Shown here piece after piece: positions 1 through 64,000 of a stretch of 64,000 bases of DNA; the stretch's first letter is position 1; the number at the start of each line of letters is the position of its first letter. Source of the stretch: Mayamaea pseudoterrestris (taxonomy: Eukaryota). Made by a program: the position numbers and the translations under genes. Where the stretch lies: positions 372,001 to 436,000 of the forward strand of contig BROI01000018.1 of assembly GCA_027923505.1 (NCBI GenBank). Reading direction: 5' to 3'. The notes below the pieces were generated by a model that saw only the letters and a list, made by a program, of their open reading frames with translations, was not told the origin of the DNA and did no database searches.

Positions 1-3000
1 AACTGAAACTTTGCTGTGTTTGGCCCATGGAACACCCTACTTGTTTCAGTCTCAGTCACACCACAGCCACTGCCAGAATTGCTGCTGTATTCAAAGTTCC
101 AAGCCTTGGACCTTGTCAAGCACCTTCTGCGGATTGCAGTAGCAGGTTCAGATTCTTGGTGGCCAGGTTGCATCACTTTACAAATCCCATCTGAAACTTT
201 GATGTGGTGGAACCACTTGGAGGAACCTACTTGCTATATTCACACATAACCACTGCCTGACTGGCTTCCAAATTGGACCATCTCAACCTTTGACTTTGTC
301 AAACAACCTATCCTGATTGCCATGGCATGCTCGGAATCATGCTTGCAAAGTTGGATCATAACATAAATCCCAATTGAAACTTTGCTGTGTTTGGCCCATG
401 GAACACTTTTCTTGTTTTAGTCTCAGTCACATCACAGCAACTGCCAGAATTGCTGCTGTATTCAAAGTTCCAAGCCTTGGACCTTGTCAAGCACCTTCTG
501 CGGATTGCAGTAGCAGGTTCAGATTCTTGGTGGCCAGGTTGCATCACTTTACAAATCCCATCTGAAACTTTGATGTGGTGGAACCACTTGGAGGAACCTA
601 CTTGCTATATTCATGCATAACCACTGGCTGACTGGCTTCCAAATTGGAACATCTCAACCTTTGACTTTGTCAAACAACCTATCCTGATTGCCATGGCATG
701 CTCAGAATCATGCTTGCAAGGTTGGATCATCACGTAAATCCCAATTGAAACTTTGCTGTGTTTGGCCCATGGAACACTTTTCTTGTTTTAGTCTCAGTCA
801 CACCACAGCCGCTGCCAGAACTGCTGCTGTATTCAAAGTTCCAAGCCTTTAACCTCGTCAAGCACCTTCTGCGGATTGCAGTAGCAGGTTCAGATTCTTG
901 GTGGCCAGGTTGCATCACTTTACAAATCCCATCTGAAACTTTGATGTGGTGGAACCACTTGGAGGAACCTACTTGCTATATTCAAGCATAACCACTGGCT
1001 GACTGGCTTCCAAATTGGAACTTCTCAACCTTTGACTTTGTCCACCAACCTATCCTGATTGCCATGGCATGCTCAGAATCATGCTTGCTAGGTTGGATCA
1101 TCACATACATCCCAACTGAAACTTTGCTGTGTTTGGCACACGGAACACCCTACTTGTTTCAGTCTCAGTCGCACCACAGCCACTGCCAGAATTGCTGCTG
1201 TATTCAAAGTTCCAAGCCTTGGACCTTGTCAAGCACCTTCTGCGGATTGCAGTAGCAGGTTCAGATTCTTGGTGGCCAGGTTGCATCACTTTACAAATCC
1301 CATCTGAAACTTTGATGTGGTGGAACCACTTGGAGGAACCTACTTGCTATATTCACGCATAATCACTGGCTGACTGGCTTCCAAATTGGAACATCTCAAC
1401 CTTTGACTTTGTCAAACAACCTATCCTGATTGCCATGGCATGCTCAGAATCATGCTTGCAAGGTTGGATCATCACATAAATCCCAACTGAAATTTTGCTT
1501 TGTTTGGCACATGGAACAGTCTCAGTCACACCACAGCCGCTGCCAGAACTGCTGCTGTATTCAAAGTTCCAAGCCTTGGACCTTGTCAAGCACCTTCTGC
1601 GGATTGCAGTAGCAGGTTCAGATTCTTGGTGGCCAGGTTGCATCACTTTACAAATCCCATCTGAAACTTTGATGTGGTGGAACCACTTGGAGGAACCTAC
1701 TTGCTATATTCACACATAACCACTGGCTGACTGGCTTCCAAATTGGAACATCTCAACCTTTGACTTTGTCAAACAACCTATCCTGATTGCCATGGCATGC
1801 TCAGAATCATGCTTGCTAGGTTGGATCATCACATAAATCCCAACTGAAACTTTGCTGTGTTTGGCCCATGGAACACCCTACTTGTTTCAGTCTCAGTCAC
1901 ACCACAGCCACTGCCAGAATTGCTGCTGTTTTCAAAGTTCCAAGCCTTGGACCTTGTCAAGCACCTTCTGCGGATTGCAGTAGCAGGTTCAGATTCTTGG
2001 TGGCCAGGTTGCATCACTATACAAATCCCATCTGAAACTTTGATGTGGTGGAATCACTTGGAGGAACCTACTTGCTATATTCACGCATAATCACTGGCTG
2101 ACTGGCTTCCAAATTGGAACATCTCAACCTTTGACTTTGTCAAACAACCTATCCTGATTGCCATGGCATGCTCAGAATCATGCTTGCTAGGTTGGATCAT
2201 CACATAAATCCCAACTGAAACTTTGCTGTGTTTGGCACATAAAACACCCTACTTGTTTCAGTCTCAGTCTCACCACAGCCACTGCCAGAACTGCTGCTGT
2301 ATTCAAAGATCCAAGCCTTGGACCTTGTCAGCAGATTGCAGTAGCAGGTTCAGATTCTTGGTGGCCAGGTTGCATCACTATACAAATACCATCTGAAACT
2401 TTGATGTGGTGGAACCACTTGGAGGAACCTACTTGCTATATTCACGCATAATCACTGGCTGACTGGCTTCCAAATTGGAACATCTCAACCTTTGACTTTG
2501 TCAAACAACCTATCCTGATTGCCATGGCATGCTCAGAATCATGCTTGCTAGGTTGGATCATCACATAAATCCCAACTGAAACTTTGCTGTGTTTGGCCCA
2601 TGGAACACCCTACTTGTTTCAGTCTCAGTCACACCACAGCCACTGCCAGAACTGCTGCTGTATTCAAAGTTCCAAGCCTTGGACCTTGTCAAGCACCTTC
2701 TGCGGATTGCAGTAGCAGGTTCAGATTCTTGGTGGCCAGGTTGCATCACTTTACAAATCCCATCTGAAACTTTGATGTGGTGGAACCACTTGGAGGAACC
2801 TACTTGCTATATTCACGCATAACCACTGGCTGACTGGCTTCCAAATTGGAACATCTCAACCTTTGACTTTGTCAAACAACCTATCCTGATTGCCATGGCA
2901 TGCTCAGAATCATGCTTGCTAGGTTGGATCATCACATAAATCCCAACTGAAACTTTGCTGTGTTTGGCCCATGGAACACCCTACTTGTTTCAGTCTCAGT

Positions 3001-6000
3001 CACACCACAGCCTCTGCCAGAATTGCTGCTGTATTCAAAGTTCAATGCCCTGGACCTTGTCAAGTACCTTCTGCGGATTGCAGTAGCAGGTTCAGATTCT
3101 TGGTGGCCAGGTTGCATCACTTTACAAATCCCATCTGAAACTTTGATGTGGTGGAACCACTTGGAGGAACCTACTTGCTATATTCACACATAATCACTGC
3201 CTGACTGGCTTCCAAATTGGAACATCTCAACCTTTGACTTTGTCAAACAACCTATCCTGATTGCCATGGCATGCTCAGAATCATGCTTGCAAGGTTGGAT
3301 CATCACATAAATCCCAACTGAAATTTCGCTTTGTTTGGCACATGGAACACCCTTCTTGTTTCAGTCTCAGTCACACCACAGCAACTGCCAGAATTGTTGC
3401 TGTTTTCAAAGTTCCAAGCCTTGGACCTTGTCAAGCACCTTCTGCGGATTGCAGTAGCAGGTTCAGATTCTTGGTGGCCAGGTTGCATCACTTTACAAAT
3501 CCCATCTGAAACTTTGATGTGGTGGAACCACTTGGAGGAACCTACTTGCTATATTCACACATAACCACTGCCTGACTGGCTTCCAAATTGGAACATCTCA
3601 ACCTTTGACTTTGTCAAACATCTTATTCTGATTGCCATGGCATGCTCAGAATCATGCTTGCAAGGTTGGATGATCACATAAATCCCAACTAAAACTTGGC
3701 TGTGTTTGGCACATGGAACACCCTACTTGTTTCAGTCTCAGTCACACCACAGCCACTGCCAGTATTGCTGCTGTTTTCAAAGTTCCAAGCCTTTAACCTC
3801 GTCAAGCACCTTCTGCAGGTGAATTGCAGTTTCAGTCTCAGTCACCACGCCACTCGAATTGCTGTTTCAAAGTTCCAAGCCTTGGACCTTGCTTCACCTT
3901 CTGCGGATTGCAGTAGCAGGTTCAGATTCTTGGTGGCCAGGTTGCATCACTATACAAATCCCATCTGAATCTTTGATGTGGTGGAACCACTTGGAGGAAC
4001 CTACTTGCTATATTCACGCATAACCACTGGCTGACTGGCTTCCAAATTGGAACATCTCAACCTTTGACTTTGTCAAACATCTTATCCTGATTGCCATGGC
4101 ATGCTCAGAATCATGCTTGCTAGGTTGGATCATCACATAAATCCCAACTGAAACTTTGCTGTGTTTGGCCCATGGAACTCCCTACTTGTTTCAGTCTCAG
4201 TCACACCACAGCCGCTGCCAGAACTGCTGCTGTTTTCAAAGTTCCAAGCCTTGGACCTCGTCAAGCACCTTCTGCGGATTGCAGTAGCAGGTTCAGATTC
4301 TTGGTGGCCAGGTTGCATCACTTTACAAATCCCATCTGAAACTTTGATGTGGTGGAACCACTTGGAGGAACCTACTTGCTATATTCACGCATAACCACTG
4401 GCTGACTGGCTTCCAAATTGGAACATCTTAACCTTTGACTTTGTCAAACAACCTATCCTGATTGCCATGGCATGCTCAGAATCATGCTTGCTAGGTTGGA
4501 TCATCACATAAATCCCAACTGAAACTTTGCTGTGTTTGGCACATGGAACACCCTACTTGTTTCAGTCTCAGTCACACCACAGCCGCTGCCAGAACTGCTG
4601 CTGTTTTCAAAGTTCCAAGCCTTGGACCTCGTCAAGCACCTTCTGCGGATTGCAGAAGCAGGTGCAGATTCTTGGTGGCCAGGTTGCATCACTATACAAA
4701 TCCCATCTGAAACTTTGATGTGGTGGAACCACTTGGAGGAACCTACTTGCTATATTCACGCATAACCACTGGCTGACTGGCTTCCAAATTGGAACATCTC
4801 AACCTTTGACTTTGTCAAACAACCTATCCTGATTGCCATGGCATGCTCAGAATCATGCTTGCAAGGTTGGATCATCACATAAATCCCAACTGAAACTTTG
4901 CTGTGTTTGGCACATGGAACACCCTACTTGTTTCAGTCTCAGTCACACCACAGCCGCTGCCAGAACTGCTGCTGTATTCAAAGTTCCAAGCCTTGGACCT
5001 TGTCAAGCACCTTCTGCGGATTGCAGTAGCAGGTTCAGATTCTTGGTGGCCAGGTTGCATCACTTTACAAATCCCATCTGAAACTTTGATGTGGTGGAAC
5101 CACTTGGAGGAACCTACTTGCTATATTCACGCATAACCACTGGCTGACTGGCTTCCAAATTGGAACATCTCAACCTTTGACTTTGTCAAACAACCTATCC
5201 TGATTGCCATGGCATGCTCAGAATCATGCTTGCTAGGTTGGATCATCACATAAATCCCAACTGAAACTTTACTGTATTTGGCACATGGAACACCCTACTT
5301 GTTTCAGTCTCAGTCACACCACAGCCCCTGCCAGAATTGCTGCTGTATTCAAAGTTCCAAGCCTTGGACCTTGTCAAGCACCTTCTGCGGATTGCAGTAG
5401 CAGGTTCAGATTCTTGGTGGCCAGGTTGCATCACTTTACAAATCCCATCTGAAACTTTGATGTGGTGGAACCACTTGGAGGAACCTACTTGCTATATTCA
5501 CGCATAACCACTGGCTGACTGGCTTCCAAATTGGAACATCTCAACCTTTGACTTTGTCAAACAACCTATCCTGATTGCCATGGCATGCTCAGAATCATGC
5601 TTGCAAGGTTGGATCATCACATAAATCCCAACTGAAACTTTGCTGTGTTTGGCACATAAAACACCCTACTTGTTTCAGTCTCAGTCACACCACAGCCACT
5701 GCCAGAACTGCTGCTGTATTCAAAGTTCCAAGCCTTGGACCTTGTCAAGCACCTTCTGCGGATTGCAGTAGCAGGTTCAGATTCTTGGTGGCCAGGTTGC
5801 ATCACTATACAAATCCCATCTGAAACTTTGATGTGGTGGAACCACTTGGAGGAACCTACTTGCTATATTCACGCATAACCACTGGCTGACTGGCTTCCAA
5901 ATTGGAACATCTCAACCTTTGACTTTAAATCCCAACTGAAACTTTGCTGTGTTTGGCACATAAAACACCCTACTTGTTTTAGTCTCAGTCACACCACAGC

Positions 6001-9000
6001 CACTGCCAGAACTGCTGCTGTATTCAAAGTTCCAAGCCTTGGACCTTGTCAAGCACCTTCTGCGGATTGCAGTAGCAGGTTCAGATTCTTGGTGGCCAGG
6101 TTGCATCACTATACAAATCCCATCTGAAACTTTGATGTGGTGGAACCACTTGGAGGAACCTACTTGCTATATTCACGCATAACCACTGGCTGACTGGCTT
6201 CCAAATTGGAACATCTCAACCTTTGACTTTGTCAAACAATCTATCCTGATTGCCATGGCATGCTCAGAGTCATGCTTGCAAGATTGGATCATCACATAAA
6301 TCCCAACTGAAACTTAGCTGTGTTTGGCACACGGAACACCCTACTTGTTTCAGTCTCAGTCACACCACAGCCGCTGCCTGAACTGCTGCTGTATTTAAAG
6401 TTCCAAGCCTTGGATCTTGTCAAGCACCTTCTGCGGATTGCAGTAGCAGGTTCAGAATCTTGGTGGCCTGGTTGCATCACTGTACAAATCCCATCTGAAT
6501 CTTTGATGTGGTGGAACCACTTGGAGGCACCTACTTGCTATATTCACACATAACCACTGGCTGACTAGCTTCCAAATCAGAACATCTCAACCTTTGACTT
6601 TGTTTTGATTGCCATGGCATGCCCAGAATCATGCTAGCAAGGTCAGATTATCACATAAATCCCAACTGAAACTTTGCTGTGCTTGGCACATGGAACACCC
6701 TCTCAGTCACACCACAGCCGCTGCCTGAACTGCTGCTGTATTTAAAGTTCCAAGCCTTGGATCTTGTCAAGCACCTTCTGCGGATTGCAGTAGCAGGTTC
6801 AGAATCTTGGTGGCCTGGTTGCATCACTTATAAATCCCATCTGAAACTTTGATGTGGTGGAACCACTTGGAGGAACCTACTTGCTATATTCACACATAAC
6901 CACTGGCTGACTGGCTTCCAAATTGGAACATCTCAACCTTTGACTTTGTCAAACAACCTATCCTGGTTGCCATGGCATGCTCAGAATCATGCTTGCTAGG
7001 TTGGATCATCACATAAATCCCAACTGAAACTTTGCTGTGTTTGGCCCATGGAACACCCTACTTGTTTCAGTCTCAGTCACACCACAGCCGCTGCCAGAAC
7101 TGCTGCTGTATTCAAAGTTCCAAGCCTTGGATCTTGTCAAGCACCTTCTGCGGATTGCAGTAGCAGGTTCAGATTCTTGGTGGCCTGGTTGCATCACTTT
7201 AAAATCCCATCTGAAACTTTGATGTGGTGGAACCACTTGGAGAAACCTACTTGGTATATTCACACACAACCACTGCCTGACTGGCTTGCAAATTGGAACA
7301 TCTCAACCTTTGACTTTGTCAAACAACCTATCCTGGTTGCCATGGCATGCTCAGAATCATGCTTGCTAGGTTGGATCATCACATAAAACCCAACTGAAAC
7401 TTTGCTGTGTTTGGCCCATGGAACACCCTACTTGTTTCAGTCTCAGTCACACCACAGCCACTGCCAGAAGGTGCTGCTGTATTCAAAGTTCCAAGCCTTG
7501 GACCTTGTCAAGCACCTTCTGCGGATTGCAGTAGCAGGTTCAGATTCTTGGTGGCCAGGTTGCATCACTATACAAATCCCATCTGAAACTTGGTTGTGGT
7601 GGAACCACTTGGAGGAATCTACTTGCTATAATCACGCATAATCACTGACTGACTGGCTTCCAAATTGGAACATCTCAACCTTTGACTTTGTCAAACATCT
7701 TAATCTGATTGCCATGGCATGCTCAGAATCATGTTGCTAGGTTGGATCATCACATAAATCTCAACTGAAACTTTGCTGCGTTTGGCACATGGAACACCCT
7801 ACCTGTTTCAGTCTCGGTCACACCACAGCCACTGCCAGAAATGCTGCTTTTTTCAAAGCTCCAAGCCTTGGACCTTGTCAAGCACCTTCTGTGGATTGCA
7901 GTAGCATGTTCAGATTCTTGGTGGCCAGGTTGTATCACTTTACAAATCCCATCTGAAACTTTGATGTGGTGGAAGCACTTGGAGGAACCTACTTGCTATA
8001 TTCACGCATAATCACTGGCTGACTGGCTTCCAAATTGGAACATCTCAACCTTTGACTTTGTCAGACTTTGTCAAACAACCTATCCTTATGGCCATGGCAT
8101 GCTCAGAAGCATGCTAGCAAGATTGGATCATCACATAAATCCCAACTGAAACTTTGCTGTGTTTGGCACATAGAACACCCTACTTGTTTCAGTCTCAGTC
8201 ACACCACAGCCACTGCCAGAATTGCTGCTGTTTTCAAAGTTCCAAGCCATGGACCTTGTCAAGCACCTTCTGCAGATTGCAGTAGCAGGTTCAGATTCTT
8301 GGTGGCCAGGTTGCATCACTTTACAAATCCCATCTGAATTTTTGATGTGGTGGAACCACTTGGAGGAACCTACTTGCTATATTCACGCATAATCACTGGA
8401 TGACTGGCATCCGAATTGGAACATCTCAACCTTTGACATTGTCAAACAACTTTTTCTGATTGCCATGGCATGCTCAGAAGCATGCTAGCAAGGTTGGATC
8501 ATCACATAAATCCCAACTGAAACTTTGCTGTGTTTGGCACATGGAACACCCTACTTGTTTCAGTCTCAGTCACACCACAGCCGCTGCCAGAACTGCTGCT
8601 GTTTTCAAAGTTCCAAGCCATGGACCTTGTCAAGCACCTTCTGCGGATTGCAGTAGCAGGTACAGATTCTTGGTGGCCAGGTTGCATCACTTTACAAATC
8701 CTATTTGAAACTTTGATGTGGTGGAACCACTTGGAGGAACCTACTTGCTATATTCACGCATAACCACTGGCTGACTGGCTTCCAAATTGGAACATCTCAA
8801 CCTTTGACATTGTCAAACAACCTATCTTGATTGCCATGGCATGCTCAGAATCATGCTTGCTAGGTTGGATCATCACATAAATCCCAACTGAAACTTTGCT
8901 GTGTTTGGCCCATGGAACACCCTACTTGTTTCAGTCTCAGTCACACCACAGCCACTGCCAGTATTGCTGCTGTTTTTAAAGTTCCAAGCCTTGGACCTTG

Positions 9001-12000
9001 TCAAGCACCTTCTGCGGATTGCAGTAGCAGGTTCAGATTCTTGGTGGCCAGGTTGCATCACTATACAAATCCCATCTGAAACTTTGATGTAGTGGAACCA
9101 ATTGGAGGAACCTACTTGCTATGTTCACGCATAACCACTACCTGACTGGCTTCCAAATTGGAACATCTCAGCCTTTGACTTTGTCAAAGAACTTATTCTG
9201 ATTGCCGTGGCATGCTCAGAAGCATGCTAGCAAGGTTGGATCATCACATAAATCCCAACTGAAATTTTACTGTGTTTGGGACATGGAACACCCTACTTGT
9301 TTCAGTCTCAGTCACACCACAGCCCCTGCTAGAACTGATGCTGTTTTCAAAGTTCCAAGCTTTGGACCTCGTCAAGCACCTTCTGCGGATTGCAGTAGCA
9401 GGTTCAGATTCTTGGTGGCCAGGTTGCATCACTATATAAATCCCATCTGAAAATGTGATATGGTGGAACCACTTGGAGGAATCTACTTGCTATATTCATG
9501 CATAACCACTGCCTGACTGGCTTCCAAATTGGAACATTTCAACCTTTGACTTTGTCAAACAACCTATCCTGATTGCCATGGCATGCTCAGAATCATGCTT
9601 GCAAGGTTGGATCATCACGTAAATCCCAACTGAAACTTTGCTGTGTTTGGCCCATTGAACACCCTACTTGTTTCAGTCTCAGTCACACCACAGCCACTGC
9701 CAGAATTGCTGCTGTATTCACAATTCCAAGCCTTGGACCTTGTCAAGCACCTTCTGCGGATTGCAGTAGCAGGTTCAGATTCTTGGTGGCCAGGTTGCAT
9801 CACTTTATAAATCCCATCTGAAACTTTGATGTGGTGGAACCACTTGGAGGAACTTACTTGCTATATTCACGCATAACCACTGGCTGACTGGCTTCCTAAT
9901 TGGAACATCTCAACCTTTGACATTGTCAAACAACCTATTCTGATTGCCATGGCATGCTCAGAAGCATGCTTGCTAGGTTGGATCATCACATAAATCCCAA
10001 CTGAAACTTTGCTGTGTTTGGCCCATGGAACACCCTACTTGTTTCAGTCTCAGTCACACCACAGCCACTGCCAGAATTGCTGCTGTTTTCAAAGTTCCAA
10101 GCTTTGGACCTCGTCAAGCACCTTCTGTGGATTGCAGTAGCAGGTTCAGATTCTTGGTGGCCAGGTTGCATCACTATACAAATCCCATCTGAAACTTTGT
10201 TGTGGTGGAACCACTAGGAGGAACCTACTTGCTATATTCACGCATAACCACTGGCTGACTGGCTTCCAAATTGGAAAATCTCAACCTTTGACTTTGTCAA
10301 ACATCTATCCTGATTGCCACGGCATGCTCAGAATCATGCTTGCTAGGTTGGATCATCACATAAGTCCCAACTGAAACTTTGCTGTGTTTGGCACATGGGA
10401 CACCCTACTTGTTTCAGTCTCAGTCACACCACAGCCACTGCCAGAATTGTTGCTGTTTTCAAAGTTCCAAGCCTTGGACCTTGTCAAGCACTTCTGCAGA
10501 TTGCTGTAGCAGGTTCAGATTCTTGCTGGCCAGGTTGCATCACTTTACAAATCCCATCTGAAACTTTGATGTGGTGGAACCACTAGGAGGAACCTACTTG
10601 CTATATTCACGCATAATCACTGGATGACTGGCTTCCAAATTGGAACATCTCAACCTTTGACATTGTCAATCATTCTATCCTGATTGCCAAGGCATGCTCA
10701 GAATCATGCTTGCTAGGTTGGATCATCACATAAATCCCAACTGAAACTTTGCTGTGTTTGGCCCATGGAACACCCTACTTGTTTCAGTCTCAGTCAAACC
10801 ACATCCTCTGCCAGAATTGCTGCTGTTTTCAAAGTTCAAAGCCATGGACCTTGTCAAGCACCCTCTGCGGATTGCAGTAGCAGGTTCAGATTCTTGCTGG
10901 CCAGGTTGCATCACTATACAAATCCCATCTGAAACTTTGATGTGGGGGAATGACTTGTAGGGACCTACTTGCTATATTGACACATAACCACTGGCTGACT
11001 GGCTTCCAAATTGAAACATGTCAACCTTTGACTTTGTCAATCATTTTATTCTGATTGCCAAGGCATGCTCAGAATCATGCTTGCTAGGTTGGATCATCAC
11101 ATAAATCCCAATTGTAACTTTGCTGTGTTTGGCACATGGAACACTCTACTTGTTTCAGTCTCAGTCACACCACAGCCACTGCCAGAATTGCTGCTGTTTT
11201 CAAAGTTCCAAGCCTTGGACCTCGTAAAGCACCTTCTGCGGATTGCAGTAGCAGGTGCAGATTCTTGGTGGCCAGGTTGCATCACTATACAAATCCCATC
11301 GGAACTTTGATGTGGTGGAACCACTTGGAGGAACCTACTTGCTATATTCACGCATAACCACTGGCTGACTGGCTTCCAAATTGTGATTGCCATGGCATGC
11401 CCAGAATCATGCTAGCAAGGTCAGATTATCACATAAATCCCAACTGAAACTTAGCTGTGTTTGGCACACGGAACACCCTCTCAGTCACACCACAGCCGCT
11501 GCCTGAACTGCTGCTGTATTTAAAGTTCCAAGCCTTGGATCTTGTCAAGCACCTTCTGCGGATTGCAGTAGCAGGTTCAGAATCTTGGTGGCCTGGTTGC
11601 ATCACTTATAAATCCCATCTGAAACTTTGATGTGGTGGAACCACTTGGAGGAACCTACTTGCTATATTCACACATAACCACTGGCTGACTGGCTTCCAAA
11701 TTGGAACATCTCAACCTTTGACTTTGTCAAACAACCTATCCTGGTTGCCATGGCATGCTCAGAATCATGCTTGCTAGGTTGGATCATCACATAAATCCCA
11801 ACTGAAACTTTGCTGTGTTTGGCCCATGGAACACCCTACTTGTTTCAGTCTCAGTCACACCACAGCCGCTGCCAGAACTGCTGCTGTATTCAAAGTTCCA
11901 AGCCTTGGATCTTGTCAAGCACCTTCTGCGGATTGCAGTAGCAGGTTCAGATTCTTGGTGGCCTGGTTGCATCACTTTAAAATCCCATCTGAAACTTTGA

Positions 12001-15000
12001 TGTGGTGGAACCACTTGGAGAAACCTACTTGGTATATTCACACACAACCACTGCCTGACTGGCTTGCAAATTGGAACATCTCAACCTTTGACTTTGTCAA
12101 ACAACCTATCCTGGTTGCCATGGCATGCTCAGAATCATGCTTGCTAGGTTGGATCATCACATAAAACCCAACTGAAACTTTGCTGTGTTTGGCCCATGGA
12201 ACACCCTACTTGTTTCAGTCTCAGTCACACCACAGCCACTGCCAGAAGGTGCTGCTGTATTCAAAGTTCCAAGCCTTGGACCTTGTCAAGCACCTTCTGC
12301 GGATTGCAGTAGCAGGTTCAGATTCTTGGTGGCCAGGTTGCATCACTATACAAATCCCATCTGAAACTTGGTTGTGGTGGAACCACTTGGAGGAATCTAC
12401 TTGCTATAATCACGCATAATCACTGACTGACTGGCTTCCAAATTGGAACATCTCAACCTTTGACTTTGTCAAACATCTTAATCTGATTGCCATGGCATGC
12501 TCAGAATCATGTTGCTAGGTTGGATCATCACATAAATCTCAACTGAAACTTTGCTGCGTTTGGCACATGGAACACCCTACCTGTTTCAGTCTCGGTCACA
12601 CCACAGCCACTGCCAGAAATGCTGCTTTTTTCAAAGCTCCAAGCCTTGGACCTTGTCAAGCACCTTCTGTGGATTGCAGTAGCATGTTCAGATTCTTGGT
12701 GGCCAGGTTGTATCACTTTACAAATCCCATCTGAAACTTTGATGTGGTGGAAGCACTTGGAGGAACCTACTTGCTATATTCACGCATAATCACTGGCTGA
12801 CTGGCTTCCAAATTGGAACATCTCAACCTTTGACTTTGTCAGACTTTGTCAAACAACCTATCCTTATGGCCATGGCATGCTCAGAAGCATGCTAGCAAGA
12901 TTGGATCATCACATAAATCCCAACTGAAACTTTGCTGTGTTTGGCACATAGAACACCCTACTTGTTTCAGTCTCAGTCACACCACAGCCACTGCCAGAAT
13001 TGCTGCTGTTTTCAAAGTTCCAAGCCATGGACCTTGTCAAGCACCTTCTGCAGATTGCAGTAGCAGGTTCAGATTCTTGGTGGCCAGGTTGCATCACTTT
13101 ACAAATCCCATCTGAATTTTTGATGTGGTGGAACCACTTGGAGGAACCTACTTGCTATATTCACGCATAATCACTGGATGACTGGCATCCGAATTGGAAC
13201 ATCTCAACCTTTGACATTGTCAAACAACTTTTTCTGATTGCCATGGCATGCTCAGAAGCATGCTAGCAAGGTTGGATCATCACATAAATCCCAACTGAAA
13301 CTTTGCTGTGTTTGGCACATGGAACACCCTACTTGTTTCAGTCTCAGTCACACCACAGCCGCTGCCAGAACTGCTGCTGTTTTCAAAGTTCCAAGCCATG
13401 GACCTTGTCAAGCACCTTCTGCGGATTGCAGTAGCAGGTACAGATTCTTGGTGGCCAGGTTGCATCACTTTACAAATCCTATTTGAAACTTTGATGTGGT
13501 GGAACCACTTGGAGGAACCTACTTGCTATATTCACGCATAACCACTGGCTGACTGGCTTCCAAATTGGAACATCTCAACCTTTGACATTGTCAAACAACC
13601 TATCTTGATTGCCATGGCATGCTCAGAATCATGCTTGCTAGGTTGGATCATCACATAAATCCCAACTGAAACTTTGCTGTGTTTGGCCCATGGAACACCC
13701 TACTTGTTTCAGTCTCAGTCACACCACAGCCACTGCCAGTATTGCTGCTGTTTTTAAAGTTCCAAGCCTTGGACCTTGTCAAGCACCTTCTGCGGATTGC
13801 AGTAGCAGGTTCAGATTCTTGGTGGCCAGGTTGCATCACTATACAAATCCCATCTGAAACTTTGATGTAGTGGAACCAATTGGAGGAACCTACTTGCTAT
13901 GTTCACGCATAACCACTACCTGACTGGCTTCCAAATTGGAACATCTCAGCCTTTGACTTTGTCAAAGAACTTATTCTGATTGCCGTGGCATGCTCAGAAG
14001 CATGCTAGCAAGGTTGGATCATCACATAAATCCCAACTGAAATTTTACTGTGTTTGGGACATGGAACACCCTACTTGTTTCAGTCTCAGTCACACCACAG
14101 CCCCTGCTAGAACTGATGCTGTTTTCAAAGTTCCAAGCTTTGGACCTCGTCAAGCACCTTCTGCGGATTGCAGTAGCAGGTTCAGATTCTTGGTGGCCAG
14201 GTTGCATCACTATATAAATCCCATCTGAAAATGTGATATGGTGGAACCACTTGGAGGAATCTACTTGCTATATTCATGCATAACCACTGCCTGACTGGCT
14301 TCCAAATTGGAACATTTCAACCTTTGACTTTGTCAAACAACCTATCCTGATTGCCATGGCATGCTCAGAATCATGCTTGCAAGGTTGGATCATCACGTAA
14401 ATCCCAACTGAAACTTTGCTGTGTTTGGCCCATTGAACACCCTACTTGTTTCAGTCTCAGTCACACCACAGCCACTGCCAGAATTGCTGCTGTATTCACA
14501 ATTCCAAGCCTTGGACCTTGTCAAGCACCTTCTGCGGATTGCAGTAGCAGGTTCAGATTCTTGGTGGCCAGGTTGCATCACTTTATAAATCCCATCTGAA
14601 ACTTTGATGTGGTGGAACCACTTGGAGGAACTTACTTGCTATATTCACGCATAACCACTGGCTGACTGGCTTCCTAATTGGAACATCTCAACCTTTGACA
14701 TTGTCAAACAACCTATTCTGATTGCCATGGCATGCTCAGAAGCATGCTTGCTAGGTTGGATCATCACATAAATCCCAACTGAAACTTTGCTGTGTTTGGC
14801 CCATGGAACACCCTACTTGTTTCAGTCTCAGTCACACCACAGCCACTGCCAGAATTGCTGCTGTTTTCAAAGTTCCAAGCTTTGGACCTCGTCAAGCACC
14901 TTCTGTGGATTGCAGTAGCAGGTTCAGATTCTTGGTGGCCAGGTTGCATCACTATACAAATCCCATCTGAAACTTTGTTGTGGTGGAACCACTAGGAGGA

Positions 15001-16191
15001 ACCTACTTGCTATATTCACGCATAACCACTGGCTGACTGGCTTCCAAATTGGAAAATCTCAACCTTTGACTTTGTCAAACATCTATCCTGATTGCCACGG
15101 CATGCTCAGAATCATGCTTGCTAGGTTGGATCATCACATAAGTCCCAACTGAAACTTTGCTGTGTTTGGCACATGGGACACCCTACTTGTTTCAGTCTCA
15201 GTCACACCACAGCCACTGCCAGAATTGTTGCTGTTTTCAAAGTTCCAAGCCTTGGACCTTGTCAAGCACTTCTGCAGATTGCTGTAGCAGGTTCAGATTC
15301 TTGCTGGCCAGGTTGCATCACTTTACAAATCCCATCTGAAACTTTGATGTGGTGGAACCACTAGGAGGAACCTACTTGCTATATTCACGCATAATCACTG
15401 GATGACTGGCTTCCAAATTGGAACATCTCAACCTTTGACATTGTCAATCATTCTATCCTGATTGCCAAGGCATGCTCAGAATCATGCTTGCTAGGTTGGA
15501 TCATCACATAAATCCCAACTGAAACTTTGCTGTGTTTGGCCCATGGAACACCCTACTTGTTTCAGTCTCAGTCAAACCACATCCTCTGCCAGAATTGCTG
15601 CTGTTTTCAAAGTTCAAAGCCATGGACCTTGTCAAGCACCCTCTGCGGATTGCAGTAGCAGGTTCAGATTCTTGCTGGCCAGGTTGCATCACTATACAAA
15701 TCCCATCTGAAACTTTGATGTGGGGGAATGACTTGTAGGGACCTACTTGCTATATTGACACATAACCACTGGCTGACTGGCTTCCAAATTGAAACATGTC
15801 AACCTTTGACTTTGTCAATCATTTTATTCTGATTGCCAAGGCATGCTCAGAATCATGCTTGCTAGGTTGGATCATCACATAAATCCCAATTGTAACTTTG
15901 CTGTGTTTGGCACATGGAACACTCTACTTGTTTCAGTCTCAGTCACACCACAGCCACTGCCAGAATTGCTGCTGTTTTCAAAGTTCCAAGCCTTGGACCT
16001 CGTAAAGCACCTTCTGCGGATTGCAGTAGCAGGTGCAGATTCTTGGTGGCCAGGTTGCATCACTATACAAATCCCATCGGAACTTTGATGTGGTGGAACC
16101 ACTTGGAGGAACCTACTTGCTATATTCACGCATAACCACTGGCTGACTGGCTTCCAAATTGGAACAACTCAACCTTTGACTTTGTCAAACA
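1..16191. repeat. Tandem satellite array, 371-bp monomer, ~43-44 copies; runs off the left edge of the window
   Basis: The same sequence recurs every 371 bp (ORF-track starts 16, 387, 758, 1129). A few monomers carry indels (~1517, ~2330, ~3817-3895, ~5927, ~6600, ~6700). 371 is not a multiple of 3, and none of the short ORFs continues across successive monomers. Confidence 0.98.
6606..16161. repeat. Higher-order tandem duplication of a 4,778-bp block (~13 monomers): 6606-11383 and 11384-16161
   Basis: Private monomer variants recur at a fixed +4778 offset: gcccagaatcatgctagcaaggtcagatta after 6606/11384, the tcagactttg insertion near 8061/12839, and tgggggaatgacttgtagg near 10943/15721. Identical ORFs occur at 7009/11787, 8068/12846 and 11065/15843. 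Confidence 0.95.
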
Positions 16192-16199
16192 TGCCAAAA

Positions 16200-16882
16200 T
16201 CAGTTTTTAGTCTGTGCTACATGATGGCAGGCCTGGCTGGTGTCTCATTAGACTGCAATGTGACTGTTGAGAACTTCTCACCAGTCTCAGCCCGCAGATG
16301 CTGTGACATTCAATTGCCCCTATGACATGCCCTGTATAAACCCAAATCACACCAGAGCGGTGCCTACATCATGATTCAGTCTGCGCTACATGATGGCATG
16401 CCTGGCTGGTGTCTTAGTAGACTGCAATGTGACTGGTGAGAACTTCTCATCAGTCTCAGCCCGCAGATGCTTTTGACATTCAATTGCCCCTATGACATGC
16501 CCTGTATAAACCCAAATCACACTAGAGCGGTGCTAACATCATTATTCAGTCTGCGCTACAAGATGGCATGCCTGGCTGGTCTCTATGTGATTGGTGACAA
16601 GTTGTCCCCAGTCTCAGCCCGCAGATGCTGTGAAATTCAATTGCCCCTATAACATGCCCTGTATACACCCAAACCACACCAGAATGGTGCCAACTTCATT
16701 ATTCAGTCTGCGCTACAAGATGGCATGCCTGGCTGGTGTCTCAGTAGACTGCAATGTGATTGGTGACAAGTTGTCACCAGTCTCGGCCCGCAGATGCCGT
16801 GACATTCAATTGCCCCTATAACATGCATGTACACCCAAGTCAAACCAGAATGGTGTCAACATCATTATTCTGTCTGCGCTAC
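16200..16882. repeat. Second tandem repeat family, ~169-bp unit, ~4 copies
   Basis: The anchor gctac (followed by a(t/a)gatggca in the first four) lies at 16216, 16385, 16555, 16712 and 16878 (periods 169, 170, 157, 166). The units share a cccgcagatg...ttcaattgcccctat core. Confidence 0.93.
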
Positions 16883-16885
16883 CTG

Positions 16886-18170
16886 TCCAGGGTATGCCAT
16901 TGCCAGGTGCAAAGTCTCAAATGGTGCCAAAAGGACTGCCTGGAGGCTGACACCATGGGTACGGCCTACACTGTGGGTATGGCCAACACCATAAGTTTAA
17001 GATACTTACTTGTCAGATGTCCCATGCCCTGGCCACCTAAAAACCCAATAAATCAAGTAAAACCTTTCCAGGGTGTGCCATTGACAGGTGCAAAGTCTCA
17101 AATGGTGCAACAAGTACCGCCTGGAAGCTGAGGCTGACACCATGGGTACGGCCTCCACTGTGGGTATGGCCAACACCACAAGTTGTAGATTCTTACCTTT
17201 CAAATGCCCCATGCCCTGGCCACCCAACAACCCAATGTGTCAGGCAAAACCTGACCAGGGTGTGCCATTGCCAGGTGCAACGTCTCAATTGGTGCAAAAA
17301 GGACCACCTGGAGGCTGACACCATGGGTACAGCCTACACTGTGGGTATGGGCAACACCATAAGTTTAAGATACTTACTTGTCAGATGCCCCATGCCCTGG
17401 CCACCTAACAGCAAGTACCGCCTGGAAGCCTACACCATGGAATGGTCTGCAGGATGGGTGTGGCCAACACCGCAAGTTATGGAATCATACCACTAGGATG
17501 CCCCATGCCCTGGCCACTCAACGACCCAATGAGTCAGGCAAAACATGTCCAGGGTGTGCCATTGACATGAGCATGGTCTCAAACGGTGCAAAAAGGACTG
17601 CCTGGAAGCCTACACCATGGAATAGTCTGCAGGATGGGTGTGGCCAACACCGCAAGTTATGGAATCATACCACTAGGATGCCCCAAGCCCTGGCCACTCA
17701 ACGACCCAATGAGTCAGGCAAAATCAGTCCAGGGTGAGCCATTGACATGAGCATGGCCTCAAATGGTGCGAAATGGACTGCCTGGAAGCCTACACCATGG
17801 AATGGTCTGCAGGATGGGTGTGGCCAACACCCCAAGTTATGGATTCTTACCTGTCAGTCAGATGCCCCATGCCCCGGCCACTCAATGACCCAATGAGTCA
17901 GGCAAAACATCTCCAGGGTGTGCCATTGACATGAGCATGGTCTCAAATGGTGCAAAAAGGACTGCCTGGAAGCCTACACCATGGAATGGTCTGCAGGATG
18001 GGTGTGGCAATCACCCCAAGTTATGGATTCTTACCTGTCAGTCAGATGCCCCATGCTCTGGCCACTCAATGACCCAATGAGTCAGGCAAAACATCTCCAG
18101 GGTGTGCCATTGACATGAGCATGGTCTCAAATGGTGCAAAAAGGACTGCCTGGAAGCCTACACCATGGAA
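16886..18170. repeat. Third tandem repeat family, ~180-186-bp unit, ~7 copies in two subtypes
   Basis: gcctggaagcctacaccatggaa occurs at 17420, 17600, 17780, 17964 and 18148. The related units at 16886-17410 share ccagggtrtgccattg...ctcaa-tggtgc and atg-cccatgccctggccac. Confidence 0.92.
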
Positions 18171-18446
18171 AAGCTACATTCATATTTATGGCTTTCGTGC
18201 ATCCTTAGAAATGATACAAATCTGAACTCAAGCATTAAATTTGTAGAACATGGAGTGATCCAAGACATAGGTCTGTACAACCATTATCACATTTAAGGAG
18301 CTGCTGGACATCGATGCTGCATGGTCTCAAAGCAAAGGTTCATCACTCATTTAAACGCTAGGTGGCGACAAACAGTAATCTAATCTATATGTACAAATTT
18401 TTAAAAGTTCGGCATCCAGCCCCATCACTCCCCAGCCAGTGACCAA

Positions 18447-20019
18447 TCAAAGTAGCTCCTTGCCTTCAATGTCATTCATCTTGCCACCGTCGCCGTCATT
18501 CATCGCTGTCAAAATGCAGCCGCCCAAAATTAGCAAGCCACCAGCCATGCCAATTGGCGGCATTAGCTCGCCCATGGTAACAAACGCAAAGGCTGATCCC
18601 CAGAGCGAAACGCTTGTCATGAGTACGGTCAGTTCCGACGCGGAAACAATTCTCAGCGCCACAGTCTCCAAGTACAAGGCAAAGGCTGTCGAAACAAGTC
18701 CAGTCCAAAGTAGCGCCTTGACAATGAATGGATCCGTCAACCACTGCATTAAGACGGATATGTCCGGCAAGTCACCCGCGAATCCGCAAAAGGCAGTCGC
18801 TCCAATGCCGAGCGCCACTAGTTGTGCCGCTGTAATGGGACCCGATTGGTTTGGATATTGATGCGATGCTCGTTCCAATCTCCAGTAGCCAATGCCAAAG
18901 AAAATGGCTTGGCAGAGACACAGCAAGTCGCCTTGCGAAACGGCAAACAAGGATGATGGTTCCAAAATATTACTAGCGACTGAATTTGCCGAAGCAAGGA
19001 GTGCAGGCCCGAACTGAAGGAGTGCAACGCCAGCCAAGGCCGTGCCGACGGACACAAAGCCCTTGCCGCCGAGTCGCTTGCCATTGAACAAGACATCGAG
19101 TAGTGGAACAACAATGACGGCAATGGAATTGAAGAATGCGCTCTGCGTGAAAGGTGATTTAATGAGTAAATGAATGAATGGAGCAATTGTATTAAGCATC
19201 AACATAGAGCATGCACGTTCCATCCGCCAAAATGCTTCAAACCTCACAAACAAGTAGACAATTCTATATTCGCACACTCCATTCACATACCTTGCTTGCC
19301 GCCACGTAGTGCAACCCATACGATTGGCAAAGGTAGCCTATCAAGTACCAAGCGCCAACTTCAGCTCCGAGCCACGCGGCTGGAATCCACTCGTTTCTGA
19401 TTGCCATGGCGCTTGCCTTTTCATCGTTACTCAGCGCTGTCGTTGACTGCTGCTGCAATAAACTATCGTTTCGTCTTTGTTGGGACTGATGCTGCCACGC
19501 CACAGTGGTGGTAATGGCCACTGCCGCCAAGACGAATCGCAGCGCCATGGAAACACTCGTCGGTACCACTTGGTCCAGCATTTTCACCGTGGCAAAGTTG
19601 GTGCCAAATATCGCGGCTGCCGCGAGAACGATCAGTCGACCCTGCCACTGCGATAGTGGTGCAGTGGTCGTGGCGTCGTCTGCAGTAGCGATTGTTGTCA
19701 AACTTGGCGCTGTCATGAGCGACTGGAGTTGCAGTGGCATGCCTGTTGCCGCCGGAATGGACTGCTGCTCGTGTTGGTAGTCATTGGAGGAATGGAGTGG
19801 AGCCTCGTGCGCATCGCGGTTCGCACCGCAGGTTGAATTCTGGTGCTGCAGCGACTTGAGAAGGTCGTTCTGCGACATCTCCAGATCCATGAGGGACGGC
19901 GGAGTCGTTGCCACGCTAAGTTGCGAATTCAACCAAAAGGACGGCCCTCGTCTGGTCGGAGCTGACACCACAAAGGCAGTCGAGGATGAAAACCAAAGTA
20001 AGACTACTAGGCGTTTCAT
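18447..20019 (-). CDS. EamA/DMT-superfamily transporter, probably plastid-targeted; 2 exons (20019-19291, 19142-18447)
   Basis: A GT-AG intron at 19290-19143 joins two ORFs to give ...HYVAASK|SAFFNSIAVIVVP. Two EamA-like halves are visible (IFGTNFATVK...ALRF; GDLLCLCQAIFFG...LWTGLVSTAFALYLET). The N-terminus MKRLVVLLWFSSSTAF looks like a signal peptide plus the diatom ASAF-type motif. Confidence 0.85.
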
Positions 20020-20460
20020 GTTTCGATATTGTGAGGAGGTGCGAATGAGGCGTTTGTCACGGAACGTCAAAGCTTGCCTGATAGACGACGCAGCACAATC
20101 CTGCAGCAACAGACGCTCCACCTCTTGTCAATCACCGACACGAAACACTCAGCAGCAAGCAGCAAGTGAAGCTTCTTCTGTCTTGTATGGCTTCACAATC
20201 CGTTGCGCCAGAGCCCACTGACAACTTCTTTCGTCGCGTGACGTGTGCGCGTGTTCGTTTGGCCAAACCAACTTTGTCGTGGCCCGCGCAGACGCGTCGA
20301 ATTGAAACAGCAGGCAATAATAGAAATGACTAATTGAACATTTTTGTTAGTGAAAACGATTAAAAATGACTCATCATGTCGGATTGGTTCTTGAAGCCGT
20401 CGCCGCGCTTGGATCGCTGGCAGCCAAGTTCGCCATGAGGATTCATTTGCTGCTGCAATC

Positions 20461-20747
20461 GGCATCCATTGACTACAGTGTCTAGCTGTCCACAAAGGCA
20501 GGCGAAAAGGATCACGTCACATCCGGTGACCAAGAAGATGATCGTGATGATACTTGGCATGCCAAAATCGTCGCATGGAAGCGGACTTTCACATGAGACA
20601 AAGTGCGACAATCAATCAACCCAGTAATAGACGGCCCAAAGCTTATGGCGATCCGATTTGTTTTCTTTATGATTCAAACAGTGCAGCGGTGGGCGAGTTT
20701 ATGGCTGCCCTTGAAGAGTTCCCCTGTGGACGGGCGCAAGTCCCACG
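20461..20747 (-). pseudogene. Decayed fragment of a silicon transporter (SIT) gene
   Basis: It aligns by eye to 26694-26982 of the intact SIT (gagttcccctgtggacgggcgcaagtcc vs gagttccctgtggacaggcgcaagtcc; gtgaccaagaagatgatcgtgatgat vs gtgaccaagaagatgttcgtgatgat). The translation SPLPCDDFGMPSIITIIFLVTGCDVILFACLCGQLDTVVNGC matches SPLPDAELWGLPSIITNIFLVTGLAMILFTCICGQLNSEVNGC. It has indels and neither start nor C-terminal half. Confidence 0.88.
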
Positions 20748-21200
20748 CACGATTCTAGCCATGCGCCATGCTTAAATGGCTTTCGGCAGTTCGAAAACGC
20801 TCATTGCGCACGCCAATGATCGTCAGGATATGGCTACAAAAGCCTTATGATTTAGCTGTACTTTTCTTTGTTCCTTGCCGGTGCGCTTTTTATTGAAGCC
20901 GTCGACAGTCGACCTACTACTTAGCCAAAGGTGTTGAACGGCCGAGGCAGATTGCGCAAGAAGCTCGAGCGCTGATTCCTGTTTGTCCGTTGCAGTGACA
21001 GTAACAAAACACAGCTGGATTTCGAGAGTATTATGCTCTCTGTCAAGTCTACGCGCGGCATGCCGACCACGACGACAGCGACCGAAAGTCGGTGAGCCAT
21101 CCGACTTTTTCTCGGAGAGCAACATTGCCTATGGCATAAACATTCAATAAAATTGTGCTTTATAATTTGCTATTCACTAAATTTGAGACGTTCGCGCCAC

Positions 21201-23088
21201 TTAATGGTCCGACTTGTCTTCGTCTTCGGTGTGCTCAACCTGCCCTGCATCCATCTTGCGAATCGACGCAATGTACTCCATGACGGCCGGATCCTTGCGC
21301 AAGAGCTTCTTCAGAGACTCTGGAGCATTTTCAATGGAAGTTGGGAGCTTACGCGGGTGTCCTGGACCCAGACCAAGTTGCTCCTCGTCATCCGCATAGT
21401 TTTTGGCGGCACGCTCCTCCGCGGTGCCAATGTAGGCCTCGTCACGCTGAAAATGGGCAATCTTGGCATGAATCTCGGCAAGAACCCAGGCACCAGCGCA
21501 AAGTCCGGTACTTTCCAAAAACAAGCAGATGCGGAGGAAGATGTACGTCATGGGGTTGGACAAAAACGCAATGGGAAAGATCGAAGCCACAAGCTGCCAA
21601 GCAATGGAGCCGACAATGGTTGTGATAAGCGCTCCCAAAAGACCAGTGTTAAAGAGGTTTTGCATTGTGTCGCTGACTCCAAAGAGGTTGTTGCCTTCGC
21701 CTGGAACAATGGAAAGGGACGTGATACGAGCCACCACGAACATGATTGTGACCACGCAGATCTGCCTTCCAACCATAAACGCAGGTAGATTGCGTCCTTC
21801 TCCACGGAACAAAATGTCGCAGACCTTCTTTGCAATGTACGACTCGCCTCGCTGCTCCTTGGTAACTTTGATGACGGCAAAGAAAGCAATCTGCATGCCT
21901 TCCAACAAGCCGACGAAGCTCATGAGGACAAGAAAGACAATAACAGAGACTGCGCTGGGGCAACCTTCCCACATGGTAGTCTTCCCTTGGACGATAGCGG
22001 CAATTGTGACCGCAAAGGCAAAGCAGAGGAGGGCGACCGAAAAGAGGCAGCGGAACCAAAAGAAAACGGCTTGGACTGGTGTACGTGGATCCTCCTTCGA
22101 TTCGACCGGCTTGCCAGCGAGCCAAGCGACCAGCATCTGGATGAGGTAAGACGCGTGCAGAACACCAGAGAACTCAATGGCCATGGCGACGTATAGGGTG
22201 AAGAGGGCAAAATAGTTGGAGACATAGTCGAGCATGCAGTGGCATCCGTTAACCTGAGAGTTGAGCTGACCAATGACGCAGGTGAACAGCACCATGGCAA
22301 GGCCGGTAACCAAGAAAATGTTGGTAAGAATGCTTGGCAGGCCCCATAGCTCGGCTCCAGGAAGAGGGCTTCCGCATTGATTGACAACAAACACAGTTAA
22401 AACAACCCTGTAGAAAGTAGCAAGAGTTAAGTAAGCGAGTATTGATAATGGGAATGGCGCGGCCAGCGACGACGGTAGTCAGCAACGAATGGGGTGCGCT
22501 CCGTGGAAACACTCACATGAACTGCCTTCCTAACAGGTATCTGTCCAAGTTGTCGCCGCTATTCGTGATGCCGGTAATGGTAAAGGCAGTAGGGTGACTG
22601 TCCTTATACAATTGACGCTTTACAGAAACAAGTCCCACGATAGCAGCCTTGTCGAAACAATTGACAATGGGGTGAGATTGCGCGTTAAAAAAGCCTCGAC
22701 ATAGAGTAACAGATGAAACTTTTTATTTTTACATACCTGGCCACCTTCAATCATAGTAAGCCAGATGATTGCTAGCCAGATGACAACAAAAGCGACCGCT
22801 GAGAATGGCGAAGGAACGGTGTGAGCAAGCGAACAAATGGTCGTCATTGGACTGCAAAATGACGGCGTCGTCGTCGACTATAACCGCCGCGCCGGGATCA
22901 CGTTGCCTTTTGACCAGTCATTACGTTAAAATCTGCATCATAGTCGACTTACCTGGATGGCTCTCGCTCGAAATCTTGGTCTGCTGCGTAAAGATCAAAC
23001 CCATGACCATTGCAAGCGAAAAAATCACAAGCCCCATGGAAATGGCTTCCTTGACACGATCAAAGACTGAACGAGTATGGACCGCCAT
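21201..23088 (-). CDS. SIT: Silicon transporter (SIT), copy A; 4 exons (23088-22953, 22798-22737, 22647-22517, 22407-21201)
   Basis: The spliced product MAVHTRSVFDRVKEA...HPAVAF...MIEGGQ|AAIVGL...DRYLLGRQFM|VVLTVFVVNQC...CHCMLDY...LLEGMQIAFF...FMVGRQ contains all four GXQ motifs and CMLD of diatom SITs. Three canonical GT-AG introns keep the frame. Confidence 0.95.
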
Positions 23089-24187
23089 GATATTTTGTAA
23101 ATGAATGAGTTTGGAAAGTAAGCAAGCAAAAGTAAACAGTTCGATGCTTGTCGGACGGTGAAATTGTGATGCTCAAAAGTTGGAGGAAAGTGAAGAATTT
23201 GGTTCGCCGATCAGTAATGCGACATCCGACCAAAGCAGTTGGTAGGAAGTTAGCTCGAACCAACTCGCATTAGGCCCGCATCAATTTAGCTGGTTATATG
23301 AACGTTGCAAAGTGCTGTGCTTGTGCACTCTTATTCAGTGCAGTGCTCGTCATTTATTGAATGCATTTGTTTGCAGTACATTGACTGTTATCCATCGGTA
23401 ACGCCGAGCAGTTGGTCGCTCGCCAATTCTTGAAATGCCATAGCGCGAGCGGGGCCGGTCTTGCCAAACGGATCTTGTGACTGGAGTAAAAAATGTCAAC
23501 TGTGACACGGTGCGCTGTGGGGTCTCGGACAGGCAAGCATTGCAGCACTTCCAAGCTTGCAACATGCTCGTGTGCTAATCGCTTGACTGTGCAATGCGTT
23601 CTGAAATTGTCCATTGTTAAATGCAACGCTGATGAAAGCGCGCTGCTGGTGTCGAGGGATGATGCTCTGAGCACGCACACGGCTAGCTGCTGGCTGCTGG
23701 CTGGATCAATTCATGTTAGCCGAAAAGGTTTTCGCTAAGCGATGCTCATCCCGATTACTTGGCTGCCAAGACCCATTAAAGGAAACGCATAACTACTTGA
23801 TGGCTGCGTGGAGAGTTGTCCGTGATTCGCGGCTCTCGAAGTACGAAACATCTCGTTTCGTCGCTCGACGGACGATGGACCATGGCGACTGGCGACTGGC
23901 ACGCCTAGCACGATCAGAAGATTGGATGCAGCGGCTGTATTGCCCATAATACTTCAAGTATAAATGTACGGTAGTGGCACAGTTCAGCCTATATGGGCAA
24001 GCTCCTTACCTTAAAGCGGCTGCACTGCGTGGACTCGAAATTGTTCGGTTGACGATTGTCAGCCAAAAATACATCATAATTGTCGACTCTGTCTGATGCT
24101 TTTCCATTGTCATAATGAAGACTTTGAACTGAGCAAAATACTTGAGGTATTGGCGGATGCGCTACGATGCTTAAGAACTACTTTCAA

Positions 24188-24339
24188 GCCAAGCATTTCA
24201 CCGGAAGCATGATGGCCGCTTTTTCAGCGCAGCTGACGACTTGTTTCCCATTGCTGCTCTACTCATTGGCCGAACGCTTATACGACGAGTCGCGTCTGCA
24301 CACTGCCAAGCATTTCACCGGAAGCATGATGGCCGCTTT
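24188..24339 (+). repeat. 35-bp perfect direct repeat pair in the SIT intergenic region
   Basis: gccaagcatttcaccggaagcatgatggccgcttt occurs at 24188-24222 and 24305-24339 (117-bp period). Confidence 0.9.
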
Positions 24340-25656
24340 GCGTTTGCGGTGCCCGTGCAAACCGTTTTCGAAATGGTGCCTGTGCAAGTACGAGGGCGTG
24401 TAGTGACTGGAATGAACTGCTGCTTCTCGAAGGATTGCCGGATGGCGACAATGCAACCATTTAGCTTTGTAGAACAAGGCTGTCATGATCTGCAAAGTTG
24501 TCGCTAGTACAAATGGCTCGGTCGCATCACACACCGACCTGAGCGGGAGTCATTACACATCGCATGTCTGGGAAAGGGTGGTATTACCGAGAGAAACGGA
24601 TTATCTTGCTTGGCATTATATGTTTCGATAGCTACGGTCCTTTCGCTGTTACAAGCAACAATCGCAAGGATTATACGCTAACCGCGCACTCACGGTGGCA
24701 GATCCAGTACAAAATTGTTCAAAATGATAAAGGTAAAAGCGCGCGCTCACGGCAACCGAAACGTTCGAGCACGTTTGGCTTTGTCACTCTCTACAACCAA
24801 TGCAAGGTGTTTTATATAATATTAACCAGAGTTCCATGGAGACGATTTTTTGAGATGCTGGAAAGCTATGGCACTTCACGAAAGCCAGCCTCGGTTCAGA
24901 AATACAAGCAAATTTGGCCAACGCATTCATCAAACACTCGGCAACGTCCTCCAAACGTGTCAGATACAGGAATGTCCACTTGAGCAAGAGGGGCCTTTGG
25001 ACGCCAATCGTAGATGAAGGCACATGTGCAATTCGCGCTACAATCAGGAAATCTCATCTTTGGACGATCAATGCTTTCTGGTCTGTCTTTTTTGTTGATT
25101 GGAACGAATAACGGAGACGCGAAACGAGAGGCATTCACTAGTAACACTGAATGCGCTGCCATGCCAAAGAGCCGTCTTGTACGAAGCTTGAGCAGCGGAC
25201 TATGCGCCTCATGCGTACAATCAAAAGTGTCGCACATTCGGTCGAATGGGCACACGACCTGAGAATATGCCCACCTGCTCTTCAAGATGCTTCGATCCAC
25301 TGCGACGCGGCTTCCACTCGTCGCCCGACGAACATTCGCCAATCATTTGCTGATTCTTCAGTTTTAGAACAGGTAGCCGCGCGCGAAGAAGTGATGACGG
25401 GATGCCTACTGACGCGGCTCTCAATGCGGTACGCTCTGCACTCATGGCGCATGTATCGGCTGGCGAAAGAATAGGCGCTTGCGATACTTGGGCGCACACA
25501 GCTTAAACTCTATGCTACATACGCAGTTGTATCAGTTTATGGTAAATTTTGACTATATTTCTCGTCTTATTAAATTACTTTATCACGCATTTATGCAGGA
25601 CAACACATTGCCAGTCACTCGCACGTTTTCTTCACAACGATATAAACTCCATGCAT

Positions 25657-27283
25657 TTACTGGTCCGAATGTTCGTCCTCAGTCTGTTCGACTTGGCCAG
25701 CATCCATCTTGCGGATCGAGGCAATGTACTCGAGCACAGCAGGGTCCGACTTGGCCAGCTTCTTCAATGACTCGGGCGCATGCTCAATAAAGTTGGGGAT
25801 GATACGCGGATGGCCAGGTCCAACTTGGAGTAGGTCCTCATCGTCGGCAAAGTTCTTGGCCGCCCGCTCTTCGGCCGTTCCAATGTAGACTTCATCGCGT
25901 TGGAAGTGAGCAACCTTGGCGTGGACCTCGGCAATGACCCAGGCACCAGAGCAAAGACCAGTCCATTCGAGGAACAAGCAGATTCTAAGAAAGACAAAGG
26001 CCAACGGATTTGACAAGAAAGCAATCGGGAAGGCCGCGGCCACGAGACGCCAGCCGATGGATCCAATGATGGTAGTGATGAGGGCCCCGAGCAGTCCAGT
26101 GTTGAAGAAGTTCTGGATGCCGTCACTGACGCCAAAAATGTTGTTGCCTTCGCCTGGCACAATGGTGAGCGAGGTAATGCGGGCGACAAAGAACATCATG
26201 GACACGACACACATCTGGCGGCCGACCATGAAGCCTGGAAGGTTGCGACCCTCGCCGGTAAAGAGCAGCTCGCACGTCTTGCGGGCGAACCAGTTGGTTC
26301 CGCGCTCCTCCTTGGTGACCTTGGTGACGGCGAAAAAGGCGATTTGCATGCCTTCCAAGAGTCCGACAAAGCACATGAGCACGAAGAAGATGATGATGGC
26401 GACTGGCTTGGGGCATCCCTCCCACATGGTGGTATATCCTTGAGCAATGGCAGTAATGGTGACGGCGAGTGCAAACGAGAGAATTCCGAGCGACATGAGG
26501 CAGCGGGCCCAGAAGAAGACCCACGTAAAGCCAGAGCGGGGCTCTTCCTGCGACTCGACGGGCTTGCCAGCAAGGTAGGAGACAGACATTTGGATCAAGT
26601 AGGATGCGTGCAGCAGTCCGGAAAACTCGACAAGCATGGAGACTTGGACTGTAAAGTATCCGAACCAGTTGCTCAAGTAGTCGAGCATGCAATGGCATCC
26701 GTTGACTTCAGAGTTCAGCTGTCCGCAAATGCAGGTGAAAAGGATCATGGCAAGTCCAGTGACCAAGAAGATGTTCGTGATGATGCTTGGAAGGCCCCAA
26801 AGCTCGGCATCTGGGAGCGGACTTCCACACTGGTTGATGACAAAGACAATCAAGCAAACAAGAAACTGACGACCCAGCAAATAGCGATCAAGATTGTCTC
26901 CCTTGTTGGTGATGCCAGTGCAGCGGTACGCCAATTTATGGCTGTCCTTGTAGAGTTCCCTGTGGACAGGCGCAAGTCCGACAATGGCCGCTTGGCCACC
27001 CTCAATCATGGTGAGCCAGATGATTGCCACCCAGATGACAATGAACGCGAGGGCGGGGTGCACCTCACTGTTGATGACGAATGAGCGAGTGAATGTTGAA
27101 CGTCAGAGGTGCTCTTTTCAAAAACATGCTGTCGAGGAAGCGCTCCAAGTAAACGTACCTGGCGAGCTTCGTCTGCCCAGTAAAGATCAACCCCATGATC
27201 ATGGCAATGGAAAAGATGACGAGGACCACGGAATAGGCCTCGCGAATGCGGTCGAATACAGTTTTGGAATGGAGCTGCGTCAT
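25657..27283 (-). CDS. SIT: Silicon transporter (SIT), copy B; 2 exons (27283-27159, 27067-25657)
   Basis: MTQLHSKTVFDRIREA...KLAS|EVHPALAF...EGGQ...LGRQ...CMLD...EGMQ...GRQ, with one GT-AG intron at 27158-27068. It is colinear with and highly similar to copy A. Confidence 0.96.
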
Positions 27284-27812
27284 GGTTGCTGGTAGGTGAT
27301 ACGAGTTTCAAGTCGATGCTGCTGGATGCAAGTGTCAAGGCAATGCTGGATGGCGGAACAGCTCGTCTCTCACAAGCTGAAGAAATTGTGAGCCGAACCA
27401 CAAGTGCAATTATTGTCCATGCTGGAGGCTCAACGCGTCGCTGAATTTTGCAGCGACAATCGAATCCATTGTCTGCAGTTACGCGGTGGTTACTTGTTGC
27501 CGACTTTGTTACGCCCATTGGCTTTTGCGTGAAAAACGGACGTTAGACAGAAGTTACTCGGAGGTTGTGAGTCTTGCGAGTCGGTATAGGCTTAACAAAT
27601 AAGTCATTTGCAGTTTTCAAATTGTTAACCATTCGATAACGCTGTTTCCATTGGCTGTCGCCAATGCACAATCTTCAGCACGCAGGCCGTAAATGAAAAC
27701 CAGAACGACAATTGCACGACGGTTTCGTCTCATCCATCCGTCTTCGCCATGATCACATCCGTTTCCGTCGTACTCTACAAGAAGTACACAATCGGCTGCG
27801 TTCTTATACAAG

Positions 27813-29195
27813 ATGAGCGACAGCGACAATTCAAGCGCTTCTGGCGACGAGGACAATCATATAGCGCGTCCGATTCAGATTCGCGTTGCGCCTGATTCTT
27901 CGACGCCTATTCTATGCTCTTTTCCCGGCGGCCTTCCATCAGCTTTGCAATCAAACAACAATGCTGACGCTGAACTTCCGACGTTCCTATGGAATAAGCA
28001 ACAGAATGATGTAAAAACTACTCTATTTGGAAAGGACGATGCATGCTTTTATACGGCTACAGTATCGGATAAAGACAAGGACAAGCAATCTGTCAAGTAC
28101 TGCGTCGGCGTATTTGACAAACGAACCAACACGCTGACACTTTCGCAAGCCGCCTGCAACGGAAGCGTTTTTGCGTTGAATCAATCGGTACGCAACTACC
28201 AAGCGCATACGGAGTCATCCGCCGAAGCGCGACTCTCGCTCGTTCAAGACTTTAGCAGCGCCAAGAAGCAAAAGGTCCTTCGATCACAGGCTGCCAATCG
28301 CGTCAAGGCTGATTCCGTCGTTGGCGCTGGCAAGCTCCTCATGAATGGCGTAAAGCAAACAATGTCCGAGTCGAATCAGCAAGCCATGGCGGAAGGCAGA
28401 GACCAGCAGCAGCAGAATGCTGCGATCCAATTGGCGACGGATGCTTGGCGGAGCGACTTTTTGCCGCCGTTTGATGCCACGGCGGCGGAGCCTTGCAAAG
28501 CATACAAGGCGAAAAAGATTGTCAGCAAGGAAAGTTGGAAACAAGTTGGACGGGTTGTGGAAGCATGCCTGCATAAGGACGATGTGGCTGCAGCTATTTT
28601 GGACGGTGGTGATGGCGTTGGTGAGGAAGCACCGAAACAGTATCCTGGCAAGTCGCCGCCGAAGCGGTTTTTTACAACCATTGAGGATCTTATTGCGCGG
28701 CTATGTAGCGAGCCGGTGGATCACTTGGAAAAGGACCGACTGCAGTGCGCGATTCTCGTCAACCATTTTGCCACGCTCTATACGAGTCTTGAGAAGCGAA
28801 AGTACATTCAGCCTCCAGCCTTGGATCGAACACGGTTCTTCGGCACTCCCCTCGAGTTCGCGTCCTTCTTCCTAGACAAATTTACCACGTCCACGCTGGA
28901 TGCGCAAGGGAACGAAGGGCATGTCATGTCAAAGACGGACAAGGATCGCTGCATGGCGCACATGCTTATCCTCTACATTATCGCGGACTCTGGCACATCG
29001 ATGCGAACTGCCAATATCAAGCCATTGCTCGACGACATTAAGCAGGACCTTACGAGCGCTACACAACTCTTGCGACAAGCTGGCTTTACGATGGAGCGCA
29101 AGTCGGGAACGTCAACGACAACGGCCTACTTGAGGACGCCTCTGACGTTTCCCTCGGGAATTCGCAAGCGCGCACTCAAAGCCGCTGGAAGATAA
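27813..29195 (+). CDS. RNA polymerase I-associated factor A49-like protein (RPA49/POLR1E family)
   Basis: 460-aa ORF. The motifs YCVGVFDKRTNTL, ARLSLVQDFSSAKKQK, LPPFDATA and the C-terminal AYLRTPLTFP resemble the A49 family as I recall it. Confidence 0.7.
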   Translation: MSDSDNSSASGDEDNHIARPIQIRVAPDSSTPILCSFPGGLPSALQSNNNADAELPTFLWNKQQNDVKTTLFGKDDACFYTATVSDKDKDKQSVKYCVGVFDKRTNTLTLSQAACNGSVFALNQSVRNYQAHTESSAEARLSLVQDFSSAKKQKVLRSQAANRVKADSVVGAGKLLMNGVKQTMSESNQQAMAEGRDQQQQNAAIQLATDAWRSDFLPPFDATAAEPCKAYKAKKIVSKESWKQVGRVVEACLHKDDVAAAILDGGDGVGEEAPKQYPGKSPPKRFFTTIEDLIARLCSEPVDHLEKDRLQCAILVNHFATLYTSLEKRKYIQPPALDRTRFFGTPLEFASFFLDKFTTSTLDAQGNEGHVMSKTDKDRCMAHMLILYIIADSGTSMRTANIKPLLDDIKQDLTSATQLLRQAGFTMERKSGTSTTTAYLRTPLTFPSGIRKRALKAAGR

Positions 29196-29387
29196 GAATA
29201 TTGTAGTACATAGCACCCTTTGCGGTTTATGCTCGACCTAATTAATGTATATAAATAGTGAGCATTTGTACGACTAAGCTATATCGATCATGCAGTAAAA
29301 ACTAACTGTCGGCTATATAATTTATACATTGTACCACACTTGGCACGGCAAGAAAAGGTTCCCTGCCGTTCCCATGTGGCCCGGTCC

Positions 29388-30790
29388 TCAAACCGAGTCT
29401 TGTCGGCTGTTTGATCGTTGCCGCGATGACATTGGTGCTGGCGGGTGCTCTACCTGATGGAACGAAGGACTGCCTGTCACTCCATAGTGGTAGAACTGCT
29501 GGTGATGTGGTTGCATGTGCGCATGCTGCTGAGGATGATACATGTATGGAGCAAATGCCGAGACGCCGCCGCCGCCGCCTTCAGGATGTGCGACTGGCAT
29601 GTGCGTGTTTGGTACAGGGACGCTAATGTAGGTGTAGCCGGGAGGGCAGGCTTGATATGGTGGCGGGTGTGGGAGCGGGTGCGGCTGAGAAGTCGCTTGT
29701 TGGTATGGGCCCGTCGGCCATTGAGGTTCTTGTCGCAGACCGGGAGGAAACTGACCTGATGATTTGAGAAGTTCCAGCTGCTGCTTGGCGGCCTCTACCA
29801 GTTTCTGCGGCAAGGAGCGAGGCGAGACAATGGGTGAGTAGCTAATTGGTTGATTGCCTCGACAGCCAGCAAAGCAACATCGAGCCTTACCTCTCTCCCA
29901 TGCTGTTCAAACTTCCGTTGTATTGTTGAATACCAATGGTTCTTGACATCATTGTCGGAACGTCCAGGAAGATATTTCGAAATACTCGCCCACCGGTGTT
30001 TCTTGTCGATATGTTGGTTCAAAGCAATCAGGATTGCTTCTTCGTCGTCGGTCCACTCTCCCTTCTTTAAGACAGGATCAAGGTGATTGACAAAGCGCTC
30101 GCGGCATTGTTTGCCTTGTCGACCAGGCAAATGCGCCGCAATCTTGGCCCACTTCCTGCCGTATAGCTGGCGTTTCTCGATGAGTATCCGATCTTCCTCA
30201 GTCGTCCATGAACCCTTGCCCTTGATGATGACCGTTTGGGTCAACTGCTGCCACTTGGAAAGACACTCAATGGCGCTGTTATTGGTAAAATTGGAAGCTA
30301 TCTCATTCCAGCGTGGTGCAGTGTCGCGATATTGCTCAACAAGCTTCTTGAGTAGCTCGCAATCCTCGGCCGACCATGAAGCGTTCGAATCGGAGTCTTC
30401 TGCCGACCTGCTCCCATCATCGTCAATCTCGGATGGCTCCTTTTGCATGCTTGTGAGGTCCCTTATTTGCATGTACCTTTTAAGACACTGCACCGCTGTC
30501 CGTCCCTTCATCTCTTGGGAGATGCGATCCCAGTCTTCCTCTTCGTCATCGTCGTCATCCTCCTCACACAAGCGCTTGCGCTCTCGCATGACAGCCTTGG
30601 CTAGCTGCTTGTCTTCGGCGATGGACCAGTCTGTCTTGCGCTTCTTTGTGAGGACAATTGATGAGTCTTCGTCTTCGGCATTGTCATTCGTGCGCTTGGA
30701 CATTTTTGGTGGCGTCCCGTTGAGAGAGTCCCTGGATTTAAGGCTGGACAAGGGAGAGTAAGTGAGATGTCGTTGTTGATCGTCGCTCAT
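29388..30790 (-). CDS. Myb transcription factor with four Myb repeats, paralog 1; 2 exons (30790-29891, 29804-29388)
   Basis: A canonical R2R3-like pair (KGSWTTEED...[27 protein letters not shown]...[14 protein letters not shown]) follows two more W-anchored repeats. An intron at 29890-29805 joins HGRE|KLVEAA to a P/Q/H/Y-rich tail. Confidence 0.92.
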
Positions 30791-31436
30791 GTCGCCAAAG
30801 ATTCATCGGCAGTCAACATTGGTGCGAACGAGAGGAAAAGTATACACCCACTATTTCAGAACATTCCCGCTCACATTCACCCGTCAGCTTGACCAATCAT
30901 CACCTCTTCGAGCGTCGAACCATTCACAGCGCCTACTCATCGCAAAGATTATCGCTTACATTTTCGACGAGTATAATCGGTTAATCAGCAGCTTCATCTT
31001 TTACTAGAAGAGAACAAAATGTGAACGAAGCAAGGCGGTGCGCACGACCGAAAGATCGAAGTGGCAGTTAAATGGGCAGTTACGAAGGCTTTCCCAATAT
31101 TGCCTCTCACAAAAGTGGCAGACTCGCGCTGACCTCCGATAACCAGCGAGAAAAAGGAAGTGTGACTGTTTACTGTGGCTCGTAGAGCAGAAAAAGGTCA
31201 ATCACGAGCTCTTTTACGAAATATCAATTACGGTTTTCATACTGTTAGATCTACGTTGCATTTGAATTGTGCCGTTTTAAGCTGTTCTACCGCGCCCTTG
31301 TCGCGGGAGAGGTGCTCGGTCAGCTGCTAAGCTACTCGTTTACTGCATACAGTATCGACAAAGAAACATGAATGGTTTACATTTACCCATCAAGTCTGTG
31401 GCTATGAGCGTTGCTTTAATTTAGGTAGCTAGTGGT

Positions 31437-32793
31437 TCATCCATCGTCGACCCCTGAAGTGTCGTGCTTGTCTGATGGTGATCGCCTTTGCCTTAATGAT
31501 GACTTTCGTTCACTCGATGGATCGGAATGATGCGCCTGACCTGGCGCATAATTGTAGTATGGGTGTGCTTGTGGCGGCATGTGCGCATGCTGCTGTGGGT
31601 GGTACATGTAGGCCTGAGCAATCGTCGTCGCTGCGTCGGGACCAGCCGATGCTACCGGATGCCCCGCGCCTCCGCCCATGTAGGCGTAGCCTGGAGGATA
31701 TCGTTGGTAGAGAGACGGATGTAACGAATGTTGTGCAACACCCGTAGCTTGATTGTATGGGTGTGCCGGCCATGCAGGTGGAACTTGTTGCTGTCCAGGA
31801 GGAAATTGGCCGGCGCCTTTCAGCAGCTCTAGTTGTTCCAATGCCGCTTGTACCAGTTTCTGAAGATTAGGGCGCATAGAGCAGATTAGTTAGGTAACGC
31901 TGCACTTGTCATCGGTGCACACACACCACACGTACCTCTTTGCCATGCTGCTCAAACTTGCGTTGTATTGTTGAGTACCAATGATTCTTGACATCGTTAT
32001 CTGATCGACCGGGCAAGTACTTTGATATATTAGCCCATCGGTGCTTCTTGTCATTCTGTTGGTTCAACGCAATGAGAATGGCCTCCTCATCGTCGGTCCA
32101 TTCACCCTTTTTCAATGCTGGGTCAAGGTGATTGACGAAGCGTTCCCGACATTGCTTGCCTTGCCTGCCAGGTAAATGCGAGGCAATCTTAGCCCACTTC
32201 CTTCCATACAATTGCCGCTTTTCTATAAGTATTTTGTCTTCTTCATTCGTCCAGGAGCCCTTGCCTTTAATGACTGGCGACTGCGTCAGTTGCTGCCACT
32301 TAGAGAGGCACTCAATGGCGCTGTGGTTTGTAAAGTTTGACGAAATCTCATTCCACCTTGGCGCACTGTTGCGGTACTGTTCGACTAGTTTTTTGAGTAG
32401 CTCACAGTCACCCGTTGACCATGGAGCTCCCGCGTAGCTTTCCCTTTCCGATGCACTGCCTTCCTCTTCGTCGTCCTTTTCCGATGCTTCGCCTCGCGCC
32501 GACCCCTTGATTTGCATGTAGCGCTTGAGGCATTGCACTGCCGATCTGCCTGCTATATTGTTAGCAATGTGATCCCAGTCTTCCTCGTCGTCGTCGGCAT
32601 CATCATCATGTTCGTCGGCTTGTTGATTCTCCGAGTTTGCCGTTCGCCGCTGTCGATCCGCCTCGACGACCTGCAGTAGCAACTCGTCTTCAGCAGGAGT
32701 CCAATCGGCTTTTCGCTTCTTGTTGCTGGTTTGGGGCGAGTCACAGTCTTGTCCGCTCTTTATCCGATGCTTTGATGATGACGACGACGACAT
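31437..32793 (-). CDS. Myb transcription factor with four Myb repeats, paralog 2; 2 exons (32793-31936, 31859-31437)
   Basis: It has the same architecture and the same intron position (HGKE|KLVQAA; intron 31935-31860) as paralog 1, and shares the tail motif [11 protein letters not shown]. Confidence 0.92.
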
Positions 32794-33538
32794 GAGAGAT
32801 TTGGTGTAGCCTGTTTCCGATAAACGGCAACTGCCGGAAGAGTCGTTTGATAGTCAATGCTCGTAGTGTAGTTGCTAGTCGTGGATTTGTTTTCGTCGAC
32901 GGCGATACTGTCGAGTGGGGATAGGAAAGTGACGATCATGTGAGTGTCTGCAAAGCTGACGTTTCATCAATGAGCTGTCATCACATTTTGAAAAGATGTT
33001 CCAACTGCTTGAATGATTGCAAAACTGCACCTTTGACTCGTTCGCATCAATCATGCATCTCGCGAATGACAGCAACTAACCCACGCACATGGAGTACATG
33101 CAAACGCTCACCTCTGTCGCAGCAACGATGCAGCTCTTTTGTTAACCGTCCCGTTGCGCAATGTGTCAAGAGGAAACGAAGATGATCAGACGGCGAAGCA
33201 CAGAAAAAAGAGAAACAACAGTTATGTGCAGTTACAAACACTCGTGATGTGCATTTTGGTGGAGAAATCAATGAGAATCTCAGCGGTATTGCCGGCTTGC
33301 GTATATCGGTTATATTTAACCGTTTCTTTGTATGTCAACTATGAGCCAGACCTGCTTTGCACGATCGTGGCTGGCGCGCATCAATGATTCGTTGCGAGCT
33401 TTTGGAGTTTCACTACGACACGTGTTGCGCTACGACACGCATCCTTCACCTTCGACCGCCATCATCGACAGTCACCATGAGAAAATCACACCTGCCGTAA
33501 CACTCTTTCGCTTAATCTTTTACTCTATTTATAGCACC

Positions 33539-35049
33539 ATGACTGCCGCAACAATGTCAATGACGACGGAAACGCATGGCGCAGGCACATTGGCGCGTTA
33601 TTATGCCTCCAAGATTGGAGAGCTCCGAGAGGTTGGTTAAGGCGATGAAATTTACATTGTCAATGCTCGCTCATGTGTAACCTTTTGACTCACAAATGAA
33701 ACCTCTATATGGATACAGCACGTTCAGGAGCGTCAGACAGATCTCCAGCGTCTCAAGGCTCGCCGAAATGAACTCAACGCGCAGGTCCGCATGCTGCGCG
33801 AGGAACTCAACCATTTGCAGGAGCCTGGATCCTACGTGGGCGAAGTGGTCAAGGCCATGGGGCAAAACAAGGTTTTGGTCAAGATCAATCCGGAAGGAAA
33901 GTATGTGGTGGATGTTGACAAGGAGATCAATATCAAGGACTGTCAACCTAATACGCGCGTTGCGCTTCGCAACGACTCTTACACGTTGCACAAGATTTTG
34001 CCGACAAAGGTTGATCCATTGGTGTCGCTCATGAAGGTGGAGGCTGTTCCGGATTCAACATACGACATGATTGGAGGTCTTGACAAGCAAGTGTTGGAGA
34101 TCAAGGAGGTGATTGAGCTTCCAATCAAGCATCCGGAGCTCTTTGAAAGCTTGGGTGTTGCGCAGCCCAAGGGAGTCTTGCTTTACGGACCTCCAGGCAC
34201 GGGCAAGACGCTCTTGGCTCGAGCCGTCGCCCATCATACGGATTGTACCTTTATTCGTGTTAGCGGTGCTGAGCTGGTGCAAAAGTACATTGGTGAGTTT
34301 TAAGAGACTGGTCGCGAATGTATTTCGGCATCAACTGGCGGCGCTTCGCTTGTCGCACGATTTACCAACTGCTGCACTACGTATTGCAAACTCAATTTGA
34401 CTGGCTTCGTCTCTTGCTCGCAGGTGAAGGAAGCCGCATGGTGCGCGAACTTTTCGTCATGGTACGTTTGTTCTGCTCGTTGCAAAGATTTAGTCGTCGC
34501 CATAGGCCGCACTCATGCTCTGATTCTTATCCCCAGGCTCGGGAGGCAGCGCCTAGTATCATCTTTATGGACGAGATTGACAGTGTTGGCATGTCTAGAG
34601 GAGGCGGAGGATCAGGAGGAGGTGACAGTGAAGTCCAGCGAACAATGATGGAGTTGCTCAATCAGTTGGACGGGTTCGAGGCGACGCAGACCATCAAGGT
34701 GATCATGGCCACGAATCGCATTGACATTTTGGATCCTGCTCTCTTGCGTCCTGGTCGTATTGACCGCAAAATTGAGTTTCCCAATCCCAATGTCGAGAAT
34801 CGCAAGGCAATCATTAGCATTCACTCGCGCAAGATGAATTTACTGCGAAACATTGACCTGCAGGTCATTGCAGAAAAGATGACGAATGCCAGTGGAGCCG
34901 AGTGCAAGGCTGTATGCACAGAGGCTGGTATGTTTGCCTTGCGTGAGCGTCGCATTCACGTAACGCAGGAGGACTTTGAAATGGCCGTGGCCAAGGTGAT
35001 GAAGAAGGACAGTGATCAGAACATTAGCTTGCAGCGCTTGTGGAAGTAA
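33539..35049 (+). CDS. RPT6: 26S proteasome AAA-ATPase subunit Rpt6 (PSMC5/SUG1); 4 exons (33539-33631, 33719-34292, 34424-34461, 34537-35049)
   Basis: Motifs [24 protein letters not shown], Walker [23 protein letters not shown], Walker [25 protein letters not shown] and the C-terminal RLWK. Three GT-AG introns restore the frame. Confidence 0.95.
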
Positions 35050-35336
35050 ATGAATGTAGTCGTACAGCTTTCTATATGAGTATTTTGTATAGTTTGTTAG
35101 TGACATTTGGTCGTGGTATTGTTTTGCCGTCGTAGGTAAAGCGAGTGACGGCGCTTTCTCCATGGTCGAGCCAAAATCCTGCGTCGAATTTGCCGATGAT
35201 TACTTTAGTGCCGGTGTGACTGTTCATGGCATTGGGCATAGCTTTGACGCTCGACCATGGCTCATTTGCCGCTCATCAATTCATATTACTCGCTGCAAAG
35301 ACAGCTCTATTACGTAAATGACAGCTACAAACAATC

Positions 35337-37784
35337 ATGTCGTCTTCTGAAGCAATCCAATACGAAGTCTTGTACTACAAACGGACGAACAAGGTTCACA
35401 AGAGCAAGGGCGTGTCAAAGTCTGACGGCATTTTGATCATTGATTCAGCCTTGCAAAAGGTGACGCTGCTCCAAGAAACCGATGGATCTAGTAATGCATC
35501 TGGAACAATGAATATTGCATCGAGCAGTAATAAAGATATTGTCAAGCGCGACTTACAGGAAGACGATACCATTGTTTTGGGAGCTTACGAAGTGCAAATT
35601 GTCGGTCGAAGAAACGGAGCAAGCAAGAGCACTATGACACATACATCAAGTCACGTACTGCAAACCACTATGAAACGAACCGCTGTCCCCCTGCAAAAGA
35701 AACCTTCGTTGCTTCAGAGTCGTCCATTAGCGCCACGAGTTGCTCCGCGTCAGCCAATGCCAATCCAGCGAGCCGTTCTTGCACCAAAGCAACCGCAGCA
35801 GCCACCTTTTAGCAAACAATCAAACGCTGACTCGCCTCCAGCAAAAGAACCGCGGCTTTCACAGTCCCGGCCAACAAGCTCAGTCTTCACGACGCGTAAA
35901 TTTCATCCTGTAGCTTCAAGCGTCAGCCGGAAGCGGCCCATTTCGACAGTTTCCACGCAGCAATCAACAACCCTTCAGCAACAATCTGCAATTCTTCCTC
36001 ATATTCCGTTACCAGCGACACTGGCTCGCACGTTACGACCGCATCAAGTCACTGGGGTCGACTTTCTTTGGACTGCCTTGCACGACAAGCGAGGCGCCAT
36101 TTTGGCCGATGAAATGGGCCTCGGAAAAACGCTTCTCACTATTGCACTGATATCCGCCATGCACAAGCAGGAGCGTACAAAGCAATTCATTGTCGTTTGT
36201 CCGTCGTCGCTGGTAAACAACTGGGCCAATGAGTTTGACAAGTGGATTGGCAAGGCTGGGAGTCCCAAGCGCGTTGTCGTGCGCAAGGGTGGCGAGGATG
36301 GCTTGGCGCAAATCAAGGCCTACTGCAGCAAAATGAAGCAAAGTAATACGCTATCGAGTCAAAACGGACAAGTATTGATTATAAGCTATGACTTGTTACG
36401 ACTCAAGGCGGCAGATGAGTTTCAGAGTAGCATGGCGCAGTCATTCAAGCTGCTTATAGTGGATGAAGGACATCGCTTGAAGAACACTGCCGGATCCCTG
36501 ACATTGACGGCGCTCGAGTCGATTCAATGCGATGCCCGACTCTGCATTACGGCTACGCCAATTCAAAACAACTTGTCAGAATTTTTCAAGCTTGCAAACT
36601 TTTGCTGCCCTGGTTGTTTGGGTGATTTGTCCTCGTTTCGCCGCAATTATGAGCGTCCCATTGCCGCGTCAAGCGGACCAAGCGCTTCGCGTCAGCAGCG
36701 AAATGAAGGAGCGGTGCAGTCCATGGAACTCGACCGGATCACCAAGACATTCATGCTGCGCCGCCTGCACAAAAACATTCTTAAAACCATGCTGCCGCCT
36801 CGGAGCGAGTTTCTGGTTTTTTGTCGTCCATCACCGCAGCAAGAAGCTTTATACCAATCCATCACACAAGAGACTCGCATCGACAGTGCCAACGCCGAAG
36901 CTCTTACAAAGCTCACGGCCTTGCGCAAACTTTGCGTCCATCCTGGACTATGCGACGGAGGTGCGAATGCCGATTCGGTCGGTTGGAGTCTCGCTCAATC
37001 CGGCAAACTTGTCGTTGTTGATGCTTTGCTCAATTCCATCCGTACCCATGCTCCCAACGACAAGCTCATTCTTGTGTCAAACTACACTTCTGCTCTCAGC
37101 GTCGTTGAATCTCTCATTCTGCAGCCTCGCGAGTATTCCTACGCACGTCTTGATGGGTCGACAAACGTCCAGGACCGCCAGTCTCTCGTCGACTCCTTCA
37201 ATCGCGCCACTCCCGACCAGCAGTTTTGTTTGTTGTTGAGTTCAAAGGCTGGCGGCGTCGGTTTAAATCTTATCGGAGCGAATCGATTGATTATGCTCGA
37301 CGCCGACTGGAATCCAGCGCTAGATATCCAGGCCTGCGGACGTATCTATCGCCAAGGCCAAACCAAGCCAACATTCATCTATCGCTTCTTCACGTCTGGT
37401 ACAATTGAGGAAGTCATTTACCAGCGCCAGTCCGCCAAGGGAAATTTAGCCAACATGGCTGTCGATGGGAAGGTATCCTCGCTGTCCAAGGGTGGTTTTA
37501 CTAAAGAGGAACTCGCTGATTGCTTCACGCTCAAGCAGAACTGCAGCTGCGACACCAAGCGCAAGCTAGGTAATATTTGGCCCGAGTACACTGGCCCTGA
37601 CAGTCTCGAAACGACAGACTCGGTCTTGCTGGAGCTCGCTGCCAGTGACGACATGAATCAGCGGCTCGGCCACATTCACGAAGTGCAAGAGAATGATCTA
37701 GCTGATCGAGCTATCGAGTCGGACGTGTTGGAACCCGAGTTGGTTAATAATTCCGACAATGAGGAGGAAATGGAGTTTGATTAG
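35337..37784 (+). CDS. RAD54/RAD54B-like SNF2-family DNA translocase
   Basis: 815 aa. Motifs LRPHQVTGV, ILADEMGLGKT, CPSSLVNNWANEF, VDEGHRLKN, TPIQNNL, LSSKAGGVGLNLIGANRL, DWNPA, RIYRQGQ and GTIEEVIYQRQ. Confidence 0.9.
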   Translation: MSSSEAIQYEVLYYKRTNKVHKSKGVSKSDGILIIDSALQKVTLLQETDGSSNASGTMNIASSSNKDIVKRDLQEDDTIVLGAYEVQIVGRRNGASKSTMTHTSSHVLQTTMKRTAVPLQKKPSLLQSRPLAPRVAPRQPMPIQRAVLAPKQPQQPPFSKQSNADSPPAKEPRLSQSRPTSSVFTTRKFHPVASSVSRKRPISTVSTQQSTTLQQQSAILPHIPLPATLARTLRPHQVTGVDFLWTALHDKRGAILADEMGLGKTLLTIALISAMHKQERTKQFIVVCPSSLVNNWANEFDKWIGKAGSPKRVVVRKGGEDGLAQIKAYCSKMKQSNTLSSQNGQVLIISYDLLRLKAADEFQSSMAQSFKLLIVDEGHRLKNTAGSLTLTALESIQCDARLCITATPIQNNLSEFFKLANFCCPGCLGDLSSFRRNYERPIAASSGPSASRQQRNEGAVQSMELDRITKTFMLRRLHKNILKTMLPPRSEFLVFCRPSPQQEALYQSITQETRIDSANAEALTKLTALRKLCVHPGLCDGGANADSVGWSLAQSGKLVVVDALLNSIRTHAPNDKLILVSNYTSALSVVESLILQPREYSYARLDGSTNVQDRQSLVDSFNRATPDQQFCLLLSSKAGGVGLNLIGANRLIMLDADWNPALDIQACGRIYRQGQTKPTFIYRFFTSGTIEEVIYQRQSAKGNLANMAVDGKVSSLSKGGFTKEELADCFTLKQNCSCDTKRKLGNIWPEYTGPDSLETTDSVLLELAASDDMNQRLGHIHEVQENDLADRAIESDVLEPELVNNSDNEEEMEFD

Positions 37785-37820
37785 AGACAACTTGATGTTC
37801 TAGTATGCTCATATGAAGAC

Positions 37821-39164
37821 TCATTCTTTCAAAGTAAACACATCGTCGCTTTTTTGTAACTCAATCGCCAAAGCTTTCCAGCCTTGTTTAAACTTTTCAT
37901 TTGGTATGCCACCGTTGTACTCGCCCATGCTCCATTCAAAGTAGGATCGAAATCCTGCTCGCCAAGCAGGATGGTCTGTTGCCACGGGACGGACGCGTCG
38001 AAGCACTTCAATTCCAGTTTGCTCCTGTACTCGTTGCAGGGCGTGGTGGCATGTATCGACCGACTGCTTCAAGTAACCATGAATCATGTTTGTTTCAGGC
38101 GAAAGTGGATCAAACGTGACGATGCAGTTGATCGTTGCATCGGCCTGTAGTTCGGCAACAATTGCAGCTAGTTTGTTTCTCTTGTCCACAAACGAAAGCA
38201 GCTGCACATCTTCAGCATCATCAAGCCTCTTTTGCAACAACCAATTGCGTCGATATCCAGCCCAGCCCGACGCAGCATAGGGCATGAGCGTATACAAATT
38301 TCCACCAAACCGCCGTAGCCACACTCTTGCTTGTCTACAAAATTCATGCGATCCCAACAGCATGGCACCCGACATGCCGCCGAGTCCCTTGTAGAATGAT
38401 ATATAGACTGAATCGAATGGCTCTGTCAATTGAGCCAGTGTCAAGTCGTTGTAGAATGCTTGCGCTTCAAATATGCGCGCGCCATCAGCGTGAAAGGCGA
38501 TTCCACGTGCTCGACAAAGTTCGTCCATGCGACAGATATCCTGCCACGTGGTACACTTGCCGCCCAACTCGCGATGCGGAAGCTCCAGTATCAGCATCGA
38601 AACGTCATGCTGCTGCTGCAGTTTGTCAAGCGTCGATTCGACTTGAGCGTAGCTCATTGGCTGTGAAAAGGCGCCACATATATCGCTTTGAATGACGACA
38701 GCGTCCATGTTGAGCAGCTCCTTGTAACCGTCTTGCTCATGCAGCAGCAAGTGACTTGATGAATGACATGCAAAGCTTTTTGTTGATGACTTCGTCAGTG
38801 TGGATTGCTGCTTTTCATCGCAAGACTGCTGATGGATGAGTAACGCAATCGACTGCGCCATGACACCCGACGGCATAAAGACGGCATCGTCCTTTTCAAA
38901 CTCGATTGCTAATTCTCTTTCAAATGTCCGCAACCAACTAGTCGTATCAGACTTGCCGGCGTCGCCGTTTGCTTGGTCAAAGTCGCCGTAAACGTCCCAC
39001 GTTGTCAAACCAAGTTGTTCGCAGTCTTGCGCCAGCTGCGTAAGCGTTTGCGCTGGAGACAGTTCCGGGTGCTGCGTCTGAAGCGATACTTTGGGTAATC
39101 TAGAGGTTTGATGACTTGCACCAGTGCTAGTGGCGAGCAAAAGTGAGAGTAGCGCCTGCATCAT
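37821..39164 (-). CDS. PLP-dependent low-specificity L-threonine aldolase-like (beta-eliminating lyase family)
   Basis: Motifs AVFMPSGVMAQ, SHLLLHE, ELPHRELGG, HADGAR and DSVYISFYKGLGG (PLP lysine). Short hydrophobic N-terminus. Confidence 0.85.
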   Translation of the reverse strand: MMQALLSLLLATSTGASHQTSRLPKVSLQTQHPELSPAQTLTQLAQDCEQLGLTTWDVYGDFDQANGDAGKSDTTSWLRTFERELAIEFEKDDAVFMPSGVMAQSIALLIHQQSCDEKQQSTLTKSSTKSFACHSSSHLLLHEQDGYKELLNMDAVVIQSDICGAFSQPMSYAQVESTLDKLQQQHDVSMLILELPHRELGGKCTTWQDICRMDELCRARGIAFHADGARIFEAQAFYNDLTLAQLTEPFDSVYISFYKGLGGMSGAMLLGSHEFCRQARVWLRRFGGNLYTLMPYAASGWAGYRRNWLLQKRLDDAEDVQLLSFVDKRNKLAAIVAELQADATINCIVTFDPLSPETNMIHGYLKQSVDTCHHALQRVQEQTGIEVLRRVRPVATDHPAWRAGFRSYFEWSMGEYNGGIPNEKFKQGWKALAIELQKSDDVFTLKE

Positions 39165-39612
39165 GCCAAGGAAAAACGGCGGAACGGATCATGGCGATGG
39201 CGCGATCGAGGAAGGTGGAAGCTGGCGAAGTTGAGTACCGCTATGATTCATGGCGTCATTGGATCTTGCGAAACGCAGAAAGAGAACATGACGTGCACTG
39301 TGACATTTTGTGTACATGAGAATGCCTCGAGTCTTTCTTGTCTTGCCCACACGAGTCTTTCGTCGTCATGGTGGCAGACGACGCCTTCACTTGATAAGCA
39401 GTCTAAACAAAGAGGAGAGACTTGATGCTAATTGCAAGGAAGTGACTCGTCTCTTGCGAAATAGACGAGAAATATCCTAGATCTAATAAGGAGAAGCGAG
39501 TTACTATCTCTTCGCCGCCATCGTTTCTTTCGGCTCGCACCACTTCAGCAAAACACGTCTAACATCATTCGACGGCACGACTAACAATCAACGATAACCT
39601 GCATTACCTATC

Positions 39613-42600
39613 ATGCCGCCTCCAGTGACCCAAGCAATCAGTCATCAGCCGCAGGAGCGAAGACCTAGTGCACCAGCCGGTGCCGCCGCCATGTCATCCT
39701 CCGCCACCTTCCAACGCTTGGGTGGCGTCATGGCGACTCGTCGGGTTCGGACAATGACTCCAGCGGAGACCATTATAAGCAGCAGCAGTACGCAACGACC
39801 AGCATGGATGGACGACTTGAAGCGAACCGTCAAGCAGCGCAAGGCGGATGGTACGCTGTGGCAGCAGTCGCAGGAAAGCATGACACTATCGCCGCCGCAG
39901 TCGCGTCCGGAGTTCATCAAGGAATTGAAAAAGGCTGTTCCACGCGATCAACAGTCGCAGGAACTGGCGGAATGGAAGATGGAGCAGCAAAAGAGTTTAC
40001 TGGTGAATGGAGACGATGGAGACTTGCCAGTCTGGAAGCGAAACCTGATGTTACAAAAGCAGCAATCATCGCCCAAGAAACCAGTAAATGGCAGCAACAA
40101 CAATCACAAAATACGTTTCAATCTACCAAGCACAGAAGATAAGTCGCAAGACAATCATGACGACGACGACGACGACGACAATAGCTCTGTCACAGATTCA
40201 CTCGCCGGCAAGCCTGAATTCATTCGCAAGCAGCGCAAAATGAATTTTCGCAAGGAGGAAGCCATACTGGAGGCTTGCGGCAAGCTTGACGTTGACGCGC
40301 AGCAGCAAATTAACCTTTTGCTCCGAGAAAACTTGGCAACCAAGGTCAAGCACTACAATCAAGCGACGAATGAGATTCGCATTGTGCGACAAACGCCAGC
40401 AGCGTATCAACAAGGCTTGTACAAGGCGGATGGGAGTGGTGATCAAACGAATGATGACAGTGATTCCGAAACGGACGATCCAGAGTTTATACGAGCGCAG
40501 CATGAACTCAAGGATCCAAGTCAACGAGTCATTTACACGTCGTCCTTGCCTCAGCAGCAGTCGACAAGAGCAACGGCGAGTCGTCGCCCTCAAACACCTC
40601 CAACATCAGCCTCGAAAACTACGCAACAATATACCGAGCAATCCACTCATTCACCAATCAACTCACCTCGAAGAGCGCAACCAACGTCTTATCAACAGTC
40701 ACTTATACTCAAGTTTCGACAAATTCTGGCCGGCAAGCTTGACGAAGTCACACGCACGCAGGTGGAGGCGCTGCTCATTGAAGCCTTGGTGGAGGAAGCT
40801 GTACTGCGTGACCATGTGGACGACTTTGACGAAGAAGAGCACGAGCCAGTTTCCGCCATGCGCAAAGTGGTACAGGTATCAACATCGACTGGGTCGCTTT
40901 CGTCGCTGTCAACCAACAAATCCATGCCGCAGCAGCAGTCATCCATGCTGGAGCAAAAACTACTTGCTGGCAGCAAGCAAGCCAAGCGGCAGCAACAACA
41001 AGTTGAGCTTGACATGGATGATGACGAGTCACTTGCCGGCAAGCCGGAATTTTTGCGAAAGTTTCGAAAAATGAATTTTGCAAAAAACGAGCATGTTTTG
41101 GAAGCGAGTGGATGCAATTTTATGGGAATGAGCGACGCACTCATGGATGAGGCAAACAAAATAACTGCTACTACTTTGGCTGCAAGCAATGAAGCGCCGA
41201 CTATTGCTTCGGCAAAGATTGTGCCCAAATCGGTAACCGCACAGCCTTTGGTGGCAAAAAGCAAATGGACGCCACCGGCAAAGGTTGACAACAAGCCTGT
41301 GGTTACCGTTGCTTCGGCTCCGTCAAAGGTGCAAACACCTGTAGCACCTAGTAACGGAACTGTTAGCGCGTCGGACACAAAGCCAGAATTTTTGCGAAAG
41401 TTTGACAAGATGAATTTCAAAAAGGATGAAACAGTTTTGGAAACCAGCGGGAAACGAGAATTTATGCAGTTTACATCGATTGGAGAGTCAATAACCGGCA
41501 GCCTGACTACATCAGTGTCTACCACGTTTGTCGCCAAGGCGAATGCAATTGCTGCAGATTATGAAAAGGAGATTGACATGAATGATTTCTTATTCAATCG
41601 AGACGACATGAATTGCTCTAGCCACAATGAAGCTGCAGAGTATATCAAGGCACGGACACTGCAGGCGTTGACTGAGGACGAAGCGTTGGATGAAGCGGAA
41701 CGAAAATTGGCGACGGAACAACTGGAGATGCTGCTAGCTACCAGAAGCTCGCCGGAAACGAAGACAGATACAATTGATAATGCCAAGACGGAAAACGAAC
41801 CGGAATGGCGGCTCAAGTTTCGTCAAATGAAGTTCCGCAAGGAAAATGAGACACTTGCAGATTCAGGCACGAATCATAAAAGCTTCAATAAAAACTCTGC
41901 AGACGTAAAATCTATTACGAGAAGAGAAAATGGGTTACAGAATCCGGTCAAGCATATTGCGCCACCGGCAAAGCCCGTCAATGCAACGGTTGAACATATT
42001 ATGATGGTTGAAACAACGACGACAGTCGCCGCGACGACGATCTCGTCGTCTTGTCCAAGTCAGCAACAATCTGCGATACCCTCCAGTCCAATTTGTCAGA
42101 ACCCAAGTTTGCCTAGGAGTCTTTCCGTTTCCGACGGCAAGCCTGAATGGATGAAAAAGTTTCAATCAATGCAATTCAACAAAGACGAAACAGTTCTCGT
42201 AGCCGGAGGAGTATCATCCAGTACAATCGTCGATAATTTAAGTGTAAAGGAACCTGCCAGCGAAGCCGTTTCGACAAATGTGGAAGATAGTTCGACAAAA
42301 CTACTTCATTTAGTGCAAAAAGAAGTGGCGGTGGACGTGAATAATACACAGCCTCACATTGATACTATTGCGATGGCTGGGATGTCGACTGGCAATGACG
42401 CACAATTAACAAGCAACCGCAAGGAAGATAATGGCTCGAGAGAACAAACATTAATGTTTAAAAGTGATGAATTTGCTTTGCCAATTGTTGCTGAACCGCA
42501 AACAACATGTGCAGGGCAAGATGACAGGCCGCCGAGCAGTAATGTCGTGAATGTAGCGAAGGCACCTGACACGTTGGTCAAAAGTAAGCCCCCGGTCATG

Positions 42601-44697
42601 TCAGAAGCTATGGAGCTCGCAACAGTCGAAATCAATGACGAAGACGACGAGCATATAAACGAGCGAAAGGAAGCGGACAACGACGATTTTTTCAATGGGC
42701 AAGCGTTTGCACCAGAATTGAATGTATTTGAAAGTAATGCTGCCGTAGAGCTTGACGCTTTTGCTTCATTCGACGATGCTGCTGCTGATTTCGGTTCCTT
42801 TGGTAAGCCAGAAGCGCCCATTGCAGTTGACGACGCGATTCAAACTGTGAATGGGTTTGCAGACTTGAAGATCATTGACGGAGGAGATAAAATATCTTTC
42901 ACTGCAGAAAAAGTTGATATTGAACCTCGTAAATCGTCGCCTAAAACAGAGACTCCGGGTACTCATTTGAGTGAGCGGATGAAGAAAGACGAGAGGGTTG
43001 CTGAGCGAAAGAATGCGCCCAGGTCGTCGCGATCTGTTTCTTCGGTATCTGACAAACATGGCACGAAGTCTAGCTCCTTTAGAAGCGAACGACGAGAAAA
43101 TGAAAATTGCTCGCCGCCAAGAACCGGTCGCAATAATTCACCTTCCGCTTCACAGCGAAAGGCCGAGACGGACAAATCGCGCCGTCGATCCTCAAATGGC
43201 TCTGATCATCGTCTACAACAAGAAGGTAAGCGCGAACGACGCTCCTCAAGAGCGGGAACTGAGTCACGCGAGCGGAGAATGTCGCGATCAGGGAATGAGC
43301 ATTCTTGTGATCGCATGAAACCAGATGTCGACAAGGCGAGGCGTGATTACGGAAAATCACGCGCTACCAGCAGTCGGCGGCTGTCGATGGATGACAAGAC
43401 GACATGCTCTCGCTCGTCTGGAGAATCTCGAACTTCATTTGGGTCGAGAGAAGCTGCCACTGATGATAAAAATAGGCATCTAACACGCAAGCCTTCAGCG
43501 AGCGATAGGGATTCTGTGGATACACGGTCACGGGACGATAGAGGGAAGGGCAATGAGCGCTCCGACCGATCCTCAAAAGATCGAGACGACAGACGGCGGA
43601 GAGGCAAAGACGATCGATCCGTGAGAAGTAGGGATGAACAATCAGTAAAGAGCAAAGACAGTCATGGCAATAGCGGTCGGGATTCCAATCAAACTTCACC
43701 AAGCTTCAGAAAGTCATCAAGAAAAATGAAACGAGCTAGCAGTAATGGAACATTGACCGGAATGCCTTTAGTATTGGAAGGACCTTTCGAAGGCAGCGAT
43801 AGAAAGCAAGAGACTAAAGTCGGAGAAGGCGATACAGCGGGCGTTAATGCACCTGTCGAAGCATCACGACAGAAGTCCGGAAAGATGCAACCGAAGGACA
43901 CCGCCGAGTTTATGAAACTGCTCCACATGAGTGTTAACGATCTTTCTAGCAAGAAGAAGGTGGACAATCACCGGGGATCTCGATCCAAAGGCGTTACAGC
44001 ATCCGCGAGAACAGACCGGAAGAAGCTCCACTCAAAAGATAAGATTGCTGATGTTTCAATGCCTGTCCTTCCAATGGACTTCACAGAGTTTGACGACAAC
44101 GATGACGCGCGGGGCAACGAAGGTACCCCATTCGACGACGATCCTTGGGAAGATGCTGGAGGAAAGGGATCTGGGAACGATTTTGACGAGTTTGACTTCG
44201 ATGACGGTTTTGCCAAAGCACGTGACAATGAAGAATCCGAAACGCGCAGCGAAGGATTCAACACTCTCCACATGTCTGCAACTTCTGAGATATTTATCGA
44301 CCCCTCGCAACTGACCCGCACAACCATGACACCAGTTACAAAAGTCATTAAAGTCGGTGGCTTTGATACTGATGGATTTGACTTTTCTCCCTCTGGTGTT
44401 AGTATGAGTTCGGATAAGGAGCCACCTTCGCGCCGCGTCGCGAGGAGTCGCTCCATCGACATGTCCCCTGTTATTGCGGACGATAACATAGTCCGCAAAG
44501 GTCGAAGATCGAGCGGACTGATGAATAGCATGTCGGCGTTTGAATCTGCCTCCACAGCCGAATTCACGGTCACCAAAGCATCGGCTCGTGGAAGACCGGA
44601 CAATTCACCAGGACCGAAATCGGACAAGAAATCGCGAAATAAGAACAGGAAGAAGAAGGAAACGGTCTTTGATACATATGACTGGACCGTATCGTAA
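39613..44697 (+). CDS. Large (1694 aa) low-complexity hypothetical protein with a repeated KPEFxxKFxxMxFxKxExxL motif
   Basis: Uninterrupted 5-kb ORF rich in S/D/E/K/Q. I recognise no globular domain. Confidence 0.8.
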   Translation: MPPPVTQAISHQPQERRPSAPAGAAAMSSSATFQRLGGVMATRRVRTMTPAETIISSSSTQRPAWMDDLKRTVKQRKADGTLWQQSQESMTLSPPQSRPEFIKELKKAVPRDQQSQELAEWKMEQQKSLLVNGDDGDLPVWKRNLMLQKQQSSPKKPVNGSNNNHKIRFNLPSTEDKSQDNHDDDDDDDNSSVTDSLAGKPEFIRKQRKMNFRKEEAILEACGKLDVDAQQQINLLLRENLATKVKHYNQATNEIRIVRQTPAAYQQGLYKADGSGDQTNDDSDSETDDPEFIRAQHELKDPSQRVIYTSSLPQQQSTRATASRRPQTPPTSASKTTQQYTEQSTHSPINSPRRAQPTSYQQSLILKFRQILAGKLDEVTRTQVEALLIEALVEEAVLRDHVDDFDEEEHEPVSAMRKVVQVSTSTGSLSSLSTNKSMPQQQSSMLEQKLLAGSKQAKRQQQQVELDMDDDESLAGKPEFLRKFRKMNFAKNEHVLEASGCNFMGMSDALMDEANKITATTLAASNEAPTIASAKIVPKSVTAQPLVAKSKWTPPAKVDNKPVVTVASAPSKVQTPVAPSNGTVSASDTKPEFLRKFDKMNFKKDETVLETSGKREFMQFTSIGESITGSLTTSVSTTFVAKANAIAADYEKEIDMNDFLFNRDDMNCSSHNEAAEYIKARTLQALTEDEALDEAERKLATEQLEMLLATRSSPETKTDTIDNAKTENEPEWRLKFRQMKFRKENETLADSGTNHKSFNKNSADVKSITRRENGLQNPVKHIAPPAKPVNATVEHIMMVETTTTVAATTISSSCPSQQQSAIPSSPICQNPSLPRSLSVSDGKPEWMKKFQSMQFNKDETVLVAGGVSSSTIVDNLSVKEPASEAVSTNVEDSSTKLLHLVQKEVAVDVNNTQPHIDTIAMAGMSTGNDAQLTSNRKEDNGSREQTLMFKSDEFALPIVAEPQTTCAGQDDRPPSSNVVNVAKAPDTLVKSKPPVMSEAMELATVEINDEDDEHINERKEADNDDFFNGQAFAPELNVFESNAAVELDAFASFDDAAADFGSFGKPEAPIAVDDAIQTVNGFADLKIIDGGDKISFTAEKVDIEPRKSSPKTETPGTHLSERMKKDERVAERKNAPRSSRSVSSVSDKHGTKSSSFRSERRENENCSPPRTGRNNSPSASQRKAETDKSRRRSSNGSDHRLQQEGKRERRSSRAGTESRERRMSRSGNEHSCDRMKPDVDKARRDYGKSRATSSRRLSMDDKTTCSRSSGESRTSFGSREAATDDKNRHLTRKPSASDRDSVDTRSRDDRGKGNERSDRSSKDRDDRRRRGKDDRSVRSRDEQSVKSKDSHGNSGRDSNQTSPSFRKSSRKMKRASSNGTLTGMPLVLEGPFEGSDRKQETKVGEGDTAGVNAPVEASRQKSGKMQPKDTAEFMKLLHMSVNDLSSKKKVDNHRGSRSKGVTASARTDRKKLHSKDKIADVSMPVLPMDFTEFDDNDDARGNEGTPFDDDPWEDAGGKGSGNDFDEFDFDDGFAKARDNEESETRSEGFNTLHMSATSEIFIDPSQLTRTTMTPVTKVIKVGGFDTDGFDFSPSGVSMSSDKEPPSRRVARSRSIDMSPVIADDNIVRKGRRSSGLMNSMSAFESASTAEFTVTKASARGRPDNSPGPKSDKKSRNKNRKKKETVFDTYDWTVS

Positions 44698-45951
44698 GCT
44701 TCATTGAACGAATGACCGGATTGCTTTTGTACTAGTACGAACAGCAACAAGTCGCAGAAGCACTGCCTAGTATGACCTGTTAGGTCGGACCTCAATGGAG
44801 CTGCATCTGATGTATGTACTGGTATTCTTCTCGTCCCTATCGTTTGACGATGGTATGCATAGTGCTCATTAATGAGCAGCAGAAGTGCGTCGAGCGGAAG
44901 GCAGCATTTCAACATCGCCAAAATGTGTCGCATCGAAACCCCAAGCAGTAACGATGCGACGCGAGCGGTTTGCCCATCGGCGCAAGTCGCGACCATGACC
45001 GCACACCCTTGATGGTGCCGCTGATTTCTGTCCGACTCGTCTCCTAGCTTCTTATCATGGTTGTTCCACAACGTAGCGGAGAAATTGAAGCAGAGTCTTA
45101 TGTACGTGAAATGCAAAGCTTTGAGGACGCACAATGCCATGGTTTCACTTGCTGCTTGAACTTTCGTACGTTTGGAGTTCAGTATCGCTCACTAATTTTC
45201 AACTTTTCATTATGGGCAGATTACGAAAATAACATGCGCCGATCTTATATACGACTTTAATGCTAAGAAAGCCGAGGGGAAGGGACCGGAGTATTCGCTG
45301 GAGCTTGCGATAAAAGTACGTGTTTGTAGGCAATTTGCAAGACACCTGTATATGTAGTTGAATCTCGCAGAAAGAGTTAACGGCGACATATCTTACGTTC
45401 AATTCTTTATTTTGTCTCTCAACTCACTTACTGATGTATACAGGTTAGCGATTGTATCCTTTTGAGCAACGAAAGAGTCAAGGACTCGCCCTGCGAAGAA
45501 ATTCGTCAATCATACATGGAATGTCGAAAGCAGCATCGCATTAGGGGTCCCTGCCGTCAACTGGGATTGATGTTAGAAGAATGCGTTGCCAAGCATGTTG
45601 GAAGACTAGACTGATTGACACGGACGCAGAGACTTGGCTCGACGCTCAAGCCACGTTACACTCGAGAATTGTTTTAGTCACAATGTTAATACAGTAGACC
45701 TTAACTTGCACTCGTAAAGTAAGCGGCGATTTACAGCTGCAATATCTACCGTAAGCTTCGTCTGGTTTGCATGAAGTTCATATAACTTTGATTGCCTCGT
45801 TACGCTGGCGTGTCTGGCGAAGGCGTTGAAAGAAGGAGGAGAGAGGAAGAGCGTTGCCTCAACACCTTGCTATCCAGGCCAGACAATATCGTAATTAAAA
45901 CGTAGTTTGCGTTCTATATATGCAATCGCCTTACATTATCGTATAATCTAT

Positions 45952-48069
45952 TTACAATCCTTTTGCTCCAGGCTCTTGTGTGGCAGTATCTTCAGCATCG
46001 CCGCCAGTTGCAGCCTTAGTAGGTTTGTCGCTGTCAGATGTTGCTTCCTCCTTTGTTGTCTCCTCCTTGTCACCGTCGGTACCTTCCGAGACATTGGTAG
46101 TTTCTTCATCTTTAGTAGGCTCCTCCTTCTCCTCGTCAGTCCCCTTTGATACGTCAGTCGTTTCCTCATCCTTGACAGGCTGTGTAGATGCCTCTTCATC
46201 ACCCTTGGATGCATCAGTTGTTTCTTCATTCTTGACAGGCTCTTCCTTGTCCTCGGCCTCTACTGGCGCATCAGTGGGTTCGTCCTTGACAGGCTGTTTC
46301 GTTGCCTCGGTATCGGTTGGTGCATCAGTGGATTCTTCATCCTTGACAGGCTGTTTTGTTGCCTCGGCATCTTTTGGTGCATCAGTGGATTCGTCATCCT
46401 TGGCAGGTTCTTCCTTGTCCTTGGCATCTACAGGCGCATCAGTAGATTCGTCATCCTTGACAGGCTCTTCCTTGTCCTCGCCATCTTTTGGTGCATCTGT
46501 GGATTCGTCATCCTTGACAGGCTGTTTTGTCGTTTCGGCATCTTTTGGTGCATCAGTGGATTCATCCTTGACAGGCTGTTTTGTTGCCTTGTCATCTTTT
46601 GGTGCATCAGTGGATTCGTCATTCTTCACGGGCTGTGTTGTCGTCTCGGCATCCTTTGGTGCATCAGTGGATTCGTCATCCTTGACAGGCTGTTTTGTTG
46701 CCTCACCAACTTTCAGCGCATCAGTGGATTCGTCATCCTTGGCAGGCTCTTCCTTGTCTTCGGCATCTTTTGGTGCATCAGTGGATTTGTCATCCTTGGC
46801 AGGCTGTTTTGATGCCTCGTCGCTACCCTTTAATACATCGGTTGTTTCTTCATCCGTGACAGGCACTTCCTTGTCGTCGTCAGCACCCTTTGATGCATCG
46901 GTTGCTTCTTCATCCGTGACAGGCTCTTCCTTGTCCTCGTCGCTACCCTTTGAGGTATCAGTACTATCTTCTTCCTTGACAGGCTCCTCCTTGTCTTCGG
47001 CTTCTGCTGGAGCCTCCGAATCTGCTGGAACAATGATAGGTGCACTCTCCCCGTCGTCTTGAACAATGTTCGCCTCCTCACCGTCAAGCTCCAGCGGAAC
47101 AACTCCCATGGAAGGCTGGTCACTGGGCGCGTCGCTACTGAAAGGAACGATGGTAGGAGCATCCGACACCAACTCCTCGTCGCCGCCGCGAATGGCAATC
47201 ACAGAGTTGATTCGCACGATTCCATCCACTGACGGCGCAACGCTGCCAGTGACGAGTATACTGCTTGGTTGCATGCTTGGAACGTCGCTCACGTCCATGC
47301 TTCCCATGCTTGGCATGTCGCTGGGAGCGTCGGATTCAATTCTTGCACCAAGTGTTGAATCCTCCTTGTCACTTCCAAAGTTTCCCATCCAAAAGTCTTG
47401 ATTCACCTTTTGTACTTTTTCATTGTCAACTTCGAGCAAGCGGCGACCAACTGGCATGCGACTCGGCATGTCCGACGGTGCGTCGCTGGTGGCAGAAACT
47501 CCCAAACTGGGAAGATCCGACGGCATATCCGAAGGCGCGTCCGACGCAAAAAGACTCGTCGGCATAAAGGTTGGCGGCGGCGTGGTGAAGCGCGAGGACG
47601 GTCGCGCCGTTGGTTCAATGCGCGCGTCAATGCCCGGACGCTCCGTGGCTAGGTTTCCCATCCAAAAGTCTTGCTTGGCGACGGATCTGTCGTCCACTGC
47701 GGCAAGGTTTGGAACACTGGTGGGCACAAGGCTGGGGTAGTCGCTAACGACAGTGTCATCGTTTGAAAAGATGCGAGACGGTGTACCTGACGGAACGTCC
47801 GATGGCATGCTGCTTGGAACATCGCTCGGAACGTCGCTGGCCAGCAGCTCGCCAAAGGGTGGTAGACTGGAGTGGTCGACGACATTTGCACCCTTGTCGT
47901 TGCCGTCTGTTGCTGAATAGGGCATGATGGAAGGATACTCTTGCGTGACGTCGCCCACCCATCCGGCTTCGACGTAGTCAATTTCATCCTCGTCATATTT
48001 CACCTTCTTGGCGTATGCCGAAGTAGCTAGTAGGAACGTTGTAGCGAATGTGAGTGAAACGACCTTCAT
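45952..48069 (-). CDS. Secreted acidic tandem-repeat protein (candidate cell-wall/extracellular glycoprotein)
   Basis: Signal peptide MKVVSLTFATTFLLATSAYA, SDxPSxxPS repeats, an RRLL motif and ~17 acidic 18-20-aa repeats (e.g. EATKQPVKDDESTDAPKDA). No TM segment is seen after the signal. Confidence 0.85.
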   Translation of the reverse strand: MKVVSLTFATTFLLATSAYAKKVKYDEDEIDYVEAGWVGDVTQEYPSIMPYSATDGNDKGANVVDHSSLPPFGELLASDVPSDVPSSMPSDVPSGTPSRIFSNDDTVVSDYPSLVPTSVPNLAAVDDRSVAKQDFWMGNLATERPGIDARIEPTARPSSRFTTPPPTFMPTSLFASDAPSDMPSDLPSLGVSATSDAPSDMPSRMPVGRRLLEVDNEKVQKVNQDFWMGNFGSDKEDSTLGARIESDAPSDMPSMGSMDVSDVPSMQPSSILVTGSVAPSVDGIVRINSVIAIRGGDEELVSDAPTIVPFSSDAPSDQPSMGVVPLELDGEEANIVQDDGESAPIIVPADSEAPAEAEDKEEPVKEEDSTDTSKGSDEDKEEPVTDEEATDASKGADDDKEVPVTDEETTDVLKGSDEASKQPAKDDKSTDAPKDAEDKEEPAKDDESTDALKVGEATKQPVKDDESTDAPKDAETTTQPVKNDESTDAPKDDKATKQPVKDESTDAPKDAETTKQPVKDDESTDAPKDGEDKEEPVKDDESTDAPVDAKDKEEPAKDDESTDAPKDAEATKQPVKDEESTDAPTDTEATKQPVKDEPTDAPVEAEDKEEPVKNEETTDASKGDEEASTQPVKDEETTDVSKGTDEEKEEPTKDEETTNVSEGTDGDKEETTKEEATSDSDKPTKAATGGDAEDTATQEPGAKGL
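46030..46998 (-). repeat. Coding minisatellite, ~54-60-bp units, inside the secreted protein gene
   Basis: tgcatcagtggattcgtcatccttgacaggct recurs on the + strand at ~57-bp spacing, with in-frame unit lengths. Confidence 0.9.
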
Positions 48070-48604
48070 GGTGGCGTTGTTGTTGCTGCTAAAGTGTGTG
48101 TCGAAATCGATTAGTTTTTCGAATGCTTTTTTATCCGTATTATGATTTATTTGATATTATGCGTGTGCGTATAGTCGCTGACAATGCCAAAGAATCGAAT
48201 TGCATGGAATGGATGTCCCGAGACTTCTATGTACAGCAGTTTAGCGGCGTTGGCGAGACTTGCGGTGCGCGATGTGAGTTCGCTTTGCCTTCAATGTCAT
48301 TGGCGACGAGACTCATGTCGACTAACTTGACAGAGAAGTGTAGAATGACTGTAAGATTTGGTAGACTTGTTACTATCATAGCTACGATATTGGTGCACTA
48401 GATCCCGTCGAAAGCACAGAATCAAATTCTTTGCGACGCGAAGATGGTGCGGTCGCCAAATGAGTACCGCTGCGATGCGTGACAAATGGCCGGCGCGGCA
48501 GCGGTTTTGGGACGATTCATCGCGCATCGAGGCAGTCGCAAATCACCATGAACCTCATGCATGCAAGGCGGCAAGTGCGTCAGTCGTCTAGTCAGTACAC
48601 TACT

Positions 48605-49633
48605 ATGTATCTCTACTGCTCGCTACTACTAATACCAGCTGTGATTCTTGGAGACTCTTTCGTCACGGCATGGCTATCATCGACCAAGCCGAGACTCGTC
48701 TCGGGTCGGTTCAACGCCATCAATGATCTTGACAAGGACGCTAACTGTCACGTTGATGGACAAGTATATGAGATCACGGGTCGTCGCCAATTCTTTGATC
48801 GTTCATTGAGACAGCTATCTATTGGTATACTTGGTACTGCAAGCCTTCAAACTGCAGCAGCTTCTGCAGCAGATTCTCCTGCAGCAACACTATCAGTTGT
48901 GTCACGCGATCGCATCGCCTCCTTGCTGCACGTTGTTCCGACCTTTACCATTGTGGATCCCAATGGCGTCCCATACATGGTGGTCGGAGAGGATGCCAAG
49001 GTGACTGGATACTTTTTCACAGAGTACGAGGAAGCGAATCGCATACTAAAACTTGCCAGAGCAAGCACCGACAAGGCCATTCGTGAGCAGCGCAAGGAGC
49101 AAGCTAAAAACAAACGAAAGGCAAAAGACGAAACTGCAGCTGCAGCAACGATAGACGAGGAGTTGATCATCAATCCATGGAAGGACGCTCGCATATCGAC
49201 CGTTCCACTGGATTTTGCAGTCACACTAGTCACACGATCAACAAGTGGCAGCGCCAGCAACAACTACTTTCAAGTGTCTCCGTCAACGACCGACATTGAC
49301 GACGCTTTGGCTGCCACGAACAAGACGGATCTCGCCGAAGGCAAGGTGCCGCTATTTTACTACGAAGATTTTACAGTAGCGAATGGCAGTGAAACGCCCC
49401 TCTACTTTCGCAAATCCGAACTACAAGCCTCTTTCAGGCGCGAGCATGCTTCAAGGCAGCTTCCGCCACTGTTGGTGACGGAACTCTTTTCCGTCCTGGC
49501 CAAGCTCGTTACGAGTGACGACGCCGAACTCAAGACGCTCGTCTTTGTGCCGCCCCAGGAGAGCTTGAAAAAGGCGGCGCAGTGTCAATCGGACGTGCCT
49601 TTCGTCTTGGGACAGCGCATTATTGTGTTATAG
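48605..49633 (+). CDS. Tic22-like plastid protein (start may instead be ATG 48548)
   Basis: The pattern VPTFTIVDPNGVPYMV...GYFFTEYEEA...ISTVPLD...GKVPLFY...TPLYFRKSEL fits the Tic22 family. Hydrophobic signal-like N-terminus. Confidence 0.75.
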   Translation: MYLYCSLLLIPAVILGDSFVTAWLSSTKPRLVSGRFNAINDLDKDANCHVDGQVYEITGRRQFFDRSLRQLSIGILGTASLQTAAASAADSPAATLSVVSRDRIASLLHVVPTFTIVDPNGVPYMVVGEDAKVTGYFFTEYEEANRILKLARASTDKAIREQRKEQAKNKRKAKDETAAAATIDEELIINPWKDARISTVPLDFAVTLVTRSTSGSASNNYFQVSPSTTDIDDALAATNKTDLAEGKVPLFYYEDFTVANGSETPLYFRKSELQASFRREHASRQLPPLLVTELFSVLAKLVTSDDAELKTLVFVPPQESLKKAAQCQSDVPFVLGQRIIVL

Positions 49634-49788
49634 AGGCTACTAAGTTAGATTGTAAAACTATATATTGAACCCTCGAGAGTCTCCACCGTAGACTGTACGC
49701 TAGTATTGCAGTGACAGCTTGCCGCTGTCGCAGTTTGCCAAGCATATACTGACGCGACATTGTCACATACCGAGCTGCAACTGCGCAA

Positions 49789-50373
49789 CTATTCATTTTC
49801 ACCAAACCATTCGTACGAGCCCCCCCGATAGTTGACAAGCTTGGTGTATCCCGCCTCGGATGCTGCCAGACAGGCGCTCATGCTTCGAATGCCACGGGCG
49901 CAGGTGAAAACCAACGTTTCATCGAGCGACGGTTTAGTGAACTTGGCCATGTCTTCAAAATCGTCTTGGTCAACTTCAAAAATCTTGTCATATAATATCC
50001 ACTCGACGGGAAGTGTTGGAATGCTGGGAGAAAGCTTGCCGGTTTGGTAAACCTCCATGCGACTGCGAACGTCAATGACGCAGTAGCCGGATGCTTGACG
50101 GCCCTTTTCTTCAAAGTCGTTTAAAATGGCTTCCATTTGGGTCTTGTCAATGCTTTCAATGTTTTGCGACGATGACGATGACGAGTAGGCTCGTAGTTGC
50201 GAAGGTGACGATTGCATCGTTCTTCTTGTATTAATAGCAGTCGGCCTGTACAATGTTAATTGTTCCGTCAATGGCGTTGATGATAAAGTCCGACGAAACT
50301 GCGATATGAATGCTGCTGCGAATGGTCGGCTCAACATGGCAATCGTTGCGAAAGCAAGCCGAGATGGTTTCAT
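49789..50373 (-). CDS. Single-domain rhodanese/sulfurtransferase, copy 1, with presequence
   Basis: Motifs VIDVR, VFTCARGIRS and LVNYRGGSYEW. N-terminus ...FAAAF. Confidence 0.85.
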   Translation of the reverse strand: MKPSRLAFATIAMLSRPFAAAFISQFRRTLSSTPLTEQLTLYRPTAINTRRTMQSSPSQLRAYSSSSSSQNIESIDKTQMEAILNDFEEKGRQASGYCVIDVRSRMEVYQTGKLSPSIPTLPVEWILYDKIFEVDQDDFEDMAKFTKPSLDETLVFTCARGIRSMSACLAASEAGYTKLVNYRGGSYEWFGENE

Positions 50374-50864
50374 GAGTAGACTATAGTTCCTGTCGATACC
50401 TGGGTCAGCAAGCGAATCGATGGTTGATCGTCGTCATGGTGTCGGAATGAATCTTTCAGTACCGGTACGACTTCATATTCACTCTCGCCCTCGATTCTTC
50501 CTTGCAGGTTCAGCTGATAGCTGGCTATCGAAATAGGCTGAGCAATGTTCTTTATTTCAGAAGACTCTACTAGAAGTAATTAATGGAATGGGCTGCCAAG
50601 TGTTGCATTCTATTGTGAACAAAGTTACTGCCGAACTTGACGTCGAGAGAACCCATAATTGTTGTAATTTTCAATACATACACAGAGTACTTTTAACATT
50701 AACTCCACCAATCGTCCAATATTGATTATAGCCAATCGCGCTGTTGCAGATAGAGTCAAGTTTGCTGCGGTTGTATGGCCATTGGAAGCTTCACTCGATC
50801 CTCGTCAATTCTTGTAGCGTCCTGGCTAGTCACACGCATATTACTCGCAAACCGTTTCTCACAA

Positions 50865-51413
50865 TCACGACTTGTTGAACCAGTCATTGGCACCACCACT
50901 GTAGTTAAGAATGTTGCTGTATCCAGCCTCCGCGGCGGCCAAGCTAGCCATGGCGCTGCGTTTTCCGGCGGCGCACGAAAAGACGAGCATTTCATCCAAG
51001 CTGGGCTTTGTAAACTGAGCCACTGCTTCAAATTCCTCCTCGCTCTTGCTGAATATGTTGCCATTGACAATGAGCGACAGGGGAAGATTGTTGACACTGG
51101 GACCAAGCGGACCAGTCGCGGAAACTTCATCAGGATTGCGCACATCCATGACGCAGTAGCCGGATCCTTCACGTCCACTAGCCTGCAAACTCTCGAGTAT
51201 ATCTTGAAGGTCGCCCTTATCAATCGTTGGAATATCTGATGCAGACAGTCCCGAATATAGTCTTGTCGTCATTGCGCATGTTTGTTGTGTCATCAATGAC
51301 GACGGATGCTGATGGCGAATGGCTCGAGGTGCACCTGCAAAGGCGGCGACGGCGTGACTTTTGGTAGCTGCGGCAATGACTGCTAATGCAAATCTTCTTG
51401 TTGAGGCTTTCAT
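50865..51413 (-). CDS. Single-domain rhodanese/sulfurtransferase, copy 2, with presequence
   Basis: Motifs VMDVR, VFSCAAGKRS and ILNYSGGANDW. N-terminus ...AVAAF. Clear paralog of copy 1. Confidence 0.85.
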   Translation of the reverse strand: MKASTRRFALAVIAAATKSHAVAAFAGAPRAIRHQHPSSLMTQQTCAMTTRLYSGLSASDIPTIDKGDLQDILESLQASGREGSGYCVMDVRNPDEVSATGPLGPSVNNLPLSLIVNGNIFSKSEEEFEAVAQFTKPSLDEMLVFSCAAGKRSAMASLAAAEAGYSNILNYSGGANDWFNKS

Positions 51414-51685
51414 CAATTGTAGAATGCTTGTAGATTAAGAGAAGAACTTATGCGCTGACAGCCTTGCACATTGATTGTGGCTTGTGGAGCGGACGATGGA
51501 TGTCGTCGCGAAGATTCATTCGTGTCTTACGCACGTGAGCGAGTCCCGCCGCCGCGACGATTTCGCATCGTCCGTTTTCTCGTCTCAACACGGCTCATTC
51601 CTTCTTTCGTTCCATTGTACACGGCAACACTTCTCTTGATACTACAGTGCTTATAGCAAGCATACTGGAGCATACGTGAGCAACC

Positions 51686-52612
51686 ATGGAATCTTCTTCC
51701 TCTTCAACCTCCTCGTCCAAAACTATCGACTTTGCCGCGCTCATTCCACCAGGCCGACTCGACGTTATGATTCGCTCATGGCTCCATGACGACTTGCCGA
51801 GCTTTGACGTTGGCGGCCTCGTGGTTGGAACGGTCACTCGAACGGCAATATTGTGGATGAAGTCACCTGGTATTGTGGCTGGACAACCATTTGTGAATGC
51901 CGTGTTTGGCAATCTAGATTGCCAGATTGATTGGCATGTTGCGGAAGGCTTTCAACTCGTCAATGACAGCAAGACCCAGGTGGCAACAGTCACTGGTCGA
52001 GTCCACCGGCTACTGCAAGGTGAAAGAACTGCGCTCAACATTTTATCACGATGCAGTGGCGTTGCCACAGCCGCAAATCATGCCGTCCATGTTGCTCATT
52101 CCATTTTGCCGTCTTGGAAGGGCCAAATTGCTGGCACGCGCAAAACAACACCAGGATCCTTTGGTTTGGTGGAAAAGTATGGTTTGCTGGTGGGTGGAGC
52201 TGCAACGCATCGAATGGACCTTAGTCAAATGTGCATGCTCAAGGATAATCACATTTGGAGCTGCAGTGGAAGCATCAGCGGAGCTGTTGCTGAAGCCAAG
52301 CGAGCAAGCGGCTTTTCACAAAAGGTTGAAGTGGAATGTCAGTCACTTGATGAGGCAAGAGAAGCGGCACAGGCGGGAGCAGACATTGTCATGTTGGATA
52401 ACTTTGAGCCTGCTCTGTTGAAGGAGGATGCAGCGAGGCTCAAGCAAGAGTTTCCACACTTGCTGATAGAAGCAAGTGGAGGCATCACAACGGAAACCAT
52501 GAAGGACTACATATGCGAGCATGTTGACATTATTTCACGGGGTAAGCTGACACAAGGCTATGCTTGCATAGACTTTAGCTTGAAGATCCAAATGGAGGAT
52601 CAAACTAAATAG
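51686..52612 (+). CDS. nadC: Quinolinate phosphoribosyltransferase (nicotinate-nucleotide pyrophosphorylase)
   Basis: Motifs GERTALNIL, AGTRKTTPG, HRMDLS..MLKDNH, EVEC, ADIVMLDN, IEASGGIT and DFSLK. Confidence 0.95.
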   Translation: MESSSSSTSSSKTIDFAALIPPGRLDVMIRSWLHDDLPSFDVGGLVVGTVTRTAILWMKSPGIVAGQPFVNAVFGNLDCQIDWHVAEGFQLVNDSKTQVATVTGRVHRLLQGERTALNILSRCSGVATAANHAVHVAHSILPSWKGQIAGTRKTTPGSFGLVEKYGLLVGGAATHRMDLSQMCMLKDNHIWSCSGSISGAVAEAKRASGFSQKVEVECQSLDEAREAAQAGADIVMLDNFEPALLKEDAARLKQEFPHLLIEASGGITTETMKDYICEHVDIISRGKLTQGYACIDFSLKIQMEDQTK

Positions 52613-52676
52613 CATTGAGCCTACAATGTCATAATATCGCATGTGTACAATTTCAGCCCACAACATTAGCATTAAA

Positions 52677-53026
52677 TCAATCTAATTGTCCTACATGCTT
52701 GGCCGCGCACTCCTGCAGTTTGGACTGAAGCGCAAGGCAAGACGTTCGCCGACTTGCCGTCGCCGATTCCCTCGACAAGCAATCCGCATAGGATTGGCGA
52801 AGCTCATTGCAAGGTGACTCTTGAATCTTCACAACGGATGCGTTGAAGCAACTCATGAGCTGCATATGGGAGAGAAATGGTCGTGGAAGTGTTAGTGATG
52901 GCACACGCCACGTTTTTAATCAATATTTATTTCTGTTTACTTGTCGCTGTACCGTACCTTGTCAGCCTGATCGGCAGTTGCTTCCGGTCTTTTTTGATTT
53001 GCCTTGGATGCAATGAATTTGTACAT
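52677..53026 (-). CDS. Small twin-CX9C (CHCH-like) protein; 2 exons (53026-52958, 52859-52677)
   Basis: The spliced product MYKFIASKANQKRPEATADQADK|LMSCF...CNELRQSYADC...CLALQSKLQEC has two exact C-x9-C motifs. GT-AG intron at 52957-52860. Confidence 0.65.
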
Positions 53027-53500
53027 TATATCACCACAAGTGATCCCGTACACCTAGATTGCACGATAGACAAAGTGGTTGATGAGACATGATGATCGAG
53101 TATTATGATGATGAAGACGAAACATTAATGGGCATGCCGGCGGTGCGGTAACGTAGGTCGCAGTGGTGGCAAACTTACCGATGAGTAACTCTCCAGCGCG
53201 TTTGACGGCATGGGATCCATTTTGCAGTTACTTTATTTTTAAAACAATAAGCGAATCGAAAAAAAAAATCAAGAGCAAGAGGCCGGTCTAGACGATATGC
53301 GTCATGTTGCAACATGTCGCTTGCCTTTGTGGTGTCCGCAAAGTGTCGGTCCGGCACCCAATTTGGTAGGCTAAACGAGTCGTTTCGGTTCTTCTCGCGT
53401 AGGCCTTCGAAACCACCATGACACACACAAATCCGGGGCTGCTCTCTTGTCGAATGCACACAACTCCAATCTCCTTACAGTAGTAATCAAAATTGCTTGT

Positions 53501-54036
53501 ATGATGTCGAGCATTCTTCTTTCGATTTTTACCCGCTTCACGCAACGTGCAGGCTCTGTAAGTTGCAATGGGAAAAATAGATGAGGTTTTCCGGAAGCAC
53601 ACAACTCAACTAATCACGTATTACATCACTTGCTCCTTCGCAGACACCAGTCGCTCCAACATCATGGGCAGTCGCTTGCTTGTGGAACAAATTCTTTGCA
53701 TTGCAGGACGAGGAGCAGGAGCAGCATTTGGCAACGATTGCGCAGGCACTGGAGGAGGCGCAAGCGGAAACCTCGCCCATTGGTACGGATGCTGCCGTCC
53801 AGGAGCGCAAGATGATGATGCGCGAGTTCTACTTGCCACTCATGGCAATGCGACGAGGTAACAAAGGAGGGGCAAGCATTAGCAATCCGCCAGTGGAGAC
53901 TACCATATCGACGGCGAGTCCTCTACTGGATCTTATTGCGAATCGGCAGGCGGAGCAGCTCGAACGAGTTGTCAGCAATCAAATTAACCTCAACGTTCCG
54001 CGAGAAGATGGAGACTACATGTATTATGCTCAATGA
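53501..54036 (+). CDS. Hypothetical protein; 2 exons (53501-53557, 53644-54036)
   Basis: A GTAAGT...CAG intron joins MMSSILLSIFTRFTQRAGS in frame to TPVAPTSWAVACLWNKFF... No family recognised. Confidence 0.5.
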
Positions 54037-54137
54037 AGTGACAGCGTTTTATAGAACATAAATACATTTTTAAAATTCAACAGCGAACACTTGCGTGCAT
54101 TAGCTTTTGCAACCACTTTTACCTCGTCCTTATGTAG

Positions 54138-55209
54138 TTACAGCGGCGTCAAACACTTATCTCGACAAAAGACAAGGCCTCCTGATCCAAGTCGATCAAT
54201 AACTAGAACGTCGCCACTTCCATCCCAAAGCGGATAGCTCTCCTTTGGCAGTTTTACCACCCACGGATCAACTCGCAACTTTTCCGCCACGCCGGGGTTT
54301 TGAATTGTGCTTCCAAACTTTTCCCAGCCTATTCGCATGGACGATCGACTCCAGTCAATGCGATCCGCAGATAGCTTGCCATGCCAGCAAACTTCTAGTG
54401 GAATGACTAGCAAAAAAGTTGACTTTTCCTTCATGGTGCAATCTTCGTCGTCAATCACCAGCTTGCCGCTTTCAAGAAGACGAAGGAGCAATACTTCAAT
54501 GCCCTTGCGACGAATCATCATGCCAAGCATTTCTTCAAAGTCTGCATGTGTAACATGATAGAGTGGATAGACTCAGTTAGTGAACCGAAACGACTCACAG
54601 CATTCGCTTCGCTGTCAATGTTATAATTGCATCATTTTGCAAACGCATCCACATAGACGCGGCTCACAACAAATTGATCACAACCTTTTACTCACTAACA
54701 TAATCTCGAAAGCAAAAGGTATAGGCTCCGTTAATGACGCTCGATGCATTGACCAGAGTAGGTTCCAGCGTTCTTGCTTGCTGAATGCCCTGCATGTAGC
54801 TATATCGCGTATCAAAATCTTCATAGACTGTGGCGAGGCGACTATGTTTCTGAACCAGCTGACGAAGTGATGGAATGGCTCGTGGCTTGATGCCAAAGAG
54901 AGAATACGATGTTTGGTTGCGTGACAGTTTGCAAAAGAGCGAGTCTCCGCACTTGTAAATGGTTCCGTCGTGACTGCTGTCATTCTCATCGTCGTCTCCA
55001 GCGAGTAATTGAATTTGTTGTTCCTTTGGAAGCTCTGGAATCGTTGGTAGAGTAGATAGCTTCGGAATCACTTTCGTTGGATCACCGTAAGGCTGCCGCG
55101 TTTCGGCAAGCAACTGCATGGCGAGAAAGTCGCCCTTGTTCAAGTAATGTCGCTGTACCAGGGAGTAGCCGACCCATGTAGCAACAGCAGCTATTCCAAC
55201 AGCCACCAT
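54138..55209 (-). CDS. Hypothetical protein with N-terminal membrane anchor; probably 2 exons (intron ~54695-54542)
   Basis: ORFs 54688-55218 and 54138-54530 join through a GTGAGT donor and a CAG acceptor (CTAAC branch point upstream) to give FRDYVN|FEEMLG. No family recognised. Confidence 0.55.
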
Positions 55210-55542
55210 GACTAGCAAAAACTATTAGATATAGGCGTAGAGTCTATAGCAGGTGTGTAGTCGACTGCAGTAGCGTGTCAACCCATATCATTTCCGAAAG
55301 AAAATGGATCCATCCACGCCATGGTATTGGCGAACGTCGACGTTTCAGTGAGTCTCAGTGCGACTAGTCAGCTGGACTGGCGCGTGAATTGGCGTATCAG
55401 AACGCTTTCAGCAGGCGCGCTGGAAGGTTGCTCATTCTTCTGCGACATTCTTTCACGCTCGACTCATCGCCATCGGTTCTTCGGCAAACAAAGCTTCATT
55501 CTAGTGGCTCCTTAACTTGATTCATTGGCAGCTTTCTCAAGC

Positions 55543-58500
55543 ATGCCTTTACAACATCCCTTGACGACGACGACAGCGACGCGGCGCAAGTCGCACGTAC
55601 GGAGCGACTCGTGGCGCAATGCCTTTTACCATGACGATGCAGCAGCCTTGTCCTCGCAACAACCAATTCTTACTACTCCGCATCGGAACAATAGCATTCT
55701 TCGCCATCAACGAGATCATAACGACTCGCTACATTCCATGGCCGATATAGCCGATATCGCTGTGAATTTGGAAGGCGGCAGTGTCAATCTATGCGAACTC
55801 GGGGCAGCCGTGCGGTTGCCGTCTTCCACATCCAAAATGCCGTCCGAAATTGCTCGCCGAAGAAAGCGCAAGTCGACGGCGAAAAAGACACGCAGCCGCC
55901 CTCACAATACACCTCCGCGGGGTCCAGTCTCGCCGCATCGACGACGAGCAGCGGAAAACGTCTTTGATGAACAACCAAATACGCCGGGTGGTTCCGTCGG
56001 AACGGATTACTTTAGTCATGAACGCATCATTGCTCCGCTCACCTTGACGGCTGCTGCGACTACTGCAAGCAACAACGATGACTATGAGGACTACAGCAAT
56101 GCAATGAGCAGCAGCAGTCTGAACTATGGAAGTCTCAATGAGCGGCAGCCAATGATGAATGCAGCAAGTACAGCATTTTCCAATGTCACCAATCCGCCTG
56201 CACTCTTGTCGCACACGCAGGCGCAGGACATTACAACCTTTAGCGCCATGGCCAATCAGCATCGAAGCACGCTCGCTCCGGCGGCGGCCGCAACACGAAC
56301 TGTGCAAACAGTGGTGAACAAGATGGAAAGGCATGCATCAAAGAATCAGAAAACGAATGGCAGTGATCCGCTTTCAGCGGTTCGGCCGTCGAGACAGAAA
56401 ACAAGTAAAAGGTCGCCGCAGCAGGATCTTTACGAGTCGTCCTATTCCTCCGCAACAATCAACAAAACTAACAGTAACGAAGAGGACGCTAGATCCATTT
56501 TTGACGCTCACCGCTGGCAGAATCGATTCGCCGATTGGCTTGTGCGCGACGCGCACTTGGACCAATCCGACGGAACCTTGTACTTTGACTACTGGTCCAA
56601 TTGGTCCATGGCTGGCTGGGTGCGCCACTACTTGCACAATCCGCTACAGCCGGAATTTAGCTCGCTGCAGCAGTTCAACTGGGCCGTAATAATTGGAATA
56701 GTCATGGGACTGTACACGGCTGGATGGAAATACTTGATCAATCAGTCCGTCCACTTTGTTTGGGTCAAGGTGCCGCTGTTTTTGCTGCGGAACCAAGTTT
56801 TCTCGGGCATGGCTGGGACATTTCCATTATATCACTACATGTGGATTGCGCCAGCGTGCTTTGCATCCGTTTTAAGCTATCTTGTTCATGTTTATAAAAT
56901 GCCTGATCAAAATTCGTGGATTACAGATGTCCATCGACGAGGCGTTCAGGACCACACGTCATTTGTCGCGCTCTTTTTAATCTCAACGGCAAGCATGGCC
57001 AGCGGTTTAAGTCTGGGACCGGAACTGCCGCTCGTTTTGACGGCCAGCATGTTTGGTTCATGGATCGCCACCGTCTGCAAGCAAAGCATTCTGCAGGCGC
57101 GCGTCATGAGTTTGACGGCTGCCGGAGCGGCGGTTGGAGGCTTTTTTGGCTTTCCAATGGCGGGCGCCTTGTTTGTGCTGGAGCTTCCGCACCGCATGGG
57201 ACTGCAATACTTTGAGGCACTTTCTCCGGCGACAATTGCTTCCATCGTCGCTGTTCTTTGCAATGGTTTTGTCACTGGAACGGAAGTGACGGGTTTGTAC
57301 AAGTATCCATTTCTTAGTCCGACTTTGCCGAGCAAAATCTTTGGGAATGCCATTATCTATGGTTTCTACGGAGCTCTCGTGGGGACGATTTACGTTGTCA
57401 TGGTGAAGCGTTGCAAAAAGTTTGTTCATAATATATTTCGGCCACGTGACGACGGCGAGCAATCGCACCATTACACGAGTAATGAGTCACGCAGTGTGGG
57501 ATGGGACGGCGAATTTGAACCGCTTGTCAACGGCAAAACACTGTCGCCGACTACATCGACGTTGCATGGAGCGTCTTGGTGGACAAAATGTGCCAACTAT
57601 TGTACCATTCGGCATGGAGGCCTACGTGCCATTGTGACTGGCGCTTGTGCTGGTGCATTGGTTGGATGGATCGGAGTCTTCCTACCGCACGTCATGTTTT
57701 GGGGTGAGGCCCAGCTTCAATCGTTAATTGACAAAGGTCGGACACCGCTTCCAATTTTTGGATCAATGAATGAACCCACGGGTGGACTTACCGCGCGAGG
57801 ATTTTGTATGATTGATTCAAGTGACAGTGAGGCCATTCACGTAGGCCTTGACCTTGGCTGTAACTTTATGATTAGCGCTGCTAAGATAATAGTTACTGGT
57901 CTCAGTCAAGGAGCAGGCGTCGGAGGACAATTTTGGTCCCCACTTTTTCTTGGATGTTCGGCTGGCCACTTTCTAGTTCACCTGGTCAATTATTTGGCTG
58001 AACATTACGGCTTTCCCCAAATCGCAGCCCATCCATGTGTGGTAATCTTATGCTCAATGGGAGCGGTCCATGTCGTAACATTTCGGGCTCACTTGGCAAT
58101 TATGCTCATTCTGACGCTCACAATATCTACCTTCGACTCTGGGACAAATCCTGACCTTTCTGCGGCTGGCGATTATGCGGCTGTGTTTCCGCTGCTTGTC
58201 GTATCAGTTTTTGTGTCATTGATGACTACTCGAGGAACGATATTTTATGCAACACAACGAAGTCGGGGAGACATTCTGGCAGTGCCAGAAGTGTTGTGCG
58301 AACCAGGAATGGAGGGCAAGCCACTTGTGTTCGAGTACCATGGAGATAATGATGAGTCAAGTTTCCTTTCAACCTCTGAAGACAGCAAATCGGATCACCC
58401 TTACGGTAACGGGACGTTTAGTTCGTTGGGAGGCGGATTCAAGCAAGCAAGTGTCACGAAAGCGCAAATTGGCGAACACCACCACGTGCCTTCCTCAGAT

Positions 58501-59109
58501 CATTTCATGGACGAGGCGGAACCACCGGGCGCCAGGTTTACCATTGACCGTCTCGATGAACTTTTATCCAAGCCCATGGAATCAGTGACTGTTATCGCAG
58601 AGCCCGGTGCAATCAACGATCGTGAGATTGTGGGAGTATCGGATGCACAGTCACGGCTTCTGACTGTTCAGATGACAATGGACTCCCCTCGGGGTGGGCG
58701 TTCTCGCTGTAACAGCGCAAGTAGTGCTAGGGGTGTGCATGTGCGCATTACGAGTTACGGCGAATTGCAAGATCATCAACCTTCTTTGATGGAGCAAGCA
58801 CGCAAACGAGCAGCAACAGTTGACAGGGTTCACCGCCGTGCTGATAGTCAGAATTCGTCAATTCATGGCGAAGGGCACCGTCGGAACTGCAGCAATCTTA
58901 GTCAAGGATCGATTCGGCACATACGCAAGAATTCAGAATCAAGTTTCACTAGCCGCCCTGGATCGCCGTTGCCATTGCATCGACGCGGACGAAATGACCA
59001 TTACGACGCTGCTGATATTCTTTTGCGTGGTGACATCCCCGCTCCAGTCACTGCGAGTGCCTTGGCCCTGCAGGACATTGACGATGTGTTTCATTCGCAA
59101 ATACGATAA
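55543..59109 (+). CDS. CLC-family chloride channel/transporter with long disordered termini
   Basis: Motifs GLSLGPELP (GxE-P gating segment), AAGAAVGGFFGFPMAGALFVLE and GVGGQFWSPLFLG, plus many TM segments. No CBS domains seen. Confidence 0.85.
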   Translation: MPLQHPLTTTTATRRKSHVRSDSWRNAFYHDDAAALSSQQPILTTPHRNNSILRHQRDHNDSLHSMADIADIAVNLEGGSVNLCELGAAVRLPSSTSKMPSEIARRRKRKSTAKKTRSRPHNTPPRGPVSPHRRRAAENVFDEQPNTPGGSVGTDYFSHERIIAPLTLTAAATTASNNDDYEDYSNAMSSSSLNYGSLNERQPMMNAASTAFSNVTNPPALLSHTQAQDITTFSAMANQHRSTLAPAAAATRTVQTVVNKMERHASKNQKTNGSDPLSAVRPSRQKTSKRSPQQDLYESSYSSATINKTNSNEEDARSIFDAHRWQNRFADWLVRDAHLDQSDGTLYFDYWSNWSMAGWVRHYLHNPLQPEFSSLQQFNWAVIIGIVMGLYTAGWKYLINQSVHFVWVKVPLFLLRNQVFSGMAGTFPLYHYMWIAPACFASVLSYLVHVYKMPDQNSWITDVHRRGVQDHTSFVALFLISTASMASGLSLGPELPLVLTASMFGSWIATVCKQSILQARVMSLTAAGAAVGGFFGFPMAGALFVLELPHRMGLQYFEALSPATIASIVAVLCNGFVTGTEVTGLYKYPFLSPTLPSKIFGNAIIYGFYGALVGTIYVVMVKRCKKFVHNIFRPRDDGEQSHHYTSNESRSVGWDGEFEPLVNGKTLSPTTSTLHGASWWTKCANYCTIRHGGLRAIVTGACAGALVGWIGVFLPHVMFWGEAQLQSLIDKGRTPLPIFGSMNEPTGGLTARGFCMIDSSDSEAIHVGLDLGCNFMISAAKIIVTGLSQGAGVGGQFWSPLFLGCSAGHFLVHLVNYLAEHYGFPQIAAHPCVVILCSMGAVHVVTFRAHLAIMLILTLTISTFDSGTNPDLSAAGDYAAVFPLLVVSVFVSLMTTRGTIFYATQRSRGDILAVPEVLCEPGMEGKPLVFEYHGDNDESSFLSTSEDSKSDHPYGNGTFSSLGGGFKQASVTKAQIGEHHHVPSSDHFMDEAEPPGARFTIDRLDELLSKPMESVTVIAEPGAINDREIVGVSDAQSRLLTVQMTMDSPRGGRSRCNSASSARGVHVRITSYGELQDHQPSLMEQARKRAATVDRVHRRADSQNSSIHGEGHRRNCSNLSQGSIRHIRKNSESSFTSRPGSPLPLHRRGRNDHYDAADILLRGDIPAPVTASALALQDIDDVFHSQIR

Positions 59110-59176
59110 ACTGATGTAATGGCCCTGCAGGACATTGACGATGTGTTTCATTCGCAAATACGATAAACTGATGTAA
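59063..59176 (+). repeat. Perfect 57-bp tandem duplication spanning the CLC stop codon
   Basis: tggccctgcaggacattgacgatgtgtttcattcgcaaatacgataaactgatgtaa occurs at 59063-59119 and 59120-59176. Confidence 0.95.
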
Positions 59177-59224
59177 TGTTGCGATGAACTATGTTTGTAG
59201 ACCATTAAGACCAATTAATTAATT

Positions 59225-62200
59225 CTAAGTAGCAACTTTCGAATCAACAAGATGATCACGAATCGAATAAGTTACGGCTAACAGGCGCTCGCAAGAATCA
59301 ATAGGAACGAAGAAGCCTTTGCACCGTAGCGTATCAAGTCCATCCGACCTGTTTACAGCAGAATAAGCGTCTGCTCGTACTGTGGCACCTTCATTGCAGA
59401 TATACCAAAATTGGATAACCGAGTGGGTGCTCGTCACTTCGCGATGATCAATATATACCATATTATCAAATCGCGCCTCCCATATCACATCGCAAAAGTG
59501 CTCATTGTTGAGTCGGCTATCGAGCAGTAAAATGCGCTCGTTTGTAGTCATCAAAAGGCCCATCAGCGACGACGAGATTTTGTCCATATGATAGTTTTCG
59601 ATGCCTGCGCTAGTCGGCTGGACCCGCACCCCATCGATATGATAAACGTAGCCTTCCCCCAAGTGTAAACCCGCTCGAACGCGCGAAAGGAGAGCTTTTC
59701 CAGAGTTACTTCCCTCCACGTAATCGACTAATAAGTCGTGGTGTCCGTTCACAGCTGCAAATAAGCGCGGATTTCGAGACCTCAGTAGTTGCCCGCTTGC
59801 TCTATTATGTGATGCATTATATTGTAGCATATTCGCGCCTGCCGCAGCACCTTTGGATAATTGCTCGCAGATAGCAGCAGCATGGCCCAAAAAAGGCTGG
59901 ACGATGCTGGAGAAAAGATTTTCAAGAACGGTTATGTCGTCTTCTTGATAAAGCTTTGACATCAATCCCGTAATTCCTATTTTCGACTGTTGAAAACCCT
60001 GGGCAAGTGTCTCAAAGCTTCTCGCCACGATTTCTCTCCACGTAAAAATACAAGCCTTCAGCAAAAACGTTGGTTGCGCGACGATGCCGGCGCAAATATC
60101 AAAGACGCGCCAAACATTGACGTAGTGACTTCGGATCGTGGTGATGTGTTCATCGGGAGTTCCATAAACATGCACAATCGAAAATGGACGCAGAAACAAT
60201 GGTAGATTTTCAAATGTCAACGCAGGACGCAAAAGCCGTGGTAGAGAAGATGCCACAGGTAGAAGCCCGGACCAGCTAATCTGTGCCGACACAGCTGAAA
60301 CTCGCAGGCGCTCAATGTAAAATTTGCGCTGTGGACTAGTGGCAGCAACGTCGAGTCTCACTGTATCGGCGGCGAAGGAACGCAAAGGGCGGTATCTGGA
60401 TCGTAACCTTGCAGCGCTTGAGGTTGTCGGCGTGTAGCTTATTGCAGAGCAAAGATCATCGACCTCAGCACTCCGGTGTTTGCGACGCTCCGTCGCCGCC
60501 ATTCCAAGCAGCGCCTTCAACATTTCATCCCGATCTGCTTCGCTGCTCACTTGAGCACTTCGAAAATTGCGGATTTCTTTTATATTCTTTACCAAAACAA
60601 TGAGAGGTAATACCACGTTGCCATCAATATTAATCATCATAGGTTCCGTGATCGCATCGATTCGTTCGAAGAGATCAAGTACACCACGTTGTCTGCTCCA
60701 TGACAACGATAGAGCGCAGTGTCGTCTGTTTTTTCTTCGGACACGCCGTGACCCCATTCGTAACATGACTGGATACGGAGTCACCCATAGTTGATTGTCT
60801 ATCGTAATGCATCCTACGGAGATGGTTCCGGTTTCCTTTTTGCGCGTCTTGGTCACCTCAAACACAAAATCCTCAAGCCGCGCGTAAAGAAGCTCCTGCG
60901 GGACCCAATCGACGATGCTTACACCAATTCCATGAGATAATCTCAACATTATACTCAAAATGCCTTGGTCCGGTGCAATAGTTCCTTCTGACAGTTCCTC
61001 TTCGCCTAATTTAGCAAACGATGCTCGCTCGCATATGCGTATGACCCTTGTCGCCTCGTCCATGTCGACAAAACCAATTATTGTAGGAATTCTTATAGTT
61101 AGCTCACTGCCTGGTGCAATGTGATCAAGCTTAAAAGATCCAAGTTTGCCACCTATGTCTGGTCGAGCTTCTCCGAAGTGTGCCAATTGCAGGGTGATGG
61201 ATCGTTCGCCGTATTCAGGTTCATCCCAAGCGAATTCAGCGTGATGGTAAGGTAAGATTACAGCATCTACCGGTAGAGCATGATGCCGCAAAATTTTATT
61301 CCGTGAAAAAAGTGGACTAGTCTGGTGATATTCAATTGGATAAACAGTGTGATTTTCAATCCGGTACGGAGGGTCGGCATTGCGAAACACAACAAGACAA
61401 GTCCCTCCCTTAGTAGGGCGAATATCCACAGTAATTATTAGCAGATCAGCTTTCAACTTATGCTTCAACCGCATCGTCACTTCCTTTCGTTTTGGCGCAA
61501 TGCTGAAGTGACCTGACCAAGACCATCCAAATTCCCTTGGTCGAAATTGAACCGGTCGTGTATCGTCAAAGTGAATAGTCTGTGGCCTGATATCCGCACA
61601 TATAAAAGCAGTGACAGTCGGTCGAGGAGCACCCATGAGCTCGAGATCCCGACCAGTCTCATTTACAATACTATATCGACAGACGATGTGTACCATTTTC
61701 GTCCCGAACCTTCCACCGAACACATCCGGCGCGCAAATGAAACGCGATCGAATAGCAAACGGTTGGTTTATCATATCATCCTCCGTCCCGATTCCCGTGA
61801 TGCTCGTGCTCTTTCTCTTCATCGGTGGTATCACAGTAGTGTCGTGATAGTCACCTGCAGCAAGGGAGAGAGGAATAGATTCGGACCAAGACGACATAAA
61901 GCTCTTTCGGTCACTCTGCTGCCGTCGAACTTGCAGGCGTGCCGAACCTTCGTTCCCAATCATGAGAACGGCAAGTGAGATGTCAAAACGTGACGTTCGA
62001 TAAATTGAAGTCGCATCTTCAAGTAGCTCTCCCAAACCTAATGACATTGCTAAACCTGACCAGATACTGCTGCCATCATTAGAAGGAGGACTAGAAGCTG
62101 TTGCTTCCTGACCTGCAAGGTAACCTTCTGACTGAAACTGAAGATCAAGCCCCGTGGAATCGATCACCCAATAGGGAACATAAAAACTAACAACTCGTGG

Positions 62201-64000
62201 AGCCACGGGGAGGCTGTCCGAGAATGTATGCACATTATCTTTATAATTTCTTTTGGGTGTCGGATGGTTTCGAGTCAACCACACCGCAATGCACAATGGC
62301 AAACCGACTGCGTCATGGAGCTGCACGTCGTCTAGAACAATGTTTGCAACACTCGTTGCTGAGCTACCAGCATCTTCGATCGGCACGAATGTGGACGTGC
62401 TCCAGTTTGGAAATCGACTGGTTTTCCCATCGTATGATGCAAGCCGGACTCGTAGCTCGATACTTGAGCCAGCTGCAGCTCCACTCCATTTCATCCCGCT
62501 GCCACATTCTAATACACCAATATCTACCCAAGCAAAGTTCATCGTAGTCTCATGCCGCTTGAAATTGTCCATTACTAAGTGTGAACTGGATGACTCCGGT
62601 AATTTGACTTGTACATGGAGCGGCGACGCAAGATGGTTATAAAACGCCACCGTCGACCTAATAAATAGCATGCGACTTTCGGGGATTGTCGGATCGCTCA
62701 CACCTAACGCATTGATTCTAGCTGGTTGCTCGTGATCATAGGACCCTATGCGCACTGAGCACATGTTCAAAAAGATTGGTCCGGCCATGTCTGACGATGA
62801 ATGCACTATGACTCGGAATTTCTTACTCTGCATTCCAATCACACCTTGTGATAAAGACGTCGAAGAGAAGGGAGGCGGTGGGACAAGTGGTGTAAATTGA
62901 GTTCGGTCAACACCCATTACTTCAGATTCATCCTTTGCCAGTGAATCTCTTGGTAAAGCCATCGCCGAAAACAGGTACAAATCACTGTTTAGGTACGACA
63001 CCAGATCCACTGGAACCGATAATAAACCCGTGCAGGAAAGCGACTGTTTTTGTATGAGACTCCTCCAAACCACTGATAAGCCGTCGTGATCACGCACTTC
63101 GCACAACAAGTCAACATCAGAGATATTTCTTAGCACAAGGGGCGATTCAATTGTTACGAGCTTTATGCCTCCGTGAAGCGCGATTCTGACAATCACCCAG
63201 CCAAGTAGACCGCTCGTTGCGTCGTCAGCTCCCGTTTGCAGATGACGTCTGTCGCTATTCCATTCTAACGGAAATCGGTGCAAGCCTACTGTGTCAACAG
63301 GTATTTTGGATAGGATTTTGTATGAAAACGTCGCTGAGAGCAAGCTGGTCCTAGTCTTGAGGCCATCGAAGCTCACTCGATCGATCGTGTCCTCGAAACT
63401 ACCGAGCTCGACGGTTATGTACGCTGTATGGGGATCACACGATTGAGATAAAGAACGCTTGAGCGAAATAGGCACTTGACTGTTACTCGACAAAGTGACC
63501 TGTGCCGCTTTTTCTCCCAGCGCTTGCCTTTCTAAATCTAACACTTCCATAAAACGGAGAGACTTCGCGAATTGATGAGCAAAACATTTTTGGCGAAAAC
63601 AAGATACTAGCACAAGCGCAGGCGCAGACACTTACTAATCCAGTGTCGTTTCGAATCCAATGAGGAGCTTTTCGACGTAATTCTCCGTCATGAGCATCGC
63701 TGAGATATCCAGACAAGTTTTCAATAAATGCACCGGTGATATTAACATTCAGAGGTTTTGTATCAGAAATATGGCACACAACAGTTGGTCGAGTTGAGCC
63801 CTTAGCCGAATCATGCTCCATTTCAGATGGGAAACCAAATTGTTTCAACCATTTGACAGGGAGTTCGCCGGGAAGCAGAGACAATGGACGGTAATCACTA
63901 GGAGGCATCAGCGGATACATTGCATTCGCGATTGTGTCCTCGGCACAAGAAGCGAGCGATAAATAACAAAAATCAATATCACGAGTTAAGACACCGGGAA
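59225..64000 (-). CDS. VPS13: VPS13-family lipid transfer protein, C-terminal part (gene continues beyond the window; probable intron ~63635-63563)
   Basis: Motifs PHWIRNDTGL, SPLVLRN, YVPYWVIDSTGLDL, RYSIVNETG, PPYRIEN, FAWDEP, GIGVSIVD..PQELLY, IDNQLWVTPYPV and KFYIERL are the VAB-repeat and C-terminal hallmarks of VPS13. More than 1400 codons are open. Confidence 0.85.

Follow-up and report, generated by a model that had tools for sequence, protein, structure and literature searches.

The first 18 kb of the window analysed here, a 64,000-bp stretch of contig BROI01000018.1 (C18) of Mayamaea pseudoterrestris, consist of tandem repeats lying next to genes, and the question raised by this locus is whether such a block is a satellite centromere, a piece of subtelomeric heterochromatin or something else. 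To our knowledge, diatom centromeres have been described in two species and are taken as short, low in GC and without high-copy repeats, a low-GC rule that underlies the design of diatom episomes. A sequence-only reading of the window had proposed either a satellite-based centromere or a subtelomeric block. Its assignment of the DNA to a diatom was supported by the finding of two silicon-transporter genes, and the contrast that it drew with Phaeodactylum, whose centromeres are low in GC and lack repeats, holds against the available part of the published description (bioRxiv 10.1101/096016).

The window contains the right half of a satellite block of 36.5 kb (C18:353,626-390,170, in a contig of 724,151 bp) that is flanked by genes on both sides and separated from the two ends of the contig by 354 kb and 334 kb. 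The earlier description of at least 18 kb of satellite adjoining genes is thus correct for the right edge, but the block itself runs 18 kb further left, beyond the window, before genes are reached; in that direction the 371-bp array extends to C18:368,047 on the same strand and to C18:356,069 on the opposite strand. Repeat-library annotation covers 1-18170 without a break or any other inserted DNA, so that neither a gene nor a transposon separates the families, as had been stated (Table 1). The first gene, also as stated, ends less than 300 bp from the satellite, the distance between its frame end and the array being 277 bp. A contig from run X3 lacks 19143-19290 (CT..AC) within this gene, as expected for an intron; few satellite contigs come from the same run, but the kind of this run is not on record and its depth is no measure, so that neither the splice-like joint nor those contigs count as evidence on satellite transcription. 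No RNA run was listed as containing the satellite, and the summed depth over the monomer in runs X1 and X2 is not taken as a copy number.

Table 1. Features of the satellite block and of its right flank, in window coordinates
Feature	Position	Strand	Remarks
371-bp satellite array (A371)	1..16191	+	TRF, 30.7 + 13.0 copies; dimer of 188- and 183-bp halves; GC 0.455, CpG o/e 0.13
Tandem duplication inside the 371-bp array, two copies	6606..16161	+	period 4,778 bp; junction 11383/11384
169-bp satellite (B169), 4.2 copies	16192..16882	+	TRF; its family is the most abundant of those found in the genome
19-bp perfect palindrome in the 169-bp unit	16761..16779	.	sequence; 19-bp window with the highest conservation in the family
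187-bp subtype of the 181-187-bp family (H181), 2.9 copies	16881..17408	+	TRF
184-bp subtype of the H181 family, 4.2 copies	17413..18170	+	TRF
First flanking gene, EamA-like transporter	18447..20019	-	start 20019 read from ORF

Base periods of about 169-188 bp had been noticed, and those found were 188 + 183, 169 and 184-187 bp. The 187- and 184-bp units are 78% identical and form one family, and no alignment among the 371-, 169- and 187/184-bp families exceeded z=4 (30 shuffles); the stacking of three unrelated tandem families therefore stands, by TRF and by alignment against shuffles. The two halves of the 371-mer are 65% identical, and 38 monomers of its array have a pairwise identity of 95.3%. 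Higher-order repeats had also been mentioned, but the only long-range structure is one two-copy duplication. This duplication is exact over 4,692 bp (offset 4,778) in an array otherwise 95% identical, and may be a recent event or an assembly error; the strand switch to the left of the window (C18:368,047) may also be an assembly error. We give about even odds that each of these two details is artefactual in an otherwise real array, which would be compatible with the other readings considered below. A second exact duplication, of 4,840 bp, occurs in another island of C18, and a noisy stretch of 3.1 kb repeats right-arm-type sequence in inverted orientation and carries a variant otherwise restricted to the right arm. 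On the other hand, the junction of the duplication falls outside the monomer register, which an in-register collapse would not produce, and the clean left arm does not mirror the right arm. A fission-yeast layout, with inverted arms around a unique 'central core', was rejected, the apparent spacer being degraded 371-mer.

Some of these families carry further sequence features. The palindrome of the 169-bp family ranks first of 169 windows in conservation among 501 monomers and was reached by none of 200 shuffles, which suggests that a protein binds it or that it has a structural role; significant dyads, judged against shuffles, were found in two of 11 families. A 10-bp A/T periodicity is absent in nine of 10 families and in all those of the window, unusual folding was seen only in the 348-bp family (z -4.3) and not in the 371-mer, and the best k-mers common to 10 families (5-14 bp, 0-1 mismatch) fell within the range of shuffles. 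The 5-mer AA[CG]TT (10 occurrences versus 4.4 expected, p 0.011) and a 9-bp core common to the palindromes of the 169- and 348-bp families were chosen after looking, and are therefore not counted as evidence. A search of Rfam rendered no structured RNA in 14000-21000, and in metagenome contigs a 28-mer had no match and a 21-mer had one isolated match of 23 bp.

Mapping of the 371-bp consensus had been put forward as a means to distinguish one internal block per chromosome from a location at chromosome ends; the map rendered neither, but many blocks per contig. C18, which was mapped in full, carries 10 satellite islands amounting to 175.5 kb (24% of the contig), each of about 1-47 kb, separated by 18-122 kb and set directly between genes. 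The islands combine at least ten mutually unrelated families, with units of 162-188 bp or 346-371 bp, in mosaics drawn from the same set. Genome-wide counts with 22/24-mers, allowing up to 1 mismatch and with reversed controls giving 0, rendered 3,456 matches for the 169-bp family, 2,324 for the 181-bp family, 317 for the 352-bp family, 254 for the 348-bp family and 183 for the 371-bp family; together these five make up at least 4% of the 30.6-Mb assembly (about 7-8% when calibrated). Among the matches listed, there are at least seven separate satellite sites on C1 and at least eight on C2. The 169-mer is present in seven of the 10 islands of C18, in amounts that range from less than 1 kb to about 25 kb per island, and the block studied holds only about 1.5 kb of it. 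The 371-mer was found on 10 of 41 contigs (a lower bound), about 86 kb in total, including three sites on C12 and sites near the ends of C8, C12 and C19; since it is restricted to these contigs, it is not a pan-centromeric repeat. Its other arrays that were examined terminate in non-satellite DNA inside their contigs. Junctions between families recur in the same orientation with different breakpoints. Retrotransposon-like inserts were seen in other islands. A giant transposon or other common carrier element was rejected, no common terminal sequence being visible by eye at about 30 island edges.

Base composition sets the islands apart from their surroundings. GC is 0.455-0.526 in the arrays, and CpG o/e is 0.12-0.30 there versus 1.08 in the genic part, strong CpG loss being confined to satellite islands. 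CG-bearing columns vary more than others in the 371-mer (0.145 vs 0.022-0.024 elsewhere, 38 monomers) and in the 169-mer (0.088 vs 0.014-0.029 elsewhere, 105 monomers), mostly as CG/TG/CA; the H181 array tested shows no such variation at its CG columns. A DNMT5-like gene on C2 has methylase and SNF2 domains on one strand within 7 kb, and in Phaeodactylum CG methylation is lost when DNMT5a is lost (PMC9998398, in the part available). From the mutation pattern alone, we infer that the islands would be CG-methylated, silent chromatin, maintained through a DNMT5-type enzyme.

With a probability of roughly 0.6, the islands are dispersed satellite heterochromatin, presumably methylated, resembling the Cast repeats of Tribolium castaneum, and most of them, this one included, probably do not carry a kinetochore. 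The block belongs to a genome-wide set of unrelated satellite families with units of one or two nucleosome lengths, whose short pieces would spread among loci by ectopic exchange or reinsertion; one unit would then expand locally through unequal exchange, which would leave a long homogeneous core, here the 371-mer, edged by short arrays of other families. Unit length would reflect selection for regular nucleosome packing and would not in itself be a centromere mark. In Tribolium, nine families with 170/340-bp units make up 4.3% of the genome and lie outside centromeres (PMC4675708; PMC11610590, both in the parts available). Cast-type satellites are also characterised by separation from the centromere in FISH and by presence in circular extrachromosomal DNA. 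The diatom has several of the Tribolium traits, namely several unrelated families of ~170/~340 bp that amount to a few percent of the genome (~4% in Tribolium), arrays lying among genes, and some families on only a subset of chromosomes or contigs. Unlike Cast1-Cast9, which are AT-rich, the diatom satellites have 45-54% GC in a genome of 30.6 Mb, are stacked into mosaic islands of up to 47 kb and are strongly depleted in CpG, and no separate large centromeric satellite is known in the diatom. The heterochromatin reading has weak points: it does not place the centromere of C18, and the low GC, size and central position of this island, the conserved palindrome of the 169-bp family and the invariant CG pattern of the H181 array tested speak against it.

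Since the block is one of about ten similar islands on C18, it cannot by itself be called a centromere. It could still be the single regional centromere of its chromosome, or the flank of it, with a satellite that differs by chromosome and with the other islands as ordinary heterochromatin, which we consider unlikely. Monocentric satellite centromeres of plants and animals, such as those of alpha satellite and CEN178, have nucleosome-length units, and the block resembles them in its homogenised unit of one or two nucleosome lengths and its dimeric structure, in the signs of methylation and, for other islands, in the inserts; a CENH3-like gene is present in the assembly, at 130 kb on C2. Moreover, no other internal island of C18 is as large as this block, its position is central (49-54% of the contig), it contains the three lowest-GC 10-kb windows (0.450-0.456 vs a mean of 0.492), and the suspect join at C18:368,047 could conceal a longer array. 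However, alpha satellite and CEN178 span hundreds to thousands of kb instead of tens, the diatom has many loci per contig where one array domain per chromosome would be expected, and the main family of the block is missing from most contigs, although contigs are not proven chromosomes; the limited amount and scattered sites of the 371-mer, some of them near contig ends, without A/T periodicity or unusual folding, also speak against it. The CENH3 candidate retrieved only canonical H3 among the 60 matches listed from solved structures, a comparison that does not discriminate. A centromere of the Phaeodactylum type offers no alternative on C18, where there is no stretch of ~500 bp or more below 33% GC: the lowest 1-kb window has 0.406 GC, and at most two 100-bp windows per 3 kb have 32% GC or less. 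Phaeodactylum tricornutum and Fistulifera solaris belong to the same organism group and have a CENH3-like gene, but their centromeres are short, low-GC and without high-copy repeats, as far as the available parts of the reports go (bioRxiv 10.1101/096016; 10.1101/2021.11.10.468027), unlike this wholly repetitive block of 45-53% GC. The missing low-GC peak is nevertheless weak evidence, as Fistulifera has clear peaks on only 8 chromosome pairs (bioRxiv 10.1101/2021.11.10.468027, in the part available).

It is rather improbable that the islands are units of a repeat-based holocentromere or polycentric arrangement in which the 169-bp family bears CENH3, the block being a unit or a decayed unit. 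Short arrays are interspersed with genes along all of C18, as are the Tyba arrays of Rhynchospora, of about 20 kb with a 172-bp unit (169-172 bp with the diatom unit included), C18 has no monocentric sequence signature, and the 169-bp family, the most abundant one, is present in seven of the 10 C18 islands and keeps its palindrome. Tyba, however, is one family with regular spacing that has been shown to carry CENH3 (bioRxiv 10.64898/2026.01.17.700053, in the part available), whereas at least ten families are mixed in the diatom islands, which are of irregular size and spacing; three of the 10 islands lack the 169-mer, which is scarce in the one studied. Holocentromeres of the Tyba type also have line-like kinetochores and an association with Helitrons. 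Mosaic arrays and a leading family with a conserved 19-bp dyad also recall the holocentromeric repeats of Meloidogyne, but there the 19-bp box is common to all CenH3-bound families (PMC8097292), and no box is common to 10 diatom families beyond chance. In the available parts of the sources, Phaeodactylum centromeres are short and local (bioRxiv 10.1101/096016) and the kinetochores of Hantzschia and Nitzschia are localised (PMC2111477); Tribolium shows the same layout of arrays without centromere function. If true, this reading would mean that in this diatom CENH3-bearing islands, led by the 169-bp family, have taken the place of the short, low-GC centromere known from Phaeodactylum, a change for which we found no earlier diatom case.

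The subtelomeric option of the sequence-only reading is not supported for this block: the position in the middle of the contig and the genes on both sides indicate that, as assembled, the block is not subtelomeric, no telomere repeat is present in or near it, and its main family is at none of the 82 contig ends. The telomere motif was found only on C11, on C30 and as one weak match on C1, and only one of the 82 ends has a telomere, so that contigs need not be chromosomes. It is highly improbable that the block marks a chromosome end, present or former, whether through a contig mis-joined in the array or with the 181-187-bp edge as a relic of a fused or inward-copied subtelomere. This family adjoins the assembled telomere on C11 and points outward at all nine contig ends where it is present (the 169-bp family points outward at 5 and inward at 7), on C30 an internal four-unit telomere repeat lies exactly between 169-bp and H181 arrays, and in the noisy 3.1 kb on the left side of the strand switch gap openings number 3.7 per 100 bp vs 0.1-0.3 elsewhere. 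In the block, however, the family amounts to no more than 1.3 kb and is oriented into a gene, and a relic origin would account for the edge and not for a subtelomeric position today. That the whole block is an artefact is extremely improbable, given that the last 30 satellite bases (one fewer than the 31-letter bridging rule) are joined to the unique flank in contigs of three runs from two studies, one of which runs may be the assembly source.

Should the islands be no more than heterochromatin, they would still offer a compact model of methylated satellite blocks whose edges lie less than 300 bp from genes. Any target of CENH3 in this genome, whether one island, all islands or unremarkable DNA, would be a new answer for diatoms.

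The block at the start of the window is real, belongs to a genome-wide satellite library and, as assembled, is not subtelomeric. It spans 36.5 kb of the 724,151-bp contig C18 (the assembly holds 30.6 Mb in 41 contigs), of which the window covers positions 372,001-436,000, and is flanked left and right by DNA whose CpG content is normal, so that it is internal as assembled and the subtelomeric option of the sequence-only reading is not supported. From left to right it comprises the 174-bp family, the 169-bp family, the 371-bp family (371-mer), first on the minus strand and, after a strand switch, on the plus strand, then the 169-bp family again and finally the 181-187-bp family. The arrays of the window were found where that reading had placed them, as were its three unrelated families: the 187- and 184-bp arrays form a single one (78% identity), and the 371-, 169- and 187/184-bp families showed no mutual alignment exceeding shuffled controls. 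The 371-mer is built as a dimer, with halves of 188 and 183 bp that are 65% identical to each other, and 38 of its monomers have a pairwise identity of 95.3%. The next gene, for an EamA-like transporter, ends 277 bp from the satellite, within the 300 bp proposed, and beyond it two silicon-transporter genes adjoin the island, which marks the organism as a diatom. A protein identical to the CENH3 candidate of this genome carries the source label Mayamaea pseudoterrestris.

Coordinates of features in the window, on C18 and at other loci (C, contigs of the assembly; L, other fetched loci)
Feature	Location	Remark
371-bp array	window 1-16191	
169-bp array	window 16192-16882	
187-bp array	window 16881-17408	
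184-bp array	window 17413-18170	
Intergenic stretch	window 20234-21168	two haplotypes, each at about half depth
Silicon-transporter genes	window 21201-27102	
Acidic protein	window 45952-48156	built on 57-bp repeat
Perfect 57-bp duplication	window 59063-59178	between two convergent long ORFs
Satellite block	C18:353,626-390,170	
Strand switch	C18:368,047	
Second exact two-copy duplication	C18:245,622-268,203	4,840 bp, nearly the size of the window's
Non-tandem segment	C18:225,500-227,000	CpG-poor
Short arrays of 42-bp unit	C18, 9 sites (222-690 kb); C12, C19	L024-L025, L014
11-bp tandem repeat	C18:1-3,500; C34:225,662-226,602	loosely telomere-like; opens C18; in C34 beside 169-bp array; L029, L190
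Retrotransposon-like inserts in other islands	C18:259,012-261,819; C18:460,386-461,120; C26:155,235-156,144; C6:325,914-326,416; C11 from 2,220	labels by eye; one with TG..CA ends at four sites; C18 259-kb insert resembles tyrosine-recombinase element
Internal telomere repeat	C30:219,807	four units; L189
Island pairs	C12:954,754-967,946 and C19:700,820-705,939; C13:257 kb and C26:160 kb	letter-for-letter alike in flanks or junctions; segmental duplicates or uncollapsed alleles
182-bp-period repeat	C25 end	CpG-poor, outside family library; L171

Contigs from three sequencing runs of two studies (X1, X2 and X5) start at window position 18141 and run on into the unique flank, that of X1 being identical to the window as far as 20263. 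They support the satellite-gene junction weakly, with 30 satellite letters against a bridging rule of 31 and one run from which the assembly may have been built, and they carry no information on array length. Gap openings number 3.69 per 100 bp in the 3.1 kb to the left of the strand switch, compared with 0.12-0.29 in the rest. This region resembles the right arm and shares a variant otherwise confined to it; it looks like a single poor read joining two sub-arrays. Within the window, a 4,692-bp stretch also has an exact second copy displaced by 4,778 bp, and this 4.8-kb duplication and its 4,840-bp twin in another island could be recent events or an assembler habit. Of 82 contig ends, 24 lie within a known family and one carries a telomere, which indicates that the assembly is prone to breaks within arrays and may under-represent them, and that contigs need not equal chromosomes.

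Assembly-wide motif matches with at most one mismatch (reversed controls, 0) numbered 3,456 for the 169-bp, 2,324 for the 181-bp, 317 for the 352-bp, 254 for the 348-bp and 183 for the 371-bp family. Multiplied by unit length, these five families, further ones being excluded, make up 1.27 Mb or 4.1% of the assembly, and about 2.3 Mb or 7-8% after correction for the fraction of monomers detected by each motif (159/401, 120/146, 40/46, 36/51 and 152/192 in fetched loci). Among the matches listed there are at least seven separate satellite sites on C1 and at least eight on C2. On C18, mapped over its entire length, 12 low-CpG segments were delimited: one is non-tandem, and the others make up 10 satellite islands, one of which an insert divides in two. 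These islands measure 47.0, 6.4, 1.2, 5.6, 22.6, 11.0, 36.5, 21.4, 2.4 and 21.5 kb, are spaced 18-122 kb apart and together occupy 24% of the contig.

That the studied island is the single centromere of its chromosome is rather unlikely. All three lowest-GC 10-kb windows of C18 fall within it (0.450-0.456; contig mean, 0.492), and no Phaeodactylum-type low-GC stretch was found on the whole of C18 (at most two 100-bp windows at ≤32% GC per any 3 kb). However, unlike monocentric satellite centromeres, the block is not limited to one locus: C18 itself carries 10 islands, and the 371-mer, with matches on at least nine contigs besides C18 (19 of 22 candidates scored), has three sites on C12. The island also differs from the centromeres described for Phaeodactylum (bioRxiv 10.1101/096016) and Fistulifera (bioRxiv 10.1101/2021.11.10.468027).

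A repeat-based holocentromere appears less probable still. The layout of Tyba holocentromeres (bioRxiv 10.64898/2026.01.17.700053) is similar to that of the C18 islands. On the other hand, the Meloidogyne type has a box shared across families (PMC8097292), whereas no box common to 10 families was found here beyond shuffles; neither a 10-bp A/T rhythm nor unusual folding was found in the window's families. In the 169-bp family a perfect 19-bp palindrome, reached by 0 of 200 shuffles, is the best-conserved window (98.7% vs 94.1%; 501 monomers), and a bound dimeric protein might possibly maintain it. The 348-bp family (e.g. L012-L013) has a perfect 29-bp palindrome, with the same core 9-mer, and its folding is much stronger than that of shuffled sequences (z -4.3). 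Titles and abstract starts among the matches listed on diatom centromeres, satellite DNA and kinetochores, with few subscription papers and no supplements, contained neither such islands nor a holocentric diatom, and no paper naming Mayamaea was among the matches listed.

The 181-bp family, one of the window's three, adjoins the single assembled telomere and is oriented outward at 9 of 9 contig ends, so that it has the appearance of a genuine chromosome-end repeat with additional internal copies; the 169-bp family has no polarity at contig ends (5 outward, 7 inward), and the 371-mer is at 0 of 82. The telomere units inside C30, bordered directly by a 169-bp array on one side and by a 181-bp array of opposite orientation on the other, resemble an end-to-end fusion or mis-join and are a single hint of exchange between ends and islands. 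Repeats occupy both ends of C18, with no telomere found at either, and that the internal block is a present or former chromosome end deserves very little credence. This analysis adds a map of the complete contig, the lack of any low-GC candidate on C18, the polarity shown by the 181-bp family at contig ends and warnings about the assembly.

The arrays have a CpG observed/expected ratio of 0.12-0.30, compared with 1.08 in the remainder of the window, and the ratio is low too in all other fetched islands. Relative to other columns, those bearing CG are six times as variable in the 371-mer, while for the 169-mer the factor is three to six, with the states CG, TG or CA; this pattern was absent from the one 181-bp array in which it was sought. 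A gene on C2 has a cytosine-methylase domain with a SNF2 domain downstream, which is the DNMT5 layout, and in Phaeodactylum DNMT5 provides CG methylation of transposons (PMC9998398). From these sequence features, we infer that the satellite arrays may be CG-methylated. Family junctions recur in the same orientation but at differing breakpoints, which fits repeated independent exchange. Among the matches listed, the nearest stramenopile satellites are those of Phytophthora parasitica (PMC7290008), and the closest working likeness is to the Tribolium Cast satellites (PMC4675708; PMC11610590). The island is a mosaic, one of many, CpG-poor and with a sharp boundary at genes. We give a probability of roughly 0.6 to the reading that such mosaic islands would be CG-methylated silent chromatin, whose satellite pieces would move between loci and then expand locally.
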